Part shown: positions 1 to 64,000 of the stretch, in pieces
How positions within the stretch are numbered: position 1 is the first letter of the stretch
Layout of the letters: each line of letters begins with the position of its first letter
Translations under genes and position numbers: made by a program
The notes under the pieces: model-generated
Databases searched by the model: none
What the model was told of the DNA's origin: nothing
The model's input: the letters and a program-made list of their open reading frames with translations, nothing else
Assembly: GCA_965644295.1 (NCBI GenBank)
Contig: CBFFRP010000645.1
Coordinates: forward strand, 124,001-188,000
Reading direction: 5' to 3'
DNA: 64,000 nt
Source: Paraphysomonas bandaiensis
Lineage: Eukaryota; Protista; Chrysophyceae

Positions 1-2055
1 TCGCTCCTCTACTGCATTCATTTCCGGACTATCTGTTGAAGACCAAGTATGTTTGTAGCAGCCTTGTGATCTCAAATAGCTCCTAAGTTCTTGATTTATG
101 AGTTCTCCAGCTCCATCAGCGTGGTAGTGATCCACTCTCAGCTTATATTGCCTAATCTCTCCTTCGAACACCTCTCTAAAAAACTGAATCACTTCTTCTT
201 TAGTACGCTGGTTTACGCCTTTTACCCAGAACATCCTACTCGGGTGATGAGTTAGTTTGATCACGTAGCGCTCATCACCTCGAGCGGGAGTATTCAGAAA
301 TACTTGCACATCAGCCGATATGTCCGGCTTGACATCCGTATCCTCCTTTGTGTGAAACGAAACTCTCGTAATCTTTGATCTGGCACATATGCTACAGAGA
401 CAAGATTTTTTTAATGCAGTCTTCGATAGGTGCTTCCTCTGCAGATTTGAGCCAGTGAACAACATCCTTCTATGTGCCTCCGTTAGAGCCCCTTTGTTGA
501 AATGGCCCATTCTCCTATGCAGCAGTTCCAGCTCGTCCTCACCAGTCCTATCGCTAAGATTTACTTCACAATTACTCGGTGTAGACACATCTGGAAGCTC
601 CAACAGCTGCTGAGTTGGAACTGCAGTCATTCCATTCTTCATGGGTCCCTCCAGTACCAGCTCACCGGTATTACAGTCATAAATTTGGATCCCATACCAC
701 ACCGTGAATCGATAGCCCATTTCGTTCAGCTTACGTCCGGAGCACAGGCATCGATTGATCTGATCTGAAATTTCTATGTCTCTCCATGCTCCACGGGAAC
801 CCACACTTGTGATATGAATCTCTGATCCCTTCTTAGATCCGTTTATCACCTTTGATGTATTCATATGAGTGTCAAGCATGGTCACATCATTCATCAAGAA
901 CATTGATGATGAACAGCATGTATCTATGTATGTATAGTGTTCAGCAGTACCAATCATACAACATGTGTCACTTTTATCATATATATCAACAGCGCAGTCA
1001 TAAAGCATATTCGCTTCGGACTCCGAGTCAGACTCGGTTCCTCCTCTGCGGATATTCTCGAATGTGAAAACCTTCCCAGATTTCTGGGGTTTCTTGGTCT
1101 TTCCAGTCGAATTTCGGGGACATTCGTTCGCGCGATGGTTTTTGGATTTGCATACTCTGCATCCTGTATATTCCTTACTGCCCGGTCTTTGTCCCTTCGT
1201 TTCCCCCTTTTTCTTCCTACATTGTTCTGTATTATGATTGTGTATTATACCTTTCTTCGAGCAATAAGTGCACTTCCTCTTTGTAGATACTCTCTCTTTC
1301 TTTCGAGGCTTTTCAATATGATTCAGCTCCTCCGTGCTCTTGCGCTTCTTCTCTATGATTTTCCTCCCATACTTGGTGTCGTCGAACTGTTCGATACGTT
1401 TGGATAGCAATTCATATGGTACATCATCGGGCATTAAATACAGGGCATAATTCAAACCGTCATATTCATCACTGATAATTCCCTCCTTCAGCCTACTAAT
1501 TTTTGATTCTTCCGTTACCGTTTGGTTATGCGCCTGAAGTTCACGAAGAAGCAGCTCAAAACGCAGTACATACTCTTTCGCGGTCTCCCCTGGCTTCATC
1601 TCGAATGATCCAAACTGAGCAAGCAGAGCACTAATCTTGTTTTGTGTTCCCCCTTCAAAACACGATTTAAGAGTGCTAACCATCTCTCTGGCGCTGAACT
1701 TATTAACTCTTCCTTCAGCTGCCTTGAACTCCTTGTGCTTCAGATGAAACTTCTGCAGCGCCTTCGGAGATCGCTTCACCGCCTCTCTGCAGTATGAGTA
1801 GGCAATTGCATTCGCCTTCCAATACTTGTCCACCGCTTCTTTGTAGGACTTGGTCTCAAGACTATTCAGGGGTTGAATTCCGAAATCCTCTTCCTCTGGT
1901 GGCCTTTCTAGAGCCACCTCACTCTGCTCCTTTCTCATAAGGAACGTCTCAAAGTCTTCGATCCATTGTTCAACGTTGCTCTCGTCGAACCATGGAACAT
2001 CAGCTCTATCCTCCTTCTCTCCTCCGCATTCGCTACCATATTGACTAAAGACCAT
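1..2055 (-). CDS. Ty1/copia Gag-Pol polyprotein, 5' part (gag, protease, GAG-pre-integrase, integrase core); continues beyond window start
   Basis: Hand translation from ATG 2055 (MVFSQYGSECGGEKEDRADVPWFDESNVEQW...) stays open to the window edge, which is why the ORF track omits it. It contains the zinc knuckle CRVCKSKNHRANEC, protease-like YIDTCCS, LLHRRMGH...CSIC and integrase core (DVQVF, HADGAGE). Protease-integrase order is copia-type. Confidence 0.9.
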   Translation of the reverse strand, partial: MVFSQYGSECGGEKEDRADVPWFDESNVEQWIEDFETFLMRKEQSEVALERPPEEEDFGIQPLNSLETKSYKEAVDKYWKANAIAYSYCREAVKRSPKALQKFHLKHKEFKAAEGRVNKFSAREMVSTLKSCFEGGTQNKISALLAQFGSFEMKPGETAKEYVLRFELLLRELQAHNQTVTEESKISRLKEGIISDEYDGLNYALYLMPDDVPYELLSKRIEQFDDTKYGRKIIEKKRKSTEELNHIEKPRKKERVSTKRKCTYCSKKGIIHNHNTEQCRKKKGETKGQRPGSKEYTGCRVCKSKNHRANECPRNSTGKTKKPQKSGKVFTFENIRRGGTESDSESEANMLYDCAVDIYDKSDTCCMIGTAEHYTYIDTCCSSSMFLMNDVTMLDTHMNTSKVINGSKKGSEIHITSVGSRGAWRDIEISDQINRCLCSGRKLNEMGYRFTVWYGIQIYDCNTGELVLEGPMKNGMTAVPTQQLLELPDVSTPSNCEVNLSDRTGEDELELLHRRMGHFNKGALTEAHRRMLFTGSNLQRKHLSKTALKKSCLCSICARSKITRVSFHTKEDTDVKPDISADVQVFLNTPARGDERYVIKLTHHPSRMFWVKGVNQRTKEEVIQFFREVFEGEIRQYKLRVDHYHADGAGELINQELRSYLRSQGCYKHTWSSTDSPEMNAVEER

Positions 2056-2358
2056 TTTCAGATGATTAAGATCGTTGTAAGAGAAGTTTAAGTTAGTCAA
2101 ACTAGATAGATTACTTTATTATAATTGTATACACAATTGTGTGTGTTGTCATGTAACACATGTCAACAACATGATAAATTATTTCGTTCATGTTAACCAC
2201 TGCTCAACTTCCGTATCTTGAATCGTCATGATATAATACTTCAGTTTCACAGTTATAGCTATATAGCACCTTTGACTATTGACTACGTATTACTGTTTTT
2301 CACATTGTATTTAACGTATTCTACAGTACTATCTTAGAGAACCATACGTATTCCAACA
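2039..2358 (-). mobile_element. 5' LTR of the copia element, followed by PBS-like TGGTAGCGA (2038-2030)
   Basis: Minus strand starts TGTTGGAA at 2358 and ends TCAATA at 2039, directly followed by TGG. Clear similarity to 7350-7601. Confidence 0.65.
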
Positions 2359-3467
2359 GAATGGAGACAGCGTGTAAGAATATAATATTGCTTCCCCATT
2401 CCGACAGTGTGGTCATAGTATAGGCACACTGATAAACTACGTATAACTTAAGATTTTGCGCTGATTCTAAACAGCCAGACATCCGCCCACTCGTCTATAC
2501 CCAACTCTCAGACCACACACCTAGCACTCGGTACATTCAGGACCTTCCTACAGAACCCGGTACCACCACAAAGCCCTGTGGAGTCATCCCAAGGGGAGAC
2601 CCCCTGATAACACGCGCCAGTGAGTCCTAGGACACACGATCACGGCGAAACACACAGTCAACATAAAGAACGGAATTGGTCGCACCTTGGTGCTTGCGGC
2701 GACGCACACGCAGCTTCTGTGCTTCTGTAGCGATAAAAAGTAGGATAATAGAGTTTGTGCTGATTAGTTATGGATAGTGGTCTAAATAGTCTGTCTATCA
2801 TTCAACTAGCCACTACATTGGTGCAGACTTTCAATAATAATCTTGGCTGACAATATAGATCGCGCAGATTTAGGGAGAGTCACCTTACAGCTCCATCCGT
2901 GTTTCGTGTTTGCCTTCACATAAATTAACAATGTAATACTTATGTATGTAATTCTAGCAAGACTATATGCACCATTCCATTCCCTAACAAATATTATGCG
3001 GAGCTTCTCGTGACAATGCATGAGTCAGGACTCAGTATTGGCCTAGCATGACATTGGCTATTGGCTGAGCTCCCTCTTCCCCCTGAATCCGTGCGATTTC
3101 TTGTAATCATGTATGGCCTATGCAAGTATGCATAGTGTAAATCTAGCTGGGGCTTGCTTATATCAGCACACAAAAGATAGGCCAGGATTTTAATAAAAGA
3201 GTATGCATTGCTTAGGTTAATCAACATTCGTAATTTACTAAGGCACGGCCCCAGAATGGGGCAATTGCAATTACATAGAACATATTATCACTTGTGCAAG
3301 CTGTAGGTATACCTTTCAGGTAACTTTTACACAGCAGAATACGATATCATTAATGATAAAAACAAGGTATACAATGACCTTCAAAGGGCCACATGCAGCA
3401 AAAGTCAATTCAAGACACGCTAATAGGAGTCAACACAACAAAATATATTTCCACATATCCTTAATAG

Positions 3468-5135
3468 TCAGTCTTCACTCTGCGACGACTGCAACTGAAG
3501 CTCTCCCCTCTGTTTCTTATTACTTTTGCTTCCTGTACTCTTGTGATCCTTGCTACTTGGCGTCAGTACTTCGGTGCACTTCCACGAACCCGCGCCCAAA
3601 CTAGGCCGACAAGCGTCCAAACCAAGTTCCAGTACTTTTGACATACCACTTTGAGATTCGGTGGCCTTGATTGTCTGCAGGGCACACAAAGTAGCTCGGT
3701 CGCATATGCTTGCGACAGGTATGCCATCCCGCCTGTATGGCATCTGTAAACACCGGGCCGCTTGAAACATGCCCAGGAAAAAGAGACATATGAAGAGCAC
3801 CACCGCCGCCCCATACACCTCGAAAGAAAATGAGACCCATCCAAGGTGCTTTGGGCCTGCTTTCCCAACTGCGTAGGTAAATACTGGAAGGCAGATACAT
3901 GTTAACAAATAGCAGCCGTGGGTGAGTATATGTGGAAGTTGGGTGTCGGGCGTATGAATTTTTTGAAGTAGTTGGAAGTAATTCTGGGTCGAACTTAGCA
4001 AAGAAGTTGCACTAGCCACGCCGAACTTCCTCGTCTTCCTACATTGCTGAATCACATCCCCCACCCAGGCGGATAAAATCGTCAGTAGAGTGTTGTCAGT
4101 GGCTGGACTGTCCAGAGCCATCAGTGCACCGAATTCCTCTTCACCTAGTAGCGCATATCTGGCTACAGCAGGTGCAAAGAAGGAGTTTGTTTTGTATACT
4201 GAACCAGTCCCATTGAAAGAGGCATACAAAGCGGCTATTAATAGTCGTGCAACATGTAATGCATCTGTTTGCGACAGAAAGTATCGACATGACACGCAAG
4301 TTGTATGAAGGGATCTCACTGCATCACCACAAAGAGTTGTAATAGAAACATAGATCTGATAAGCACATAACAGATGCAACAATAGTAAACCCCCACATAT
4401 AACAGTAATAACAGCTGCAGATATAAGATACTCATCAGAAGATTGCAGAAAATCTAATAGAATACATAACCGTATAGCAGCGTACATACATATACATACT
4501 ATATACATTGGATCCTCATATATATATCCTAATAAACTCCCTTGTATAGATAATAAGAGTGATATACCATCTAATGATAGAGGCACATGTCTTGTATATG
4601 ACATTGATGTTATAGATTCATATGGTAATGCATCACCCCATTGAAAATTAGATGTTTGATATTTTGGTATATGAAAATGAATGAATTCATCTTTTTTATA
4701 ATCTTCTGTATCATCAGTTTCATTATCTGATATGATTTTATCATGTAATGAATTTGTTAATGTATATGTCTCCTTAAGATACCCTTCATCTTCATCCACA
4801 TCCTCATCCTCGTATGTAGAATCTGATGGACGTATGAGTGTATAATAACGTGATGAACTTCCAAATTTAATACAATCATTATAATGCAATCTGGTGGTGC
4901 TAGTGATGGGAGACCATTGATTTGATGTACGAATATATGTCCCTTTACGTGAATTTAAATCAGTTAGTAGTATATGAAGGGTGTTGGTTGTTGTGATAGT
5001 AGTCTGTATACGTGCATGTTGTTTAGATACTGAAGTACAGTGTGGGATAATATCACATGAGGGATATCTTCCTATAAGTGTTTCACCAGGAATATGAAGG
5101 GAGAATGTTTGATTTGTTTTTGAGTCACGTAACAT
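3468..5135 (-). CDS. FHA-domain protein with C-terminal bestrophin-like transmembrane region
   Basis: Likely start M40 of the ORF (MLRDSK). FHA motifs IGR, SVSKQHA, DLNSRKGT, LHYNDCIKFG. The C-terminal half has about 4 hydrophobic segments and a LPVFTY...FFLGMFQAARCLQMPY pattern resembling bestrophin/UPF0187 proteins. Confidence 0.7.
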   Translation of the reverse strand: MLRDSKTNQTFSLHIPGETLIGRYPSCDIIPHCTSVSKQHARIQTTITTTNTLHILLTDLNSRKGTYIRTSNQWSPITSTTRLHYNDCIKFGSSSRYYTLIRPSDSTYEDEDVDEDEGYLKETYTLTNSLHDKIISDNETDDTEDYKKDEFIHFHIPKYQTSNFQWGDALPYESITSMSYTRHVPLSLDGISLLLSIQGSLLGYIYEDPMYIVCICMYAAIRLCILLDFLQSSDEYLISAAVITVICGGLLLLHLLCAYQIYVSITTLCGDAVRSLHTTCVSCRYFLSQTDALHVARLLIAALYASFNGTGSVYKTNSFFAPAVARYALLGEEEFGALMALDSPATDNTLLTILSAWVGDVIQQCRKTRKFGVASATSLLSSTQNYFQLLQKIHTPDTQLPHILTHGCYLLTCICLPVFTYAVGKAGPKHLGWVSFSFEVYGAAVVLFICLFFLGMFQAARCLQMPYRRDGIPVASICDRATLCALQTIKATESQSGMSKVLELGLDACRPSLGAGSWKCTEVLTPSSKDHKSTGSKSNKKQRGELQLQSSQSED

Positions 5136-5334
5136 GATTAGATAGATAGAGAGATAGATAGATACCTCTATATGTATATATACAGATAGATAGATATACA
5201 TACATATATATGAGAGTGAAGGAGCTCGGAGGTTATATACACATACATACACTCATGTACATACCATACTACTCTGTATATATAACACAGTCATTCAACA
5301 GTCATCAGAGAATACCATCAGAATACACTGTATA

Positions 5335-5458
5335 CATACATACATACACCTACATACATACATACATACATACATACATACATACATACATACATACATA
5401 CATACATACATACATACATACATACATACATACATACATACATACATACATACATACA

Positions 5459-5490
<32 letters not shown>

Positions 5491-6789
5491 CATACATACA
5501 TACATACATACATACATACATACATACATACATACATACATACATACATACATACATACATACATACATACATACATACATACATACATACATACATACA
5601 TACATACATACATACATACATACATACATACATACATACATACATACATACATACATACATACATACATACATACATACATACATACATACATACATACA
5701 TACATACATACATACATACATACATACATACATACATACATACATACATACATACATACATACATACATACATACATACATACATACATACATACATACA
5801 TACATACATACATACATACATACATACATACATACATACATACATACATACATACATACATACATACATACATACATACATACATACATACATACATACA
5901 TACATACATACATACATACATACATACATACATACATACATACATACATACATACATACATACATACATACATACATACATACATACATACATACATACA
6001 TACATACATACATACATACATACATACATACATACATACATACATACATACATACATACATACATACATACATACATACATACATACATACATACATACA
6101 TACATACATACATACATACATACATACATACATACATACATACATACATACATACATACATACATACATACATACATACATACATACATACATACATACA
6201 TACATACATACATACATACATACATACATACATACATACATTCATACATACATACATACATACATACATACATACATACATACATACATACATACATACA
6301 TACATACATACATACATACATACATACATACATACATACATACATACATACATACATACGACACATGCATACATACATACGTACATACATACATACATAC
6401 ATACATACATACATACATACATACATACATACATACATACATACATACATACATACATACATACATACATACATACATACATACATACATACATACATAC
6501 ATACATACATACATACATACATACATACATACATACATACATGCATACATACATACATACATACATACATACATACATACGTACATACATACATACATAC
6601 ATACATACATACATACATACATACATACATACATACATACATACATACATACATACATACATACATACATACATACATACATACATACATACATACATAC
6701 ATACATACCTACATACATACATACATACATACATACATACATACATACATACATACATACATACATACATACATACATACATACATACA
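5335..6789. repeat. (TACA)n microsatellite, about 1.45 kb
   Basis: Directly visible near-perfect tetranucleotide array. Confidence 0.99.
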
Positions 6790-7349
6790 AACTGCTGTGG
6801 ATAATGGCATCAGTTTCGATTGAATAAACATACAACTGGTGGTTGTGACGATACCGCGTGTGTTGCAGTGTTGGGAAGTGTGTGTGTGCAATATGCTTCT
6901 CTATAGTGTTACTTCTATTTAAGCTTGTAAGTAGCGCACGGTGGCTCATCGCAGTGTCCATCTACTGTGCTTTAATGTACCGCTAGTACCTAAAGTTCAC
7001 TGGCATTAAGTGCTTTGTTTGTATGAAGGGGTTGGAATGAGACATACGCATGATCGATATAGCCAGTCTATAGGAAGAGTTTAACTACAGGGATGTTATT
7101 TATCTATGCACAGATATATCTTTTCGATGGAATCGACAGATTCCTCTACTGATATATAGATATATACGGTGATATGAAGCGGTCAGAGGAGTATAAGGTT
7201 GTATTCTCTTTGTCATATCATAAGATTCTGCAATTGTGTGCTCACAATATGCTAGAACACCCTTAAGGTAGCGGCGGAAAGAATGCACTGGCAGTATAAG
7301 TCAATCAAGGACAGTGTACAGATATTATGTATCCGCATTTTGAAAATTT

Positions 7350-7601
7350 TGTTGGTTTAGATTGTTAAAGAAAAATGTCGTTAGACTAGATAGATACGAT
7401 TACATTGCATACATAATTGTGCGTTGTGATAGAAGATATATCAACAACATAATTGTATGTATCTTTCGTGTCAACCGCTGATCTACTTCCGTATCTTGAT
7501 AATTCACGATACCTTAGTTTTACAGGTATAGCTACGTATTACAGTTTTTCACATTGACGTTTTCTACAGTTCAATCTTTGAGAAACTTACGTATTCCAAT
7601 A
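7350..7601 (-). mobile_element. Diverged solo LTR related to the copia LTR at 2039-2358
   Basis: Shares collinear blocks actagataga, tcaacaacat, acttccgtatcttga, ctacgtattac, tttttcacattg, tacgtattccaa. Termini TGTTGG...CCAATA. No TSD seen. Confidence 0.7.
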
Positions 7602-8107
7602 TGACTAGTGCTAAATAAGGTATCTACACAAGTCTTTAATTGCTGAATAACGATACTAAAATATGGTTACCACACCTATAGTCTATAATAGGGTATAAGG
7701 TATTATAAGGGTAACAACAGAGTTTGAGCGTTGAATACACAGTTCCTTATGCAACATCATTACTTTCATTATAATGTTATGCACAGCTACGACATAGATA
7801 CACTTACGCAACGACAGACTTTAAATACTAAATATCATGTTCAATTACTGTACTGCTGGAGCTCTCATTACTCTGTAAATAATACAACTAGCTAGGACTA
7901 AGTAATATTATAGTATGTGCGTACGACACGTGTCCCATTACATACGCCATAAGATTTTTTAGACGACTGTAAATAAATGAACGAGCATTGGCCAGAAATA
8001 AAGTTTTACTCAACGCTTGAGATTAAATTATTAATTCACCACTGCGGTGATCAATTATCAATGGCTAGCCGCATGTTGAAGCTACCAGTTGAGTGCATAC
8101 AGCTGAC

Positions 8108-8785
8108 TTAATTGATGGTAACCTTGATCATCTTGACGGGGGTAATGGGGTTGTCCTGACGGGTGGGGGTTCTGTTGATATTCATGATGACATCCTGTCC
8201 ATCAATGATGCGTCCGAACACAGGGTGCTGAGAAGGAGTAGACTTATCAAAGAAGTCAAGGAAGCTGTTGTGTACGGTGTTGATGAAGAACTGAGATCCA
8301 CCGGAGTTGGGCTGACCAGTGTTAGCCATGGAGAGAGTCATAGGCTCATTGCTGAGTCTTGGGCATCCAGGGTTTCTGAACTCATCCTCGATGCATCCCT
8401 CCCTATTTCTGGTCTTAGTACCAACACCAGGAACCTCATAAGTAGTACCAGGATTGGGTCCACCAGTACCAGCACGTCTAGAAGAAGGATCACGTGAATG
8501 AGGGCATCCAAATTGATTCATAAAATTAGGGATCACACGATGAAAATGAAGTCCATCATAGAAACCTATCAAATAGATCATCAGATAATATGATTGGATA
8601 AGATTAAAAGAGAGATATACTTACCAGATCTTGCAAGATCAATGAAATTGTATGCAGTAATGGGCATTTGCTCAGTAAAGAGCTCAATAGTAAAGTTGCC
8701 TATAGAAAAAACAGATGAATTCAAGTAATAATGCAAGATTATACATACCCATACTAGTTTCACAAGTAGCAGTAACGTTTGGCAT
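8108..8785 (-). CDS. Cyclophilin-type peptidyl-prolyl cis-trans isomerase (3 exons: 8785-8749, 8699-8625, 8565-8108)
   Basis: Spliced product [57 protein letters not shown]...[19 protein letters not shown]...[12 protein letters not shown] introns restore the frame. Confidence 0.95.
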
Positions 8786-9409
8786 GATTTTAAAGTTTAT
8801 TTAAAGATTGTTTAGTGCAATAATATGAACTATGAGTTGTGTTAATGTATGTATGTATGCAAAGAACAGTACAATGAAGGTGTCATGCAACTCAGATTCA
8901 GATTCCCTTAGATGAATCGTATCTTGAAGGGATGAATAGTTTTCATTTTTGATATTTGATATACTGCAGAGTACTACAGTGCAGAAGTATGTTTAAAATA
9001 GCCTTTCAAAAATACAAAACCCAGGCTTTTTTACCTAAATACCATACAGTATATATAGAATATACACAGCAGTACTGTATACACTATCGTATATACACAC
9101 AGTGAGAAAGTGTATATGATATCTAGATATAGTATACCCTACCCTGTCAACGCATGCTATGTACTCTGTGTATTATAGGTACTGCTATACGCTGGCTGGC
9201 TGTATACGCACTTATATGGGGAGTGTATATACAGTGTACAGCAAGCATAAAGCACAGCACACCATACAGCAGTACCTATACAGTACATGTATACAGTATA
9301 TAGCACACGTACAGCAGTACATATCACTCCTACATATACATACATACACACTCCCTCCCCATATATAACATCAGCATATACCCATATATCCATATATACC
9401 AACATACAC

Positions 9410-10186
9410 ATGACAAATAACATCAATAATGAAATCAATCAATATAATCATACTCTTTCTATATACAAATCAATAAAAAAAGAACGAGATGATCATCATC
9501 GTTCTATATCAGCCTTATTAGCTATCCACAATCCATATGCAACCCACTTACATATAAATACATATATATACACACCTGATGCATCAATTAATATACAAGT
9601 ACCTCAAGATACATTGTTAGGGGTTGGTGGTATTGTATGGTATAGTAGTGAAGTATTATCTGAGCTTATTAGAGTGTTATTAGATGGGTATATACATACA
9701 CAGTCTATTGTAGTGGAATTAGGATGTGGTGTAGCTCCTTTACCAGCTATAACAACTGCATGTTGTTTTCCATCGACTGTTTATGTGACAGATATGAATG
9801 AAATATTAAATTTAACTCAGCAAACTATTGAGAAAAATAATATCAAAGATAAGCTGATGGGTTCATTGATACTGGAACCTATCGACTGGAGAGACTCATC
9901 CTCGTCTATAGAATCTGCTGATGTAATTATAGCATCTGATATTTTATACTCGGAGCAATTGTATGAACCTTTGGTGTCAACAATTGATAGAATGTTTAAA
10001 ACTGATGGAGGCATTGTCTTGATGACATATCAACAAAGAAGTAAAGCATCTGAAGAGCAGTTCTTCCTTTCCCTGTCCCATATTGGTGTGCAGTGTGATA
10101 TTGTTGATAGTAGGGATATAGGTCCTTACACAATTATAACAATGATGGGAAAAAGGACTTCAGTTAGTGGTGGTATTTATCTGTAA
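9410..10186 (+). CDS. Seven-beta-strand protein lysine methyltransferase (METTL21/Methyltransf_16-like)
   Basis: GGIVWYSS, VVELGCGVA (motif I), VYVTD, IDW, DVIIASDILY. Start at MTNN assumed. Confidence 0.85.
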   Translation: MTNNINNEINQYNHTLSIYKSIKKERDDHHRSISALLAIHNPYATHLHINTYIYTPDASINIQVPQDTLLGVGGIVWYSSEVLSELIRVLLDGYIHTQSIVVELGCGVAPLPAITTACCFPSTVYVTDMNEILNLTQQTIEKNNIKDKLMGSLILEPIDWRDSSSSIESADVIIASDILYSEQLYEPLVSTIDRMFKTDGGIVLMTYQQRSKASEEQFFLSLSHIGVQCDIVDSRDIGPYTIITMMGKRTSVSGGIYL

Positions 10187-10811
10187 ATATAATCCGCTTC
10201 ATGCTTCTAATTCTAACTATTAAGAATAAAAAATATCTCTGCATCTTAAAATGAGTAGACTTTGGCGATTACATATGGATAAATAGAGAAAGTTGAGAAT
10301 CGAATTATCATATGGGGTTGTCTGGTTTTGGAGGTGTACCTTCTTCTCTGAAACTTATATCCCTCCCATTTATTTTTTATTCTCTTAAGCTATTACCGTA
10401 TCTTCCAGCAATACATTGGCTGTGCGCTGTGTACTCCATCCTCGGTATTGGGTTATAATCTATTCTATTCTCAGGTTGAGGTCATTCTTTATCTATAGAC
10501 GATAGCAATAAAACTTGACGAATTATATATAAACGTGCAATCTACGAGAGCTAGTTTCCAGGGTTGCGTATTAATAAATAGATTGTGTATATGTGCTCCA
10601 CCTTTTATTCAACAGGCTATTAATTTACAGCTCCCACTCTAACACAGGGGAGTTATCATTTTGTTATCTATCACTCGTCAGCCAATGACTCTATACTATA
10701 AATATGCCACTACACTGTGCATATACCAGATATAAAAATAAAATGAGAATTCCTCTATCGTTGTACTAACAATCAATGAGTATCGTGCTCTATATTATTC
10801 CTCTATACTCC

Positions 10812-13763
10812 TCACTTTCGCACCGGGGATTTCATTACTGGGCTGGCCATATGCATTGTGCCCATGCGCATAGACGTGCGCATGCTCATACGCACACTAT
10901 TCCTCATGCTCATTCTTGTACTCATAGTGCTGCTGATTTTCATAACAGTGTCATAGAAAGTGCGAAACTCGTCAAACCCAACTTTTCCACTAGACTGAAA
11001 CGACATAGCGTTGAACACATTTTCGATATCGTTAAGTTCTTCTTCGATATTTAGAATTAAGTCATCGCTACCTTCGTCCATACATATCGCAGCCTCCTCT
11101 TCGAACATAGTGCGGAACATTGCGTCCATTTCATCTTTCGTAATCACTCCGTCTTGGTTCATGTCGAACTTCAAGAAACACACGAAGGCATCATCAATCT
11201 GATCAGATATCGAACACATGGACATCAGAGTGAGGATCAGCTCTTGATAAGAAAGGGGTGCGTCAGAGCCGTCGCACAATTTAGAATATATCTCGGCGCT
11301 AGCAAGCTCTGGCATGGCATTGTTCCTAACAAGTTCAGAAAATCCTTCATATGACACAGTATCGCGATGAGTTTTAGCGGAATGAAGTCCCTCCAAGAGT
11401 GTTGTTTTCAGAGCCCCAGCACGGATACGCGCATAGCTTTCATCTTTGAGAGAGACAATGGCTTCCAGGATCGATTCAGCACGAAGAGTCCGGTCATACT
11501 CCTCGTCGTCGTCATCTTGAAGGCTACGTAGCATTTTGCGAACGTTTCGCCTTACTGCAAGTTTTTGTATACGCTCAACATATTCGCCGTCAAATTGAGT
11601 ACCTTGTCGGGTAGTATCCGGGGCTGCCAGCCACTCGTGCTCAAGAATCTCTGAGCCACATATTCGTTCAGCTGGCTTAAGAGTAAATATGCGGCGTATC
11701 AAATCTTTGCACGCATCTGATCGGTTGTCCCATTGACCGCCAGACATAGGTGAGTACTTTCCTTTTCGAATATTAAAACTAGAAATATTGAAAGGAAGCT
11801 TTCCACAAAGCAATGTGTACAAGACAACACCAGCTTGCCAGATATCGCTCTTGGCAGAAAATGTGGCTTTCCCCGAAGTCGGAATCGACTCAGGGGCAAA
11901 GTAACCAATCGTTCCAGTGGACTGACCCTTAAATTCACTCTTACCATCATCAAGAGACACAAGAAGCCCAAAATCGATCAGTTTGATATGCCCGCACGAA
12001 GAAATCATAATGTTATCAACCTTTAAGTCCCTAACACAAAATAAAATTACAATGCAAGCAGCTCAATACTGTCACCATAAATGCAATATCATGCACGAAA
12101 TAATCATCCACACACCTATGTAGATAGCCCCTGTCATGAAGGCTCATCAAGACCGTAATTAGCTCTCTGAACACCCTGCGGATCGTATCCTCCGCAGATG
12201 CAGTCGTACTCAAATATGACAGCAAATCCGTCTCCAAATGCTCCATAACAATAACTGCAGAAATTTTCAGAGCATGGAACGATGAATCTCACAATAACAA
12301 TGCACCACGTTCATCAGCCAGATCATATCGACTACACAATATACAATATATAGTATCTTGACATATGCTGTAATGTAACTGTAGTAGCAATACTTGTTAA
12401 TAAATATACCTGGAAAATCTCCCAAGTAATTCTTATTGGGTAGCATACCCTCCACTGTATCATAGAAAAAGCCTTCCAGCTGAACAAAACCATCTACACC
12501 CTTCAACTGAGACATAACATCCACCTCAGCCTCTAGTATACTAAGCGACTCCGGATTTCGTTTAGAATAACCAAAAAATTTCAAAGCAACTTTCTTTTGT
12601 GTAGTCTTCAGAGTAGCAGGGATCACAATACCATATCCTCCAGTACCACATATCTCATCCACGTTAATAACATAGTCCTCTGGATTCACCACAAGATGAT
12701 TAAAACGATCTGGATGTATGGGAGTTGCAACAGGTTCTGATTTACATGCAGATGTTGGAGAATATACAGATTGTACACTGTATTGATCATGATATGATGA
12801 AGTTCTAATATCCTTACAATCAATATGTAATTGTGATCTATTTGAATGTACTTCATCTGATATATCAGTGTATTTCATATGATTTGATTGTATATTACAA
12901 TCATTATCATCTGTATGAGATATCTGTATATTCGTATGTATATTCCCACAATATTGAAATGCTTGAATCCACATATTCATATGTTGTAAATCAAGTGCTG
13001 CAAGTGTTAATCTTTCATCTTCAAATGGATTTATAGGACATATGATTTCAAAAGAAAATAATCTTCCGGAACGTTCTTTAGGTACTTGATGTACTGTACA
13101 ATTTGATACTATAATTGATCCACGTAGTGAGTATTTTCTATAGGATACATACATAGTATTACATACATAACTTAAGAGAGAATACATATATATATGATAC
13201 TGCAGTACATTACACAAGATACAGCAGTACACCATGATACAGCAGTACATAAAGATACATACATTACACAAGATATAGCAGTACACCATGATATAGCAGT
13301 ACATAAAGATACATACATTACACATGATGATACTGCAGTACATTACACATACTATAGCAGTACATATGATACATACATTACACAAGATACAGCAGTACAC
13401 ATGCTATAGCAGTACATACATACCCGTGATTATGAGCATAATACTGAAGTGTTCCAGTATGAGTGTCCAATTTACAGTATCTGTGTCCCCATCTATATAT
13501 AGAGAGAGTGTGTGTATTTATATATAGGAATATACGTATATAATATTCACTTACGGTTTAATAAAAGATACACTTTTTCCTCTACCTCGTTTATATAAAT
13601 ACCCTTCAACTATCCTCTGTATTGGCGTATCTATAGGTAATGAAGTCTCTGTAGGATCTGTTGTATGAAATACACTCTGTGGGATAGTAATTGAATTATC
13701 ATTAACCTCCGCTGTACGAAGAGATTTTCGTGTAAATTGAGTAATCTTATCTCGAAATGACAT
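10812..13763 (-). CDS. PH domain + Ser/Thr kinase + EF-hand protein (CDPK-like); exons 13763-13555, 13492-13424, 13137-12410, 12254-12116, 12030-10812
   Basis: PH: EGYLYKRG...KPWGHRYC...WIQAF. Kinase: GTGGYG, VALK, HRDLKVDN, DFG, APE, DIWQAGV. EF hand: DMNQDGVITKDE. All junctions are GT-AG and in frame. Confidence 0.9.
13190..13420. repeat. Intronic degenerate minisatellite (about 54-bp unit built from gatacagcagtaca subunits)
   Basis: Repeated acattacacaagatacagcagtacaccatgat blocks in intron 2 of the kinase gene. Confidence 0.8.
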
Positions 13764-13904
13764 GAGTAATAATCTGTATATATATCATATATGCATATAT
13801 GTGAATAGTATAGCAGTCAACTCCTATCACACCATGCATATTCCAGCAATAATTGGTGATCAACGGACACATCCAACTATACACTGTACAGCAGAGGTTT
13901 ACAT

Positions 13905-14225
13905 ATAATTCAGTGTTTTTTTGTATATTTCTTCTTTATATCATTGAAAAGTCATCGTTTTTTCATTAAAAAGTCACTTTTTTCACTTTTCACTGAAAAA
14001 ACGATGACTTTTCAATGAAATAAATGCACAACCACCCCCACATCTAAAATCCATGAAATATATAAAAACTCCAACACATCCTATAAAATCGATAACCATA
14101 CAGTGTCCACCATACAGCAGAATCGTATATCCCCATTTTTTTTGTTATCTGAAGTTTTCATATATTCAGTGTTTTTTTGTTTATTTCTTGGGGGTTTTAT
14201 ATACTTCATGGATTTTAGATCTGTA
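13905..14225. repeat. Cluster of inverted repeats (MITE/foldback-like)
   Basis: Perfect 25-bp IR at 13941-13965/13994-14018. Imperfect IR at 14042-14069/14193-14220. Direct repeat ttcagtgtttttttgt at about 13908 and 14165. Confidence 0.65.
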
Positions 14226-15955
14226 TATAGCGGATTTTCATAGTTCACTCACAATATATCACGAATTTTAGATATTTGCTTCCAGATTTTGGTGTACATG
14301 TGTATTCTCCTTTAGCTTTTCCTCACTTTTTTGATGAAAGTGCGGAATACTCGAATCTGGTACACCAAAATTATAATGGACTTTACCCAAATTCTACAAC
14401 AGCATTGTGGAGCCCACTCCCATTATACAGATAGCCATGTACACAGTACACTAGAGTGTTCATCAGTAAGACTTTCAAGTTCTATAGCACATAAGATTGA
14501 AGATATTATCATCTCAATACAATTATCAGTTACACACTCAATAGTGTTGCATTCACTTGTATCTGATATAGTAAACTCGTGTTGCTATGTATGTATGTAT
14601 ATATGCACTCTATTAGTACCATACATCACCTACTGTATAGTGTAGTATACAGCTGTATATCATCAAGCCAACCTTTCAGTCCAACGACTCTCAATCTCTT
14701 TCTATATATATATATACATATGAGGATGTGTTTCTCTTTGTTTCACATCTGAACCTCCTCATATTAACATATCCTGATAGACTTTACAGAATATTTCAGA
14801 TAAAGGGTTGTTGGAAGTAGTATGTAAGTTTGCTAAAGAGTTGTGAGAGTTTGCTTTCATGTCACAACTTTGTTTATAACTTCGAAATAATTCATCCCCG
14901 TATGCGATACATGATACCAGTTGTCAGATAGGAGTGGACTGTATAGGAGCTGCATATTACCCTATGCAGCTAAGTAGTAGCATACAGTGTATGTGAATTG
15001 TGAACAGTAAGCTACTGTATGATAGTATAGTATTCCATTACTCGATGTGATGACATTATAAATCATAAATGTATACAATGCAATATATGGTATCTTAGAG
15101 TAATGTAAGGACATACATACGGCTAAGGTGTAGTCTGGGCGTACTCCAGTGATAATAAGAACAAATGGAAACATGAGTCACTAATATCACCGATAAGAAT
15201 CTCTAATAGCATTAAGTTGTATTACTCTACTCTACATCGAATTGCTAATTCGTGAAATGTCCAACAATAGAAGAGCATCACTGTTGTATTTGCAAATAGG
15301 AGTAAATGTCTTGTAACAGAACGTAATGATTACTCAATGCTTTAATTATAATTAGTAACATTGAGATCAGTACCACTTATAATCCATTTGTTGAATTACC
15401 TAGTCACACTAAGTTTGGTGTAAAATCCTAATCATAGTAATACATAATTCAATATCATCTAGTAGTTAAAGTCAAATTATTAGCAATAGGCGTTTAAGAA
15501 TCAAAACTAATATAGGAGTGCAATTTAACAATTTAAGTAACTTGTGCTTAACTTTGATATCCTACTACTGCTTGTGCGTCACCGCAAGCACCAAAGTGCA
15601 ACCTGATATCTTTTGAGTTCTCAGCGTTGATACAGTTGTGCCAGTCGTGACACCTTCTTGCGTTGCGCAGTCGCATCAAAACCAGTTATGAGTAGGGTCA
15701 CTTCAGTACTATATTCTGTGTCTTGTACCTTATTATTGGTTCGGAGTGTTTTGTGTTATTGCCAACCATGACTATAATGTGGTTGTAAGGTATAAAACCG
15801 ACTGTAATGTAAACAACACCAAATTGCTACACCTATGTCTTATTTCTTATTACAACACTGCAACCCAACAAAATCTGATTCGATGATCGAACTATAAAAT
15901 ATCAACATAATCCAGTTTCTTGTGATAGGCCGCTTCTACATTACATGCAGTCAGC

Positions 15956-18205
15956 TCATGCGCTCTGAGGAGGGTTATGCCTCTGGCTGCGTGACTGACG
16001 TCCCCCGCCTCTTCCACCTCGCCTGCTGTGACCCCCTCTGTCACCTTTCTTTCCCCCGTCAGATTGGTCTGATAAAATGCAACCAATTACATAAACATCA
16101 CGACCAGAAAAATTCATGCTAAGGCAGCAGTGCACAGTGACAATAGAAAAACAACTGACCTATTCCCGATCCCCCCGAGGTACCAGAGTCTTCATTTTGC
16201 TGTTGCCTTTTATTGGGTGGTGGTCTGGCCTTCTTGGGTCTGCGGGGAGCTGATTTTTGGGATGAATTGTCACTTCCGGCCCCTGGCTTTGCTGCTGTAT
16301 CAGACCCACTCGGCAGTTTAGACTCAGACTTCGTGTCCAATGAACCTCCATCTTCAGCCTGAGGTTTCTTCAGTAGCATCTTGACAACGCGGGCACCTGA
16401 TGCAGGCTCCGAACCGTCATCTCGTTTCTACATTAACATAGGTCAGCTCAACAATTGATTTAAGAGAAATACCAAACAGCAACACCATTTCTATTTCGAA
16501 AGAGCATATTACCTTGAGAAGAACTGTAGGTTTGGACACACCTCCGGCAGTAGAGTCTGTATATCAAGAATTCAAGTATCAGCAATATAATGACACCAGT
16601 CAACGAACCGAGAAGGCAAAATAGGTGTGACACAACGCAACGGCAAAATAACGATAAAAGTGCACAGCTCACCTTTCCCTTTGCTGGATCCTTTCTTTTC
16701 ATTAGATGATTTCGATTTCGCCCCAGAACCCTTCGATTGGGCTCTAAGTGACTTCTTCTTTTCAAAAGCCGCTCGATTCTCCGCCTGTTTCTTCCTAGCT
16801 TTTTCTTTCAGGAACTGTAGCAGGGGGTTGAACTGTACATCGAAAACATTTAAAACTACAGTTTAAACCACTGTCACACCACTTTCTGTGGATCTGGACA
16901 TCACAAAGGAAACAATACTGTGTCAATACTCAAGGCATATCAAGTCAGTTATCAACACATCAAGGCCGAAGCACATATTAGAGAATATACCCTACCTTTG
17001 CAGGATCGTGCTTCTCAGCCTTTTTCCCCTCAGCAGTGGCTGCTAATTTCTCTCGTTGGTCAAGTTGAACCTCTGCGCTGGGCACAGTCGTTGGAGGAGC
17101 CTTCATTCGCTCGCAAAACGCCGCAAAGTCAGAATCAGACGACACAGTTCCATTAAGTCTATCTATCCGACCCTGAACACACAAATAGTCATTAAAGGCA
17201 TATCAGTAAAACTTTCGAAATAAGTAATCGTATAACTACCCATACAGAATACATTATTCTAGGTAGCAGCATACATGCCGACTGAGTAATGGAGGTGATA
17301 GTACATACAGTGAGTTCATATGAAGATAAATATAACATTCGATTTACACAGTACCTTGGCTTTGTATCGCTTCTGATAAGGAGCTAAGGAAACTATCGGT
17401 TGGGCATCTTCTACATCGCCTATTATTCACATTAGGGGGTTATATCACCACAATATATTACATCACCATAATAAATATATCACCATAGCATATTATAAAA
17501 CACCAGCGATATATAACTATAGGGGTATATATAGCTAAAATATAACTACAAAATTACTATATAACTATAGAGGTATATGTAACTATATAACTATAGGGTT
17601 ATATAACTATATGAAATATACTACATACAATATAACTATAGGGGTAACATAACTACAGGGTAATACGACTATATAGCTATAGGGGTATACATAACACATA
17701 TATAACTATATGTATATATAACTAGAGGGGTATATATAGCTATAGGGGTACATTATATAACAGATCTACAGTAGTTTACCTGGTAAAAACTGCACACGTG
17801 ATGGACAATCTCGCATAAAAGTAACCAATGCATCATCATTATCAATACTAATAAATCCTGCAGCACTAATCGGTCCTCTTTTACGACTATATTAATACAA
17901 ATTTGTAATATTTTTTTATAAGACAAAAATTAAAATTTTACATACCTTAATTTTCCAGGCATAAAATGTAATATTTGTACATTCTCTGATGGAATATTTA
18001 ATGACAAAATTACATTATTTAAACATTCTTTAAAATTATTTTCAGTAAAATTATTTGATGGAAGTTTACGTATAATAATTTTATAAAATTTCTTTTTAAT
18101 TTCTTCTTTGGATTTTATATTCCGTTTTCTTGGAAATTTATTTCCTTTCTTTCCTTTATTTCCATCCTCAGTTTTTTCATTCATAGATATATGCTCTTCT
18201 GTCAT
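15956..18205 (-). CDS. UPF3: Nonsense-mediated decay factor UPF3 (Smg4/UPF3 family), multi-exon
   Basis: KIIIRKLP, PGKL, PIVSLAPYQK, DRLNGTVSSDSDFAAF, PSAEVQLD, NPLLQFLKEK, followed by a Lys/Arg/Gly-rich tail ending in TGA at 15956. Confidence 0.8.
17500..17760. repeat. Intronic degenerate tataactataggggta repeats
   Basis: About 10 imperfect copies inside a UPF3 intron. Confidence 0.65.
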
Positions 18206-18288
18206 TGTAATATATGAATATGTATGTATAGGGAATGGAAGAGAAGTGAGAGTACGTGAATTGAATGAAGTGTAATGAAGAATGAAGT

Positions 18289-18900
18289 GTATGTATGTAT
18301 GTATGTATGTATGTATGTATGTATGTATGTATGTATGTATGTATGTATGTATGTATGTATGTATGTATGTATGTATGTATGTATGTATGTATGTATGTAT
18401 GTCTGTATGTATGTATGTATGTATGTATGTATGTATGTATGTATGTATGTATGTATGTATGTATGTATGTATGTATGTATGTATGTATGTCTGTATGTAT
18501 GTATGTATGTACATGTATGTATGTATGTATGTATGTATGTATGTATGTATGTATGTATGTATGTATGTATGTATGTATGTATGTATGTATGTATGTATGT
18601 ATGTATGTATGTATGTATGTATGTATGTATGTATGTATGTATGTATGTATGTATGTATGTATGTATGTATGTATGTATGTATGTATGTATGTATGTATGT
18701 ATGTATGTATGTATGTATGTATGTATGTATGTATGTATGTATGTATGTATGTATGTATGTATGTATGTATGTATATATGTATGTATGTATGTACTGTATG
18801 TATGTATGTATGTATGTATGTATGTATGTATGTATGTATGTATGTATGTATGTATGTATGTATGTATGTATGTATGTATGTATGTATGTATGTATGTACA
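18289..18900. repeat. (TATG)n microsatellite, about 0.6 kb
   Basis: Directly visible. Confidence 0.99.
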
Positions 18901-20942
18901 TATGTAGGGTTTTATTGGAAATTTATGGGGTATATATGCAATACAGAGTTTTTTGTAGAAGAAATGGTGTTATTTGCAGGTGTGTGGTGTTTATCACTAC
19001 TCTGCAGTTGTTGTGTTGTACACAGGAGTTGTACTCTGCTGTATACCCATCAACTGCTGCATATGATATGACATGGTTTATATTGATCAGATAATACATA
19101 TAGGTATACAGAAAATACAGAGAATTCACAGCAAGGCACATACACGTCTCGGCGCATAGCTAACTCTACTATGCATCACTGCATCACATGAGCTCCTTAG
19201 TATATACGACAAGATGCTATTCCAGCATATCAGTCTTCATTATCAAGATAGAAATCTATATCCCTCTTCATTATTATTTCAATAATATGATTGTTTGATG
19301 TGTACTGTATATAGGACAGTGGAGTTTCTAATGTCCCATAAGGACATAGAAACTGTAATTGATTGAATTAATACAGATCAAATACATGTTCTTCGAAACA
19401 CAAGAAATAGCAGCTGATTTTCATCATTAAATCGATTAAGGTATTCATCAGGGGGTTTTGTTCAGGTTTCCATTCGGATAACTCCGTTCAATCACGCCTC
19501 TAAAGTCAGGAAGGGTCCGCGTATGAGTCTATCGTGATGCTCACTTGATTATTAACTAACTGAAGTATCATCACTATTATACAGAGTATCTGTTATGAGT
19601 ACAGCTTCTATGGATATCAGAAGTCGCAGTAAATTAAACTTGGTGAGATCATCTTGTTAATTCATCCATCATATGGAAAATGTTGCATATCTATGGGCCC
19701 CTTGCTTAATAGATCTACTTGGGCACGTTGACTATACGTAAAAGTTATTATGGGCTTTAAGTTCTGCAGTTTCCCACACTTTTTCTTTTGAAGAACGTAC
19801 TTGCGAAACTTGCAAAATGTTTGACACAGAACCCTCATGATACCAGATCAACTGCCGATGACATTCCACTTGTTTGACACGCGAAAGTAATTCATACAAT
19901 GATAGGTATTGACCTGATAGTAGTATTGCTTTTACATTGAGCGATAATCATGAGCTATATCTTATTGTGGTTGTGGGGGTGGAATGAGAAAAGAACACTT
20001 TGCATTGGCTGGATATACCACTTCATCGACTGGTTAATTTTCTCAGGGGTCGTAACATGTATATATGTATATTGCAGCATATGTATATATATGACTGCAT
20101 ATGTGTATATATATTACTGTGTCTATCCCAACCTCTTCTCAGAGATCAGTTCCACACTGATATATGACATGACTGTATTGTTTCCCATAACGTTACAATA
20201 TATTGCAACAGTGTAATACACGCAGTAATATAGTCGTGTATAATACATCTATTAGTATGTATTTGGACCGTAGTATAAGTATAGTAGTATAGTAATATAG
20301 ATGTTGGGCTTCAATACTACTAATCATTTGTGAAATATTGTCCCTGGCTCTGTGGAGCGGATAATAGGAGAATTATTAACCTGGATTAACTTCTTATGTT
20401 ATACTCGCAATCCCTTTCTTCTGTAGCCATCATTGTAGTTATATCAGTGACAGAAACGGTTCTAGACACCTGACCAATGACCAACAGGTAGCTACATTAT
20501 GTCATTATATTCTCTCACTTTGGTGTATAGTGTATATTGATTAGGCTTTGAAGTATGGCTTATCTATTATTAAACGTCGGTAACATAAAATACAGTAAAC
20601 TATTCTCTCATCACCTGCAAAGGCTTGATACATATTGATTTTAGTTAGCTCGAATCTATTGAGGCTTTTTAGCTATAGTAGAGGCACAGCGAATTGGCTG
20701 TTCTTTTGTTATGCATCTTTAAAAAATATTCCGTGTTAAATTAGTTTCAGCTTAGTCAAATACAATGTTAATTAAGTGTGAAAAATTCAACAGTTAGAGA
20801 AATAGGCAGACTTCTGCACAAAAAATATCTAAACGAATACACCCATTTACAAAATGTTGTTGTTATCTACTGCACACCTGTACACTGGCCACAAAACAGC
20901 CCCAAATTCGTAAGACGAAAGAAAATATAACGCGAAAGTATT

Positions 20943-23085
20943 TTAACGATGTCTATTGTAGCGTGAACCCGAGCTACGGATAATACACCAACGTCTTCTG
21001 CTACCCCGGAAAGTTAACACACTGCAACGTAAGGGCAATGTCACGAGGCCCATCCTGAACGAAGTGGGTAAATACAGCGCACACAAAGAAAAAGTAGGCA
21101 ATACACCGGCGAAACCACTACTCACAACAGTATAGCGCACACAGGATTTCAAATAAATGATTACATCACACAGGCGACCATATAGCAAAGTACATATATT
21201 CAGGGAGATATAAATCTTACATATGTTCGAAGGTCTGATCATCGCTGCTTGTGATTTGGGTCTCTTTATTTTGCTTTGTGGTATATGCAATGAAGGCGTC
21301 CCTCCTACAGCATTAAACGATGTCGCCGATTTGAGTTTGACACTACTGATAGATGATTTCCGCAATGGCAGTGTACTCGCTAGGTCTATATCGTACGGCT
21401 CGTCATCGTCGTCATCAACGCAGTCTGTAAGGTGCAGCGGGCGAGAGCTGTGCAAACTGTAGCCTGACTGACTATGAGAGCCATGACGGCCTAAGTGAGT
21501 GCTATCGTATACATCTGTGTGGCTATACGTCGCATCATAGCTATCCTGACTTCCTTCATCCACGTATTCACAGCCTTCAATGTCACAATCCAACGGCTGT
21601 TCCCAGGTGGACTGACCAGTCTCGTTGTTATAGTAGTAATCCGCGCCATCATATGCTGTGCACTTGCTCCAGCTGCTACGTGGTCTCAGACTCGAGCTCT
21701 TCCAGTTGTCCGACACCCTTTGCTGTTGTTTGGACGGTCGGTTTAAGGCATCACCATTACTATCGTATAGTGTGCCTCCACTGTACTCAGTGTCATAATC
21801 GGCATGATCACAATGCGTCACGCCACTATCACCATAGGTGCTTCCGTAGGCGTTAGTATCACTAGTCTTTAGTGTAGCGATTCCAGTAGGTACATGTGTG
21901 TCTTCAAAATCGACGTAGCCATGAGACCACAGAGCATTGTTGTCGACCTGCAAACAGCATCATCAATATAACAGAGTACATAATATACGGGCACGTATTC
22001 ATTATAACCATATCTAACACACATCATACTACACATATCTCACCATATACTATACGGGCACAGATACGGCACTCATCACATTACTATACATAACACCATA
22101 CATCACACTACATACATATCTAACCATCACTACATACCTCTCCATATCCATCTTCATCTTCATCATAGTTCCCATCTATACTATATTTATCTGCCTCTCC
22201 ATCATCATCAGCAGCATCATTATCTATCCAACTTAATGATTTTCTTATATAATTCTCTTCATCATATGATTCATAGATCTCAACATTATCATATGATGTA
22301 TTTTCATGGTCATTCTTTATATACATTGATGTATTATATGATACAGTCGTATGCTCATACTGCTGTTGCTGTATATCATCCTCTGCAGTGTTCCAGGCAC
22401 ACTCTGATCGTTCCTTATGTAGTGTATGAGTATCTTCATCATCTAATGTTTCATATAAAGCACTTGTCATTAAATTATTAGGTATTGAATTGGAATTATT
22501 GGAGACTGGAATTTTCTTTGAATGTTCCTCATTAGAGCCTTGTGTAGATTCCTGTATAGGGTCCAGTATAGGGTCCTGTAGAGAGCCCTGTATAGGGTCC
22601 TGTAGAGAGCCCTGTATAGGGTCCTGTGTAGGGTCCTGTAGAGAGCCCTGTATAGGGTCCTGTATAGGGTCCTGAATGTCAGCCAATTGACCATCCGGTT
22701 GATTACAAGAAGTTTGATCATCTTCACAGGTCACTGATTCATTGTATGATTTATCAGTATGTGAATATGATATTGATTTCTTCATATCTTTCATAGTCAT
22801 ATCCATATATGTAATACATGTATTATCATGTGTATTAGGTGTATGTATATCATCTATAGGTAATGGTTTCATACTACTACTTGCATGTGATGTCATATCA
22901 GTAGTCTCACTATGTATACTTATACGATGTATTACAGGAGGTTTATTGATCACAACACATTCATTGACTTCATCACTATCATAACTTAAACCTTGTTGTG
23001 ACCGGACAACTGATACAGTACTGTATTCCGTTGTTACAGCAATTTTACGTCGTGATATATCAAAACATTTAAACCAACTTTTCAT
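20943..23085 (-). CDS. Low-complexity acidic protein with one WW domain (at least 2 exons; 3' end uncertain)
   Basis: WSKCTAYDGADYYYNNETGQSTWEQP is a WW domain. Exon 1 is 23085 to about 22138 and exon 2 starts at about 21949; a likely donor at 21220 leaves the last exon unresolved. Confidence 0.7.
22550..22675 (-). repeat. Coding 12/24-bp tandem repeat (QDPIQGSL)n
   Basis: Repeated cctgtatagggtcctgtagagagc, in frame in the WW gene. Confidence 0.85.
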
Positions 23086-23439
23086 AATTATATAGATATA
23101 TGAATTAACTTATCATAGTGATTATAGATATCTGTGAATATCAGAAAATAGAAGTGTCATTAGTTGTATGTGAAAGGTTCATAGATAATAGTGTGTTATT
23201 ATATAGAGAACAGTGTGAGTTTGACTGGGGTATGAATGTATGGTAAGTACTTGACTGGTGTACTGCTGTACGGTACTATACTGGAATGTACCATATGATA
23301 TGTACTGCTGTACAGTGCTATATGTGGTACAGTATACAAGTATAACTACTATTGTATGGTACGTACGGACTGGTAATGAAACACCCGTATATATATATAT
23401 ATACTGTTCATATGTAAGTATATCATCTCCCCATATATG

Positions 23440-23730
23440 TAGAATACCGTCATGTCTTATCTATGAAACCCCCCATATCAAACTATAATACAGAGTATAC
23501 AACTTTCAAGTACGTTGAAGTACGTAATATACTAGTATATCACAGGGATCTATATCTATATATATTTTAGAATACCGTCAACTTATCTATGAAATCCTTC
23601 ATATCCTATAAGAATACAGTGTATACAGTTCTCAAGTACGTAATTGTCACAAGGGAATCCTTCTCTATACTTAGAATACCGTCATCTTATCTATGAAATT
23701 CTTCATATCATATGAGAATACAGTGTATAC
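23440..23730. repeat. Three diverged about 100-130-bp direct repeats in the divergent WW/histidine kinase intergenic region
   Basis: agaataccgtca..cttatctatgaaa..catatc..aatacag(a/t)gtatac at about 23441, 23569 and 23673. Confidence 0.75.
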
Positions 23731-24037
23731 CGGAGATTTCCCTCAATTTCAACCATCGTCATTATAGTCATATGGACCCTGTGGACCTTCACCTCTACAC
23801 AGTTTTCATACATAAGCCTCATTATCTTAATGATGTCATTCATCATAGTACGATCATATGAAATATAACACAATTACTCTCATATGTTCAATGGAGAGAT
23901 AACCCTTTTATTACTATATATCACTGTCATTACATCTCATTCTATTCATATGAATATATACATATGCACATACACATACATACACTAGATCGAACTTGAT
24001 ATATACACATATATACAACTTTATATCCATTAAACAG

Positions 24038-27024
24038 ATGGAAAATAAGATAAAAACAAAACAACAATCCATACAATCACAACAAACACATAAATTAATT
24101 AGTAATATTCATAAGGATCCATCTGAAAGAAAGTTATATCTACTAAGACGACTTGTATGTCTGTGTCTGATATTAGCTGCTGTTATATGTGGATATGGTG
24201 CATATATACTCTTATATAATCTTGAAGGAAAAGTTGAATCATCACAATTTAATAGTATTGCAAAACAATTAGAAGATGGTGCATTACGAAGTGTATACAG
24301 TAAAATATTAGCATTGTTATCTGTTGCTGGTATGCTGGGAATGCAGTGTCCTGAATCTTCGAATTGGCCGAACTGTTCAGTACCAATGGTATATATTTGC
24401 TATATTGCATATTGATGTATAACTAGTCAGATATATGTCTTCGTATATACAATCAATCATCTTGTTGTGATATATGTTGTATATTGTCCCAGTATCGGTA
24501 ATGACGGCTTGGTAGGAGTGATGACTTTGTACTAAGACGCTCTAGTTCTATACTTTATATACATTTGTAGGGATCATTTTTGAATATCACTGACCCATTG
24601 ATTGAGATGGCAAATATGCGGAGTATGGCATACACCCCGATCTTAACTCCTGGTACGTTAAATTTTTACATCGCTCACTGTATAGCCACGTCATATTACA
24701 ATTTTACTGTCTCGAATCAGAATTCGCTAACTACAGTGTGTATATATTATCTAGATCAAGTTGAGTCGTACGAAACGTTTGCGTATAATTTCTACGAGGA
24801 ACAAGGCTACGGCCACCTGGGCATAAACGAGTTTGGGAAGGGTATATATTCCAGAAATGCGACCACTTTTGAGATATATCATGACACAGAAGGATCGAAT
24901 GAGGGAAAATATAAAATTTTATGTCCTGTGGTACAAATTGGTAACTTGGCCACGAACCATCGCGCTGTTATGTTCAACATTTACTCCCAAATATACCGCA
25001 TCAATGCCGTAGATTTCATGATAGATTGTTTCCATGCGGGAGGAAGGGGGGAGACTTGCACTTCAATTACTGATATCATCCACCTTGTACAGGACCCTGT
25101 CTTCCGTCCTGCGGTGTTAATCATTCACCCTGTCACACCCAGCAATGACAAGGACAATCTCGTTGGGTTCACTTACACGGTGCATAACTGGGATACCATA
25201 CTGGAGAACGCTATTCCCGACTACGTGTCTGGTATGGACGCTGTATTGTCGACTGCAATAGATGACTACACATTCCGTATCGACAATGGTAAAGTGAAGT
25301 TCAGAGGTAGTCGTGATCTACATGACCGCAAATATACTTCTCAAGGTCGTGAATTCCATATCACGTATTTTGGGGGGTCTGTGGACTATTCTATCAGCCT
25401 CTACCCAACTGACGAATTTGTGAACCAGTTTCGAACCCAAGCTCCTCTATATGCCTGCATAATAGCGGTGTCTATCATACTTATTACCTCGGCGATATTC
25501 TTTTTGTATGACTGCTTAATGAACAGACAAGCACTTAGGAAAGAACTAGTGATTAATACTAAACGTTTGTTTGTCCGATTCATAAGCCACGAGATCCGCA
25601 CTCCTATGAACACCGTGCATTTGGGCTTGAAGTTGCTACATGACGAAATGTTGGATTTGGTGAACTCAGGAGTCGTCCCGACTGGAATCGGGAAGCACTT
25701 AACTGAATGGGCTGATCTGATTCAAGAAATCGAGGAAAGCTCTGACACCGCCATAGTTGTGCTTAATGATTTAATTAACTATGATAAGATATCTATCGGA
25801 GCGTTAGCTGTAGAGAATGAAGTTGTTGACTTTTGGGATATGGTTTCGAAATCTGTTAAGCCGTTCGTAGTACAGGCAAAGCAGGCTGGTGTGACCCTGA
25901 ATATGGATTTGGAGGTTTCACGCAGCGCGCTTGCTGTCAGTTCAGAAAGATATGAGTCTCTTATACTTCTAGCTGCTTATGCAGATCCCATTAAAATAGC
26001 TCAAGCCGTTAGGAATGTTGTGTCCAATGCTATCAAGTTCACGAGAAAGGATGGAACTGTCACAGTAACCGCATACTGGGATGAAAGTGGACTTGCGGAC
26101 TATACACAGGAGCGAGCCGCTAGTGACTACGCTATACAAATGCCAAGGGCAGGTTCATTCGTACTTATCATCAATGACACTGGAGCAGGTACTTTTCCAC
26201 CTCACTCAGTACTCACACTAATAAATATGCAACTAGGTATGTCTCCAGAGCACACCCAGCATTTATTCAAAGAAGGGGTTCAGTTTCACGCGAACCAACT
26301 GCAGGCCGGGGGAGGGTCTGGACTCGGTCTGTGGATATCAAAAGGTGTTGTGGATCTTCATCATGGCACATTGACTGCGCATTCTGATGGCGTAGACAAG
26401 GGCTCGACCTTCAGATTGGAACTACCTGCCTTTAAGTCCAGTGAAATAGTGCACAAACCAGAATCATCTCTCTATAACTCTATCCGCACCAATTCTATTG
26501 TACCTGTATCAGATCAAATGAGTCTCCCATTAAGTTCTAGCCAATCGATGGGTGCGTCACAAAGTGACTCTGTAACTTCCGCTGTTAAGCGAATATTAGT
26601 AGTAGATGACGCTTCTTCCACAAGGAAAGTGGTTTGTCGACTGCTGAAACACTCGGGATATGAGTGCTATGAGGCTGAGGACGGACAGCAATGTATCGAT
26701 AAGATGAAGGAGTTCGAAAAAAAAGGAAGCCCGGTGATTGATTTAGTTTTGATGGACTTTGAAATGCCTCGTATCAATGGCCCAACAGCCACCCAGATTC
26801 TACGAGATGCCGATTTCAGTATCCCAATTATAGGAGTCACCGGAAATGTGCTACAAGCCGATGTCGATTTTTTCTTGGCACACGGAGCAACGGCAGTTAT
26901 CCACAAACCCATCACAGTATCCGTCCTCCAGGGCATGATATCACAGTTCAGTGGGAAGAACAACTGTTCTGAAATTGAAGTTGCTGCTAATATGACCAAT
27001 GACTCCAATGGTGTCATTCTTTGA
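24038..27024 (+). CDS. Membrane hybrid histidine kinase (TM - extracytoplasmic sensor - TM - HisKA - HATPase - receiver); exons 24038-24388, 24571-24652, 24755-26188, 26237-27024
   Basis: FISHEIRTPMN (H box), NVVSNAIKFT (N box), DTGAGMS (G1, after splicing), GGSGLGLWI (G2), receiver ILVVDD...LMDFEMP...KP. Confidence 0.93.
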
Positions 27025-27883
27025 TTTGAACTGTTCGCACTGAATCCACTTTGCATAGTTGTGTTGTAATATATATCGTCAATGGCAGTAGTATGTACGT
27101 TGTTTTTTTACGTAATCTTGTGTTCTGTTCAGATAAATACCAATATGACGTCTACATTTGCTCGCTGTCGTGGCGACCTTTTACGACATAGAAATAATAT
27201 TTTTTTAAATGTATTTTTTTAAACTGCATCGACAGAGACCTTGTTTCATGAAATTGATATTTAACTGTGAAGCACGACTATATAACGATCAATCCCACAA
27301 ACCCAAGATATTACTTTCACTGTTGGAATTGGACATATCTGTAGAGCTAACTCTCACTACTTACATCTTAAACTTTCTATCAAGTTATGACATTGTGGAC
27401 GTTTGAACATATTTAACTGAACGATGAATAATGCATACAGTCTATCATACTCAATTATTAAATTGTAATACCTATCTCATATCGTATTTCACACTATCTA
27501 AGATAGCCACAATTCTATAACAGTCAATATCATTAGTTCGTAAAATAGGTGAAAGATAATCAACATTCAACCTAGTTAAATTGGTTGACTTTCCTAGTCA
27601 CTAATTTCGGTCAAAGTAATGTATGATTCAATATCTACATTTATTAAATTTATCCTATTCAACCTACTCATCGTAAACTGAATATATGAATTATTTAATG
27701 GCTAAATTTTCATCCCTGACTAGGTTTTGCTCTATATTTGGCGTGACTAGGAAACTTGATATAATATTGCAGTCAGGTAGCAGTTTAACGGCGTTGATAT
27801 AATATAAACTGCAGAGCAACTGACTCTACAAAATTTTATAAAAAGTAGAAGCAACTTTCACATGGGAAGTAGGACGACTTTCG

Positions 27884-30800
27884 TTAACAGTTCATGCGAC
27901 TTCCGCTGGGATCATACGGTGATTGTAGCATAACATTCACCTTATACCGCCCATCACACAGGTGGACCTCGTAATTCCCGCTTTTAATGAATTTAGAATC
28001 CACTATAGGTTGTTTGTCATTCAATTTTTGATATCGCTTCGATGATATATACGCCAGTCCAACAGCTCTGCGCAGAGTATATCCATAACTGGCAGATGTC
28101 AAGTGGCCAACTAAAACACCGTCACGAAACAGTGGTTCACCACCGTAAGGAAAGGGCTGCTTTCTTTCTTCATTCTCGGCTTCAAATACCACGGATACAA
28201 GTCTTCTTGTTACTCCCGTAGATTTCTGTACAGATAGAGCCGACTTTCCTAAGAAATTATCCTTCGTGAAGTCAATTGCGAATCCAAGTCCCGCCTCCAG
28301 TGGAGTATCTGAGGGAGTGATGTCATGACCCCACGCGCGATATCCTTTTTCAAGTCGCAGCGAGTCAATAGCAAAGTATCCTGCATCCCGAAGAGGTATA
28401 CCCGAATTTTTTGAGGCTTCATGAAGTGATTTGTACACCGAAATCGCTGATTCAGTGGGTATATATATCTCGTAGCCAAGCTCTCCCATGTACGATATTC
28501 GATGAGCACGCACATTCACTAGCCCAATATCAATGATTCTGCTAAATCCAAAAGGAAAAGATTCATGAGAAATGTCTGCTGATGTAGCAACGCTGAGCAA
28601 ATCGCGTGACAATGGCCCCATCATAGATAAAACGGCCTCAGATGATGTGACGTCAGTGAGAATAGCAAAAGAGTTCAAAGTATCTGTATGGTGGTTTGAC
28701 AGATGGCTACGTATCCAATGGGAGTCTCTACATGCTTGGGCGGTGGAAGTAGTTATCAGAAATTCGTCAGAGCTCAAACGGCACACGGTCAAATCTGACT
28801 CGATGCCACCGTTTTCGTTGCACATGCTGGTATACACAATTTTATTCACAGGCACATCCATATTGCTTACACACAAACTCTGCAGCGCTGATAACGCCCC
28901 TGGACCTTGGAGTAGAAGTTTGCAGAAGGAAGTTGTGTCAAATAGTGCCACGGAACTGCGACATGCGTTATGTTCCTGCCCCACATTTTCAAACCACCAC
29001 TGCCTTCCGTAAGAATAGGGTTCCATAGGCACGGGACTGATGTGCACATCGTGAGTCTGTGCGTTTGGATGAAGGTCAAGCGAATCATAGAAATTTGCAC
29101 GCTCCCTATCAAAAATGTTTATGTGGAGTTTTGTTTATCGTCATTCTATAGAATGGACCCTAAATTGGTGTCGTATTCATATTCATGCATATAGTCATGC
29201 ATAAAAATGCAACCACAATACACTATATAGTATTACCATCCAAATTTGCTTCCAAAACATGCTCGATTTTGTTTGTGCACGTTGTACAAAGGAGAAATTC
29301 TAAATGGTCTTCCACTTTGTAACTCTCGCTTCGGCCATGTAATTTGGTAGTGTAGACCCAGAGTCTCCGACACACGGGACGATAAAAAAGACGAATTATT
29401 ATGAACCTACCAATGATAACAGAGAAGATGGATCGTCATTACATTTGCCAGAGCGACGAGAGCATAATCGTAACATACATCGAGAATTTTGGCGAAGCGA
29501 TATTCATATACACAGATATCTGGCATGGCTATCTATAGCATCCACAAGAACAGGAAATATAGGCAACTTGCATTCTCACGACTACGACTTACAAATTTAT
29601 CATACCTTTCCTGTGAACCTTCTGATATCAACGGCCCACAGATCCAAAGTGGGACCGTCGTTTACTATCCATTCCGCTAGGGCCTTTCCTGCACCCCCCG
29701 ATGAAGCTATTCCTATGGTTGAAATTGCATCAAAAATAGTACGAGAGCATACCACAGAAGTAGTAGAGCTAAAACCACGATAAGGTCATATCTGTCATGC
29801 GTACCTGATGAATTGAAACCTGCTGCCACATAAAATCCTTTCACTTCAGGAGATTCACCTATAAAATACACACCGCATAATCCATGAATGCGTTGAACAC
29901 ACAATGATCTTTGCTACTGCTGTTCAAGCTATCGCATATATACATATAGCACTTTGATATACACATAAGTGGCAACATAGGCGATTACCGAGTATGTACT
30001 GGTTATCTGGTGTAAAGCTTTCAGGCCCATTTATCATTTTAACCTGTCCAAAGAGTCTTATTAGTTGCGTTCTAAAATAGAGTTCTCACACAATACAATT
30101 AGTGGACAACTGACACATTACATAAGGGAAGCAACACGTATATTCGAACAACAGAAATAGCAGCGCATATGCTGCTCGTCCTATACCTGTGCGTCACCCA
30201 GCACAGGCGTTCTGTGTAAAGCTCCGTTCATCAGAATCTCAAAGTGATCCCAGTCTTCCGGCAACAAAGCGAACTCAAAGTCAGATGGCGGCCCTTGTTT
30301 ACCACTGAACGCTGGCTTAGCCACTGGCTCAAATCCTCCCATCAGCAGTCCCCCAGACCACTCTCTGCATTCACAGTATAGAGAACGTCATCAAACTACG
30401 ATGGAATCCTGAATACACATGCACCAACTTGCCTGTAGTATATGTACCTATCCGGGTCTCTGAGAATGGGTAGCATACTATCCACTGGATCGGGGAGTGG
30501 TTTAGTGTACACGTAAAAGTGCTCTGCACTAGCTAGTGGCACAGATACACCACATAAGGCACCGATTTGTCGAGCCCATAGACCACCACAATTTACGACG
30601 ACTTCGCAGTTCACTGTGCCTCTGTTAGTCTCAATAGATTTTACACGTGCACTAGAATGGCCCTTACTACACTCATTACTGTGAATGTGCACATTAGTCA
30701 CATTGCACTGCTCATAAAAGCGTACTCTGTTGCCCGAGGCGTCCGTGTGAGCCTTAGTTGCTTTAGCCAGTGCTTGAGTAATGTCCGACGATATGGCTGT

Positions 30801-33800
30801 ACCATCCCCTATAAATCCACGAGATTGCAACAAATATTATTCTTGTTGAATATACGGACTGTGTCGTCTTGTAAATTGCAGGGCACCGTTACACACCTGG
30901 TAACCACAGGGCAGCTGTCACATCATCAATATATAAATATGGAAACTTCTCTCGCGCCTCTCGAGGAGATATTATTTCAGAATCAATTCCAAATGCACGT
31001 GCTTTATTGGCCCTTATCTTTAATTGCGTCAATCTATCTGGACATGTGGCCAGCGTAAGGGATCCACAGGCCTTGTAGCCTGTAGATTGGTCTGTTTCTC
31101 TTTCAAGCTGCTGTAAGAACTGTGTTCCATACACTCCAGATAGCTTAGTTTCTGTCTCTGTATCTCTCAACTGACCAATAAGGCCGGCGGCATGCCTATG
31201 TGACAATACACAAGTTAAAACTATTATTGATTAGGAGCAGAGTAGTTTATATATCTATATAAGTATATCTCTGCATATATATGTCTCAATGTTTATGTAC
31301 CTAGTACACTATATATCTATGTATGTATATATGTATATATTACCAGTATATATATGTATATATATGCTTCTATATGCATACTACCAGGCACTATACCTAT
31401 ATACTACCAGTCTATTTATGTATATCCATATACCTATGTATGCATATATCTCTGTGAACACATGTAAGTATATATTACCAGGCTACATGCATGTATCTCT
31501 GTATGTATATCTGTGTATGTATGTATATATTACCAGTCTATACATGTATATCTCTCTATATCTGTGTATGTATGTATATATTACCAGGCTATACATGTAT
31601 ATCTCTCTATATCTGTATGTATGTATATACTACCAGTCTATACATGTATATCTCTCTATATCTGTGTATGTATGTATATATTACCAGGCTATACATGTAT
31701 ATCACTCTATACCTGTGTATGTATGTATATATTACCAGGCTATACATGTACATCACTCTATATCTGTGTATGTATGTATATATTACCAGGCTATACATGT
31801 ATATCTCTCTATATCTGTGTATGTATGTATATATTACCAGGCTATACATGTATATCTCTCTATATCTGTGTATGTATGTATATATTACCAGTCCACATGT
31901 ATATCTCTCTATATCTGTGTATGTATGTATATATTACCAGTCTATACATGTATATCTCTCGATATCTATGTATGTATGTATATGTATGTATGTATGTATG
32001 TATATGTATATATTACCAGGCTATACATGTATATCTCTCTATATCTGTGTATGTATGTATATATTACCAGGCTATACATGTATATCACTCTATATCTGTG
32101 TATGTATGTATATATTACCAGTCTATACATGTATATCTCTCTATATCTGTGTATGTATGTATATATTACCAGGCTATACATGTATATCTCTCTATATCTG
32201 TGTATGTATGTATATATTACCAGGCTATACATGTATATCTCTCTATATCTGTGTATGTATGTATATATTACCAGGCTATACATGTATATCTCTCTATATC
32301 TGTGTATGTATGTATATATTACCAGTCTACATGTATATCTCTCTATATCTGTGTATGTATGTATATATTACCAGGCTATACATGTATATCTCTCTATATC
32401 TGTGTATGTATGTATATATTACCAGGCTATACATGTATATCTCTCTATATCTGTGTATGTATGTATATATTACCAGGCTATACATGTATATCTCTCTATA
32501 TCTGTGTATGTATGTATATATTACCAGTCTACATGTATATCTCTCTATATCTGTGTATGTATGTATATATTACCAGTCTATACATGTATATCTCTCTATA
32601 TCTATGTATGTATCTATGTATGTATGTATGTATGTATGTATATGTATATATTACCAGGCTATACATGTATATCTCTCTATATCTGTGTATGTATGTATAT
32701 ATTACCAGGCTATATGCATGTATCTCTGTATGTATATCCGTGTATGTATGTATATATTACCAGTCTATACATGTATATCTCTCTATATCTGTGTATGTAT
32801 GTATATATTACCAGGCTATACATGTATATCTCTCTATATCTGTGTATGTATGTATATATTACCAGGCTATACATGTATATCTCTCTATATCTGTGTATGT
32901 ATGTATATATTACCAGTCTATACATGTATATCTCTCTATATCTGTGTATGTATGTATATATTACCAGGCTATACATGTATATCTCTCTATATCTGTGTAT
33001 GTATGTATATATTACCAGTCTATACATGTATATCTCTCTATATCTGTGTATGTATGTATATATTACCAGGCTATACATGTATATCTCTCTATATCTGTGT
33101 ATGTATGTATATATTACCAGTCTACATGTATATCTCTCTATATCTGTGTATGTATGTATATATTACCAGGCTATACATGTATATCTCTCTATATCTGTGT
33201 ATGTATGTATATATTACCAGGCTATACATGTATATCTCTCTATATCTGTGTATGTATGTATATATTACCAGGCTATACATGTATATCTCTCTATATCTGT
33301 GTATGTATGTATATATTACCAGTCTACATGTATATCTCTCTATATCTGTGTATGTATGTATATATTACCAGTCTATACATGTATATCTCTCTATATCTAT
33401 GTATGTATCTATGTATGTATGTATGTATGTATGTATATGTATATATTACCAGGCTATACATGTACATCACTCTATATCTGTGTATGTATGTATATATTAC
33501 CAGGCTATACATGTATATCTCTCTATATCTGTGTATGTATGTATATATTACCAGTCTATACATGTATATCTCTCTATATCTGTGTATGTATGTATATATT
33601 ACCAGGCTATACATGTATATCTCTCTATATCTGTGTATGTATGTATATATTACCAGTCTACATGTATATCTCTCTATATCTGTGTATGTATGTATATATT
33701 ACCAGGCTATACATGTATATCTCTCTATATCTGTGTATGTATGTATATATTACCAGGCTATACATGTATATCTCTCTATATCTGTGTATGTATGTATATA

Positions 33801-36207
33801 TTACCAGGCTATACATGTATATCTCTCTATATCTGTGTATGTATGTATATATTACCAGTCTACATGTATATCTCTCTATATCTGTGTATGTATGTATATA
33901 TTACCAGTCTATACATGTATATCTCTCTATATCTATGTATGTATCTATGTATGTATGTATGTATGTATGTATATGTATATATTACCAGGCTATACATGTA
34001 TATCTCTCTATATCTGTGTATGTATGTATATATTACCAGGCTATATGCATGTATCTCTGTATGTATATCCGTGTATGTAAGTATATATTACCAGTCTATA
34101 CATGTATATCTCTCTATATCTGTGTATGTATGTATATATTACCAGTCTATACATGTATATCTCTCTATATCTGTGTATGTATGTATATATTACCAGGCTA
34201 TACATGTATATCTCTCTATATCTGTATGTATGTATATACTACCAGTCTATACATGTATATCTCTCTATATCTGTGTATGTATGTATATATTACCAGGCTA
34301 TACATGTATATCACTCTATACCTGTGTATGTATGTATATATTACCAGGCTATACATGTACATCACTCTATATCTGTGTATGTATGTATATATTACCAGGC
34401 TATACATGTATATCTCTCTATATCTGTGTATGTATGTATATATTACCAGGCTATACATGTATATCTCTCTATATCTGTGTATGTATGTATATATTACCAG
34501 TCCACATGTATATCTCTCTATATCTGTGTATGTATGTATATATTACCAGTCTATACATGTATATCTCTCGATATCTATGTATGTATGTATATGTATGTAT
34601 GTATGTATGTATATGTATATATTACCAGGCTATACATGTATATCTCTCTATATCTGTGTATGTATGTATATATTACCAGGCTATACATGTATATCACTCT
34701 ATATCTGTGTATGTATGTATATATTACCAGGCTATACATGTATATCTCTCTATATCTGTGTATGTATGTATATATTACCAGGCTATACATGTATATCTCT
34801 CTATATCTGTGTATGTATGTATATATTACCAGGCTATACATGTATATCTCTCTATATCTGTGTATGTATGTATATATTACCAGGCTATACATGTATATCT
34901 CTCTATATCTGTGTATGTATGTATATATTACCAGTCTACATGTATATCTCTCTATATCTGTGTATGTATGTATATATTACCAGGCTATACATGTATATCT
35001 CTCTATATCTGTGTATGTATGTATATATTACCAGGCTATACATGTATATCTCTCTATATCTGTGTATGTATGTATATATTACCAGGCTATACATGTATAT
35101 CTCTCTATATCTGTGTATGTATGTATATATTACCAGTCCACATGTATATCTCTCTATATCTGTGTATGTATGTATATATTACCAGTCTATACATGTATAT
35201 CTCTCTATATCTATGTATGTATCTATGTATGTATGTATGTATGTATGTATATGTATATATTACCAGGCTATACATGTATATCTCTCTATATCTGTGTATG
35301 TATGTATATATTACCAGGCTATATGCATGTATCTCTGTATGTATATCCGTGTATGTATGTATATATTACCAGTCTATACATGTATATCTCTCTATATCTG
35401 TGTATGTATGTATATATTACCAGGCTATACATGTATATCTCTCTATATCTGTGTATGTATGTATATATTACCAGGCTATACATGTATATCTCTCTATATC
35501 TGTGTATGTATGTATATATTACCAGTCTATACATGTATATCTCTCTATATCTGTGTATGTATGTATATATTACCAGGCTATACATGTATATCTCTCTATA
35601 TCTGTGTATGTATGTATATATTACCAGTCTATACATGTATATCTCTCTATATCTGTGTATGTATGTATATATTACCAGGCTATACATGTATATCTCTCTA
35701 TATCTGTGTATGTATGTATATATTACCAGGCTATACATGTATATCACTCTATATCTGTGTATGTATGTATGTATATATTACCAGTCTATATGCATGTATA
35801 TCACTCTATATCTGTGTATGTATGTATATTACCAGGCTATACATGTATATCACTCTATATCTATGTATGTATGTATATATTACCAGTCTATATGCATGTA
35901 TATCACTCTATATCTATGTATGTATGCATATATTACCAGGTGGTCCCGCATGACAGTCTCCCTCTCTCCAATACAACCACATCCGTCCATCCTAATTTCG
36001 CAAGATGATAAGCTACACTACATCCAATAATACCACCCCTACAATTCCCATCATAATATTATGTATATGTATATATAGTTACCCGATTATACATACACGA
36101 GCATGAGATGGGAGAGAGTCTGTAGAGGATGAAAGATAAGAGATTACACCTCTATGTATAGGTGAGACTGTACGAATATATTTGGAGTGTTTTGAGAGAT
36201 GTATCAT
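27884..36207 (-). CDS. Dimethylglycine/sarcosine dehydrogenase-like FAD oxidoreductase with GcvT-type C-terminus, multi-exon
   Basis: Exon 1 (ATG 36207) has a transit-peptide-like leader, then [29 protein letters not shown]|[53 protein letters not shown]. Confidence 0.92.
31330..35936. repeat. 51-bp intronic minisatellite, about 90 copies, with a 2609-bp higher-order duplication
   Basis: Unit ttaccaggctatacatgtatatctctctatatctgtgtatgtatgtatata. Variant patterns recur at a 2609-bp offset (31607/34216, 31966/34575, 32710/35319). Fills intron 31196-35936. Confidence 0.97.
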
Positions 36208-36346
36208 TATATGGTAGGTATACTATGAGCACTCAACTGATAGATTGACTCGACGAGTTATATATACATATATATACATACAAACCCCACATAGAGCTAC
36301 ACACCCAGAATCTTACCATAGTATCTTACACAGGTACCATATACAG

Positions 36347-36838
36347 TATGTATGTATGTATGTATGTATGTATGTATGTATGTATGTATGTATGTATGTA
36401 TGTATGTATGTATGTATGTATGTATGTATGTATGTATGTATGTATGTATGTATGTATGTATGTATGTATGTATGTATGTATGTATGTATGTATGTATGTA
36501 TGTATGTATGTATGTATGTATGTATGTATGTATGTATGTATGTATGTATGTATGTATGCATGTATGTATGTATGTATGTATGTATGTATGTATGTATGTA
36601 TGTATGTATGTATGTATGTATGTATGTATGTATGTATGTATGTATGTATGTATGTATGTATGTATGTATGTATGTATGTATGTATGTATCTATGTATGTA
36701 TGCATGTATGTATGTATGTATGTATGTATGTATGTATGTATGTATGTATGTATGTATGTATGTATGTATGTATCTATGTATGTATGCATGTATGTATGTA
36801 TGTATGTATGTATGTATGTATGTACTCTGTATGTATGA
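36347..36838. repeat. (TATG)n microsatellite, about 0.5 kb
   Basis: Directly visible. Confidence 0.99.
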
Positions 36839-38524
36839 TGTGAAAACGTTATGGGTTTTCCTCATGTAAAAAACCTCTTCATGAAACCTATGTTTTCATG
36901 CAAAAGTCGCTACTTTTATATAAGAAATATGCCATTATTCAGCACTATAATCATTAATCTATACAAGTCATGAATGGATATGTATCGGCACCCTTTGTAT
37001 ATTTTTGTTCCAAGATGCCTCTAATATTGAGGCAAGAATTCTCTGTATTCCAGCCATAGTTTTATTGCAGTAATACAGAGTATATTTACTTCAATTAATT
37101 CCCGAAAATTGAGATGCTGGCTGCTCATATGTAATCCACCATACAACTACGATATCACCATCTTGTCATATATGAGCATGATAATAATCTCTACTATAAA
37201 AATAATTCTTGCAATGGATTCCACATCATGAATATGTACTACACACATGGATATTCCCTTTTTCCAGGTGATTATTCATGAATAACACAAAAATGACAGT
37301 CTATTAAATCAAAATGAAACACTTTGTTAACTATTAAAGTCACAATAGAGTCTTAAACAAACTAGTAGACTATTTCATAATATAATGAATACGTTCTTAT
37401 TATTAAGATTATTTATACGATGTATTTCAGATTGGTGTGTATTTTATTACCCCATCTGATGATTGATTTGTCATTATATGCGTATACGTCGATTATATTG
37501 TTTATACTGCGTCAAGCATTGATCTATTGAATACATTTTGTATGTAGTTACACCAACAATTCCGTAGTGGTATCCTCTCGAGTGGTTTCTTGGAATTTAC
37601 ATACAGTTATACATTATTATAAGACAGACATACAGTTCAATCATCTTAGTGTTAATATATTAAAGATTTATATGATTATATGATTATATTTCATCTAATC
37701 ATCTCAATATCTTCAGTGTTCATGTTATATGGTCAATCATGTTGTATGATCATGTATAGATGTGATGTGTAATGATTATGGATTAGAGATATAGCTAACA
37801 TGTCAATAGATTGTATTAAGAGTATGGATATACATGTATGTTATAACGTTGAGGTGTTAAAACTAATCATAGACTATATATAAGAGTTAGAGTCAGGTTC
37901 ATATGCTATAGGTAGGGCTAGAGAGGACTGGGTGTGGTTATGAGATGTGGGAACTCGCTCAAGAGAATAAAATTAGTGATGGAGGCCGAGCCGAAGCCGG
38001 CTTCGGCTAAAATATTCGGCCTGAACCGGCTCGGCTAAAGCCGGTTGGAATGTATACTGCTGTAGGATGTAGGACTACCCACCAATATACAGTGTATATA
38101 CTGTACGACAGTAATCATATAATACAGGACATATACATATATATACTGTATATATGTGGACAATGGACAATTCTGAATGTGTCGATGTCCTCCGACCTCA
38201 CGATTAACTGTTACTGGATACTGGCGATTTAAAGAAATAGCAAGTATAATCTATAATCTAATATAAACATACCAACAACTTAACTTCTGAACTCATTATG
38301 ATCAGCCCAATTTGTTTGTCCATGAATTCACCATCTTCTGAAGGTAGCGCTGTTGTGTTAGATTGTGGCACAGGTGGTTTGATTTTAGAAGGCGGTGATG
38401 AGAGTGTAACAAGCATTTGAAGAGCGTAACAGAAGTTGACATTATTTGGTAAGGCTTGATATTCTCAATTGACAAGATGAAATTATAAACATTACATGAT
38501 AAAGAACCTAAGTTGTATTCGATG

Positions 38525-38744
38525 TGTTCAACACCACTCATTTACTACTTTACTACTGTAGTGTACAAACCACAGCCTCAGTAATCGTATCCTGTATAGC
38601 TGTATAGTCACCAACTTCTACTTCAGTTTCATACTACACAATATAATGTACTCATTACATATATATCTTTCGATCCTTGTATCTCACATAATACTGCACT
38701 CAATAGCAAGTATATAGAATCTTCAGATCTCAACACTCCCCCTC
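38525..38744 (-). mobile_element. 3' LTR (about 38525-38735) and polypurine tract of the decayed copia element
   Basis: Minus strand reads GAGGGGGAG|TGTTGAG at 38744-38729, downstream of RNase H. The distal LTR boundary is uncertain. Confidence 0.6.
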
Positions 38745-39054
38745 AATTGAGTGTTGTACCATGACGCCTCCTAGCTATTGTATGCCTGAGATAAAAATTC
38801 TTGACAGTAAAATAGACTCATCTCTAAGTCTAAACCTCTGTCTAAAAACTCAGTGCCTACTTGCGTCTTCTTTATCTCTTGGTCCCTCATTAATCACTTC
38901 AATGGAACTCTTAATTTTCTCTCCAAGATTCTCCTTCTCTGCTCCATGTATGATAAACCAACCAATGACTTTGTACAAATATCTGCTGCTTGTTGCGATG
39001 TATGCACATGCACTAACTTAATCGTATTGAACTGATTGGGATCCACGTGCTCTC

Positions 39055-40730
39055 TCACCATGTGATACATAATCTTAATATGTGCTTCGACTTCTTGTGA
39101 AACGCTGGGTTTTCGGCCAAATCCTGGGCACTCTGACTGTCGATGAAGAATGGTGCGGGTCTGATGAGCCTCAACTTATTCTCACCCGTCACCCCCCGAA
39201 CCCATAGCACTTCTTGGAGACCCGAGTAAATACACTGATACTCAGACTGCATGCTTGACGTTGCCACTGTCGTCTGCAATTTGGACTGCCAGACTATAGG
39301 CCCTCCCGCTGCAAACCCAACGTACCCCGACGTGGACTTCCTGGACAGCTGGTCTCCCGCCCAATCTGCGCAGAAAGCATATGGAAGTCGAACCGTCTGC
39401 TCCCATATTGAATCCCTTTGTCAATAGAGCCACGAATATATTGCCATACGTATGTTAATAACTTGCATACTTCAATATTCACCTCATTACTGAACCGAGA
39501 CAGTACTCTCCGACTGCATGCTTGACGTTGCCACTGTCGTCTGCAATTTGGACTGCCAGACTATAGGCCCTCCCGCTGCAAACCCAACGTACCCCGACGT
39601 GGACTTCCTGGACAGCTGGTCTCCCGCCCAATCTGCGTCAGAAAACATATGGAAGTCGAACCGTCTGCTCCCATATTGAATCTCTTTGTCAATAGAACCA
39701 CGAATATATTGCCATACATATGTTAATAGTTTGCATACTTCAATATTCACCTCATTACTGAACCGAGACAGTACTCCCATTGCATAGGCAATATCCGGCC
39801 TCGTGTTCATCGATAGATATAGTATTGCACCTATCAGCGGCTCAGCGGTCGATATGGGAAGTTATCTACTATAAGCTGTTCCTCCTCGGTATGCTCATGC
39901 CACGCCCCTTTTGCCACTAAATCTACATATTGCTTCCGCTGGTAGAGGACTCGTCCGTACCTTCCGCGGTGGCCCAAGGTTCTTTTCAAACTTTTCTAAG
40001 ATCTTAGCCGCATATAGGATTGGTCATGACGAATATACTCTGGCGTCCTTGTGACTCGAACATTCAGAAAATGTTCCATCTTGCCCATGTCCTTCATATC
40101 AAATCGGGCACACAGTTGAGCTTTAATATCCTTCACTATATTGACATCACGACCTAAAGCTAGGATATCATCCACATATATCATTAATAATACCAATTCA
40201 ACGCCCTTATACTGATAATACAAACACGGGTCTATTACACATGGTTTAAAATGCATAGATCGTATGAATTTATCCAATGTTTTCCACCACGACCGCGAGG
40301 AACTCCGAAGCCCGTATAACAACATCTTCAACTTAAAGCAGTACCCCTTAGGCAGCTGAAAGTACGGAGTTGCCTTCATATATACGTCCCCCTCTATATC
40401 TGCATATTGAAATGCGTTAGACACACCCAGTTGATGAATTACCATGTTCACCACGAAGGCTATGGATTAACAGTCGCACTGTTACCCCCATAATAACGGG
40501 AGCAAAATGGTTCGCCCAAGCACTCGACTGCTGTCCACAACCGATTGCTACAAGACGAGCCTTATATCGGCGGACCTCTCCCGCCTTATCGTACATCTTT
40601 CCATAGACGTACTTGGAGTGCAGTGGGACGACTCCGTCCGGTATACGAGTCACCTCCACGGTGTCTCGCTTCGCCAGACCCTCTCGCTCTGCTCGTCTCC
40701 ACTCCCTGTGCTCGGCACTCTCCAAGGGCT
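39055..40730 (-). pseudogene. Decayed Ty1/copia reverse transcriptase + RNase H
   Basis: YKARLVA, LYGLRSS, MIYVDDIL, TRPDIAYA, FSDADWAGD..RKSTSG, SSMQSEY, IDSQSA, KSKHI, spread over several frames (frameshifts). Confidence 0.92.
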
Positions 40731-41789
40731 TGTGACCACGTGGCATTTCACATGCCTCAGTCACGTGTCTATAGTAAGTGCAAAACTACTAACTACGGGA
40801 TGAAGACAGAGACGATAGAAGTATCAGAAACATATCATTATTACGCTACAGATTACTGAAGAACTAGCACTAGGACTGGAGGTACAATTTCCCATAATCT
40901 GCCAACAGCTCTTCGCCGGCCGCAACTGCCCGAGTGGTCTGCACCCAGACCACGTCCAAGCCGGACTCATCTACTACAAATTCGCAGTTGAAGCGCCAGC
41001 CAGCAGCATGGTCAGAAGGATACACCGTGTTTATATACCTACCATGATTATGAGGCACCCGGGCCAAATAAGCTTGGGACCCCAGCGGCCAAAGGTAACC
41101 CATGTCCCGAGTGTCCCGCTCCGCATCTATATAGAAGTCCTTAGCCATCTCAAGTATATATGCTCCCCAGCTGGGACGGGAGGTATACACTTCACCGCTG
41201 TAGAGGCAGAAACGCAGTCCTAGCTCTAAATCCTGTAAGGAGAATAAACCTTGCTGTTCAGGCTTATCGCCCTGAGGGTTGGTGGATCTGTAGTGGCAGA
41301 CATTGTTTATGCAGCAATGGATATGATGTATGTATCTGATGTGGACATTGGTTCTTAGTCTGAGATAGTAGATGTAGGAAAAGCATCATACGGTATGCTG
41401 CACACTCACATACATGTTGGTCCATTGTAATACAGTAGCAGTACTCTGAATACGCAGTATTCAACGGCTAATTTACAAACTGGCGAGTGTGGTGTGTGGT
41501 GTCATCGCGAGTGTGGTGTGTTGTGCTTGTTCTATGTTGCATTGCTTTACAGCTCAGTGTTTTGTTAAGTGTTGTTCTGTTTGTACACTAGTGTTCTGAC
41601 TTCACTGGAGGTGGGGTTTGCGCGGTGATTCTTGGAGGGAGTCACTAGTACAAGCTTGCAACGCTTGACATACTGTTTAGAGTAATAATCATCCTGTTCT
41701 CCTGCAATCAGACGTACATATAGCTCTGGTTAACTCATTGTGTTTGTTTCTGCTGCACAGCCTTGGTTATCAAACCTGGCTGTGTCATA
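40731..41789 (+). repeat. Gypsy 5' LTR (1059 bp)
   Basis: Direct repeat of 48283-49341; no differences noticed by eye and ORF translations are identical. Confidence 0.95.
40870..41385 (-). CDS. SET-domain protein encoded antisense within the 5' LTR (stop-to-stop frame; true start unresolved)
   Basis: Extending the listed 106-aa ORF upstream gives ...YRSTNPQGDKPEQQGLFSLQDLELGLRFCLYSGEVY...YIDA...GRYINT...NCEF...VWVQTTRAVAAGEELLADYGKLY, i.e. the SET motifs in canonical order. Confidence 0.8.
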   Translation of the reverse strand, partial: CFSYIYYLRLRTNVHIRYIHHIHCCINNVCHYRSTNPQGDKPEQQGLFSLQDLELGLRFCLYSGEVYTSRPSWGAYILEMAKDFYIDAERDTRDMGYLWPLGSQAYLARVPHNHGRYINTVYPSDHAAGWRFNCEFVVDESGLDVVWVQTTRAVAAGEELLADYGKLYLQS

Positions 41790-42316
41790 GTAATTAATTA
41801 CTGAAAAAAGCAGATCAGCGCTGATAGTAATTGTTACACATACAACTCATTTTGCAATATTTGCAACACTTGTTATTCTTGCACATTAGAATACTGAGCT
41901 TGGCCTTTATTAGCCTCCTCATATTCGAATAGTTCTTAGAGTCTATAGATTGCATACCAGTGCAAGCTTAGGAATTAAGGAGTGATATCTTGCAGTGTTT
42001 GAGAATACATATCCGTGAGCGCGGACTCCGTTAGACTGCGTCGTTAAGAGTGTACCTTGAACACTGCAACAAACTCAACATTTTGGAAAACTGCTCTTAT
42101 CGCATTGACAACTGACCGTCTGCGAAATGAGTGGATACCTCAATTATTGAGTGGGTGAGATAGACCTTGTAAGAGACTTGCAATACAATTTTATCGCATA
42201 GACAACTGACTGCCTGCGAAATACTTGTACAGCAATATCTACATAGTTTGATCTTGCGATAGCTCCAATAAACCTGAGCCCAAGCTGTCCTGTAATTAAT
42301 AAGACCGCAATTCAAA

Positions 42317-44119
42317 ATGTCTACTCCTAGTGGCAAAAGGACCAGCAAGAAGCCGTCCACTGCTCCACGGCGTCCTAAACCAGTGGTACAGGAGGACTCA
42401 CCAGATAAAATAGATGAAAGTCAATACGAAGAAGCGCCCATGATACCTTCACCTTCTGCCCCAGCATCCTCAGCAACCCAACAGATTCTGGACTCAGTAC
42501 AGGAGATCCAAGGCACCCTGGGACAAGTAGCCTTTGCGATATCCAACCTAGACAGTAGGGTACAAGCTCTGGAGAGTTCTAAGAGAGCAGATACACCTGA
42601 TTCATCAGACACCCAGAGTGATGACACACCTGATTCATTCAGCAGCAAGGGCAGTAAAGCAAATACCACACCCAGGGGAGTCACTAAGCGTGCTAAGAAA
42701 GACCGACCAAAACCCCGTTATTCCACTTTAGGAGATCTGGCTACATTCAGGAGATTGCCAGAGAAGAAAGAGCAACTGAGTGAGGAGAGCTCCGACTCAG
42801 AGCTTGAGGAAGAGGCAGAAGAACATTTGGGGCGTCTTGCCAGTGTTTTTGGAGAGAAACGTCCAGGAAAGTTCTTCCGGAATTTGAAACGCAGCGCCAA
42901 GGTGGCCCAAGCTAAGACTGTCAATATAACTAGGCTGGAGAAGAAGTGTCACGTCAGGATCGAGACATTCAAACTTGGTAGAGTTTCAAGGGCGATCAAG
43001 GAGATTCTGGATTTCCAAGAAGAGGAAGAAACAGAAGTCCGCATCCAGAAAGTTTTATCTAGAAACCTGAAGGATCACTTGCGTTCCGTCTATGATATTC
43101 AACACGCAGAATTAGCTAGCATGGACATATCTGACCTCATGAGAATCGTAGCCCTAGAGACGAAAGTTTTCAGCTGTGTTGGGTTTTACAACGAGCTGAA
43201 AGAATCTCTCAGCCATATGAAGGTCATGGAGTGGGACAATGTCAACGCTGTCAATTTTGAAGCCTTCTATTTTCAACAACTTCGTTTGATAGAATCCTTT
43301 AAAAGGATGTTGTCTATCATGTTGGAAAATGAAAGCAACAGGCGTTGGTGTCCACAGGCTGACGACAAGGAATACGGCCTTATTAGGCTATTTAAAACCC
43401 TGAACGACGTCACATATGTGAAATTTGTTCTAGGTTGTATTCCGAAGAAGAAGTTCGACTTTATGGAAGACTTCTTCAAACTATATACGGAGGTACTGTT
43501 AGACCATTACCAGATCACGATTGCTTATAAACAGTTGCCCTTCAAAGCAACCGTGCAACATCAGGCGAAGTATGAGGAATACATGAAGCGCAAGCGTGAA
43601 ATGTTTTCTAGACCTAAGTCTGGAGTGGCAAAGAATTCCACTAGCACCCACTCTTCTACCAGGTTATTTAACATGGAAGAGGAACGGGCTTCTTTTTCTT
43701 CCAATGAATTTTCTCATGATGAAGAAGATTTATGGGATGCCTATGGGGATACATGGAAAAGCAACAACCACAGTACCGATGTTCCTACTGGCGGCAAACC
43801 TAATGGCGAGCCAGCGACCGAAACTTCTGAAGAGAAAGATACATCCGACTCAGAAGGAGCTTTGCAAGCTATGGATGGCCAGAATCCATCTCATAAACCC
43901 AAACAAGAGAAGTATGGGTGCATGAGAAAAATCATGTATGGCAAGTGCGACAAGAGTGATTGTCGTTATAGCCATAATCCTAGAGCTCTCGCCAATACCG
44001 CTTCGGAATTGGCTGAGAAATCCCAAGCTTATTTGAAGACCACTTCTTCAACTTCGGGGTCTCAGGATAAACCTCCTGCTATTTTAAGGAGAGATCGCTT
44101 CGGCGACTCTCGTCCTTGA
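42317..44119 (+). CDS. gag: Gypsy Gag-like protein with C-terminal CCCH finger
   Basis: 600-aa ORF between 5' LTR and pol; CMRKIMYGKCDKSDCRYSH near the end. Confidence 0.85.
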   Translation: MSTPSGKRTSKKPSTAPRRPKPVVQEDSPDKIDESQYEEAPMIPSPSAPASSATQQILDSVQEIQGTLGQVAFAISNLDSRVQALESSKRADTPDSSDTQSDDTPDSFSSKGSKANTTPRGVTKRAKKDRPKPRYSTLGDLATFRRLPEKKEQLSEESSDSELEEEAEEHLGRLASVFGEKRPGKFFRNLKRSAKVAQAKTVNITRLEKKCHVRIETFKLGRVSRAIKEILDFQEEEETEVRIQKVLSRNLKDHLRSVYDIQHAELASMDISDLMRIVALETKVFSCVGFYNELKESLSHMKVMEWDNVNAVNFEAFYFQQLRLIESFKRMLSIMLENESNRRWCPQADDKEYGLIRLFKTLNDVTYVKFVLGCIPKKKFDFMEDFFKLYTEVLLDHYQITIAYKQLPFKATVQHQAKYEEYMKRKREMFSRPKSGVAKNSTSTHSSTRLFNMEEERASFSSNEFSHDEEDLWDAYGDTWKSNNHSTDVPTGGKPNGEPATETSEEKDTSDSEGALQAMDGQNPSHKPKQEKYGCMRKIMYGKCDKSDCRYSHNPRALANTASELAEKSQAYLKTTSSTSGSQDKPPAILRRDRFGDSRP

Positions 44120-44134
44120 GATAAGGAGGTTAAC

Positions 44135-47100
44135 ATGATTGAGGACCTAGAAGAACATGTGATCAGTGTTTGTGATGGGAATGATGATTGTGATTATCTC
44201 CCAGAGGCTAAAACATTGAATACTACTTCTTCAAAGGTCCATTTCAAGGATGGAGCTAAGCTGTATGCTTCATATCCTTCAGCCAAGAAATTTTCATCAG
44301 CACATACTGTAGGTAGAGTAATTATAGACAAGAAGTTCGGAGTGGAAGAATTAGTGAAAGTTTTATGTGACACAGGAGCCCTATCCGCTAACTACGTAGC
44401 ACGTGATCTTGTGGATAGATTGCGTACCAAGCTAGAACCTAGCAGGTTCTACAAGGTCAAACACCGTGTGGTTTTGGCAGACAGTAGAACCGTAAAGGAT
44501 CTTGACGAAGGGGTTCGATTGAACTTAGTGTTTACCGATCCCAAGAGTCACACTTACCAGTACACTGGTGAGTTCATCGTGATCGACATGTCATCTAATG
44601 ACATTATTTTGGGACTACCAGCCCTCACTGGGAAGCTATACCCTTTCATGTGTGCTGTCATGGAGCAGGCCCATGAGAATCATCTCGAAGATTCGGCTCA
44701 AGGGAACCATAATTTGAGTGCCCTACAAAATGAGGACATGGAATCCAGAGAGGAACACCGACGTCCCTGGAGTAAAGCGAATGATGCTATCGCTCCAGAA
44801 GATAACGAGACTGAGTTACCCGTTCAATTCAAAGATGCTTTGACATTCCTCGGAAAGTCTAGAGAGGAAGCTCTTAACGACTACTATGAACAAATAGAAA
44901 CTCACGTCAGTCAGGAGATGAAACAAGAGACCAACATTATGGATCTCTTATCTTCCAAAGCTGAGAAGGTATTCGTGCCTGATGAGTGGACAGGAGTCCG
45001 AGGTGTTGACCCTTTGACTCTTAAGTGGAAAGAAACTTTACCTGAAAGAATGAAACCCAGAGCCAGGCCGATCAACCCTAAGCTCTGGGAAGCATCCGAA
45101 AAGGAGTTCAGGAGACTATGTGGTTATTTTTACCAGAAGAGCAGATCTCCTTGGGCTTCATGCTTGGTGGTTGCTCCCAAGGCTACTCCACCTTATATCC
45201 GATTCTGCGGGGATTATGTTAACATCAACAAGCACATGCAAGTGGGTAATTATACAATTCCCAATGTCAAGCATGAATTGGACAAGATCATCAATTTCCC
45301 ATTGTATATGGATATCGACTTGACCAACGCTTTCCATCAGATACCTCTAGCGGAAGAAACATCAGAGAGGCTTTCTATCCAGACGCCATGGGGCCAATAT
45401 GCGCCAAAGTTCATGCCAGAAGGTATTGCGCCGGCTACTGGAATTCTGCAAGAGGTAGTCAGGGAAATATTTGAAGATTTTTCTGACTGGGCCATTGTAA
45501 TATTTGACAACATGTTGATATTGGCCAACGACCCTCAAGATGCGTATCAGAAATTTGAGAAAGTGATTGACAGATGCATCGAGAGGAATCTCAAACTGAA
45601 AATGCCAAAGAGTTGGCTTGGATTTAGAAAAGTAGACTTCTTCGGATACGTATGCAGACACAAATCCTATGAAGTCAATCCTGAGAAGAAGGAAGCCCTA
45701 GGCAAAATCCCAATGCCTACCAACACCAAACAAGCGAGGTCTCTGCTTGGCAAGGGCGTGTTCTTTTCCAGTTTTACCCCTAGATATTCAGACTTGGTTG
45801 CTCATCTCACAGATTTGACCAAATCGAAATTCAATTGGGACAAGACTACGTGGCGGCACGATTATGAGGCTGAATATCGTCGCTTCATAAAAGGCCTGCA
45901 AGATTCCTGCGAATTGTTCTACCCAGACTACAATTTGGAGTGGACACTGCGTACTGACGCTAGTGAGCTAGGAATCGGCTCGGTGCTTCTGCAGAAAAAG
46001 ATTCTCGCAGATGGAACAGAGCAGTTGCAACCCATTGCCTTCCTATCAAAGAAGTTTTCAGCTCAGGCTCAGAAATGGGCTACGATAGAGCAAGAAGCTT
46101 ATGGTATTTACTACAGTGTCAAGCACTTAGCGTACTATTTGATTGGGAAGCAGTTCACTATAGAGACTGACCACAATAATCTCTTGTGGATGGAGTCGTC
46201 TGAAGTACCTAAGATCACAAGATGGAGAATTTTCTTGCAATCTTTCAACTTCAGCATTAAACACATATCGGGTGCCAAGAATTGGTTAGCCGATTGGTTA
46301 TCTCGGGAGCATCAAGTTGCGGCGTTGTCCGGTATATTCTTAGATGAAGACTATGCCGATGCCTACTTCCTTGGAGAGGACTGCACTGAGGATGAATTTT
46401 TTAACTTCTTGGGCAATTTTATGAACCCAGAAGACAGGGAAGTATCTCCTCATGCGCAAAGTTCAGTCACTCCCGAGGATGCCTTGCAACAAGTACATAA
46501 TGCCCGAGTTGGACATCTCGGTGGGCGAGCCACTTGGATTCGACTTAATAAGCAATTCCCCGGCCATGGAATTCCTTACAAAGTAGTCGAAGACTTCATT
46601 GCGAAGTGTCCAAACTGTGTTAAGACTAGATTGGCGATGAAAGAAGCGCTGATCCCTATAGTCCGAAACCTTAAGCCTCCGAGCGCTCGGAGTGCTATTG
46701 GTATTGATGCGGTAGAAATCACACCCCATGGTGCTGATGGATACACGCACATTAATGTCGTAGTCAACCTGTTCACCAAGTTAGTTTATCTTGAGCCAGT
46801 CAAAGGAGTGACTGCCCTCAACTTGGCAAACACGGTATGGAAGTATTGGAGTTACTACGGACACACTGATCTTATCATCTCAGATCAGGGTCCTGACCTA
46901 ACTTCCGATCTTTTCAAACAACTGACTGAATATATGGGCGTCCGACACACCTTCAGCATAGCCAACAGGCATGCTAATGGTTGTGAACGCATCATCGGTG
47001 AGGTGGTCCGACATTTGCGTGCCCTAGTATATGAAAACAGCAAGCGTGTAGAACGAAAGGATGTTTTTGAGGATCCCAGCTGGATACCCAGCGCTCAATA

Positions 47101-48100
47101 CATTCTGAATTCAGAAGTCTCATCCGAGACGGGGTACTCACCCTTTGAGCTCACTTTTGGCTCTAATGATCTGGAATATTTAACTATGAATATACAGACT
47201 TTGCCTGAGCGTGCACACGCCAGACTGACTGCTCTTAATGAACAGTTAGAAGGCCTACGGGCGGCTTCCAAAACTTACCAGCAGCAGTTAGCGAGTGAAC
47301 GTGCTGGGGAGGGAGTTCACCCGGACAAGCAGAACCGATATCAACCGGGCGACTTCATTTTATTTGACAAAGGCGCCAAGGTTCATCCCAAGATGTCACA
47401 TCGATACATGGGACCTTTTGTTGTTAAGACCCAGTACAAAAATGACATTGATTGTCAGCACCTTGCTACAGGGCAAGTGGTACGTGTTTCAGTGACAGAC
47501 GTCAAACTGTTTCCAGGTGATAGAGAAACTGCGTACAGCATGGCTCTACGAGACCAGGATCAGCATGTCATTGACAAGATTCTCTACTATCGGGGTGACA
47601 GAGAGTCACGCTCCACTTTGACTTTTACTGTGAGATTTCAGGATGGTGATGTCAGAGAAGTGCCTTATAGCAAGGACCTTTTTGACTCAGTGCCTTACGC
47701 GGACTTTTGTTCCAGCAAACGGTACCTCTACCACCTGATTTATCCAGCGGAGGGTGCCAAGAAATATATCTCGGACATCCGACGCCAGTCTATCACTCAG
47801 TTCAAACCCGGTGACCATGCATATGTTGACCTACGCATTTATGGCGACGTATGGTACGACGGACTGCAGTTACCAGACTCCCACTTACTGACCTATGTAG
47901 CTCCGATCCAGTTCACACACTGGTATCATCGAAGCTCTAGGAGAGTATTATCCGTCAAGGATCTTCTCACTCTCCGCACTTACCGTTATGACAACTACCT
48001 CGTGCATTGTTTCGTTCACCCTGAACTAGACACTAGCACTATGGTACTCGTCGACAAGGACTTGGCTACACGCTACCCTCAAGTCCTTGAGTCCGCTTAG
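44135..48100 (+). CDS. pol: Gypsy Pol: protease, RT, RNase H, integrase, chromodomain-like C-terminus
   Basis: LCDTGA; PWAS..RFCGDY, DLTNAFHQI, MPEG, IFDN; TDAS, EQEAY, ETDH, ADWLSR; H..H..CPNC, IDAV, SDQG, CER; GPF; HVIDKILYYRG..FTVRF. Confidence 0.97.
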   Translation: MIEDLEEHVISVCDGNDDCDYLPEAKTLNTTSSKVHFKDGAKLYASYPSAKKFSSAHTVGRVIIDKKFGVEELVKVLCDTGALSANYVARDLVDRLRTKLEPSRFYKVKHRVVLADSRTVKDLDEGVRLNLVFTDPKSHTYQYTGEFIVIDMSSNDIILGLPALTGKLYPFMCAVMEQAHENHLEDSAQGNHNLSALQNEDMESREEHRRPWSKANDAIAPEDNETELPVQFKDALTFLGKSREEALNDYYEQIETHVSQEMKQETNIMDLLSSKAEKVFVPDEWTGVRGVDPLTLKWKETLPERMKPRARPINPKLWEASEKEFRRLCGYFYQKSRSPWASCLVVAPKATPPYIRFCGDYVNINKHMQVGNYTIPNVKHELDKIINFPLYMDIDLTNAFHQIPLAEETSERLSIQTPWGQYAPKFMPEGIAPATGILQEVVREIFEDFSDWAIVIFDNMLILANDPQDAYQKFEKVIDRCIERNLKLKMPKSWLGFRKVDFFGYVCRHKSYEVNPEKKEALGKIPMPTNTKQARSLLGKGVFFSSFTPRYSDLVAHLTDLTKSKFNWDKTTWRHDYEAEYRRFIKGLQDSCELFYPDYNLEWTLRTDASELGIGSVLLQKKILADGTEQLQPIAFLSKKFSAQAQKWATIEQEAYGIYYSVKHLAYYLIGKQFTIETDHNNLLWMESSEVPKITRWRIFLQSFNFSIKHISGAKNWLADWLSREHQVAALSGIFLDEDYADAYFLGEDCTEDEFFNFLGNFMNPEDREVSPHAQSSVTPEDALQQVHNARVGHLGGRATWIRLNKQFPGHGIPYKVVEDFIAKCPNCVKTRLAMKEALIPIVRNLKPPSARSAIGIDAVEITPHGADGYTHINVVVNLFTKLVYLEPVKGVTALNLANTVWKYWSYYGHTDLIISDQGPDLTSDLFKQLTEYMGVRHTFSIANRHANGCERIIGEVVRHLRALVYENSKRVERKDVFEDPSWIPSAQYILNSEVSSETGYSPFELTFGSNDLEYLTMNIQTLPERAHARLTALNEQLEGLRAASKTYQQQLASERAGEGVHPDKQNRYQPGDFILFDKGAKVHPKMSHRYMGPFVVKTQYKNDIDCQHLATGQVVRVSVTDVKLFPGDRETAYSMALRDQDQHVIDKILYYRGDRESRSTLTFTVRFQDGDVREVPYSKDLFDSVPYADFCSSKRYLYHLIYPAEGAKKYISDIRRQSITQFKPGDHAYVDLRIYGDVWYDGLQLPDSHLLTYVAPIQFTHWYHRSSRRVLSVKDLLTLRTYRYDNYLVHCFVHPELDTSTMVLVDKDLATRYPQVLESA

Positions 48101-48282
48101 AGCACGGGACCAATCAACTTACACGTGACCTTCCAACTCCAACGCTCCTCTGCTGCACCTTCGTTTTGATGGCTAATTTTTAGTTCCGTTGAAATTTGTG
48201 GGCCGCAGAGTGACGCCCGTCTTCATCATTTCGCATAATACTTATATCAAACAAAAAAAAAAAAAAAAGGGAGGCGGGGCAA

Positions 48283-49341
48283 TGTGACCACGTGGCATTT
48301 CACATGCCTCAGTCACGTGTCTATAGTAAGTGCAAAACTACTAACTACGGGATGAAGACAGAGACGATAGAAGTATCAGAAACATATCATTATTACGCTA
48401 CAGATTACTGAAGAACTAGCACTAGGACTGGAGGTACAATTTCCCATAATCTGCCAACAGCTCTTCGCCGGCCGCAACTGCCCGAGTGGTCTGCACCCAG
48501 ACCACGTCCAAGCCGGACTCATCTACTACAAATTCGCAGTTGAAGCGCCAGCCAGCAGCATGGTCAGAAGGATACACCGTGTTTATATACCTACCATGAT
48601 TATGAGGCACCCGGGCCAAATAAGCTTGGGACCCCAGCGGCCAAAGGTAACCCATGTCCCGAGTGTCCCGCTCCGCATCTATATAGAAGTCCTTAGCCAT
48701 CTCAAGTATATATGCTCCCCAGCTGGGACGGGAGGTATACACTTCACCGCTGTAGAGGCAGAAACGCAGTCCTAGCTCTAAATCCTGTAAGGAGAATAAA
48801 CCTTGCTGTTCAGGCTTATCGCCCTGAGGGTTGGTGGATCTGTAGTGGCAGACATTGTTTATGCAGCAATGGATATGATGTATGTATCTGATGTGGACAT
48901 TGGTTCTTAGTCTGAGATAGTAGATGTAGGAAAAGCATCATACGGTATGCTGCACACTCACATACATGTTGGTCCATTGTAATACAGTAGCAGTACTCTG
49001 AATACGCAGTATTCAACGGCTAATTTACAAACTGGCGAGTGTGGTGTGTGGTGTCATCGCGAGTGTGGTGTGTTGTGCTTGTTCTATGTTGCATTGCTTT
49101 ACAGCTCAGTGTTTTGTTAAGTGTTGTTCTGTTTGTACACTAGTGTTCTGACTTCACTGGAGGTGGGGTTTGCGCGGTGATTCTTGGAGGGAGTCACTAG
49201 TACAAGCTTGCAACGCTTGACATACTGTTTAGAGTAATAATCATCCTGTTCTCCTGCAATCAGACGTACATATAGCTCTGGTTAACTCATTGTGTTTGTT
49301 TCTGCTGCACAGCCTTGGTTATCAAACCTGGCTGTGTCATA
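48283..49341 (+). repeat. Gypsy 3' LTR (1059 bp), preceded by an A-rich polypurine tract at about 48253-48282
   Basis: Repeat of the 5' LTR; preceded by a long A run then gggaggcggggcaa. Confidence 0.95.
48422..48937 (-). CDS. Second copy of the LTR-borne SET-domain frame
   Basis: Same translation as 40870-41385. Confidence 0.8.
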   Translation of the reverse strand, partial: CFSYIYYLRLRTNVHIRYIHHIHCCINNVCHYRSTNPQGDKPEQQGLFSLQDLELGLRFCLYSGEVYTSRPSWGAYILEMAKDFYIDAERDTRDMGYLWPLGSQAYLARVPHNHGRYINTVYPSDHAAGWRFNCEFVVDESGLDVVWVQTTRAVAAGEELLADYGKLYLQS

Positions 49342-50075
49342 GGCTCACGATGTGTCTGAGGCACTGTTGACTCTTCCGCTGACATCCACACTGAGTCTGC
49401 CTCCTGCAATAGGTCACTCACATCACCCTCATCACTCAAATGATGGATTTGTCCTAACACTGACACATTCGTTACTGTCCTTGGAGTTCTTGCACGTTTG
49501 TCAGTAGCTCTGGCCCTAACCACCCTCTGCGCAAGATCCTCTGTCATCTTCTTGATGTCAGCAATGTGATTAGGAGTTTTATCCTCCACTTGAAACTGGT
49601 TACCAGTAACCACAACGACCAGTATCCCACAATAAGCCCCTTTCTTATCAGCACTCTGTTGGTCTTGTATAGCAGACCACCGTCCTCATGCTTTCCGATA
49701 AGATACTCAAACTCACCCGGTTGGTGAGCCTTGGGGTATATAGCCACTTGAGCCTCCTCCAGCTCTCTATAATAATCTTTTGACCTCTCAGGTACCGATT
49801 CATCAAACAATACATGTACAGAGTGTACTACGGTGTCCCCCACTAGCACCTTGTATCCTTTTCGATCAGCTGGATACCCTATGAAGTAACCTGTAATTGC
49901 TTTGTCCTCCCAGTCCTTTCTCCTGTCGGCCTTGGGTGTTAGCACGTATGCTTTACACTCCCATTTCCGTAGCCACAATAGGCTAGGAACGCTCCCCCCT
50001 GGGACACACTCATATGGAGACATCCATTCTTGCCACGTCCGAGTTGGCATTCGTCGCACAATATGACTGTGTACA
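49342..50075 (-). pseudogene. Decayed copia integrase C-terminal region and linker (upstream part of the interrupted element; 5' portion missing)
   Basis: SPYE, LRKWECKAYVL, KAITGYFIGY, KGYKV, HVLFDE are typical post-integrase copia motifs; frameshifted. Confidence 0.85.
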
Positions 50076-50262
50076 CCCATGGACAAAGGCAAGTGATGTC
50101 ATTGCACCAGAGGATGTTATGTCTCCATCTGCTCATGGTAATCTCGGAGAGCTTCCTCACGAGACTTCCCTAAGAATGCTAAAGCATCCCTAAACTGAGC
50201 TGGCAGTTCAGCTCCTCATCCACCGGTATAATAACATCACTTGCTTTTGTCCATGGGTTATA
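50076..50262 (-). pseudogene. Fragment of a related gypsy pol (protease-RT linker) with a short inverted duplicate
   Basis: Minus strand reads PWTKASDVIIP..ELPAQFRDALAFLGKSREEALRDYHEQMET, matching Pol PWSKANDAIAP..ELPVQFKDALTFLGKSREEALNDYYEQIET (about 44765-44905). Plus strand 50076-50114 reads PWTKASDVIAPED. Confidence 0.85.
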
Positions 50263-50267
50263 TTGTG

Positions 50268-53200
50268 CAACCATCACGACAAGTGCTGACAGTACGGGTT
50301 ATCCCATTCATGGCCTATCTCTCGCAATATGCCCACGACCATACCTATGAAACAATACATACCATTATAAACACATGCACGCAAACATATATAACCCAAA
50401 CCACAAAATAATAATACATACATGGCACACAACTATAGCATCAGACTAGGGTTATTTAAGACTATCATCATATTCGAAAATCGATTGAAACGTCCTTGAA
50501 TAAGTATCATGTGCTACGATGATTGGTATGCCATGCCCACAACTACACCACATTACATAGACACAACATATATCCATACAGGTACACATACCGGATGACC
50601 ACACAATCAATGTGCGGTAGCTCATAATCAACCATCACGACAAGTGCTGACAGTACGGGTTATCCCATTCATGGCCTATCTCTCGCAATATGCCCACGAC
50701 CATACCTATGAAACAATACATACCATTATAAACACATGCACGCAAACATATATAACCCAAACCACAAAATAATAATACATACATGGCACACAACTATAGC
50801 ATCAGACTAGGGTTATTTAAGACTATCATCATATTCGAAAATCGATTGAAACGTCCTTGAATAAGTATCATGTGCTACGATGATTGGTATGCCATGCCCA
50901 CAACTACACCACATTACATAGACACAACAGATATCCATACAGGTACACATACCGGATGACCACACAATCAATGTGCGGTAGCTCATAATCAACCATCACG
51001 ACAAGTGCTGACAGTACGGGTTATCCCATTCATGGCCTATCTCTCGCAATATGCCCACGACCATACCTATGAAACAATACATACCATTATAAACACATGC
51101 ACGCAAACATATATAACCCAAACCACAAAATAATAATACATACATGGCACACAACTATAGCATCAGACTAGGGTTATTTAAGACTATCATCATATTCGAA
51201 AATCGATTGAAACGTCCTTGAATAAGTATCATGTGCTACGATGATTGGTATGCCATGCCCACAACTACACCACATTACATAGACACAACAGATATCCATA
51301 CAGGTACACATACCGGATGACCACACAATCAATGTGCGGTAGCTCATAATCAACCATCACGACAAGTGCTGACAGTACGGGTTATCCCATTCATGGCCTA
51401 TCTCTCGCAATATGCCCACGACCATACCTATGAAACAATACATACCATTATAAACACATGCACGCAAACATATATAACCCAAACCACAAAATAATAATAC
51501 ATACATGGCACACAACTATAGCATCAGACTAGGGTTATTTAAGACTATCATCATATTCGAAAATCGATTGAAACGTCCTTGAATAAGTATCATGTGCTAC
51601 GATGATTGGTATGCCATGCCCACAACTACACCACATTACATAGACACAACATATATCCATACAGGTACACATACCGGATGACCACACAATCAATGTGCGG
51701 TAGCTCATAATCAACCATCACGACAAGTGCTGACAGTACGGGTTATCCCATTCATGGCCTATCTCTCGCAATATGCCCACGACCATACCTATGAAATAAC
51801 ACATACCATTATAAACACATGCACGCAAACATATAAAACCCAAACCACAAAATAATAATACATACATGGCACACAACTATAGCATCAGACTAGGGTTATT
51901 TAAGACTATCATCATATTCGAAAATCGATTGAAACGTCCTTGAATAAGTATCATGTGCTACGATAATTGGTATGCCATGCCCACAACTACACCACATTAC
52001 ATAGACACAACATATATCCATACAGGTACACATACCGGATGACCACACAATCAATGTGCGGTAGCTCATAATCAACCATCACGACAAGTGCTGACAGTAC
52101 GGGTTATCCCATTCATGGCCTATCTCTCGCAATATGCCCACGACCATACCTATGAAACAATACATACCATTATAAACACATGCACGCAAACATATATAAC
52201 CCAAACCACAAAATAATAATACATACATGGCACACAACTATAGCATCAGACTAGGGTTATTTAAGACTATCATCATATTCGAAAATCGATTGAAACGTCC
52301 TTGAATAAGTATCATGTGCTACGATGATTGGTATGCCATGCCCACAACTACACCACATTACATAGACACAACATATATCCATACAGGTACACATACCGGA
52401 TGACCACACAATCAATGTGCGGTAGCTCATAATCAACCATCACGACAAGTGCTGACAGTACGGGTTATCCCATTCATGGCCTATCTCTCGCAATATGCCC
52501 ACGACCATACCTATGAAACAATACATACCATTATAAACACATGCACGCAAACATATAAAACCCAAACCACAAAATAATAATACATACATGGCACACAACT
52601 ATAGCATCAGACTAGGGTTATTTAAGACTATCATCATATTCGAAAATCGATTGAAACGTCCTTGAATAAGTATCATGTGCTACGATGATTGGTATGCCAT
52701 GCCCACAACTACACCACATTACATAGACACAACATATATCCATACAGGTACACATACCGGATGACCACACAATCAATGTGCGGTAGCTCATAATCAACCA
52801 TCACGACAAGTGCTGACAGTACGGGTTATCCCATTCATGGCCTATCTCTCGCAATATGCCCACGACCATACCTATGAAACAATACATACCATTATAAACA
52901 CATGCACGCAAACATATAAAACCCAAACCACAAAATAATAATACATACATGGCACACAACTATAGCATCAGACTAGGGTTATTTAAGACTATCATCATAT
53001 TCGAAAATCGATTGAAACGTCCTTGAATAAGTATCATGTGCTACGATGATTGGTATGCCATGCCCACAACTACACCACATTACATAGACACAACATATAT
53101 CCATACAGGTACACATACCGGATGACCACACAATCAATGTGCGGTAACTCATAATCAACCATCACGACAAGTGCTGACAGTACGGGTTATCCCATTCATG

Positions 53201-56200
53201 GCCTATCTCTCGCAATATGCCCACGACCATACCTATGAAACAATACATACCATTATAAACACATGCACGCAAACATATATAACCCAAACCACAAAATAAT
53301 AATACATACATGGCACACAACTATAGCATCAGACTAGGGTTATTTAAGACTATCATCATATTCGAAAATCGATTGAAACGTCCTTGAATAAGTATCATGT
53401 GCTACGATGATTGGTATGCCATGCCCACAACTACACCACATTACATAGACACAACATATATCCATACAGGTACACATACCGGATGACCACACAATCAATG
53501 TGCGGTAGCTCATAATCAACCATCACGACAAGTGCTGACAGTACGGGTTATCCCATTCATGGCCTATCTCTCGCAATATGCCCACGACCATACCTATGAA
53601 ACAATACATACCATTATAAACACATGCACGCAAACATATAAAACCCAAACCACAAAATAATAATACATACATGGCACACAACTATAGCATCAGACTAGGG
53701 TTATTTAAGACTATCATCATATTCGAAAATCGATTGAAACGTCCTTGAATAAGTATCATGTGCTACGATGATTGGTATGCCATGCCCACAACTACACCAC
53801 ATTACATAGACACAACATATATCCATACAGGTACACATACCGGATGACCACACAATCAATGTGCGGTAGCTCATAATCAACCATCACGACAAGTGCTGAC
53901 AGTACGGGTTATCCCATTCATGGCCTATCTCTCGCAATATGCCCACGACCATACCTATGAAACAATACATACCATTATAAACACATGCACGCAAACATAT
54001 AAAACCCAAACCACAAAATAATAATACATACATGGCACACAACTATAGCATCAGACTAGGGTTATTTAAGACTATCATCATATTCGAAAATCGATTGAAA
54101 CGTCCTTGAATAAGTATCATGTGCTACGATGATTGGTATGCCATGCCCACAACTACACCACATTACATAGACACAACATATATCCATACAGGTACACATA
54201 CCGGATGACCACACAATCAATGTGCGGTAGCTCATAATCAACCATCACGACAAGTGCTGACAGTACGGGTTATCCCATTCATGGCCTATCTCTCGCAATA
54301 TGCCCACGACCATACCTATGAAACAATACATACCATTATAAACACATGCACGCAAACATATAAAACCCAAACCACAAAATAATAATACATACATGGCACA
54401 CAACTATAGCATCAGACTAGGGTTATTTAAGACTATCATCATATTCGAAAATCGATTGAAACGTCCTTGAATAAGTATCATGTGCTACGATGATTGGTAT
54501 GCCATGCCCACAACTACACCACATTACATAGACACAACATATATCCATACAGGTACACATACCGGATGACCACACAATCAATGTGCGGTAGCTCATAATC
54601 AACCATCACGACAAGTGCTGACAGTACGGGTTATCCCATTCATGGCCTATCTCTCGCAATATGCCCACGACCATACCTATGAAACAATACATACCATTAT
54701 AAACACATGCACGCAAACATATATAACCCAAACCACAAAATAATAATACATACATGGCACACAACTATAGCATCAGACTAGGGTTATTTAAGACTATCAT
54801 CATATTCGAAAATCGATTGAAACGTCCTTGAATAAGTATCATGTGCTACGATGATTGGTATGCCATGCCCACAACTACACCACATTACATAGACACAACA
54901 GATATCCATACAGGTACACATACCGGATGACCACACAATCAATGTGCGGTAGCTCATAATCAACCATCACGACAAGTGCTGACAGTACGGGTTATCCCAT
55001 TCATGGCCTATCTCTCGCAATATGCCCACGACCATACCTATGAAACAATACATACCATTATAAACACATGCACGCAAACATATATAACCCAAACCACAAA
55101 ATAATAATACATACATGGCACACAACTATAGCATCAGACTAGGGTTATTTAAGACTATCATCATATTCGAAAATCGATTGAAACGTCCTTGAATAAGTAT
55201 CATGTGCTACGATGATTGGTATGCCATGCCCACAACTACACCACATTACATAGACACAACATATATCCATACAGGTACACATACCGGATGACCACACAAT
55301 CAATGTGCGGTAGCTCATAATCAACCATCACGACAAGTGCTGACAGTACGGGTTATCCCATTCATGGCCTATCTCTCGCAATATGCCCACGACCATACCT
55401 ATGAAACAATACATACCATTATAAACACATGCACGCAAACATATATAACCCAAACCACAAAATAATAATACATACATGGCACACAACTATAGCATCAGAC
55501 TAGGGTTATTTAAGACTATCATCATATTCGAAAATCGATTGAAACGTCCTTGAATAAGTATCATGTGCTACGATGATTGGTATGCCATGCCCACAACTAC
55601 ACCACATTACATAGACACAACATATATCCATACAGGTACACATACCGGATGACCACACAATCAATGTGCGGTAGCTCATAATCAACCATCACGACAAGTG
55701 CTGACAGTACGGGTTATCCCATTCATGGCCTATCTCTCGCAATATGCCCACGACCATACCTATGAAACAATACATACCATTATAAACACATGCACGCAAA
55801 CATATATAACCCAAACCACAAAATAATAATACATACATGGCACACAACTATAGCATCAGACTAGGGTTATTTAAGACTATCATCATATTCGAAAATCGAT
55901 TGAAACGTCCTTGAATAAGTATCATGTGCTACGATGATTGGTATGCCATGCCCACAACTACACCACATTACATAGACACAACAGATATCCATACAGGTAC
56001 ACATACCGGATGACCACACAATCAATGTGCGGTAGCTCATAATCAACCATCACGACAAGTGCTGACAGTACGGGTTATCCCATTCATGGCCTATCTCTCG
56101 CAATATGCCCACGACCATACCTATGAAACAATACATACCATTATAAACACATGCACGCAAACATATATAACCCAAACCACAAAATAATAATACATACATG

Positions 56201-59200
56201 GCACACAACTATAGCATCAGACTAGGGTTATTTAAGACTATCATCATATTCGAAAATCGATTGAAACGTCCTTGAATAAGTATCATGTGCTACGATGATT
56301 GGTATGCCATGCCCACAACTACACCACATTACATAGACACAACATATATCCATACAGGTACACATACCGGATGACCACACAATCAATGTGCGGTAGCTCA
56401 TAATCAACCATCACGACAAGTGCTGACAGTACGGGTTATCCCATTCATGGCCTATCTCTCGCAATATGCCCACGACCATACCTATGAAACAATACATACC
56501 ATTATAAACACATGCACGCAAACATATATAACCCAAACCACAAAATAATAATACATACATGGCACACAACTATAGCATCAGACTAGGGTTATTTAAGACT
56601 ATCATCATATTCGAAAATCGATTGAAACGTCCTTGAATAAGTATCATGTGCTACGATGATTGGTATGCCATGCCCACAACTACACCACATTACATAGACA
56701 CAACATATATCCATACAGGTACACATACCGGATGACCACACAATCAATGTGCGGTAGCTCATAATCAACCATCACGACAAGTGCTGACAGTACGGGTTAT
56801 CCCATTCATGGCCTATCTCTCGCAATATGCCCACGACCATACCTATGAAACAATACATACCATTATAAACACATGCACGCAAACATATATAACCCAAACC
56901 ACAAAATAATAATACATACATGGCACACAACTATAGCATCAGACTAGGGTTATTTAAGACTATCATCATATTCGAAAATCGATTGAAACGTCCTTGAATA
57001 AGTATCATGTGCTACGATGATTGGTATGCCATGCCCACAACTACACCACATTACATAGACACAACATATATCCATACAGGTACACATACCGGATGACCAC
57101 ACAATCAATGTGCGGTAGCTCATAATCAACCATCACGACAAGTGCTGACAGTACGGGTTATCCCATTCATGGCCTATCTCTCGCAATATGCCCACGACCA
57201 TACCTATGAAACAATACATACCATTATAAACACATGCACGCAAACATATATAACCCAAACCACAAAATAATAATACATACATGGCACACAACTATAGCAT
57301 CAGACTAGGGTTATTTAAGACTATCATCATATTCGAAAATCGATTGAAACGTCCTTGAATAAGTATCATGTGCTACGATGATTGGTATGCCATGCCCACA
57401 ACTACACCACATTACATAGACACAACATATATCCATACAGGTACACATACCGGATGACCACACAATCAATGTGCGGTAGCTCATAATCAACCATCACGAC
57501 AAGTGCTGACAGTACGGGTTATCCCATTCATGGCCTATCTCTCGCAATATGCCCACGACCATACCTATGAAACAATACATACCATTATAAACACATGCAC
57601 GCAAACATATATAACCCAAACCACAAAATAATAATACATACATGGCACACAACTATAGCATCAGACTAGGGTTATTTAAGACTATCATCATATTCGAAAA
57701 TCGATTGAAACGTCCTTGAATAAGTATCATGTGCTACGATGATTGGTATGCCATGCCCACAACTACACCACATTACATAGACACAACATATATCCATACA
57801 GGTACACATACCGGATGACCACACAATCAATGTGCGGTAGCTCATAATCAACCATCACGACAAGTGCTGACAGTACGGGTTATCCCATTCATGGCCTATC
57901 TCTCGCAATATGCCCACGACCATACCTATGAAACAATACATACCATTATAAACACATGCACGCAAACATATATAACCCAAACCACAAAATAATAATACAT
58001 ACATGGCACACAACTATAGCATCAGACTAGGGTTATTTAAGACTATCATCATATTCGAAAATCGATTGAAACGTCCTTGAATAAGTATCATGTGCTACGA
58101 TGATTGGTATGCCATGCCCACAACTACACCACATTACATAGACACAACATATATCCATACAGGTACACATACCGGATGACCACACAATCAATGTGCGGTA
58201 GCTCATAATCAACCATCACGACAAGTGCTGACAGTACGGGTTATCCCATTCATGGCCTATCTCTCGCAATATGCCCACGACCATACCTATGAAACAATAC
58301 ATACCATTATAAACACATGCACGCAAACATATATAACCCAAACCACAAAATAATAATACATACATGGCACACAACTATAGCATCAGACTAGGGTTATTTA
58401 AGACTATCATCATATTCGAAAATCGATTGAAACGTCCTTGAATAAGTATCATGTGCTACGATGATTGGTATGCCATGCCCACAACTACACCACATTACAT
58501 AGACACAACATATATCCATACAGGTACACATACCGGATGACCACACAATCAATGTGCGGTAGCTCATAATCAACCATCACGACAAGTGCTGACAGTACGG
58601 GTTATCCCATTCATGGCCTATCTCTCGCAATATGCCCACGACCATACCTATGAAACAATACATACCATTATAAACACATGCACGCAAACATATATAACCC
58701 AAACCACAAAATAATAATACATACATGGCACACAACTATAGCATCAGACTAGGGTTATTTAAGACTATCATCATATTCGAAAATCGATTGAAACGTCCTT
58801 GAATAAGTATCATGTGCTACGATGATTGGTATGCCATGCCCACAACTACACCACATTACATAGACACAACATATATCCATACAGGTACACATACCGGATG
58901 ACCACACAATCAATGTGCGGTAGCTCATAATCAACCATCACGACAAGTGCTGACAGTACGGGTTATCCCATTCATGGCCTATCTCTCGCAATATGCCCAC
59001 GACCATACCTATGAAACAATACATACCATTATAAACACATGCACGCAAACATATATAACCCAAACCACAAAATAATAATACATACATGGCACACAACTAT
59101 AGCATCAGACTAGGGTTATTTAAGACTATCATCATATTCGAAAATCGATTGAAACGTCCTTGAATAAGTATCATGTGCTACGATGATTGGTATGCCATGC

Positions 59201-62200
59201 CCACAACTACACCACATTACATAGACACAACATATATCCATACAGGTACACATACCGGATGACCACACAATCAATGTGCGGTAGCTCATAATCAACCATC
59301 ACGACAAGTGCTGACAGTACGGGTTATCCCATTCATGGCCTATCTCTCGCAATATGCCCACGACCATACCTATGAAACAATACATACCATTATAAACACA
59401 TGCACGCAAACATATATAACCCAAACCACAAAATAATAATACATACATGGCACACAACTATAGCATCAGACTAGGGTTATTTAAGACTATCATCATATTC
59501 GAAAATCGATTGAAACGTCCTTGAATAAGTATCATGTGCTACGATGATTGGTATGCCATGCCCACAACTACACCACATTACATAGACACAACAGATATCC
59601 ATACAGGTACACATACCGGATGACCACACAATCAATGTGCGGTAGCTCATAATCAACCATCACGACAAGTGCTGACAGTACGGGTTATCCCATTCATGGC
59701 CTATCTCTCGCAATATGCCCACGACCATACCTATGAAACAATACATACCATTATAAACACATGCACGCAAACATATATAACCCAAACCACAAAATAATAA
59801 TACATACATGGCACACAACTATAGCATCAGACTAGGGTTATTTAAGACTATCATCATATTCGAAAATCGATTGAAACGTCCTTGAATAAGTATCATGTGC
59901 TACGATGATTGGTATGCCATGCCCACAACTACACCACATTACATAGACACAACATATATCCATACAGGTACACATACCGGATGACCACACAATCAATGTG
60001 CGGTAGCTCATAATCAACCATCACGACAAGTGCTGACAGTACGGGTTATCCCATTCATGGCCTATCTCTCGCAATATGCCCACGACCATACCTATGAAAC
60101 AATACATACCATTATAAACACATGCACGCAAACATATATAACCCAAACCACAAAATAATAATACATACATGGCACACAACTATAGCATCAGACTAGGGTT
60201 ATTTAAGACTATCATCATATTCGAAAATCGATTGAAACGTCCTTGAATAAGTATCATGTGCTACGATGATTGGTATGCCATGCCCACAACTACACCACAT
60301 TACATAGACACAACATATATCCATACAGGTACACATACCGGATGACCACACAATCAATGTGCGGTAGCTCATAATCAACCATCACGACAAGTGCTGACAG
60401 TACGGGTTATCCCATTCATGGCCTATCTCTCGCAATATGCCCACGACCATACCTATGAAACAATACATACCATTATAAACACATGCACGCAAACATATAT
60501 AACCCAAACCACAAAATAATAATACATACATGGCACACAACTATAGCATCAGACTAGGGTTATTTAAGACTATCATCATATTCGAAAATCGATTGAAACG
60601 TCCTTGAATAAGTATCATGTGCTACGATGATTGGTATGCCATGCCCACAACTACACCACATTACATAGACACAACATATATCCATACAGGTACACATACC
60701 GGATGACCACACAATCAATGTGCGGTAGCTCATAATCAACCATCACGACAAGTGCTGACAGTACGGGTTATCCCATTCATGGCCTATCTCTCGCAATATG
60801 CCCACGACCATACCTATGAAACAATACATACCATTATAAACACATGCACGCAAACATATATAACCCAAACCACAAAATAATAATACATACATGGCACACA
60901 ACTATAGCATCAGACTAGGGTTATTTAAGACTATCATCATATTCGAAAATCGATTGAAACGTCCTTGAATAAGTATCATGTGCTACGATGATTGGTATGC
61001 CATGCCCACAACTACACCACATTACATAGACACAACATATATCCATACAGGTACACATACCGGATGACCACACAATCAATGTGCGGTAGCTCATAATCAA
61101 CCATCACGACAAGTGCTGACAGTACGGGTTATCCCATTCATGGCCTATCTCTCGCAATATGCCCACGACCATACCTATGAAACAATACATACCATTATAA
61201 ACACATGCACGCAAACATATATAACCCAAACCACAAAATAATAATACATACATGGCACACAACTATAGCATCAGACTAGGGTTATTTAAGACTATCATCA
61301 TATTCGAAAATCGATTGAAACGTCCTTGAATAAGTATCATGTGCTACGATGATTGGTATGCCATGCCCACAACTACACCACATTACATAGACACAACATA
61401 TATCCATACAGGTACACATACCGGATGACCACACAATCAATGTGCGGTAGCTCATAATCAACCATCACGACAAGTGCTGACAGTACGGGTTATCCCATTC
61501 ATGGCCTATCTCTCGCAATATGCCCACGACCATACCTATGAAACAATACATACCATTATAAACACATGCACGCAAACATATATAACCCAAACCACAAAAT
61601 AATAATACATACATGGCACACAACTATAGCATCAGACTAGGGTTATTTAAGACTATCATCATATTCGAAAATCGATTGAAACGTCCTTGAATAAGTATCA
61701 TGTGCTACGATGATTGGTATGCCATGCCCACAACTACACCACATTACATAGACACAACATATATCCATACAGGTACACATACCGGATGACCACACAATCA
61801 ATGTGCGGTAGCTCATAATCAACCATCACGACAAGTGCTGACAGTACGGGTTATCCCATTCATGGCCTATCTCTCGCAATATGCCCACGACCATACCTAT
61901 GAAACAATACATACCATTATAAACACATGCACGCAAACATATATAACCCAAACCACAAAATAATAATACACATGGCACACAACTATAGCATCAGACTAGG
62001 GTTATTTAAGACTATCATCATATTCGAAAATCGATTGAAACGTCCTTGAATAAGTATCATGTGCTACGATGATTGGTATGCCATGCCCACAACTACACCA
62101 CATTACATAGACACAACATATATCCATACAGGTACACATACCGGATGACCACACAATCAACGTGCGGTAGCTCATAATCAACCATCACGACAAGTGCTGA

Positions 62201-64000
62201 CAGTACGGGTTATCCCATTCATGGCCTATCTCTCGCAATATGCCCACGACCATACCTATGAAACAATACATACCATTATAAACACATGCACGCAAACATA
62301 TATAACCCAAACCACAAAATAATAATACATACATGGCACACAACTATAGCATCAGACTAGGGTTATTTAAGACTATCATCATATTCGAAAATCGATTGAA
62401 ACGTCCTTGAATAAGTATCATGTGCTACGATGATTGGTATGCCATGCCCACAACTACACCACATTACATAGACACAACATATATCCATACAGGTACACAT
62501 ACCGGATGACCACACAATCAATGTGCGGTAGCTCATAATCAACCATCACGACAAGTGCTGACAGTACGGGTTATCCCATTCATGGCCTATCTCTCGCAAT
62601 ATGCCCACGACCATACCTATGAAACAATACATACCATTATAAACACATGCACGCAAACATATATAACCCAAACCACAAAATAATAATACATACATGGCAC
62701 ACAACTATAGCATCAGACTAGGGTTATTTAAGACTATCATCATATTCGAAAATCGATTGAAACGTCCTTGAATAAGTATCATGTGCTACGATGATTGGTA
62801 TGCCATGCCCACAACTACACCACATTACATAGACACAACATATATCCATACAGGTACACATACCGGATGACCACACAATCAATGTGCGGTAGCTCATAAT
62901 CAACCATCACGACAAGTGCTGACAGTACGGGTTATCCCATTCATGGCCTATCTCTCGCAATATGCCCACGACCATACCTATGAAACAATACATACCATTA
63001 TAAACACATGCACGCAAACATATATAACCCAAACCACAAAATAATAATACATACATGGCACACAACTATAGCATCAGACTAGGGTTATTTAAGACTATCA
63101 TCATATTCGAAAATCGATTGAAACGTCCTTGAATAAGTATCATGTGCTACGATGATTGGTATGCCATGCCCACAACTACACCACATTACATAGACACAAC
63201 ATATATCCATACAGGTACACATACCGGATGACCACACAATCAATGTGCGGTAGCTCATAATCAACCATCACGACAAGTGCTGACAGTACGGGTTATCCCA
63301 TTCATGGCCTATCTCTCGCAATATGCCCACGACCATACCTATGAAACAATACATACCATTATAAACACATATAATCAACCATCACGACAAGTGCTGACAG
63401 TACGGGTTATCCCATTCATGGCCTATCTCTCGCAATATGCCTACGACCATACCTATGAAACAATACATACCATTATAAACACATGCACGCAAAACACATA
63501 TAACCCAAACCACAAAATAATAATACATACATGGCACACAACTATAGCATCAGACTAGGGTTATTTAAGACTATCATCATATTCGAAAATCGATTGAAAC
63601 GTCCTTGAATAAGTATCATGTGCTACGATGATTGGTATGCCATGCCCACAACTACACCACATTACATAGACACAACATATATCCATACAGGTACACATAC
63701 CGGATGACCACACAATCAATGTGCGGTAGCTCATAATCAACCATCACGACAAGTGCTGACAGTACGGGTTATCCCATTCATGGCCTATCTCTCGCAATAT
63801 GCCCACGACCATACCTATGAAACAATACATACCATTATAAACACATGCACGCAAACATATATAACCCAAACCACAAAATAATAATACATACATGGCACAC
63901 AACTATAGCATCAGACTAGGGTTATTTAAGACTATCATCATATTCGAAAATCTGATTGAAACGTCCTTGAATAAGTATCATGTGCTACGATGATTGGTAT
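50268..64000. repeat. 361-bp tandem satellite, about 38 copies, extending beyond the window (candidate centromeric/pericentromeric)
   Basis: accatcacga recurs at 50270, 50631, 50992 and onward. Copies are almost identical. Confidence 0.99.

Follow-up and report, generated by a model that had tools for sequence, protein, structure and literature searches.

The long terminal repeats (LTRs) of retrotransposons are usually regarded as non-coding regulatory DNA. The locus described here raises the question of whether such a repeat can also house a protein-coding gene, for the initial annotation of the window (the whole stretch of DNA analysed, 64,000 nucleotides long) proposed that a gypsy retrotransposon carries an antisense SET-domain gene inside both of its LTRs. 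The answer has two parts. The gene proved to be conserved in the LTRs of an entire element clade, whereas the copy in the window does not work, having suffered a 301-bp deletion. The reading that we favor overall, and consider quite probable, is that the SET gene is a selected component of these LTRs throughout the clade and is dead in the window, with the LTR proposed to serve as its expression unit and the product proposed to act on chromatin in trans.

The host element and its SET reading frame

The host element is a full-length Ty3/gypsy retrotransposon on the plus strand (40731-49341), recognized by two LTRs, a target-site duplication, a polypurine tract and the order RT-RNase H-integrase. 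Its 5' LTR (40731-41789, plus strand; 1059 bp as read) begins with TGTGACC and ends with GTGTCATA, and the 3' LTR (48283-49341, plus strand) has the same sequence at 100% identity. The direct repeats of the element span 1060 nt at 100% identity, and the limits of the LTRs were set by reading their ends. The 4-bp target-site duplication is GGCT (40727-40730 and 49342-49345), and the polypurine tract (48253-48282, plus strand), which passes from an A-run into a G-rich stretch, adjoins the 3' LTR. Between the LTRs lie a gag-like open reading frame of 600 aa (42317-44119, plus strand) and a pol frame of 1321 aa that encodes RT, RNase H and integrase (44135-48100, plus strand). The gag product has weak matches to CCCH zinc fingers and no CCHC knuckle. 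The two frames are in register and separated by a single stop codon (44117-44135), an arrangement that suggests expression of gag-pol by stop-codon readthrough rather than by frameshifting. Read by eye for a primer-binding site, the sequence that follows position 41789 has no obvious complement to a tRNA 3' end, and Rfam and tRNA scans across the window gave no matches. The element is very young: its LTRs do not differ from each other, and both gag and pol are intact.

The gypsy element sits within a minus-strand Ty1/Copia element, between a domain of the Copia integrase side (49544-50092, minus strand) and the Copia RT (RVT_2 match at 39996-40454, minus strand). A 268-bp tandem duplication occupies 39241-39776, and just beyond this nest of elements is a 361-bp satellite (50268-63846; about 36 copies at 99% identity) that may be centromeric or heterochromatic. 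Elsewhere in the window, long tetranucleotide arrays of the (ATAC)n type and a minisatellite whose 51-bp unit is repeated about 87 times (5332-6789, 18288-18906, 36346-36841 and 31462-35939) give rise to spurious long open reading frames in several frames. Host genes with few introns occupy the region 3468-29578; they include genes for an FHA protein, a Methyltransf_16 lysine methyltransferase (9287-10186), a PH-kinase-EF-hand protein (10812-13400) and a CHASE-domain hybrid histidine kinase (24580-27024).

The proposed SET gene had been recognized as a stop-free frame on the minus strand of the 5' LTR (41385-40870), repeated in the 3' LTR (48937-48422). Both frames exist; they are identical, with 171 codons and a stop, and each lies wholly inside its LTR, the limits of which are fixed by the identical repeats and the target-site duplication. 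The SET motifs that had been quoted are all present and in the order given, far beyond what chance would produce. As had also been pointed out, the list of open reading frames displays only the C-terminal part (106 codons, 40870-41190), no in-frame ATG stands upstream of the GLF motif, and in this frame the NH motif has T where H is canonical. The SET-domain core proper is shorter than the stop-free frame. It extends over 137 codons and a stop (40870-41283 in the 5' LTR and, with the same sequence, 48422-48835 in the 3' LTR, both on the minus strand) and represents the C-terminal remainder of a 244-aa gene; over these 137 aa it is 98.5% identical to the 244-aa relatives described below. Upstream of the core the frame stays open to 41385 across what was formerly 5'-UTR sequence.

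A disabled copy in a conserved family

The lack of a start codon is accounted for by comparison with 99%-identical relatives that encode 244 aa, from which both window LTRs differ by the absence of 301 bp. The deletion junction (41280-41285, minus strand; 48832-48837 in the 3' LTR) has a 3-nt CCA microhomology. The ancestral start codon is retained (41301-41303, minus strand; 48853-48855 in the 3' LTR), and the same ATG opens the 244-aa frame in four related contigs (L048-L051). Some 100 codons that followed codon 7 are lost with the deletion, namely those of a basic, Cys-containing N-terminal region, and the frame is shifted, so that translation from the retained ATG leaves the SET frame after 7 codons and stops after 25. 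Thus the in-frame ATG is missing because of the deletion, and the frame of the core was extended by chance into the former 5' UTR. An uninterrupted frame from start to SET is absent from both window LTRs and intact, at 244 aa, in the relatives. Three of the latter (L048-L050) represent the same element as that in the window, with 99.2-99.5% DNA identity, a gag of 600 aa (98-99% identical) and a pol of 1321 aa (99.8% identical). Furthermore, the exact 92-aa C-terminal piece of the window frame falls in a 90%-identity cluster of 76 proteins, and 8 of the 15 members listed for that cluster are 244 aa long. Judged by these comparisons, the two SET copies of the window are dead derivatives.

The deletion is recent, yet older than the last transposition, since the core differs from that of L049 at only three synonymous and two non-synonymous positions and the two LTRs are identical. 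It fits better with an origin at the CCA microhomology than with splicing of a sense-strand transcript, in that GT..AG boundaries occur in none of the four junction registers (0/4). The same deletion is present in a metagenome contig that is 99.9% identical to the window (L053), and further deletion variants were found (L052 and P0224). An intron that would join an upstream ATG (41425) to the SET frame through GT..AG combinations was also considered, and was dropped because the 99%-identical relatives have a contiguous 244-aa frame and the window a plain 301-bp deletion. The peptide that begins at ATG 41425 resembles part of the protein of another relative (L001), a likeness weighed together with the intron. 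The frame opened by this ATG is a 53-codon upstream open reading frame of the SET 5' leader (41267-41425, minus strand), about 120 nt upstream of the SET start, and is likewise found in the intact 99%-identical relatives.

Could the deleted copy still yield something useful, either 92 aa from an internal ATG at 41148 or a frameshift product from the retained ATG? The core has gained no stop codon and has accumulated only the few changes just mentioned, and the deletion variant has transposed, as the identical LTRs attest, and recurs in L053. The absence of decay is explained by youth, given LTRs that are 100% identical, and the 92-aa form would lack the GxG and Y-x-G strands, which make up half of the cofactor pocket. 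A residual product from the window copy is thus very unlikely.

Outside the window the gene has a different history. Related contigs (given here as L-numbers) were collected by scanning metagenome contigs with a seven-sequence alignment and by context look-ups. At least six diverged lineages, with pol 46-88% identical to that of the window, carry a homologous SET gene of 237-329 aa at a common site, antisense in U3, between the LTR end and polypurine tract on one side and the R/U5 side on the other. The gene lies antisense and directly 3' of pol in a group with pol 84-88% and SET 55% identical to the window (L054, L056, L057 and L060), in L003 (pol 63%, SET 45%), in L005 and L006 (pol 52-64%, SET 32-33%) and in L062 (pol 46-57%, SET 36%). 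Intact frames have 244 aa in L048-L051, 260 in L001, 237 in L002, 245 in L054, 276 in L003, 312 in L005-7 and 329 in L062. In L003, L006 and L054, the LTR end (TACTATAG..GGTCACA) and then the polypurine tract intervene between the SET stop and the pol stop, which places SET inside U3. The same LTR end follows SET in L001, L011 and L044. In L007, L011 and L051 the LTR end is followed by DNA that is not a polypurine tract, and these outer flanks identify 5' or solo LTRs at other loci. The suggestion that solo LTRs would keep the gene is consistent with this finding, as LTR copies with non-internal flanks, whether 5' or solo, do retain SET. The metagenome contigs, at about 8 kb, are collapsed assemblies and do not distinguish which of the LTRs of one copy is intact. 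Two of the contigs are probably chimeric at their ends, judging from translated strings typical of a Nextera adapter (L006, 1-470 and 7900-7987; L007, 2009-2060).

The gene appears to have descended with the element rather than to have been captured repeatedly, in that the lineages fall into one order of pairwise identity whether the pol C-terminus or SET is compared. SET evolves much faster than pol, yet stays intact; between L054 and the window pol is 84% identical and SET 55%. Taken across these lineages, the contigs argue that an antisense SET gene in the LTR is a conserved hallmark of this entire clade of gypsy elements in marine protists. The family also extends beyond this clade. Contig L009 (3634-10354) has a homologue (9587-10354, 35% identical) directly 3' of Helitron-type open reading frames and on the same strand; those frames encode DUF6570, Helitron_like_N and a PIF1 helicase. 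At least two classes of transposable element thus carry the SET family.

The frame could alternatively be a passively captured fragment of a host gene, without a role and decaying in the LTR, much as one might conclude from the truncated and frameshifted window copy and from the other deletion variants. The comparison of lineages contradicts this explanation already, and we regard it as extremely improbable. Intact full-length frames occupy the same LTR site in lineages that share only 46-88% pol identity with the window, while the LTR DNA outside the frame cannot be aligned from one lineage to another, save for the terminus and one block. Synonymous sites are saturated between lineages while non-synonymous divergence (pN) is 0.2-0.45; in the comparison of the window with L001, pS is 0.85 (saturated) and pN 0.20. 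Where the ratio could be measured, dN/dS is 0.13 at a dS of 1.1 (L004 versus L013) and 0.12 (L044 versus L046). Near-identical copies gave 0.06-0.15 (L005-7) and 0-0.2 (L048-L051, except for one three-difference pair at 0.62), values that rest on 2-9 differences per pair. The SET frame therefore shows signs of purifying selection across the clade. A test of selection had been suggested at the outset, and it gave a dN/dS of about 0.1 in the measurable comparisons and intact frames in the family, with the LTR copies of the window disrupted.

The protein searches give no sign of a parent host gene either. An exhaustive HMMER search of 1.84 billion representatives returned 96 clusters, of which 25 reach E<=1e-10; the strongest match has E 4e-56. 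All 96 consist of small proteins (about 140-430 aa); in the aligned members the SET-like region reaches almost to the C-terminus and is preceded by a conserved N-terminal region with a K/R-rich stretch. No longer cellular homologue occurs among these clusters, and in the public data no member bears a name beyond "hypothetical protein". Searches of word-indexed proteins, whether queried by the 138-aa core or by the full-length profile, added almost nothing.

Fold, expression and proposed action

The assignment to the SET domain had been made from motifs, and both a profile check against PF00856 and a structure prediction bear it out. The window frame scores 23.7 bits (E 6.5e-5) against the Pfam SET gathering score of 22.4, a value that the 244-aa relative only just equals, which makes this lineage a marginal one for the Pfam model. 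Across the family the match is general: Pfam SET is matched by 48/48 aligned members (best E 1.1e-13). AlphaFold gave an unusable model from the single sequence (pLDDT 37), and with the 48-sequence alignment modelled a SET fold at pLDDT 87.1 and pTM 0.78. Foldseek gave this model 205 PDB hits at E<=1e-3; the SET proteins SET8/KMT5A, MLL1, LegAS4 and NSD were at the top, with TM 0.5-0.6, and EZH2 was returned as well, all five at probability 1.0. Comparison of the family profile with PDB sequences likewise gave SET8/KMT5A as the best match (E about 1e-6), in an alignment that pairs the GxG, Y-x-G, R-Y-x-N and E-L-L-x-D-Y-G motifs. The N-terminal region of about 110 aa has no match in Pfam or the PDB.

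The catalytic motifs are preserved unevenly. Motif I (G-L/V-F-A/S) and motif II (Y-S/V-G-E) are conserved, and both are kept in the window core. In motif IV, E126 and Y131 are invariant in the 48 sequences. Motif III retains an invariant Asn, and the canonical His of N-H-(S)-C-x-P-N is absent from all 48 aligned members, its place being taken by T, S or G; about 12 inserted residues separate the Asn-His part from the F-N-C part. Catalysis is plausible, since the fold and most of the pocket motifs are present, and is not assured, because of the family-wide replacement of this His and the insertion in motif III.

These same two features are the chief reasons to consider that the fold has no enzyme activity and that the protein instead binds histone tails or a host methyltransferase complex, or serves as a decoy for them. 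PR-domain proteins include weak or inactive members, and half of the aligned family (24/48) also matches the PR-domain model PF21549. Catalytically inactive SET proteins that still regulate chromatin have been described and provide a precedent (PMC12886896). Against such a role, the motif III Asn, the Tyr of Y-x-G and the Tyr of E-L-L-x-D-Y-G are invariant or nearly so, beyond what maintenance of a fold needs, and the conserved residues align with SET8 residues that were mutated in the Y245F and Y334F structures. We consider the non-enzymatic role unlikely, and yet the main rival to a methyltransferase.

Evidence for expression comes from a paralogue. A GCV_T-like host gene in the window (27679-29578, minus strand), with one intron of about 121 nt, is 99.9-100% identical to a cDNA contig (L047) from JGI sample 3300017004, labelled mmetsp, and by this match the sample is from the same organism as the window. 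The same sample contains a 915-nt contig (L002) that ends in a poly(A) run and encodes a complete family member of 237 aa, 54% identical to the window core; its genomic LTR was not recovered. At least one paralogue in this organism is thus a self-contained polyadenylated mRNA of about 0.9 kb. An antisense transcript had been among the things to look for, and the positive result is limited to this 54%-identical paralogue. By homology, the paralogue mRNA would both start and end within an LTR. A TAATAATGA(T) motif lies about 15 nt ahead of the poly(A) run in L002, and this poly(A)-signal-like motif recurs downstream of the SET stop codon in both the window and L054, at sites well within the LTR. 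The window version, TAATAATGAT (40834-40843, minus strand; 48386-48395 in the 3' LTR), is about 30 nt past the SET stop and is a candidate for the SET poly(A) signal. On the other side of the gene, between the SET start and the R/U5 side, a 46-nt non-coding block (41457-41502, with a 3' LTR copy at 49009-49054) is 96% identical to the otherwise diverged LTR of L001, and could be the core of a divergent promoter.

In the expression scheme that we propose, the SET transcript would begin about 100-150 nt upstream of the SET ATG, next to the conserved 46-nt block, this block may act as a divergent promoter common to SET and to the element's own transcript, and the SET mRNA would end inside the LTR. 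With both ends of the transcript within the LTR, each LTR, be it 5', 3' or solo, would function as an independent unit of SET expression. Less certainly, the basic N-terminal region may target the protein to the nucleus, where it may methylate lysines on histone tails or on another chromatin protein in trans; the structural neighbors of the model span H4K20, H3K4, H3K36 and H3K27 enzymes. Chromatin around copies of the element would be shaped as a result, most plausibly in such a way that LTRs are kept permissive or copy number is tuned. The commonness of deletion derivatives (the window copy, L052, L053 and P0224) and the intact gag and pol of the window element argue that SET is dispensable in cis for transposition. 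This dispensability fits a product that acts in trans, and with such a product SET-less copies like that of the window would still transpose.

Stated in full, the proposal is that the gypsy clade, abundant in ocean protists, and with it at least one Helitron, carry a histone lysine methyltransferase gene of their own, expressed from a divergent promoter in every LTR, solo LTRs included, and that the enzyme marks the elements' own copies or new insertion sites in trans, against host silencing or for control of copy number. We offer this extended version tentatively, as possible rather than probable.

Comparison with known systems

Histone lysine methylation is the main currency of transposon silencing, and if the LTR-encoded protein is active, it would provide a clean natural case of a retrotransposon with its own chromatin writer. 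Residence in U3 doubles the gene dose with each insertion and would let a solo LTR keep the expression unit. The organisms that bear these elements are plentiful in marine metagenomes, those of Tara Oceans among them, and a culture from MMETSP exists. The interest of the SET family is high and that of the dead copy in the window is low.

The closest parallels among transposable elements are of several kinds. Helentron and proto-Helentron rolling-circle transposons carry SET genes (Thomas et al. 2014, PMC4067079), and the Helentron SET of Phytophthora, a stramenopile, is likewise a small stand-alone accessory frame on a mobile element. Compared by description, the Helentron is a DNA transposon and keeps SET in the body of the element, whereas the family described here belongs to an LTR retrotransposon and lies antisense inside the LTR. 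Plant LTR retrotransposons of the Retand/Tat lineage have additional open reading frames, including antisense ones (PMC7264820, PMC11963269). These too are lineage-conserved additions to gag and pol, in many cases antisense and close to the 3' end, but they are apparently internal, between pol and the 3' LTR, and none is a SET gene, whereas the SET frame is inside the LTR, distal to the polypurine tract. Given their internal location, the plant frames are present once per element and absent from solo LTRs.

Capture of chromatin readers and writers by transposable elements is also seen in chromoviruses, SETMAR, DNMT-bearing retrotransposons and SET-TE fusions, and SET is among the domains of the fusion gene models (Grau-Bove et al., 10.1101/2021.11.30.470311). 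The fusions are in frame with the proteins of the element in one gene model, whereas the LTR SET is a separate antisense gene, and for that reason screens for domain co-occurrence would miss it. Standard annotation of transposable elements shares this blind spot for separate antisense genes in LTRs.

The position of the gene has a parallel in a retrovirus. The sag gene of MMTV encodes a superantigen in U3 and is expressed in the sense direction as a spliced mRNA from viral or LTR promoters. It is likewise an accessory protein gene that is duplicated in both LTRs by virtue of lying in U3. The differences are that sag is a sense gene for a superantigen, whereas the LTR SET is antisense, with its own predicted termination signal and the fold of a chromatin-type enzyme.

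At the level of the protein, the best profile and structural match is SET8/KMT5A, an H4K20 monomethyltransferase. Motifs I, II and IV align, while motif III and the N-terminal region differ, and at 22-23% identity in the structural alignment orthology is not implied. Viral SET proteins, such as vSET of chloroviruses and those of giant viruses, are similarly minimal SET domains encoded by genomic parasites. The fold resembles the SETs of Bodo saltans virus, Medusavirus and phaeoviruses at TM 0.5-0.6, and the viral proteins are no closer to the LTR family than are cellular SET8 or MLL. Chlorovirus vSET is a minimal protein of about 120 aa that consists of the SET core alone, whereas the LTR family comprises proteins of 237-329 aa that bear an additional conserved N-terminal region, about 110 aa long, and lack the NH His.

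The literature searched contains no SET gene, nor any other chromatin writer, housed inside an LTR. This agrees with the initial annotation in its statement that no LTR-encoded SET system had been described, a statement that needs the addition that SET genes borne by transposable elements were known. What appears to be new is accordingly the location of a SET gene within the LTR itself; SET genes in Helentrons and in SET-TE fusions are the known systems beside which it now takes its place.

What the first reader, a model, noticed from the sequence alone, without database searches (positions are those of the whole stretch)
40731..50300. Possible writer-reader targeting system: SET (LTR) + chromodomain-like integrase next to a satellite array
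Seen: one element encodes both a SET frame and a chromodomain-like integrase tail, and sits about 0.9 kb from a >13 kb satellite. A fragment of a related gypsy lies right at the array edge. Known: chromoviral integrase tails direct integration to heterochromatin, and plant CRM elements accumulate at centromeres. Inference: the element could deposit a methyl mark that its own integrase reads, reinforcing a (peri)centromeric niche.
Basis: inference. Interest (0 to 1): 0.8.

Follow-up and report, generated by a model that had tools for sequence, protein, structure and literature searches.

The report
Retrotransposon carrying its own SET gene
A very young gypsy-type jumping gene from a marine protist belongs to an apparently undescribed clade whose members carry their own histone-methyltransferase-like (SET) gene, here inside each LTR; this copy's SET gene is broken, and nothing yet shows that it steers the element to the neighbouring satellite.

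Summary
The anatomy is largely real. Window 40731-49341 is an intact Ty3/gypsy element with 1059-bp LTRs that are 100% identical, a 4-bp GGCT target duplication, gag and a 1321-aa pol. It lies 926 bp from a 361-bp satellite of at least 13.7 kb.

A SET frame lies antisense inside each LTR. Near-identical Tara Oceans copies carry an intact 244-aa SET gene there. The window copy has a 301-bp frameshifting deletion in both LTRs, so it cannot make the enzyme.

SET is a conserved accessory of the clade. It is kept under purifying selection and has its own roughly 0.9-kb mRNA in a cultured relative. Only 21 relatives turned up among 5.8 billion proteins.

The integrase tail holds a degenerate chromodomain with two of three cage positions, plus a conserved 115-aa domain of unknown kind.

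The writer-reader and centromere reading is not supported:
- The same tail occurs in a clade member without SET.
- A SET-deleted lineage still transposes.
- Five copies of a sister subfamily have no satellite within 10 kb.

Copies do tend to sit beside related elements. I found no report of a SET gene in an LTR retrotransposon.

The parts
40727..40730 (.). Target-site duplication GGCT, 5' copy
   Evidence: The flank ends GGCT before TGTGACC. The LTR ends ...GTCATA, as in L002, L003 and L006.
40731..41789 (+). 5' LTR (TGTGAC...GTCATA), 1059 bp
   Evidence: 100% identical to the 3' LTR.
40870..41283 (-). SET remnant in the 5' LTR: residues 108-244 of the family's 244-aa protein, plus the stop codon
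   Evidence: Pfam SET 23.7 bits; tblastn against P0001 gives 95.6% identity.
41284..41303 (-). Residual SET start codon and first codons, now out of frame with the SET remnant; the 301-bp deletion junction lies at 41282/41283
   Evidence: This ATG reads 25 codons and then stops.
41790..41801 (+). Palindrome GTAATTAATTAC at the primer-binding-site position
   Evidence: A G...C-bounded A/T palindrome is kept in every subfamily.
42317..44119 (+). gag, 600 aa, with a weak CCCH zinc-finger hit
44135..48100 (+). pol, 1321 aa: protease DTG at aa 79, RT 377-505, RNase H 573-704, integrase 782-944, then a roughly 310-aa tail
45500..45511 (+). RT motif C reads I-F-D-N where Ty3 has Y-L-D-D
   Evidence: The F/Y-D-N core was found in all 41 clade Pols where the motif region could be read; the preceding residue is I in 40 and M in one.
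47354..47509 (+). SH3-like integrase C-terminal domain (GPF motif)
   Evidence: Foldseek hits include the Ty3 and MVV integrase C-terminal domains.
47570..47716 (+). Chromodomain-like module: three strands plus a helix
47750..48097 (+). Third conserved C-terminal domain, about 115 aa, of unknown kind
   Evidence: pLDDT is above 90; no sequence or family match.
48253..48282 (+). Polypurine tract directly upstream of the 3' LTR
48283..49341 (+). 3' LTR
48422..48835 (-). SET remnant in the 3' LTR, identical to the one in the 5' LTR
49342..49345 (.). Target-site duplication GGCT, 3' copy
49346..50120 (-). Copia integrase C-terminus (SH3_retrovirus domain) and linker; the host element of the nested insertion
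   Evidence: SH3_retrovirus E 1.2e-16.
39999..40726 (-). Copia RT (RVT_2), continuing the interrupted copia
   Evidence: RVT_2 E 3.7e-31.
50121..50256 (-). 135-bp fragment of a related gypsy pol (about Pol aa 211-256) at the satellite edge
   Evidence: 76% nt identity to L002 and 69% to the window element.
50268..64000 (+). 361-bp satellite, 38 monomers, running off the window
   Evidence: Monomers are 98.9-100% identical.

Best explanation
Shown:
- This is a freshly inserted, coding-intact Ty3/gypsy LTR retrotransposon of an unidentified marine pico- or nano-eukaryote, nested in an old copia in a repeat-dense stretch.
- It belongs to a clade whose members carry an antisense accessory gene after pol. 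In most members seen, that gene encodes a small SET-domain protein with a basic N-terminus.
- In the window's subfamily the polypurine tract lies upstream of that gene. The whole SET unit therefore sits in U3 of the LTR and is copied to both ends.
- The window copy is a deletion derivative whose SET is dead.

Inferred mechanism:
- SET is a trans-acting chromatin modifier, made from its own short antisense mRNA.
- It helps the family as a whole, for instance by setting or blocking a histone-lysine mark on element chromatin.
- It is dispensable in cis, so defective copies can ride on intact ones.
- The integrase tail (SH3-like domain, degenerate chromodomain, unknown third domain) tethers integration to chromatin typical of TE-rich regions. 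That would explain why copies land beside related elements.
- On this view, closeness to the satellite reflects that repeat-rich neighbourhood and is not satellite targeting.
For: Identity and youth:
- Identical LTRs, a target duplication, a polypurine tract and the PR-RT-RH-IN order.

Family feature:
- SET lies antisense about 320-330 bp past the pol stop in subfamilies A and B (L001, L002, L004, L005, L013-L017), and about 145 bp past it in subfamily C (L022, L030-L032).
- It is inside the LTR in subfamilies A and B but internal in subfamily C.

Selection and expression:
- Between subfamilies A and B, pN is 0.34 against a saturated pS of 0.76-0.79.
- Within subfamily A, dN/dS is 0.09-0.57.
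- The catalytic Tyr, the Asn of the NH motif and the Gly-rich motif are invariant across 14 relatives.
- An MMETSP transcript of 915 nt has a 5' UTR, a complete ORF and a 3' A-run.

Dispensable in cis:
- The deleted LTR is present in both LTRs of a fresh insertion, and again in L012.

Tail:
- Conserved to the last residue in 43 Pols.
- The AF2 model has pLDDT 84 and shows three barrel-type modules.
- Foldseek hits are SETDB1 triple Tudor, MBT repeats and Ty3 integrase.
- The chromo-like part aligns in register with a canonical chromoviral chromodomain (hhalign E 1.5e-4).

Neighbourhood:
- A related element lies within about 1.1 kb at 4 of 4 subfamily-A sites.
Against: - No enzymatic or binding data exist, and the substrate of SET is unknown.
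- The closest solved relatives span H3K4, H3K14, H3K27me1, H4K20me1 and H3K9 enzymes at E 1e-7 to 1e-5, so specificity cannot be assigned.
- The canonical His of the NHxC motif is Thr or Ser in the whole family.
- The evidence that copies sit beside related elements rests on four sites. Three come from short-read metagenome contigs, which can be chimeric.
- In the sister subfamily only L023 is clearly clustered with relatives. L031 has just a 55-bp LTR fragment.
- The organism was not identified and the rest of its genome could not be surveyed.
Confidence: 0.6

Rival explanations
1. The element's SET deposits a methyl-lysine mark. The chromo-like or third domain of its own integrase binds that mark. 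New copies therefore integrate where older copies have marked chromatin, building a pericentromeric or satellite-adjacent niche.
For: - Both modules co-occur in subfamilies A, B and C.
- Two cage-aligned positions stay aromatic or His, and the turn after strand 2 is acidic in nearly all relatives (D-G-D/E).
- The whole tail resembles tandem methyl-lysine-reader folds such as the SETDB1 Tudor domains and MBT repeats.
- 4 of 4 subfamily-A insertion sites lie within about 1.1 kb of a related element.
- A second, older gypsy fragment of the clade sits at the satellite edge.
Against: - The tail is kept in a clade member with a non-SET antisense ORF.
- A SET-deleted lineage still transposes.
- There is no full aromatic cage and no Pfam Chromo hit.
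- No satellite lies within 10 kb of the five subfamily-C copies, and no 361-bp repeat lies in four other subfamily-A flanks.
- How a diffusible enzyme would mark only element chromatin is unexplained.
Confidence: 0.12
2. Passenger gene. The SET frame is a captured host gene fragment with no role for the element, carried along in the LTR.
For: - The window copy is truncated and still mobile.
- SET diverges faster than Pol: 54% aa identity between subfamilies A and B, against about 65-69% in the Pol tail.
Against: - Complete ORFs are kept in three subfamilies down to 31% identity.
- pN is well below pS.
- The catalytic residues are invariant.
- There is a discrete mRNA.
- At least five of the LTR copies fetched through Pol look-ups, which did not select on SET, carry a complete 244-aa ORF (L013-L017; a sixth, in L012, is open to the contig end).
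- Nothing in the 21-member family carries a source name or a host annotation; contexts were looked at only for the members fetched here, and all of those lie in elements.
Confidence: 0.08
3. Chance neighbourhood. The element lies near the satellite only because repeat-rich, gene-poor DNA tolerates insertions. The integrase does no targeting at all.
For: - The region 31-64 kb of the window is all repeats: a 51-bp minisatellite, tetranucleotide runs, copia and the satellite.
- Subfamily-C copies lie beside varied neighbours, including host genes.
Against: - The element is so young (identical LTRs) that selection has had little time to filter it.
- The tail is strongly conserved over 43 Pols, which points to a function.
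- Related elements are nearby at 4 of 4 sites.
Confidence: 0.2

Closest known systems
Chromoviruses: Ty3/gypsy elements with an integrase C-terminal chromodomain, such as MAGGY, Tf1 and plant CRM (background knowledge; reviews PMC3059260, PMC2864245)
   Same: - Same PR-RT-RH-IN order.
- A GPY/F-type SH3-like domain is followed at once by a module of three strands plus a helix.
- That module aligns in register with a canonical chromoviral chromodomain from L023.
   Different: - No Pfam Chromo hit.
- The third cage aromatic is deleted, and the first is mostly His.
- An extra conserved domain of about 115 aa follows.
- RT motif C reads I-F-D-N, not Y-x-D-D.
- The primer-binding-site position holds a palindrome.
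- The element carries an antisense SET gene.
SET accessory genes of DNA transposons: HarbingerS, Helitron captures and Plavaka PAG2 (as summarised in bioRxiv 10.1101/2025.02.11.637652; see also PMC12730594)
   Same: A mobile element carries a SET-domain gene besides its transposition machinery.
   Different: - Those are class II elements, whereas this is an LTR retrotransposon.
- Here the gene is antisense and, in two subfamilies, lies inside the LTR, so it is duplicated at each insertion.
- Four of my seven full-text searches were aimed at finding a SET-bearing LTR retrotransposon, and none found one.
PBCV-1 vSET, a virus-encoded minimal SET H3K27 methyltransferase (PDB 1n3j family)
   Same: A small SET protein with no post-SET domain, encoded by a genetic parasite and presumably acting on host chromatin.
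   Different: - Only a marginal sequence match (E 0.011).
- The protein here has a basic N-terminus of about 100 aa and a conserved pre-SET region.
Legionella LegAS4/RomA-type SET effectors, plant ATXR5/6 and KMT5A/SET8: the closest solved sequences
   Same: - Best PDB profile matches, at 2e-7 to 3e-6.
- LegAS4 and ATXR5 also lack the canonical His after the conserved Asn.
   Different: - Identity is low.
- The matches cover enzymes with different substrates, so no specificity can be carried over.
- The domain context is different.
LTR retrotransposons with extra or antisense ORFs (plant Retand/Tat lineages, PMC11963269), and MMTV sag, an ORF inside an LTR (background knowledge)
   Same: An additional ORF lies between pol and the 3' LTR, or inside the LTR.
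   Different: As far as I know, those ORFs are not SET or any chromatin-modifying enzyme. The MMTV sag ORF is on the sense strand.

Membership tests
Ty3/gypsy (Metaviridae-type) LTR retrotransposon | Two direct LTRs with TG...CA-type inverted ends, flanked by a short target-site duplication | tested here: met
   The 1059-bp LTRs are identical and read TGTGAC...GTCATA. The target duplication is GGCT.
Ty3/gypsy (Metaviridae-type) LTR retrotransposon | Pol domain order PR-RT-RNase H-IN | tested here: met
   DTG at aa 79, RVT_1 at 377-505, RT_RNaseH at 573-704, zinc finger and rve at 782-944. Ty3 RT (4ol8) matches at E 2e-27.
Ty3/gypsy (Metaviridae-type) LTR retrotransposon | A tRNA-complementary primer-binding site after the 5' LTR, and a polypurine tract before the 3' LTR | tested here: inconclusive
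   The polypurine tract is present. The primer-binding-site position holds a palindrome that is not complementary to a tRNA CCA end, and it has no complement of 8 nt or more within the LTR.
Ty3/gypsy (Metaviridae-type) LTR retrotransposon | RT catalytic motif Y-x-D-D | tested here: not met
   The motif reads I-F-D-N and aligns to YLDD of Ty3. The F/Y-D-N core was found in all 41 clade Pols where the region could be read. The family is plainly active, so this is a variant motif and not a dead enzyme.
Chromovirus (chromodomain-bearing gypsy) | A chromodomain recognisable by sequence at the integrase C-terminus | tested here: inconclusive
   No Pfam Chromo hit at E up to 10, and no PDB sequence hit. 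hhalign against a canonical chromoviral chromodomain gives probability 51% and E 1.5e-4, in register; a control domain gives 1.6%.
Chromovirus (chromodomain-bearing gypsy) | Chromo fold: a three-stranded sheet packed against a C-terminal helix | tested here: inconclusive
   AF2 gives strands at 137-144, 154-159 and 164-168 plus helices. The top Foldseek hits are cpSRP43, Swi6/Chp2/HP1, CBX3 and CDYL2 chromo or chromoshadow domains (TMt 0.5-0.62), but the best E is 0.09.
Chromovirus (chromodomain-bearing gypsy) | A three-residue aromatic cage for methyl-lysine (group I chromodomains) | tested here: not met
   Position 1 is H in 28, F in 7 and Y in 6 relatives. Position 2 is F in 26, Y in 14 and L in 1. 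Position 3 is absent, replaced by D-G-D/E.
SET-domain lysine methyltransferase | A SET domain above the Pfam gathering score | tested here: met
   The window remnant scores 23.7 bits against a cut-off of 22.4. Intact P0001 scores 22.4, and relatives score 29-51 bits.
SET-domain lysine methyltransferase | Conserved catalytic and SAM-binding residues: the Gly-rich motif, Y-x-G, the NH motif and the Tyr of ELxxDY | tested here: inconclusive
   G119, Y135/G137, N192 and Y237 are invariant in 14 relatives. The His after N192 is always Thr or Ser. The window copy lacks the N-terminal half altogether.
SET-domain lysine methyltransferase | Methyltransferase activity on a defined lysine | not testable with these tools
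   This needs an in vitro assay.
Centromeric retrotransposon (CRM-like niche) | Family copies enriched in centromeric satellite or CENH3 chromatin | tested here: inconclusive
   One copy lies 926 bp from a satellite of unknown chromosomal role. There is no 361-bp repeat in four other subfamily-A flanks, and no satellite within 10 kb of five subfamily-C copies. The source genome could not be surveyed.

The most novel reading that the evidence does not exclude
A self-contained epigenetic niche builder. The LTR-borne SET writes a low-methylation histone mark on and around element copies. The cage-reduced chromodomain, with its acidic turn, and/or the unknown third domain of the integrase reads that mark. 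The clade thereby directs its own integration next to relatives. Solo LTRs would remain as free-standing SET genes.
Probability: 0.12. Interest if true: 0.9.

Novelty: new variant of a known kind. Interest (0 to 1): 0.66.

Why it matters
TE-borne chromatin enzymes are rare. Those reported so far sit in DNA transposons.

An LTR-retrotransposon clade that keeps its own SET gene under selection would be a new way for a retroelement to act on host chromatin. In some lineages the gene lies inside the LTR, so every insertion adds two copies and a solo LTR would keep one.

The elements are abundant and nearly identical across many Tara Oceans samples, and one is transcribed in a cultured strain. The idea is therefore directly testable.

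The clade also carries two further oddities that bear on basic retroelement biochemistry. Its RT has D-N in place of D-D in motif C, and it has a palindrome where the primer-binding site should be.

Tried and rejected
- **LTR-end scan.** I scanned metagenome contigs for the last 20 nt of the LTR to collect insertion flanks. The single hit (L024) is a chance match in an unrelated 54% GC contig.
- **Viral fold search.** Foldseek of the whole tail against BFVD returned only generic SH3-repeat and phage proteins, plus a retroviral integrase C-terminal domain.
- **Tail sequence searches.** PDB profile searches with the chromo-like part and the third domain found nothing at E up to 10. Pfam scans of all 41 members gave only sub-threshold Tudor, chromoshadow and DUF7141 hints.
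- **Exact look-up.** The window's own Pol is not on record.
- **Solo LTRs rejected.** L003 and L006 looked like solo LTRs with an intact SET, but their two flanks do not share a target duplication. They may be chimeric assemblies.
- **Tf1-style self-priming rejected.** The LTR holds no complement of 8 nt or more to the primer-binding-site region.
- **L023 antisense ORF is not SET.** The 259-aa ORF scores hhalign probability 0.1% or less.
- **Spacer is not simply a related gypsy.** Most of it is copia.
- **Organism.** It could not be named. Sources give only Tara, MMETSP or JGI identifiers.
- **Searches not run.** I did not run the large representative protein search. It was flagged as costly, and the word search and family scans had already placed the protein.
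- **Scope.** The contig is not human. The element is not a virus of animals, people or crops.
Full report
**1. What is at the coordinates**

The window is eukaryotic.
- The left half carries host genes: a CHASE histidine kinase with a receiver domain, an EF-hand protein kinase, glycine-cleavage T protein and an FHA protein.
- From about 31 kb onward it is repeats: a 51-bp minisatellite, tetranucleotide runs, transposons and a 361-bp satellite.
- It is not human.
- The element discussed belongs to a marine protist and is not a virus of animals, people or crops.

Window 40731-49341 is one complete LTR retrotransposon.
- The two LTRs are identical over 1059 bp and read TGTGAC...GTCATA.
- Comparison with related LTR ends fixes the boundary after CATA.
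- That boundary gives a 4-bp target duplication, GGCT, at 40727-40730 and 49342-49345.
- A polypurine tract abuts the 3' LTR.
- gag is 600 aa and pol is 1321 aa; both are open.
- Pol runs protease (DTG), RT, RNase H and integrase. Ty3 RT is the best solved match, at E 2e-27.
- Identical LTRs and an intact target duplication mean a very recent insertion.

**2. The SET frame**

A SET-like frame exists, but on the minus strand and inside each LTR (40870-41283 and 48422-48835).
- Pfam SET scores 23.7 bits against a gathering score of 22.4.
- The word search found a 244-aa protein at 96% identity (P0001, a cluster of 76 sequences) and four more relatives. One of them is a complete MMETSP transcript.
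- Only residues 108-244 are present anywhere in the window.
- Tara contig L001 is 99% identical to the window element. Aligning the two shows that the window lacks 301 bp of the gene (L001 226-526).
- The loss removes residues 8-107 and shifts the frame.
- The remaining ATG (41303 and 48855) reads 25 codons and then stops.
- Both LTRs carry the deletion, so this copy cannot make the enzyme.

**3. SET is a family feature, not an accident of this copy**

Subfamily A means copies 99.2-99.5% identical to the window. I fetched these through a Pol look-up, which does not select on SET.
- L013 to L017 carry a complete 244-aa SET ORF in the LTR.
- The leftmost LTR copy of L012 is open as far as the contig runs.
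- Scaffold L012 also shows the window's deleted form.

Subfamily B has pol about 75% identical at the nucleotide level. Its 1431-bp LTR contains a 245-aa SET.

Subfamily C comes from a long-read marine assembly and has about 59% Pol identity.
- It carries a 328-330-aa SET, antisense, between pol and the 3' LTR. The gene is therefore internal and not in the LTR.
- The boundary difference is explained by where the polypurine tract sits: upstream of SET in subfamilies A and B, downstream of it in C.

A fourth member, in L023 (Pol P0036), has the same Pol tail. Its antisense ORF is 259 aa and is not SET.

**4. Is SET functional for the family?**

- Nei-Gojobori counts between subfamilies A and B give pN 0.34 against a saturated pS of 0.76-0.79.
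- Within subfamily A, dN/dS is 0.09-0.57, on few changes.
- A profile word search found 21 proteins among 5.77 billion. All are environmental and none carries a name.
- Every one tested is a clear Pfam SET domain.
- Across 14 relatives, the Gly-rich motif, Y-x-G, the Asn of the NH motif and the Tyr of ELLADYG are invariant.
- The His that normally follows the Asn is always Thr or Ser.
- The closest solved sequences are:
  - Legionella LegAS4/RomA-type effectors (2e-7);
  - ATXR5/6 (2e-6);
  - KMT5A/SET8 (3e-6);
  - then EHMT2 and EZH2.
- Two of these groups also lack that His, so the variant does not argue against activity. The spread of substrates among them forbids a specificity call.
- MMETSP transcript L033 is 915 nt, with a 104-nt leader, the complete ORF and about 92 nt of trailer ending in an A-run. 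It looks like a discrete mRNA.
- In the window LTR the stop codon lies 139 bp from the LTR edge and about 480 bp of LTR lie upstream of the ATG. The whole transcription unit can therefore fit inside the LTR (inference).

**5. The integrase tail**

- The last 310 or so residues of Pol are conserved to the C-terminus in 43 Pols, down to 36% identity.
- An AlphaFold2 model built on that alignment has mean pLDDT 84. It shows three modules:
  - an SH3-like integrase C-terminal domain (tail 65-116);
  - a module of three strands plus a helix (tail 137-185);
  - a further beta-rich domain (tail 219-296, pLDDT above 90).
- The whole tail hits the SETDB1 triple Tudor domain (8e-5), MBT repeats and the Ty3 and MVV integrases. 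TM-scores are low, as expected for a flexible multi-domain query.
- Modelled alone, the middle module (pLDDT 73) has chromo and chromoshadow domains among its best hits: cpSRP43, Swi6, Chp2, HP1-alpha, CBX3 bound to H3K9me3, and CDYL2. TM-scores relative to the target are 0.5-0.62, but no hit has E below 0.09.
- Sequence tools see no chromodomain.
- A profile comparison with a canonical, Pfam-positive chromoviral chromodomain from a neighbouring element in L023 aligns 59 columns in register. Probability is 51% and E is 1.5e-4. The third domain, used as a control, gives 1.6%.
- In that register:
  - the first cage position is H in 28, F in 7 and Y in 6 relatives;
  - the second is F in 26, Y in 14 and L in 1, and never Trp;
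  - the third is deleted, with a D-G-D/E turn in its place.
- My reading is that this is a chromodomain derivative whose methyl-lysine binding is unproven.
- The third domain matches nothing.

**6. Surroundings and the satellite**

- The element ends 926 bp from a 361-bp satellite. The array has 38 monomers at 98.9-100% identity and runs off the window, so it is at least 13.7 kb.
- Most of the spacer is copia. An SH3_retrovirus domain lies at about 49789-49996 on the minus strand (E 1.2e-16), and the copia RT resumes on the other side of the insertion at 40726-39999.
- The gypsy element is therefore nested in a degraded copia.
The last 135 bp before the array (50121-50256, minus strand) are a piece of a related gypsy pol, about Pol aa 211-256. 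It is 76% identical to subfamily B.
- The satellite monomer matches none of the fetched loci.
- Whether the array is centromeric cannot be told from the sequence.

**7. Where do other copies sit?**

Three further insertion sites of subfamily A could be read in Tara contigs.
- In L029 the 5' flank reaches the interior of a subfamily-B LTR after 86 bp.
- In L025/L026 the 3' flank holds a related polypurine-tract-to-LTR junction about 400 bp away.
- In L013 the 3' flank holds a third subfamily's LTR end and palindrome about 1.1 kb away.
- With the window, 4 of 4 sites have a related element within about 1.1 kb, and none has the satellite.
- These are short-read contigs, so chimeras are possible. 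The related pieces are only 81-87% identical in two of the cases, which k-mer chimeras would not produce.

For subfamily C on long contigs:
- Five copies have no tandem array within 10 kb.
- Their neighbours are copia, a piggyBac-like transposase, genes of polinton-like-virus type, and host genes.
- Only L023 is a cluster of clade members. L031 has a 55-bp LTR fragment.

**8. Judgement**

- The writer-reader idea is not excluded, but it is weakened by four results:
  - the tail occurs without SET;
  - a SET-deleted lineage is mobile;
  - the aromatic cage is incomplete;
  - relatives are not associated with satellites.
- The better-supported reading has three parts:
  - a chromovirus-derived clade carries a trans-acting SET accessory gene;
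  - its integrase tethers integration to TE-type chromatin;
  - the window copy is a SET-defective rider.
- Seven full-text searches, four of them aimed at this question, found SET accessory genes only in DNA transposons (Helitron, HarbingerS, Plavaka; bioRxiv 10.1101/2025.02.11.637652). None was found in an LTR retrotransposon.
- Those searches cover only the held library.

**9. Side findings**

- The RT motif C of the whole clade reads I-F-D-N where Ty3 has YLDD. A neighbouring chromovirus and the window's copia keep Y-x-D-D.
- The primer-binding-site position is a palindrome bounded by G and C in every subfamily.

Noticed in passing
window 45500-45511 (Pol aa 456-459); also P0006-P0048: RT motif C reads I-F-D-N where Ty3 has Y-L-D-D. 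The F/Y-D-N core was found in all 41 clade Pols where the region could be read. A canonical chromovirus in L023 has YLDD and the window's copia has YVDD. The family is clearly active, so a D-to-N change in the catalytic pair appears to be tolerated.
   Followed up: partly
window 41790-41801; L002, L012, L013, L016, L022, L023, L030: Directly after the 5' LTR, where a tRNA primer-binding site is expected, every subfamily has a perfect A/T-rich palindrome bounded by G and C: GTAATTAATTAC, GTAAATATTTAC or GTAAATTTAC. It is not complementary to a tRNA CCA end, and it has no complement of 8 nt or more in the LTR. How reverse transcription is primed is unexplained.
   Followed up: partly
L032 1-6829: A sister-subfamily SET-gypsy copy sits next to a block of genes typical of polinton-like viruses or virophages: a VapE/DUF5906 primase-helicase, a GIY-YIG nuclease and a Pox_A32 packaging ATPase.
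   Followed up: no
window 31462-35939: A 51-bp minisatellite of about 87 copies (90% matches) has embedded (TATG)n runs. It creates artificial ORFs of up to 1554 aa.
   Followed up: no
window 5332-6789, 18288-18906, 36346-36841: Three long tetranucleotide arrays of the same motif family, (ATAC)n or (GTAT)n, reach up to 364 copies and are interspersed with host genes.
   Followed up: no
window 39241-39776: A 268-bp unit is duplicated in tandem (97% identity) downstream of the copia RT on the minus strand.
   Followed up: no
L023 7630-16029: A clade member with the same Pol tail carries, in the SET position, an antisense 259-aa ORF with no detectable family. It may be a second kind of accessory gene in this clade.
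   Followed up: partly
L003 602-892; L030 22383-22634: DUF7869-type ORFs lie near SET-gypsy LTRs in two unrelated contigs. They may belong to another mobile element that shares the same neighbourhoods.
   Followed up: no
window 24580-27024: The host gene is a hybrid histidine kinase with a CHASE sensor domain and a receiver domain, in one 814-aa open frame.
   Followed up: no
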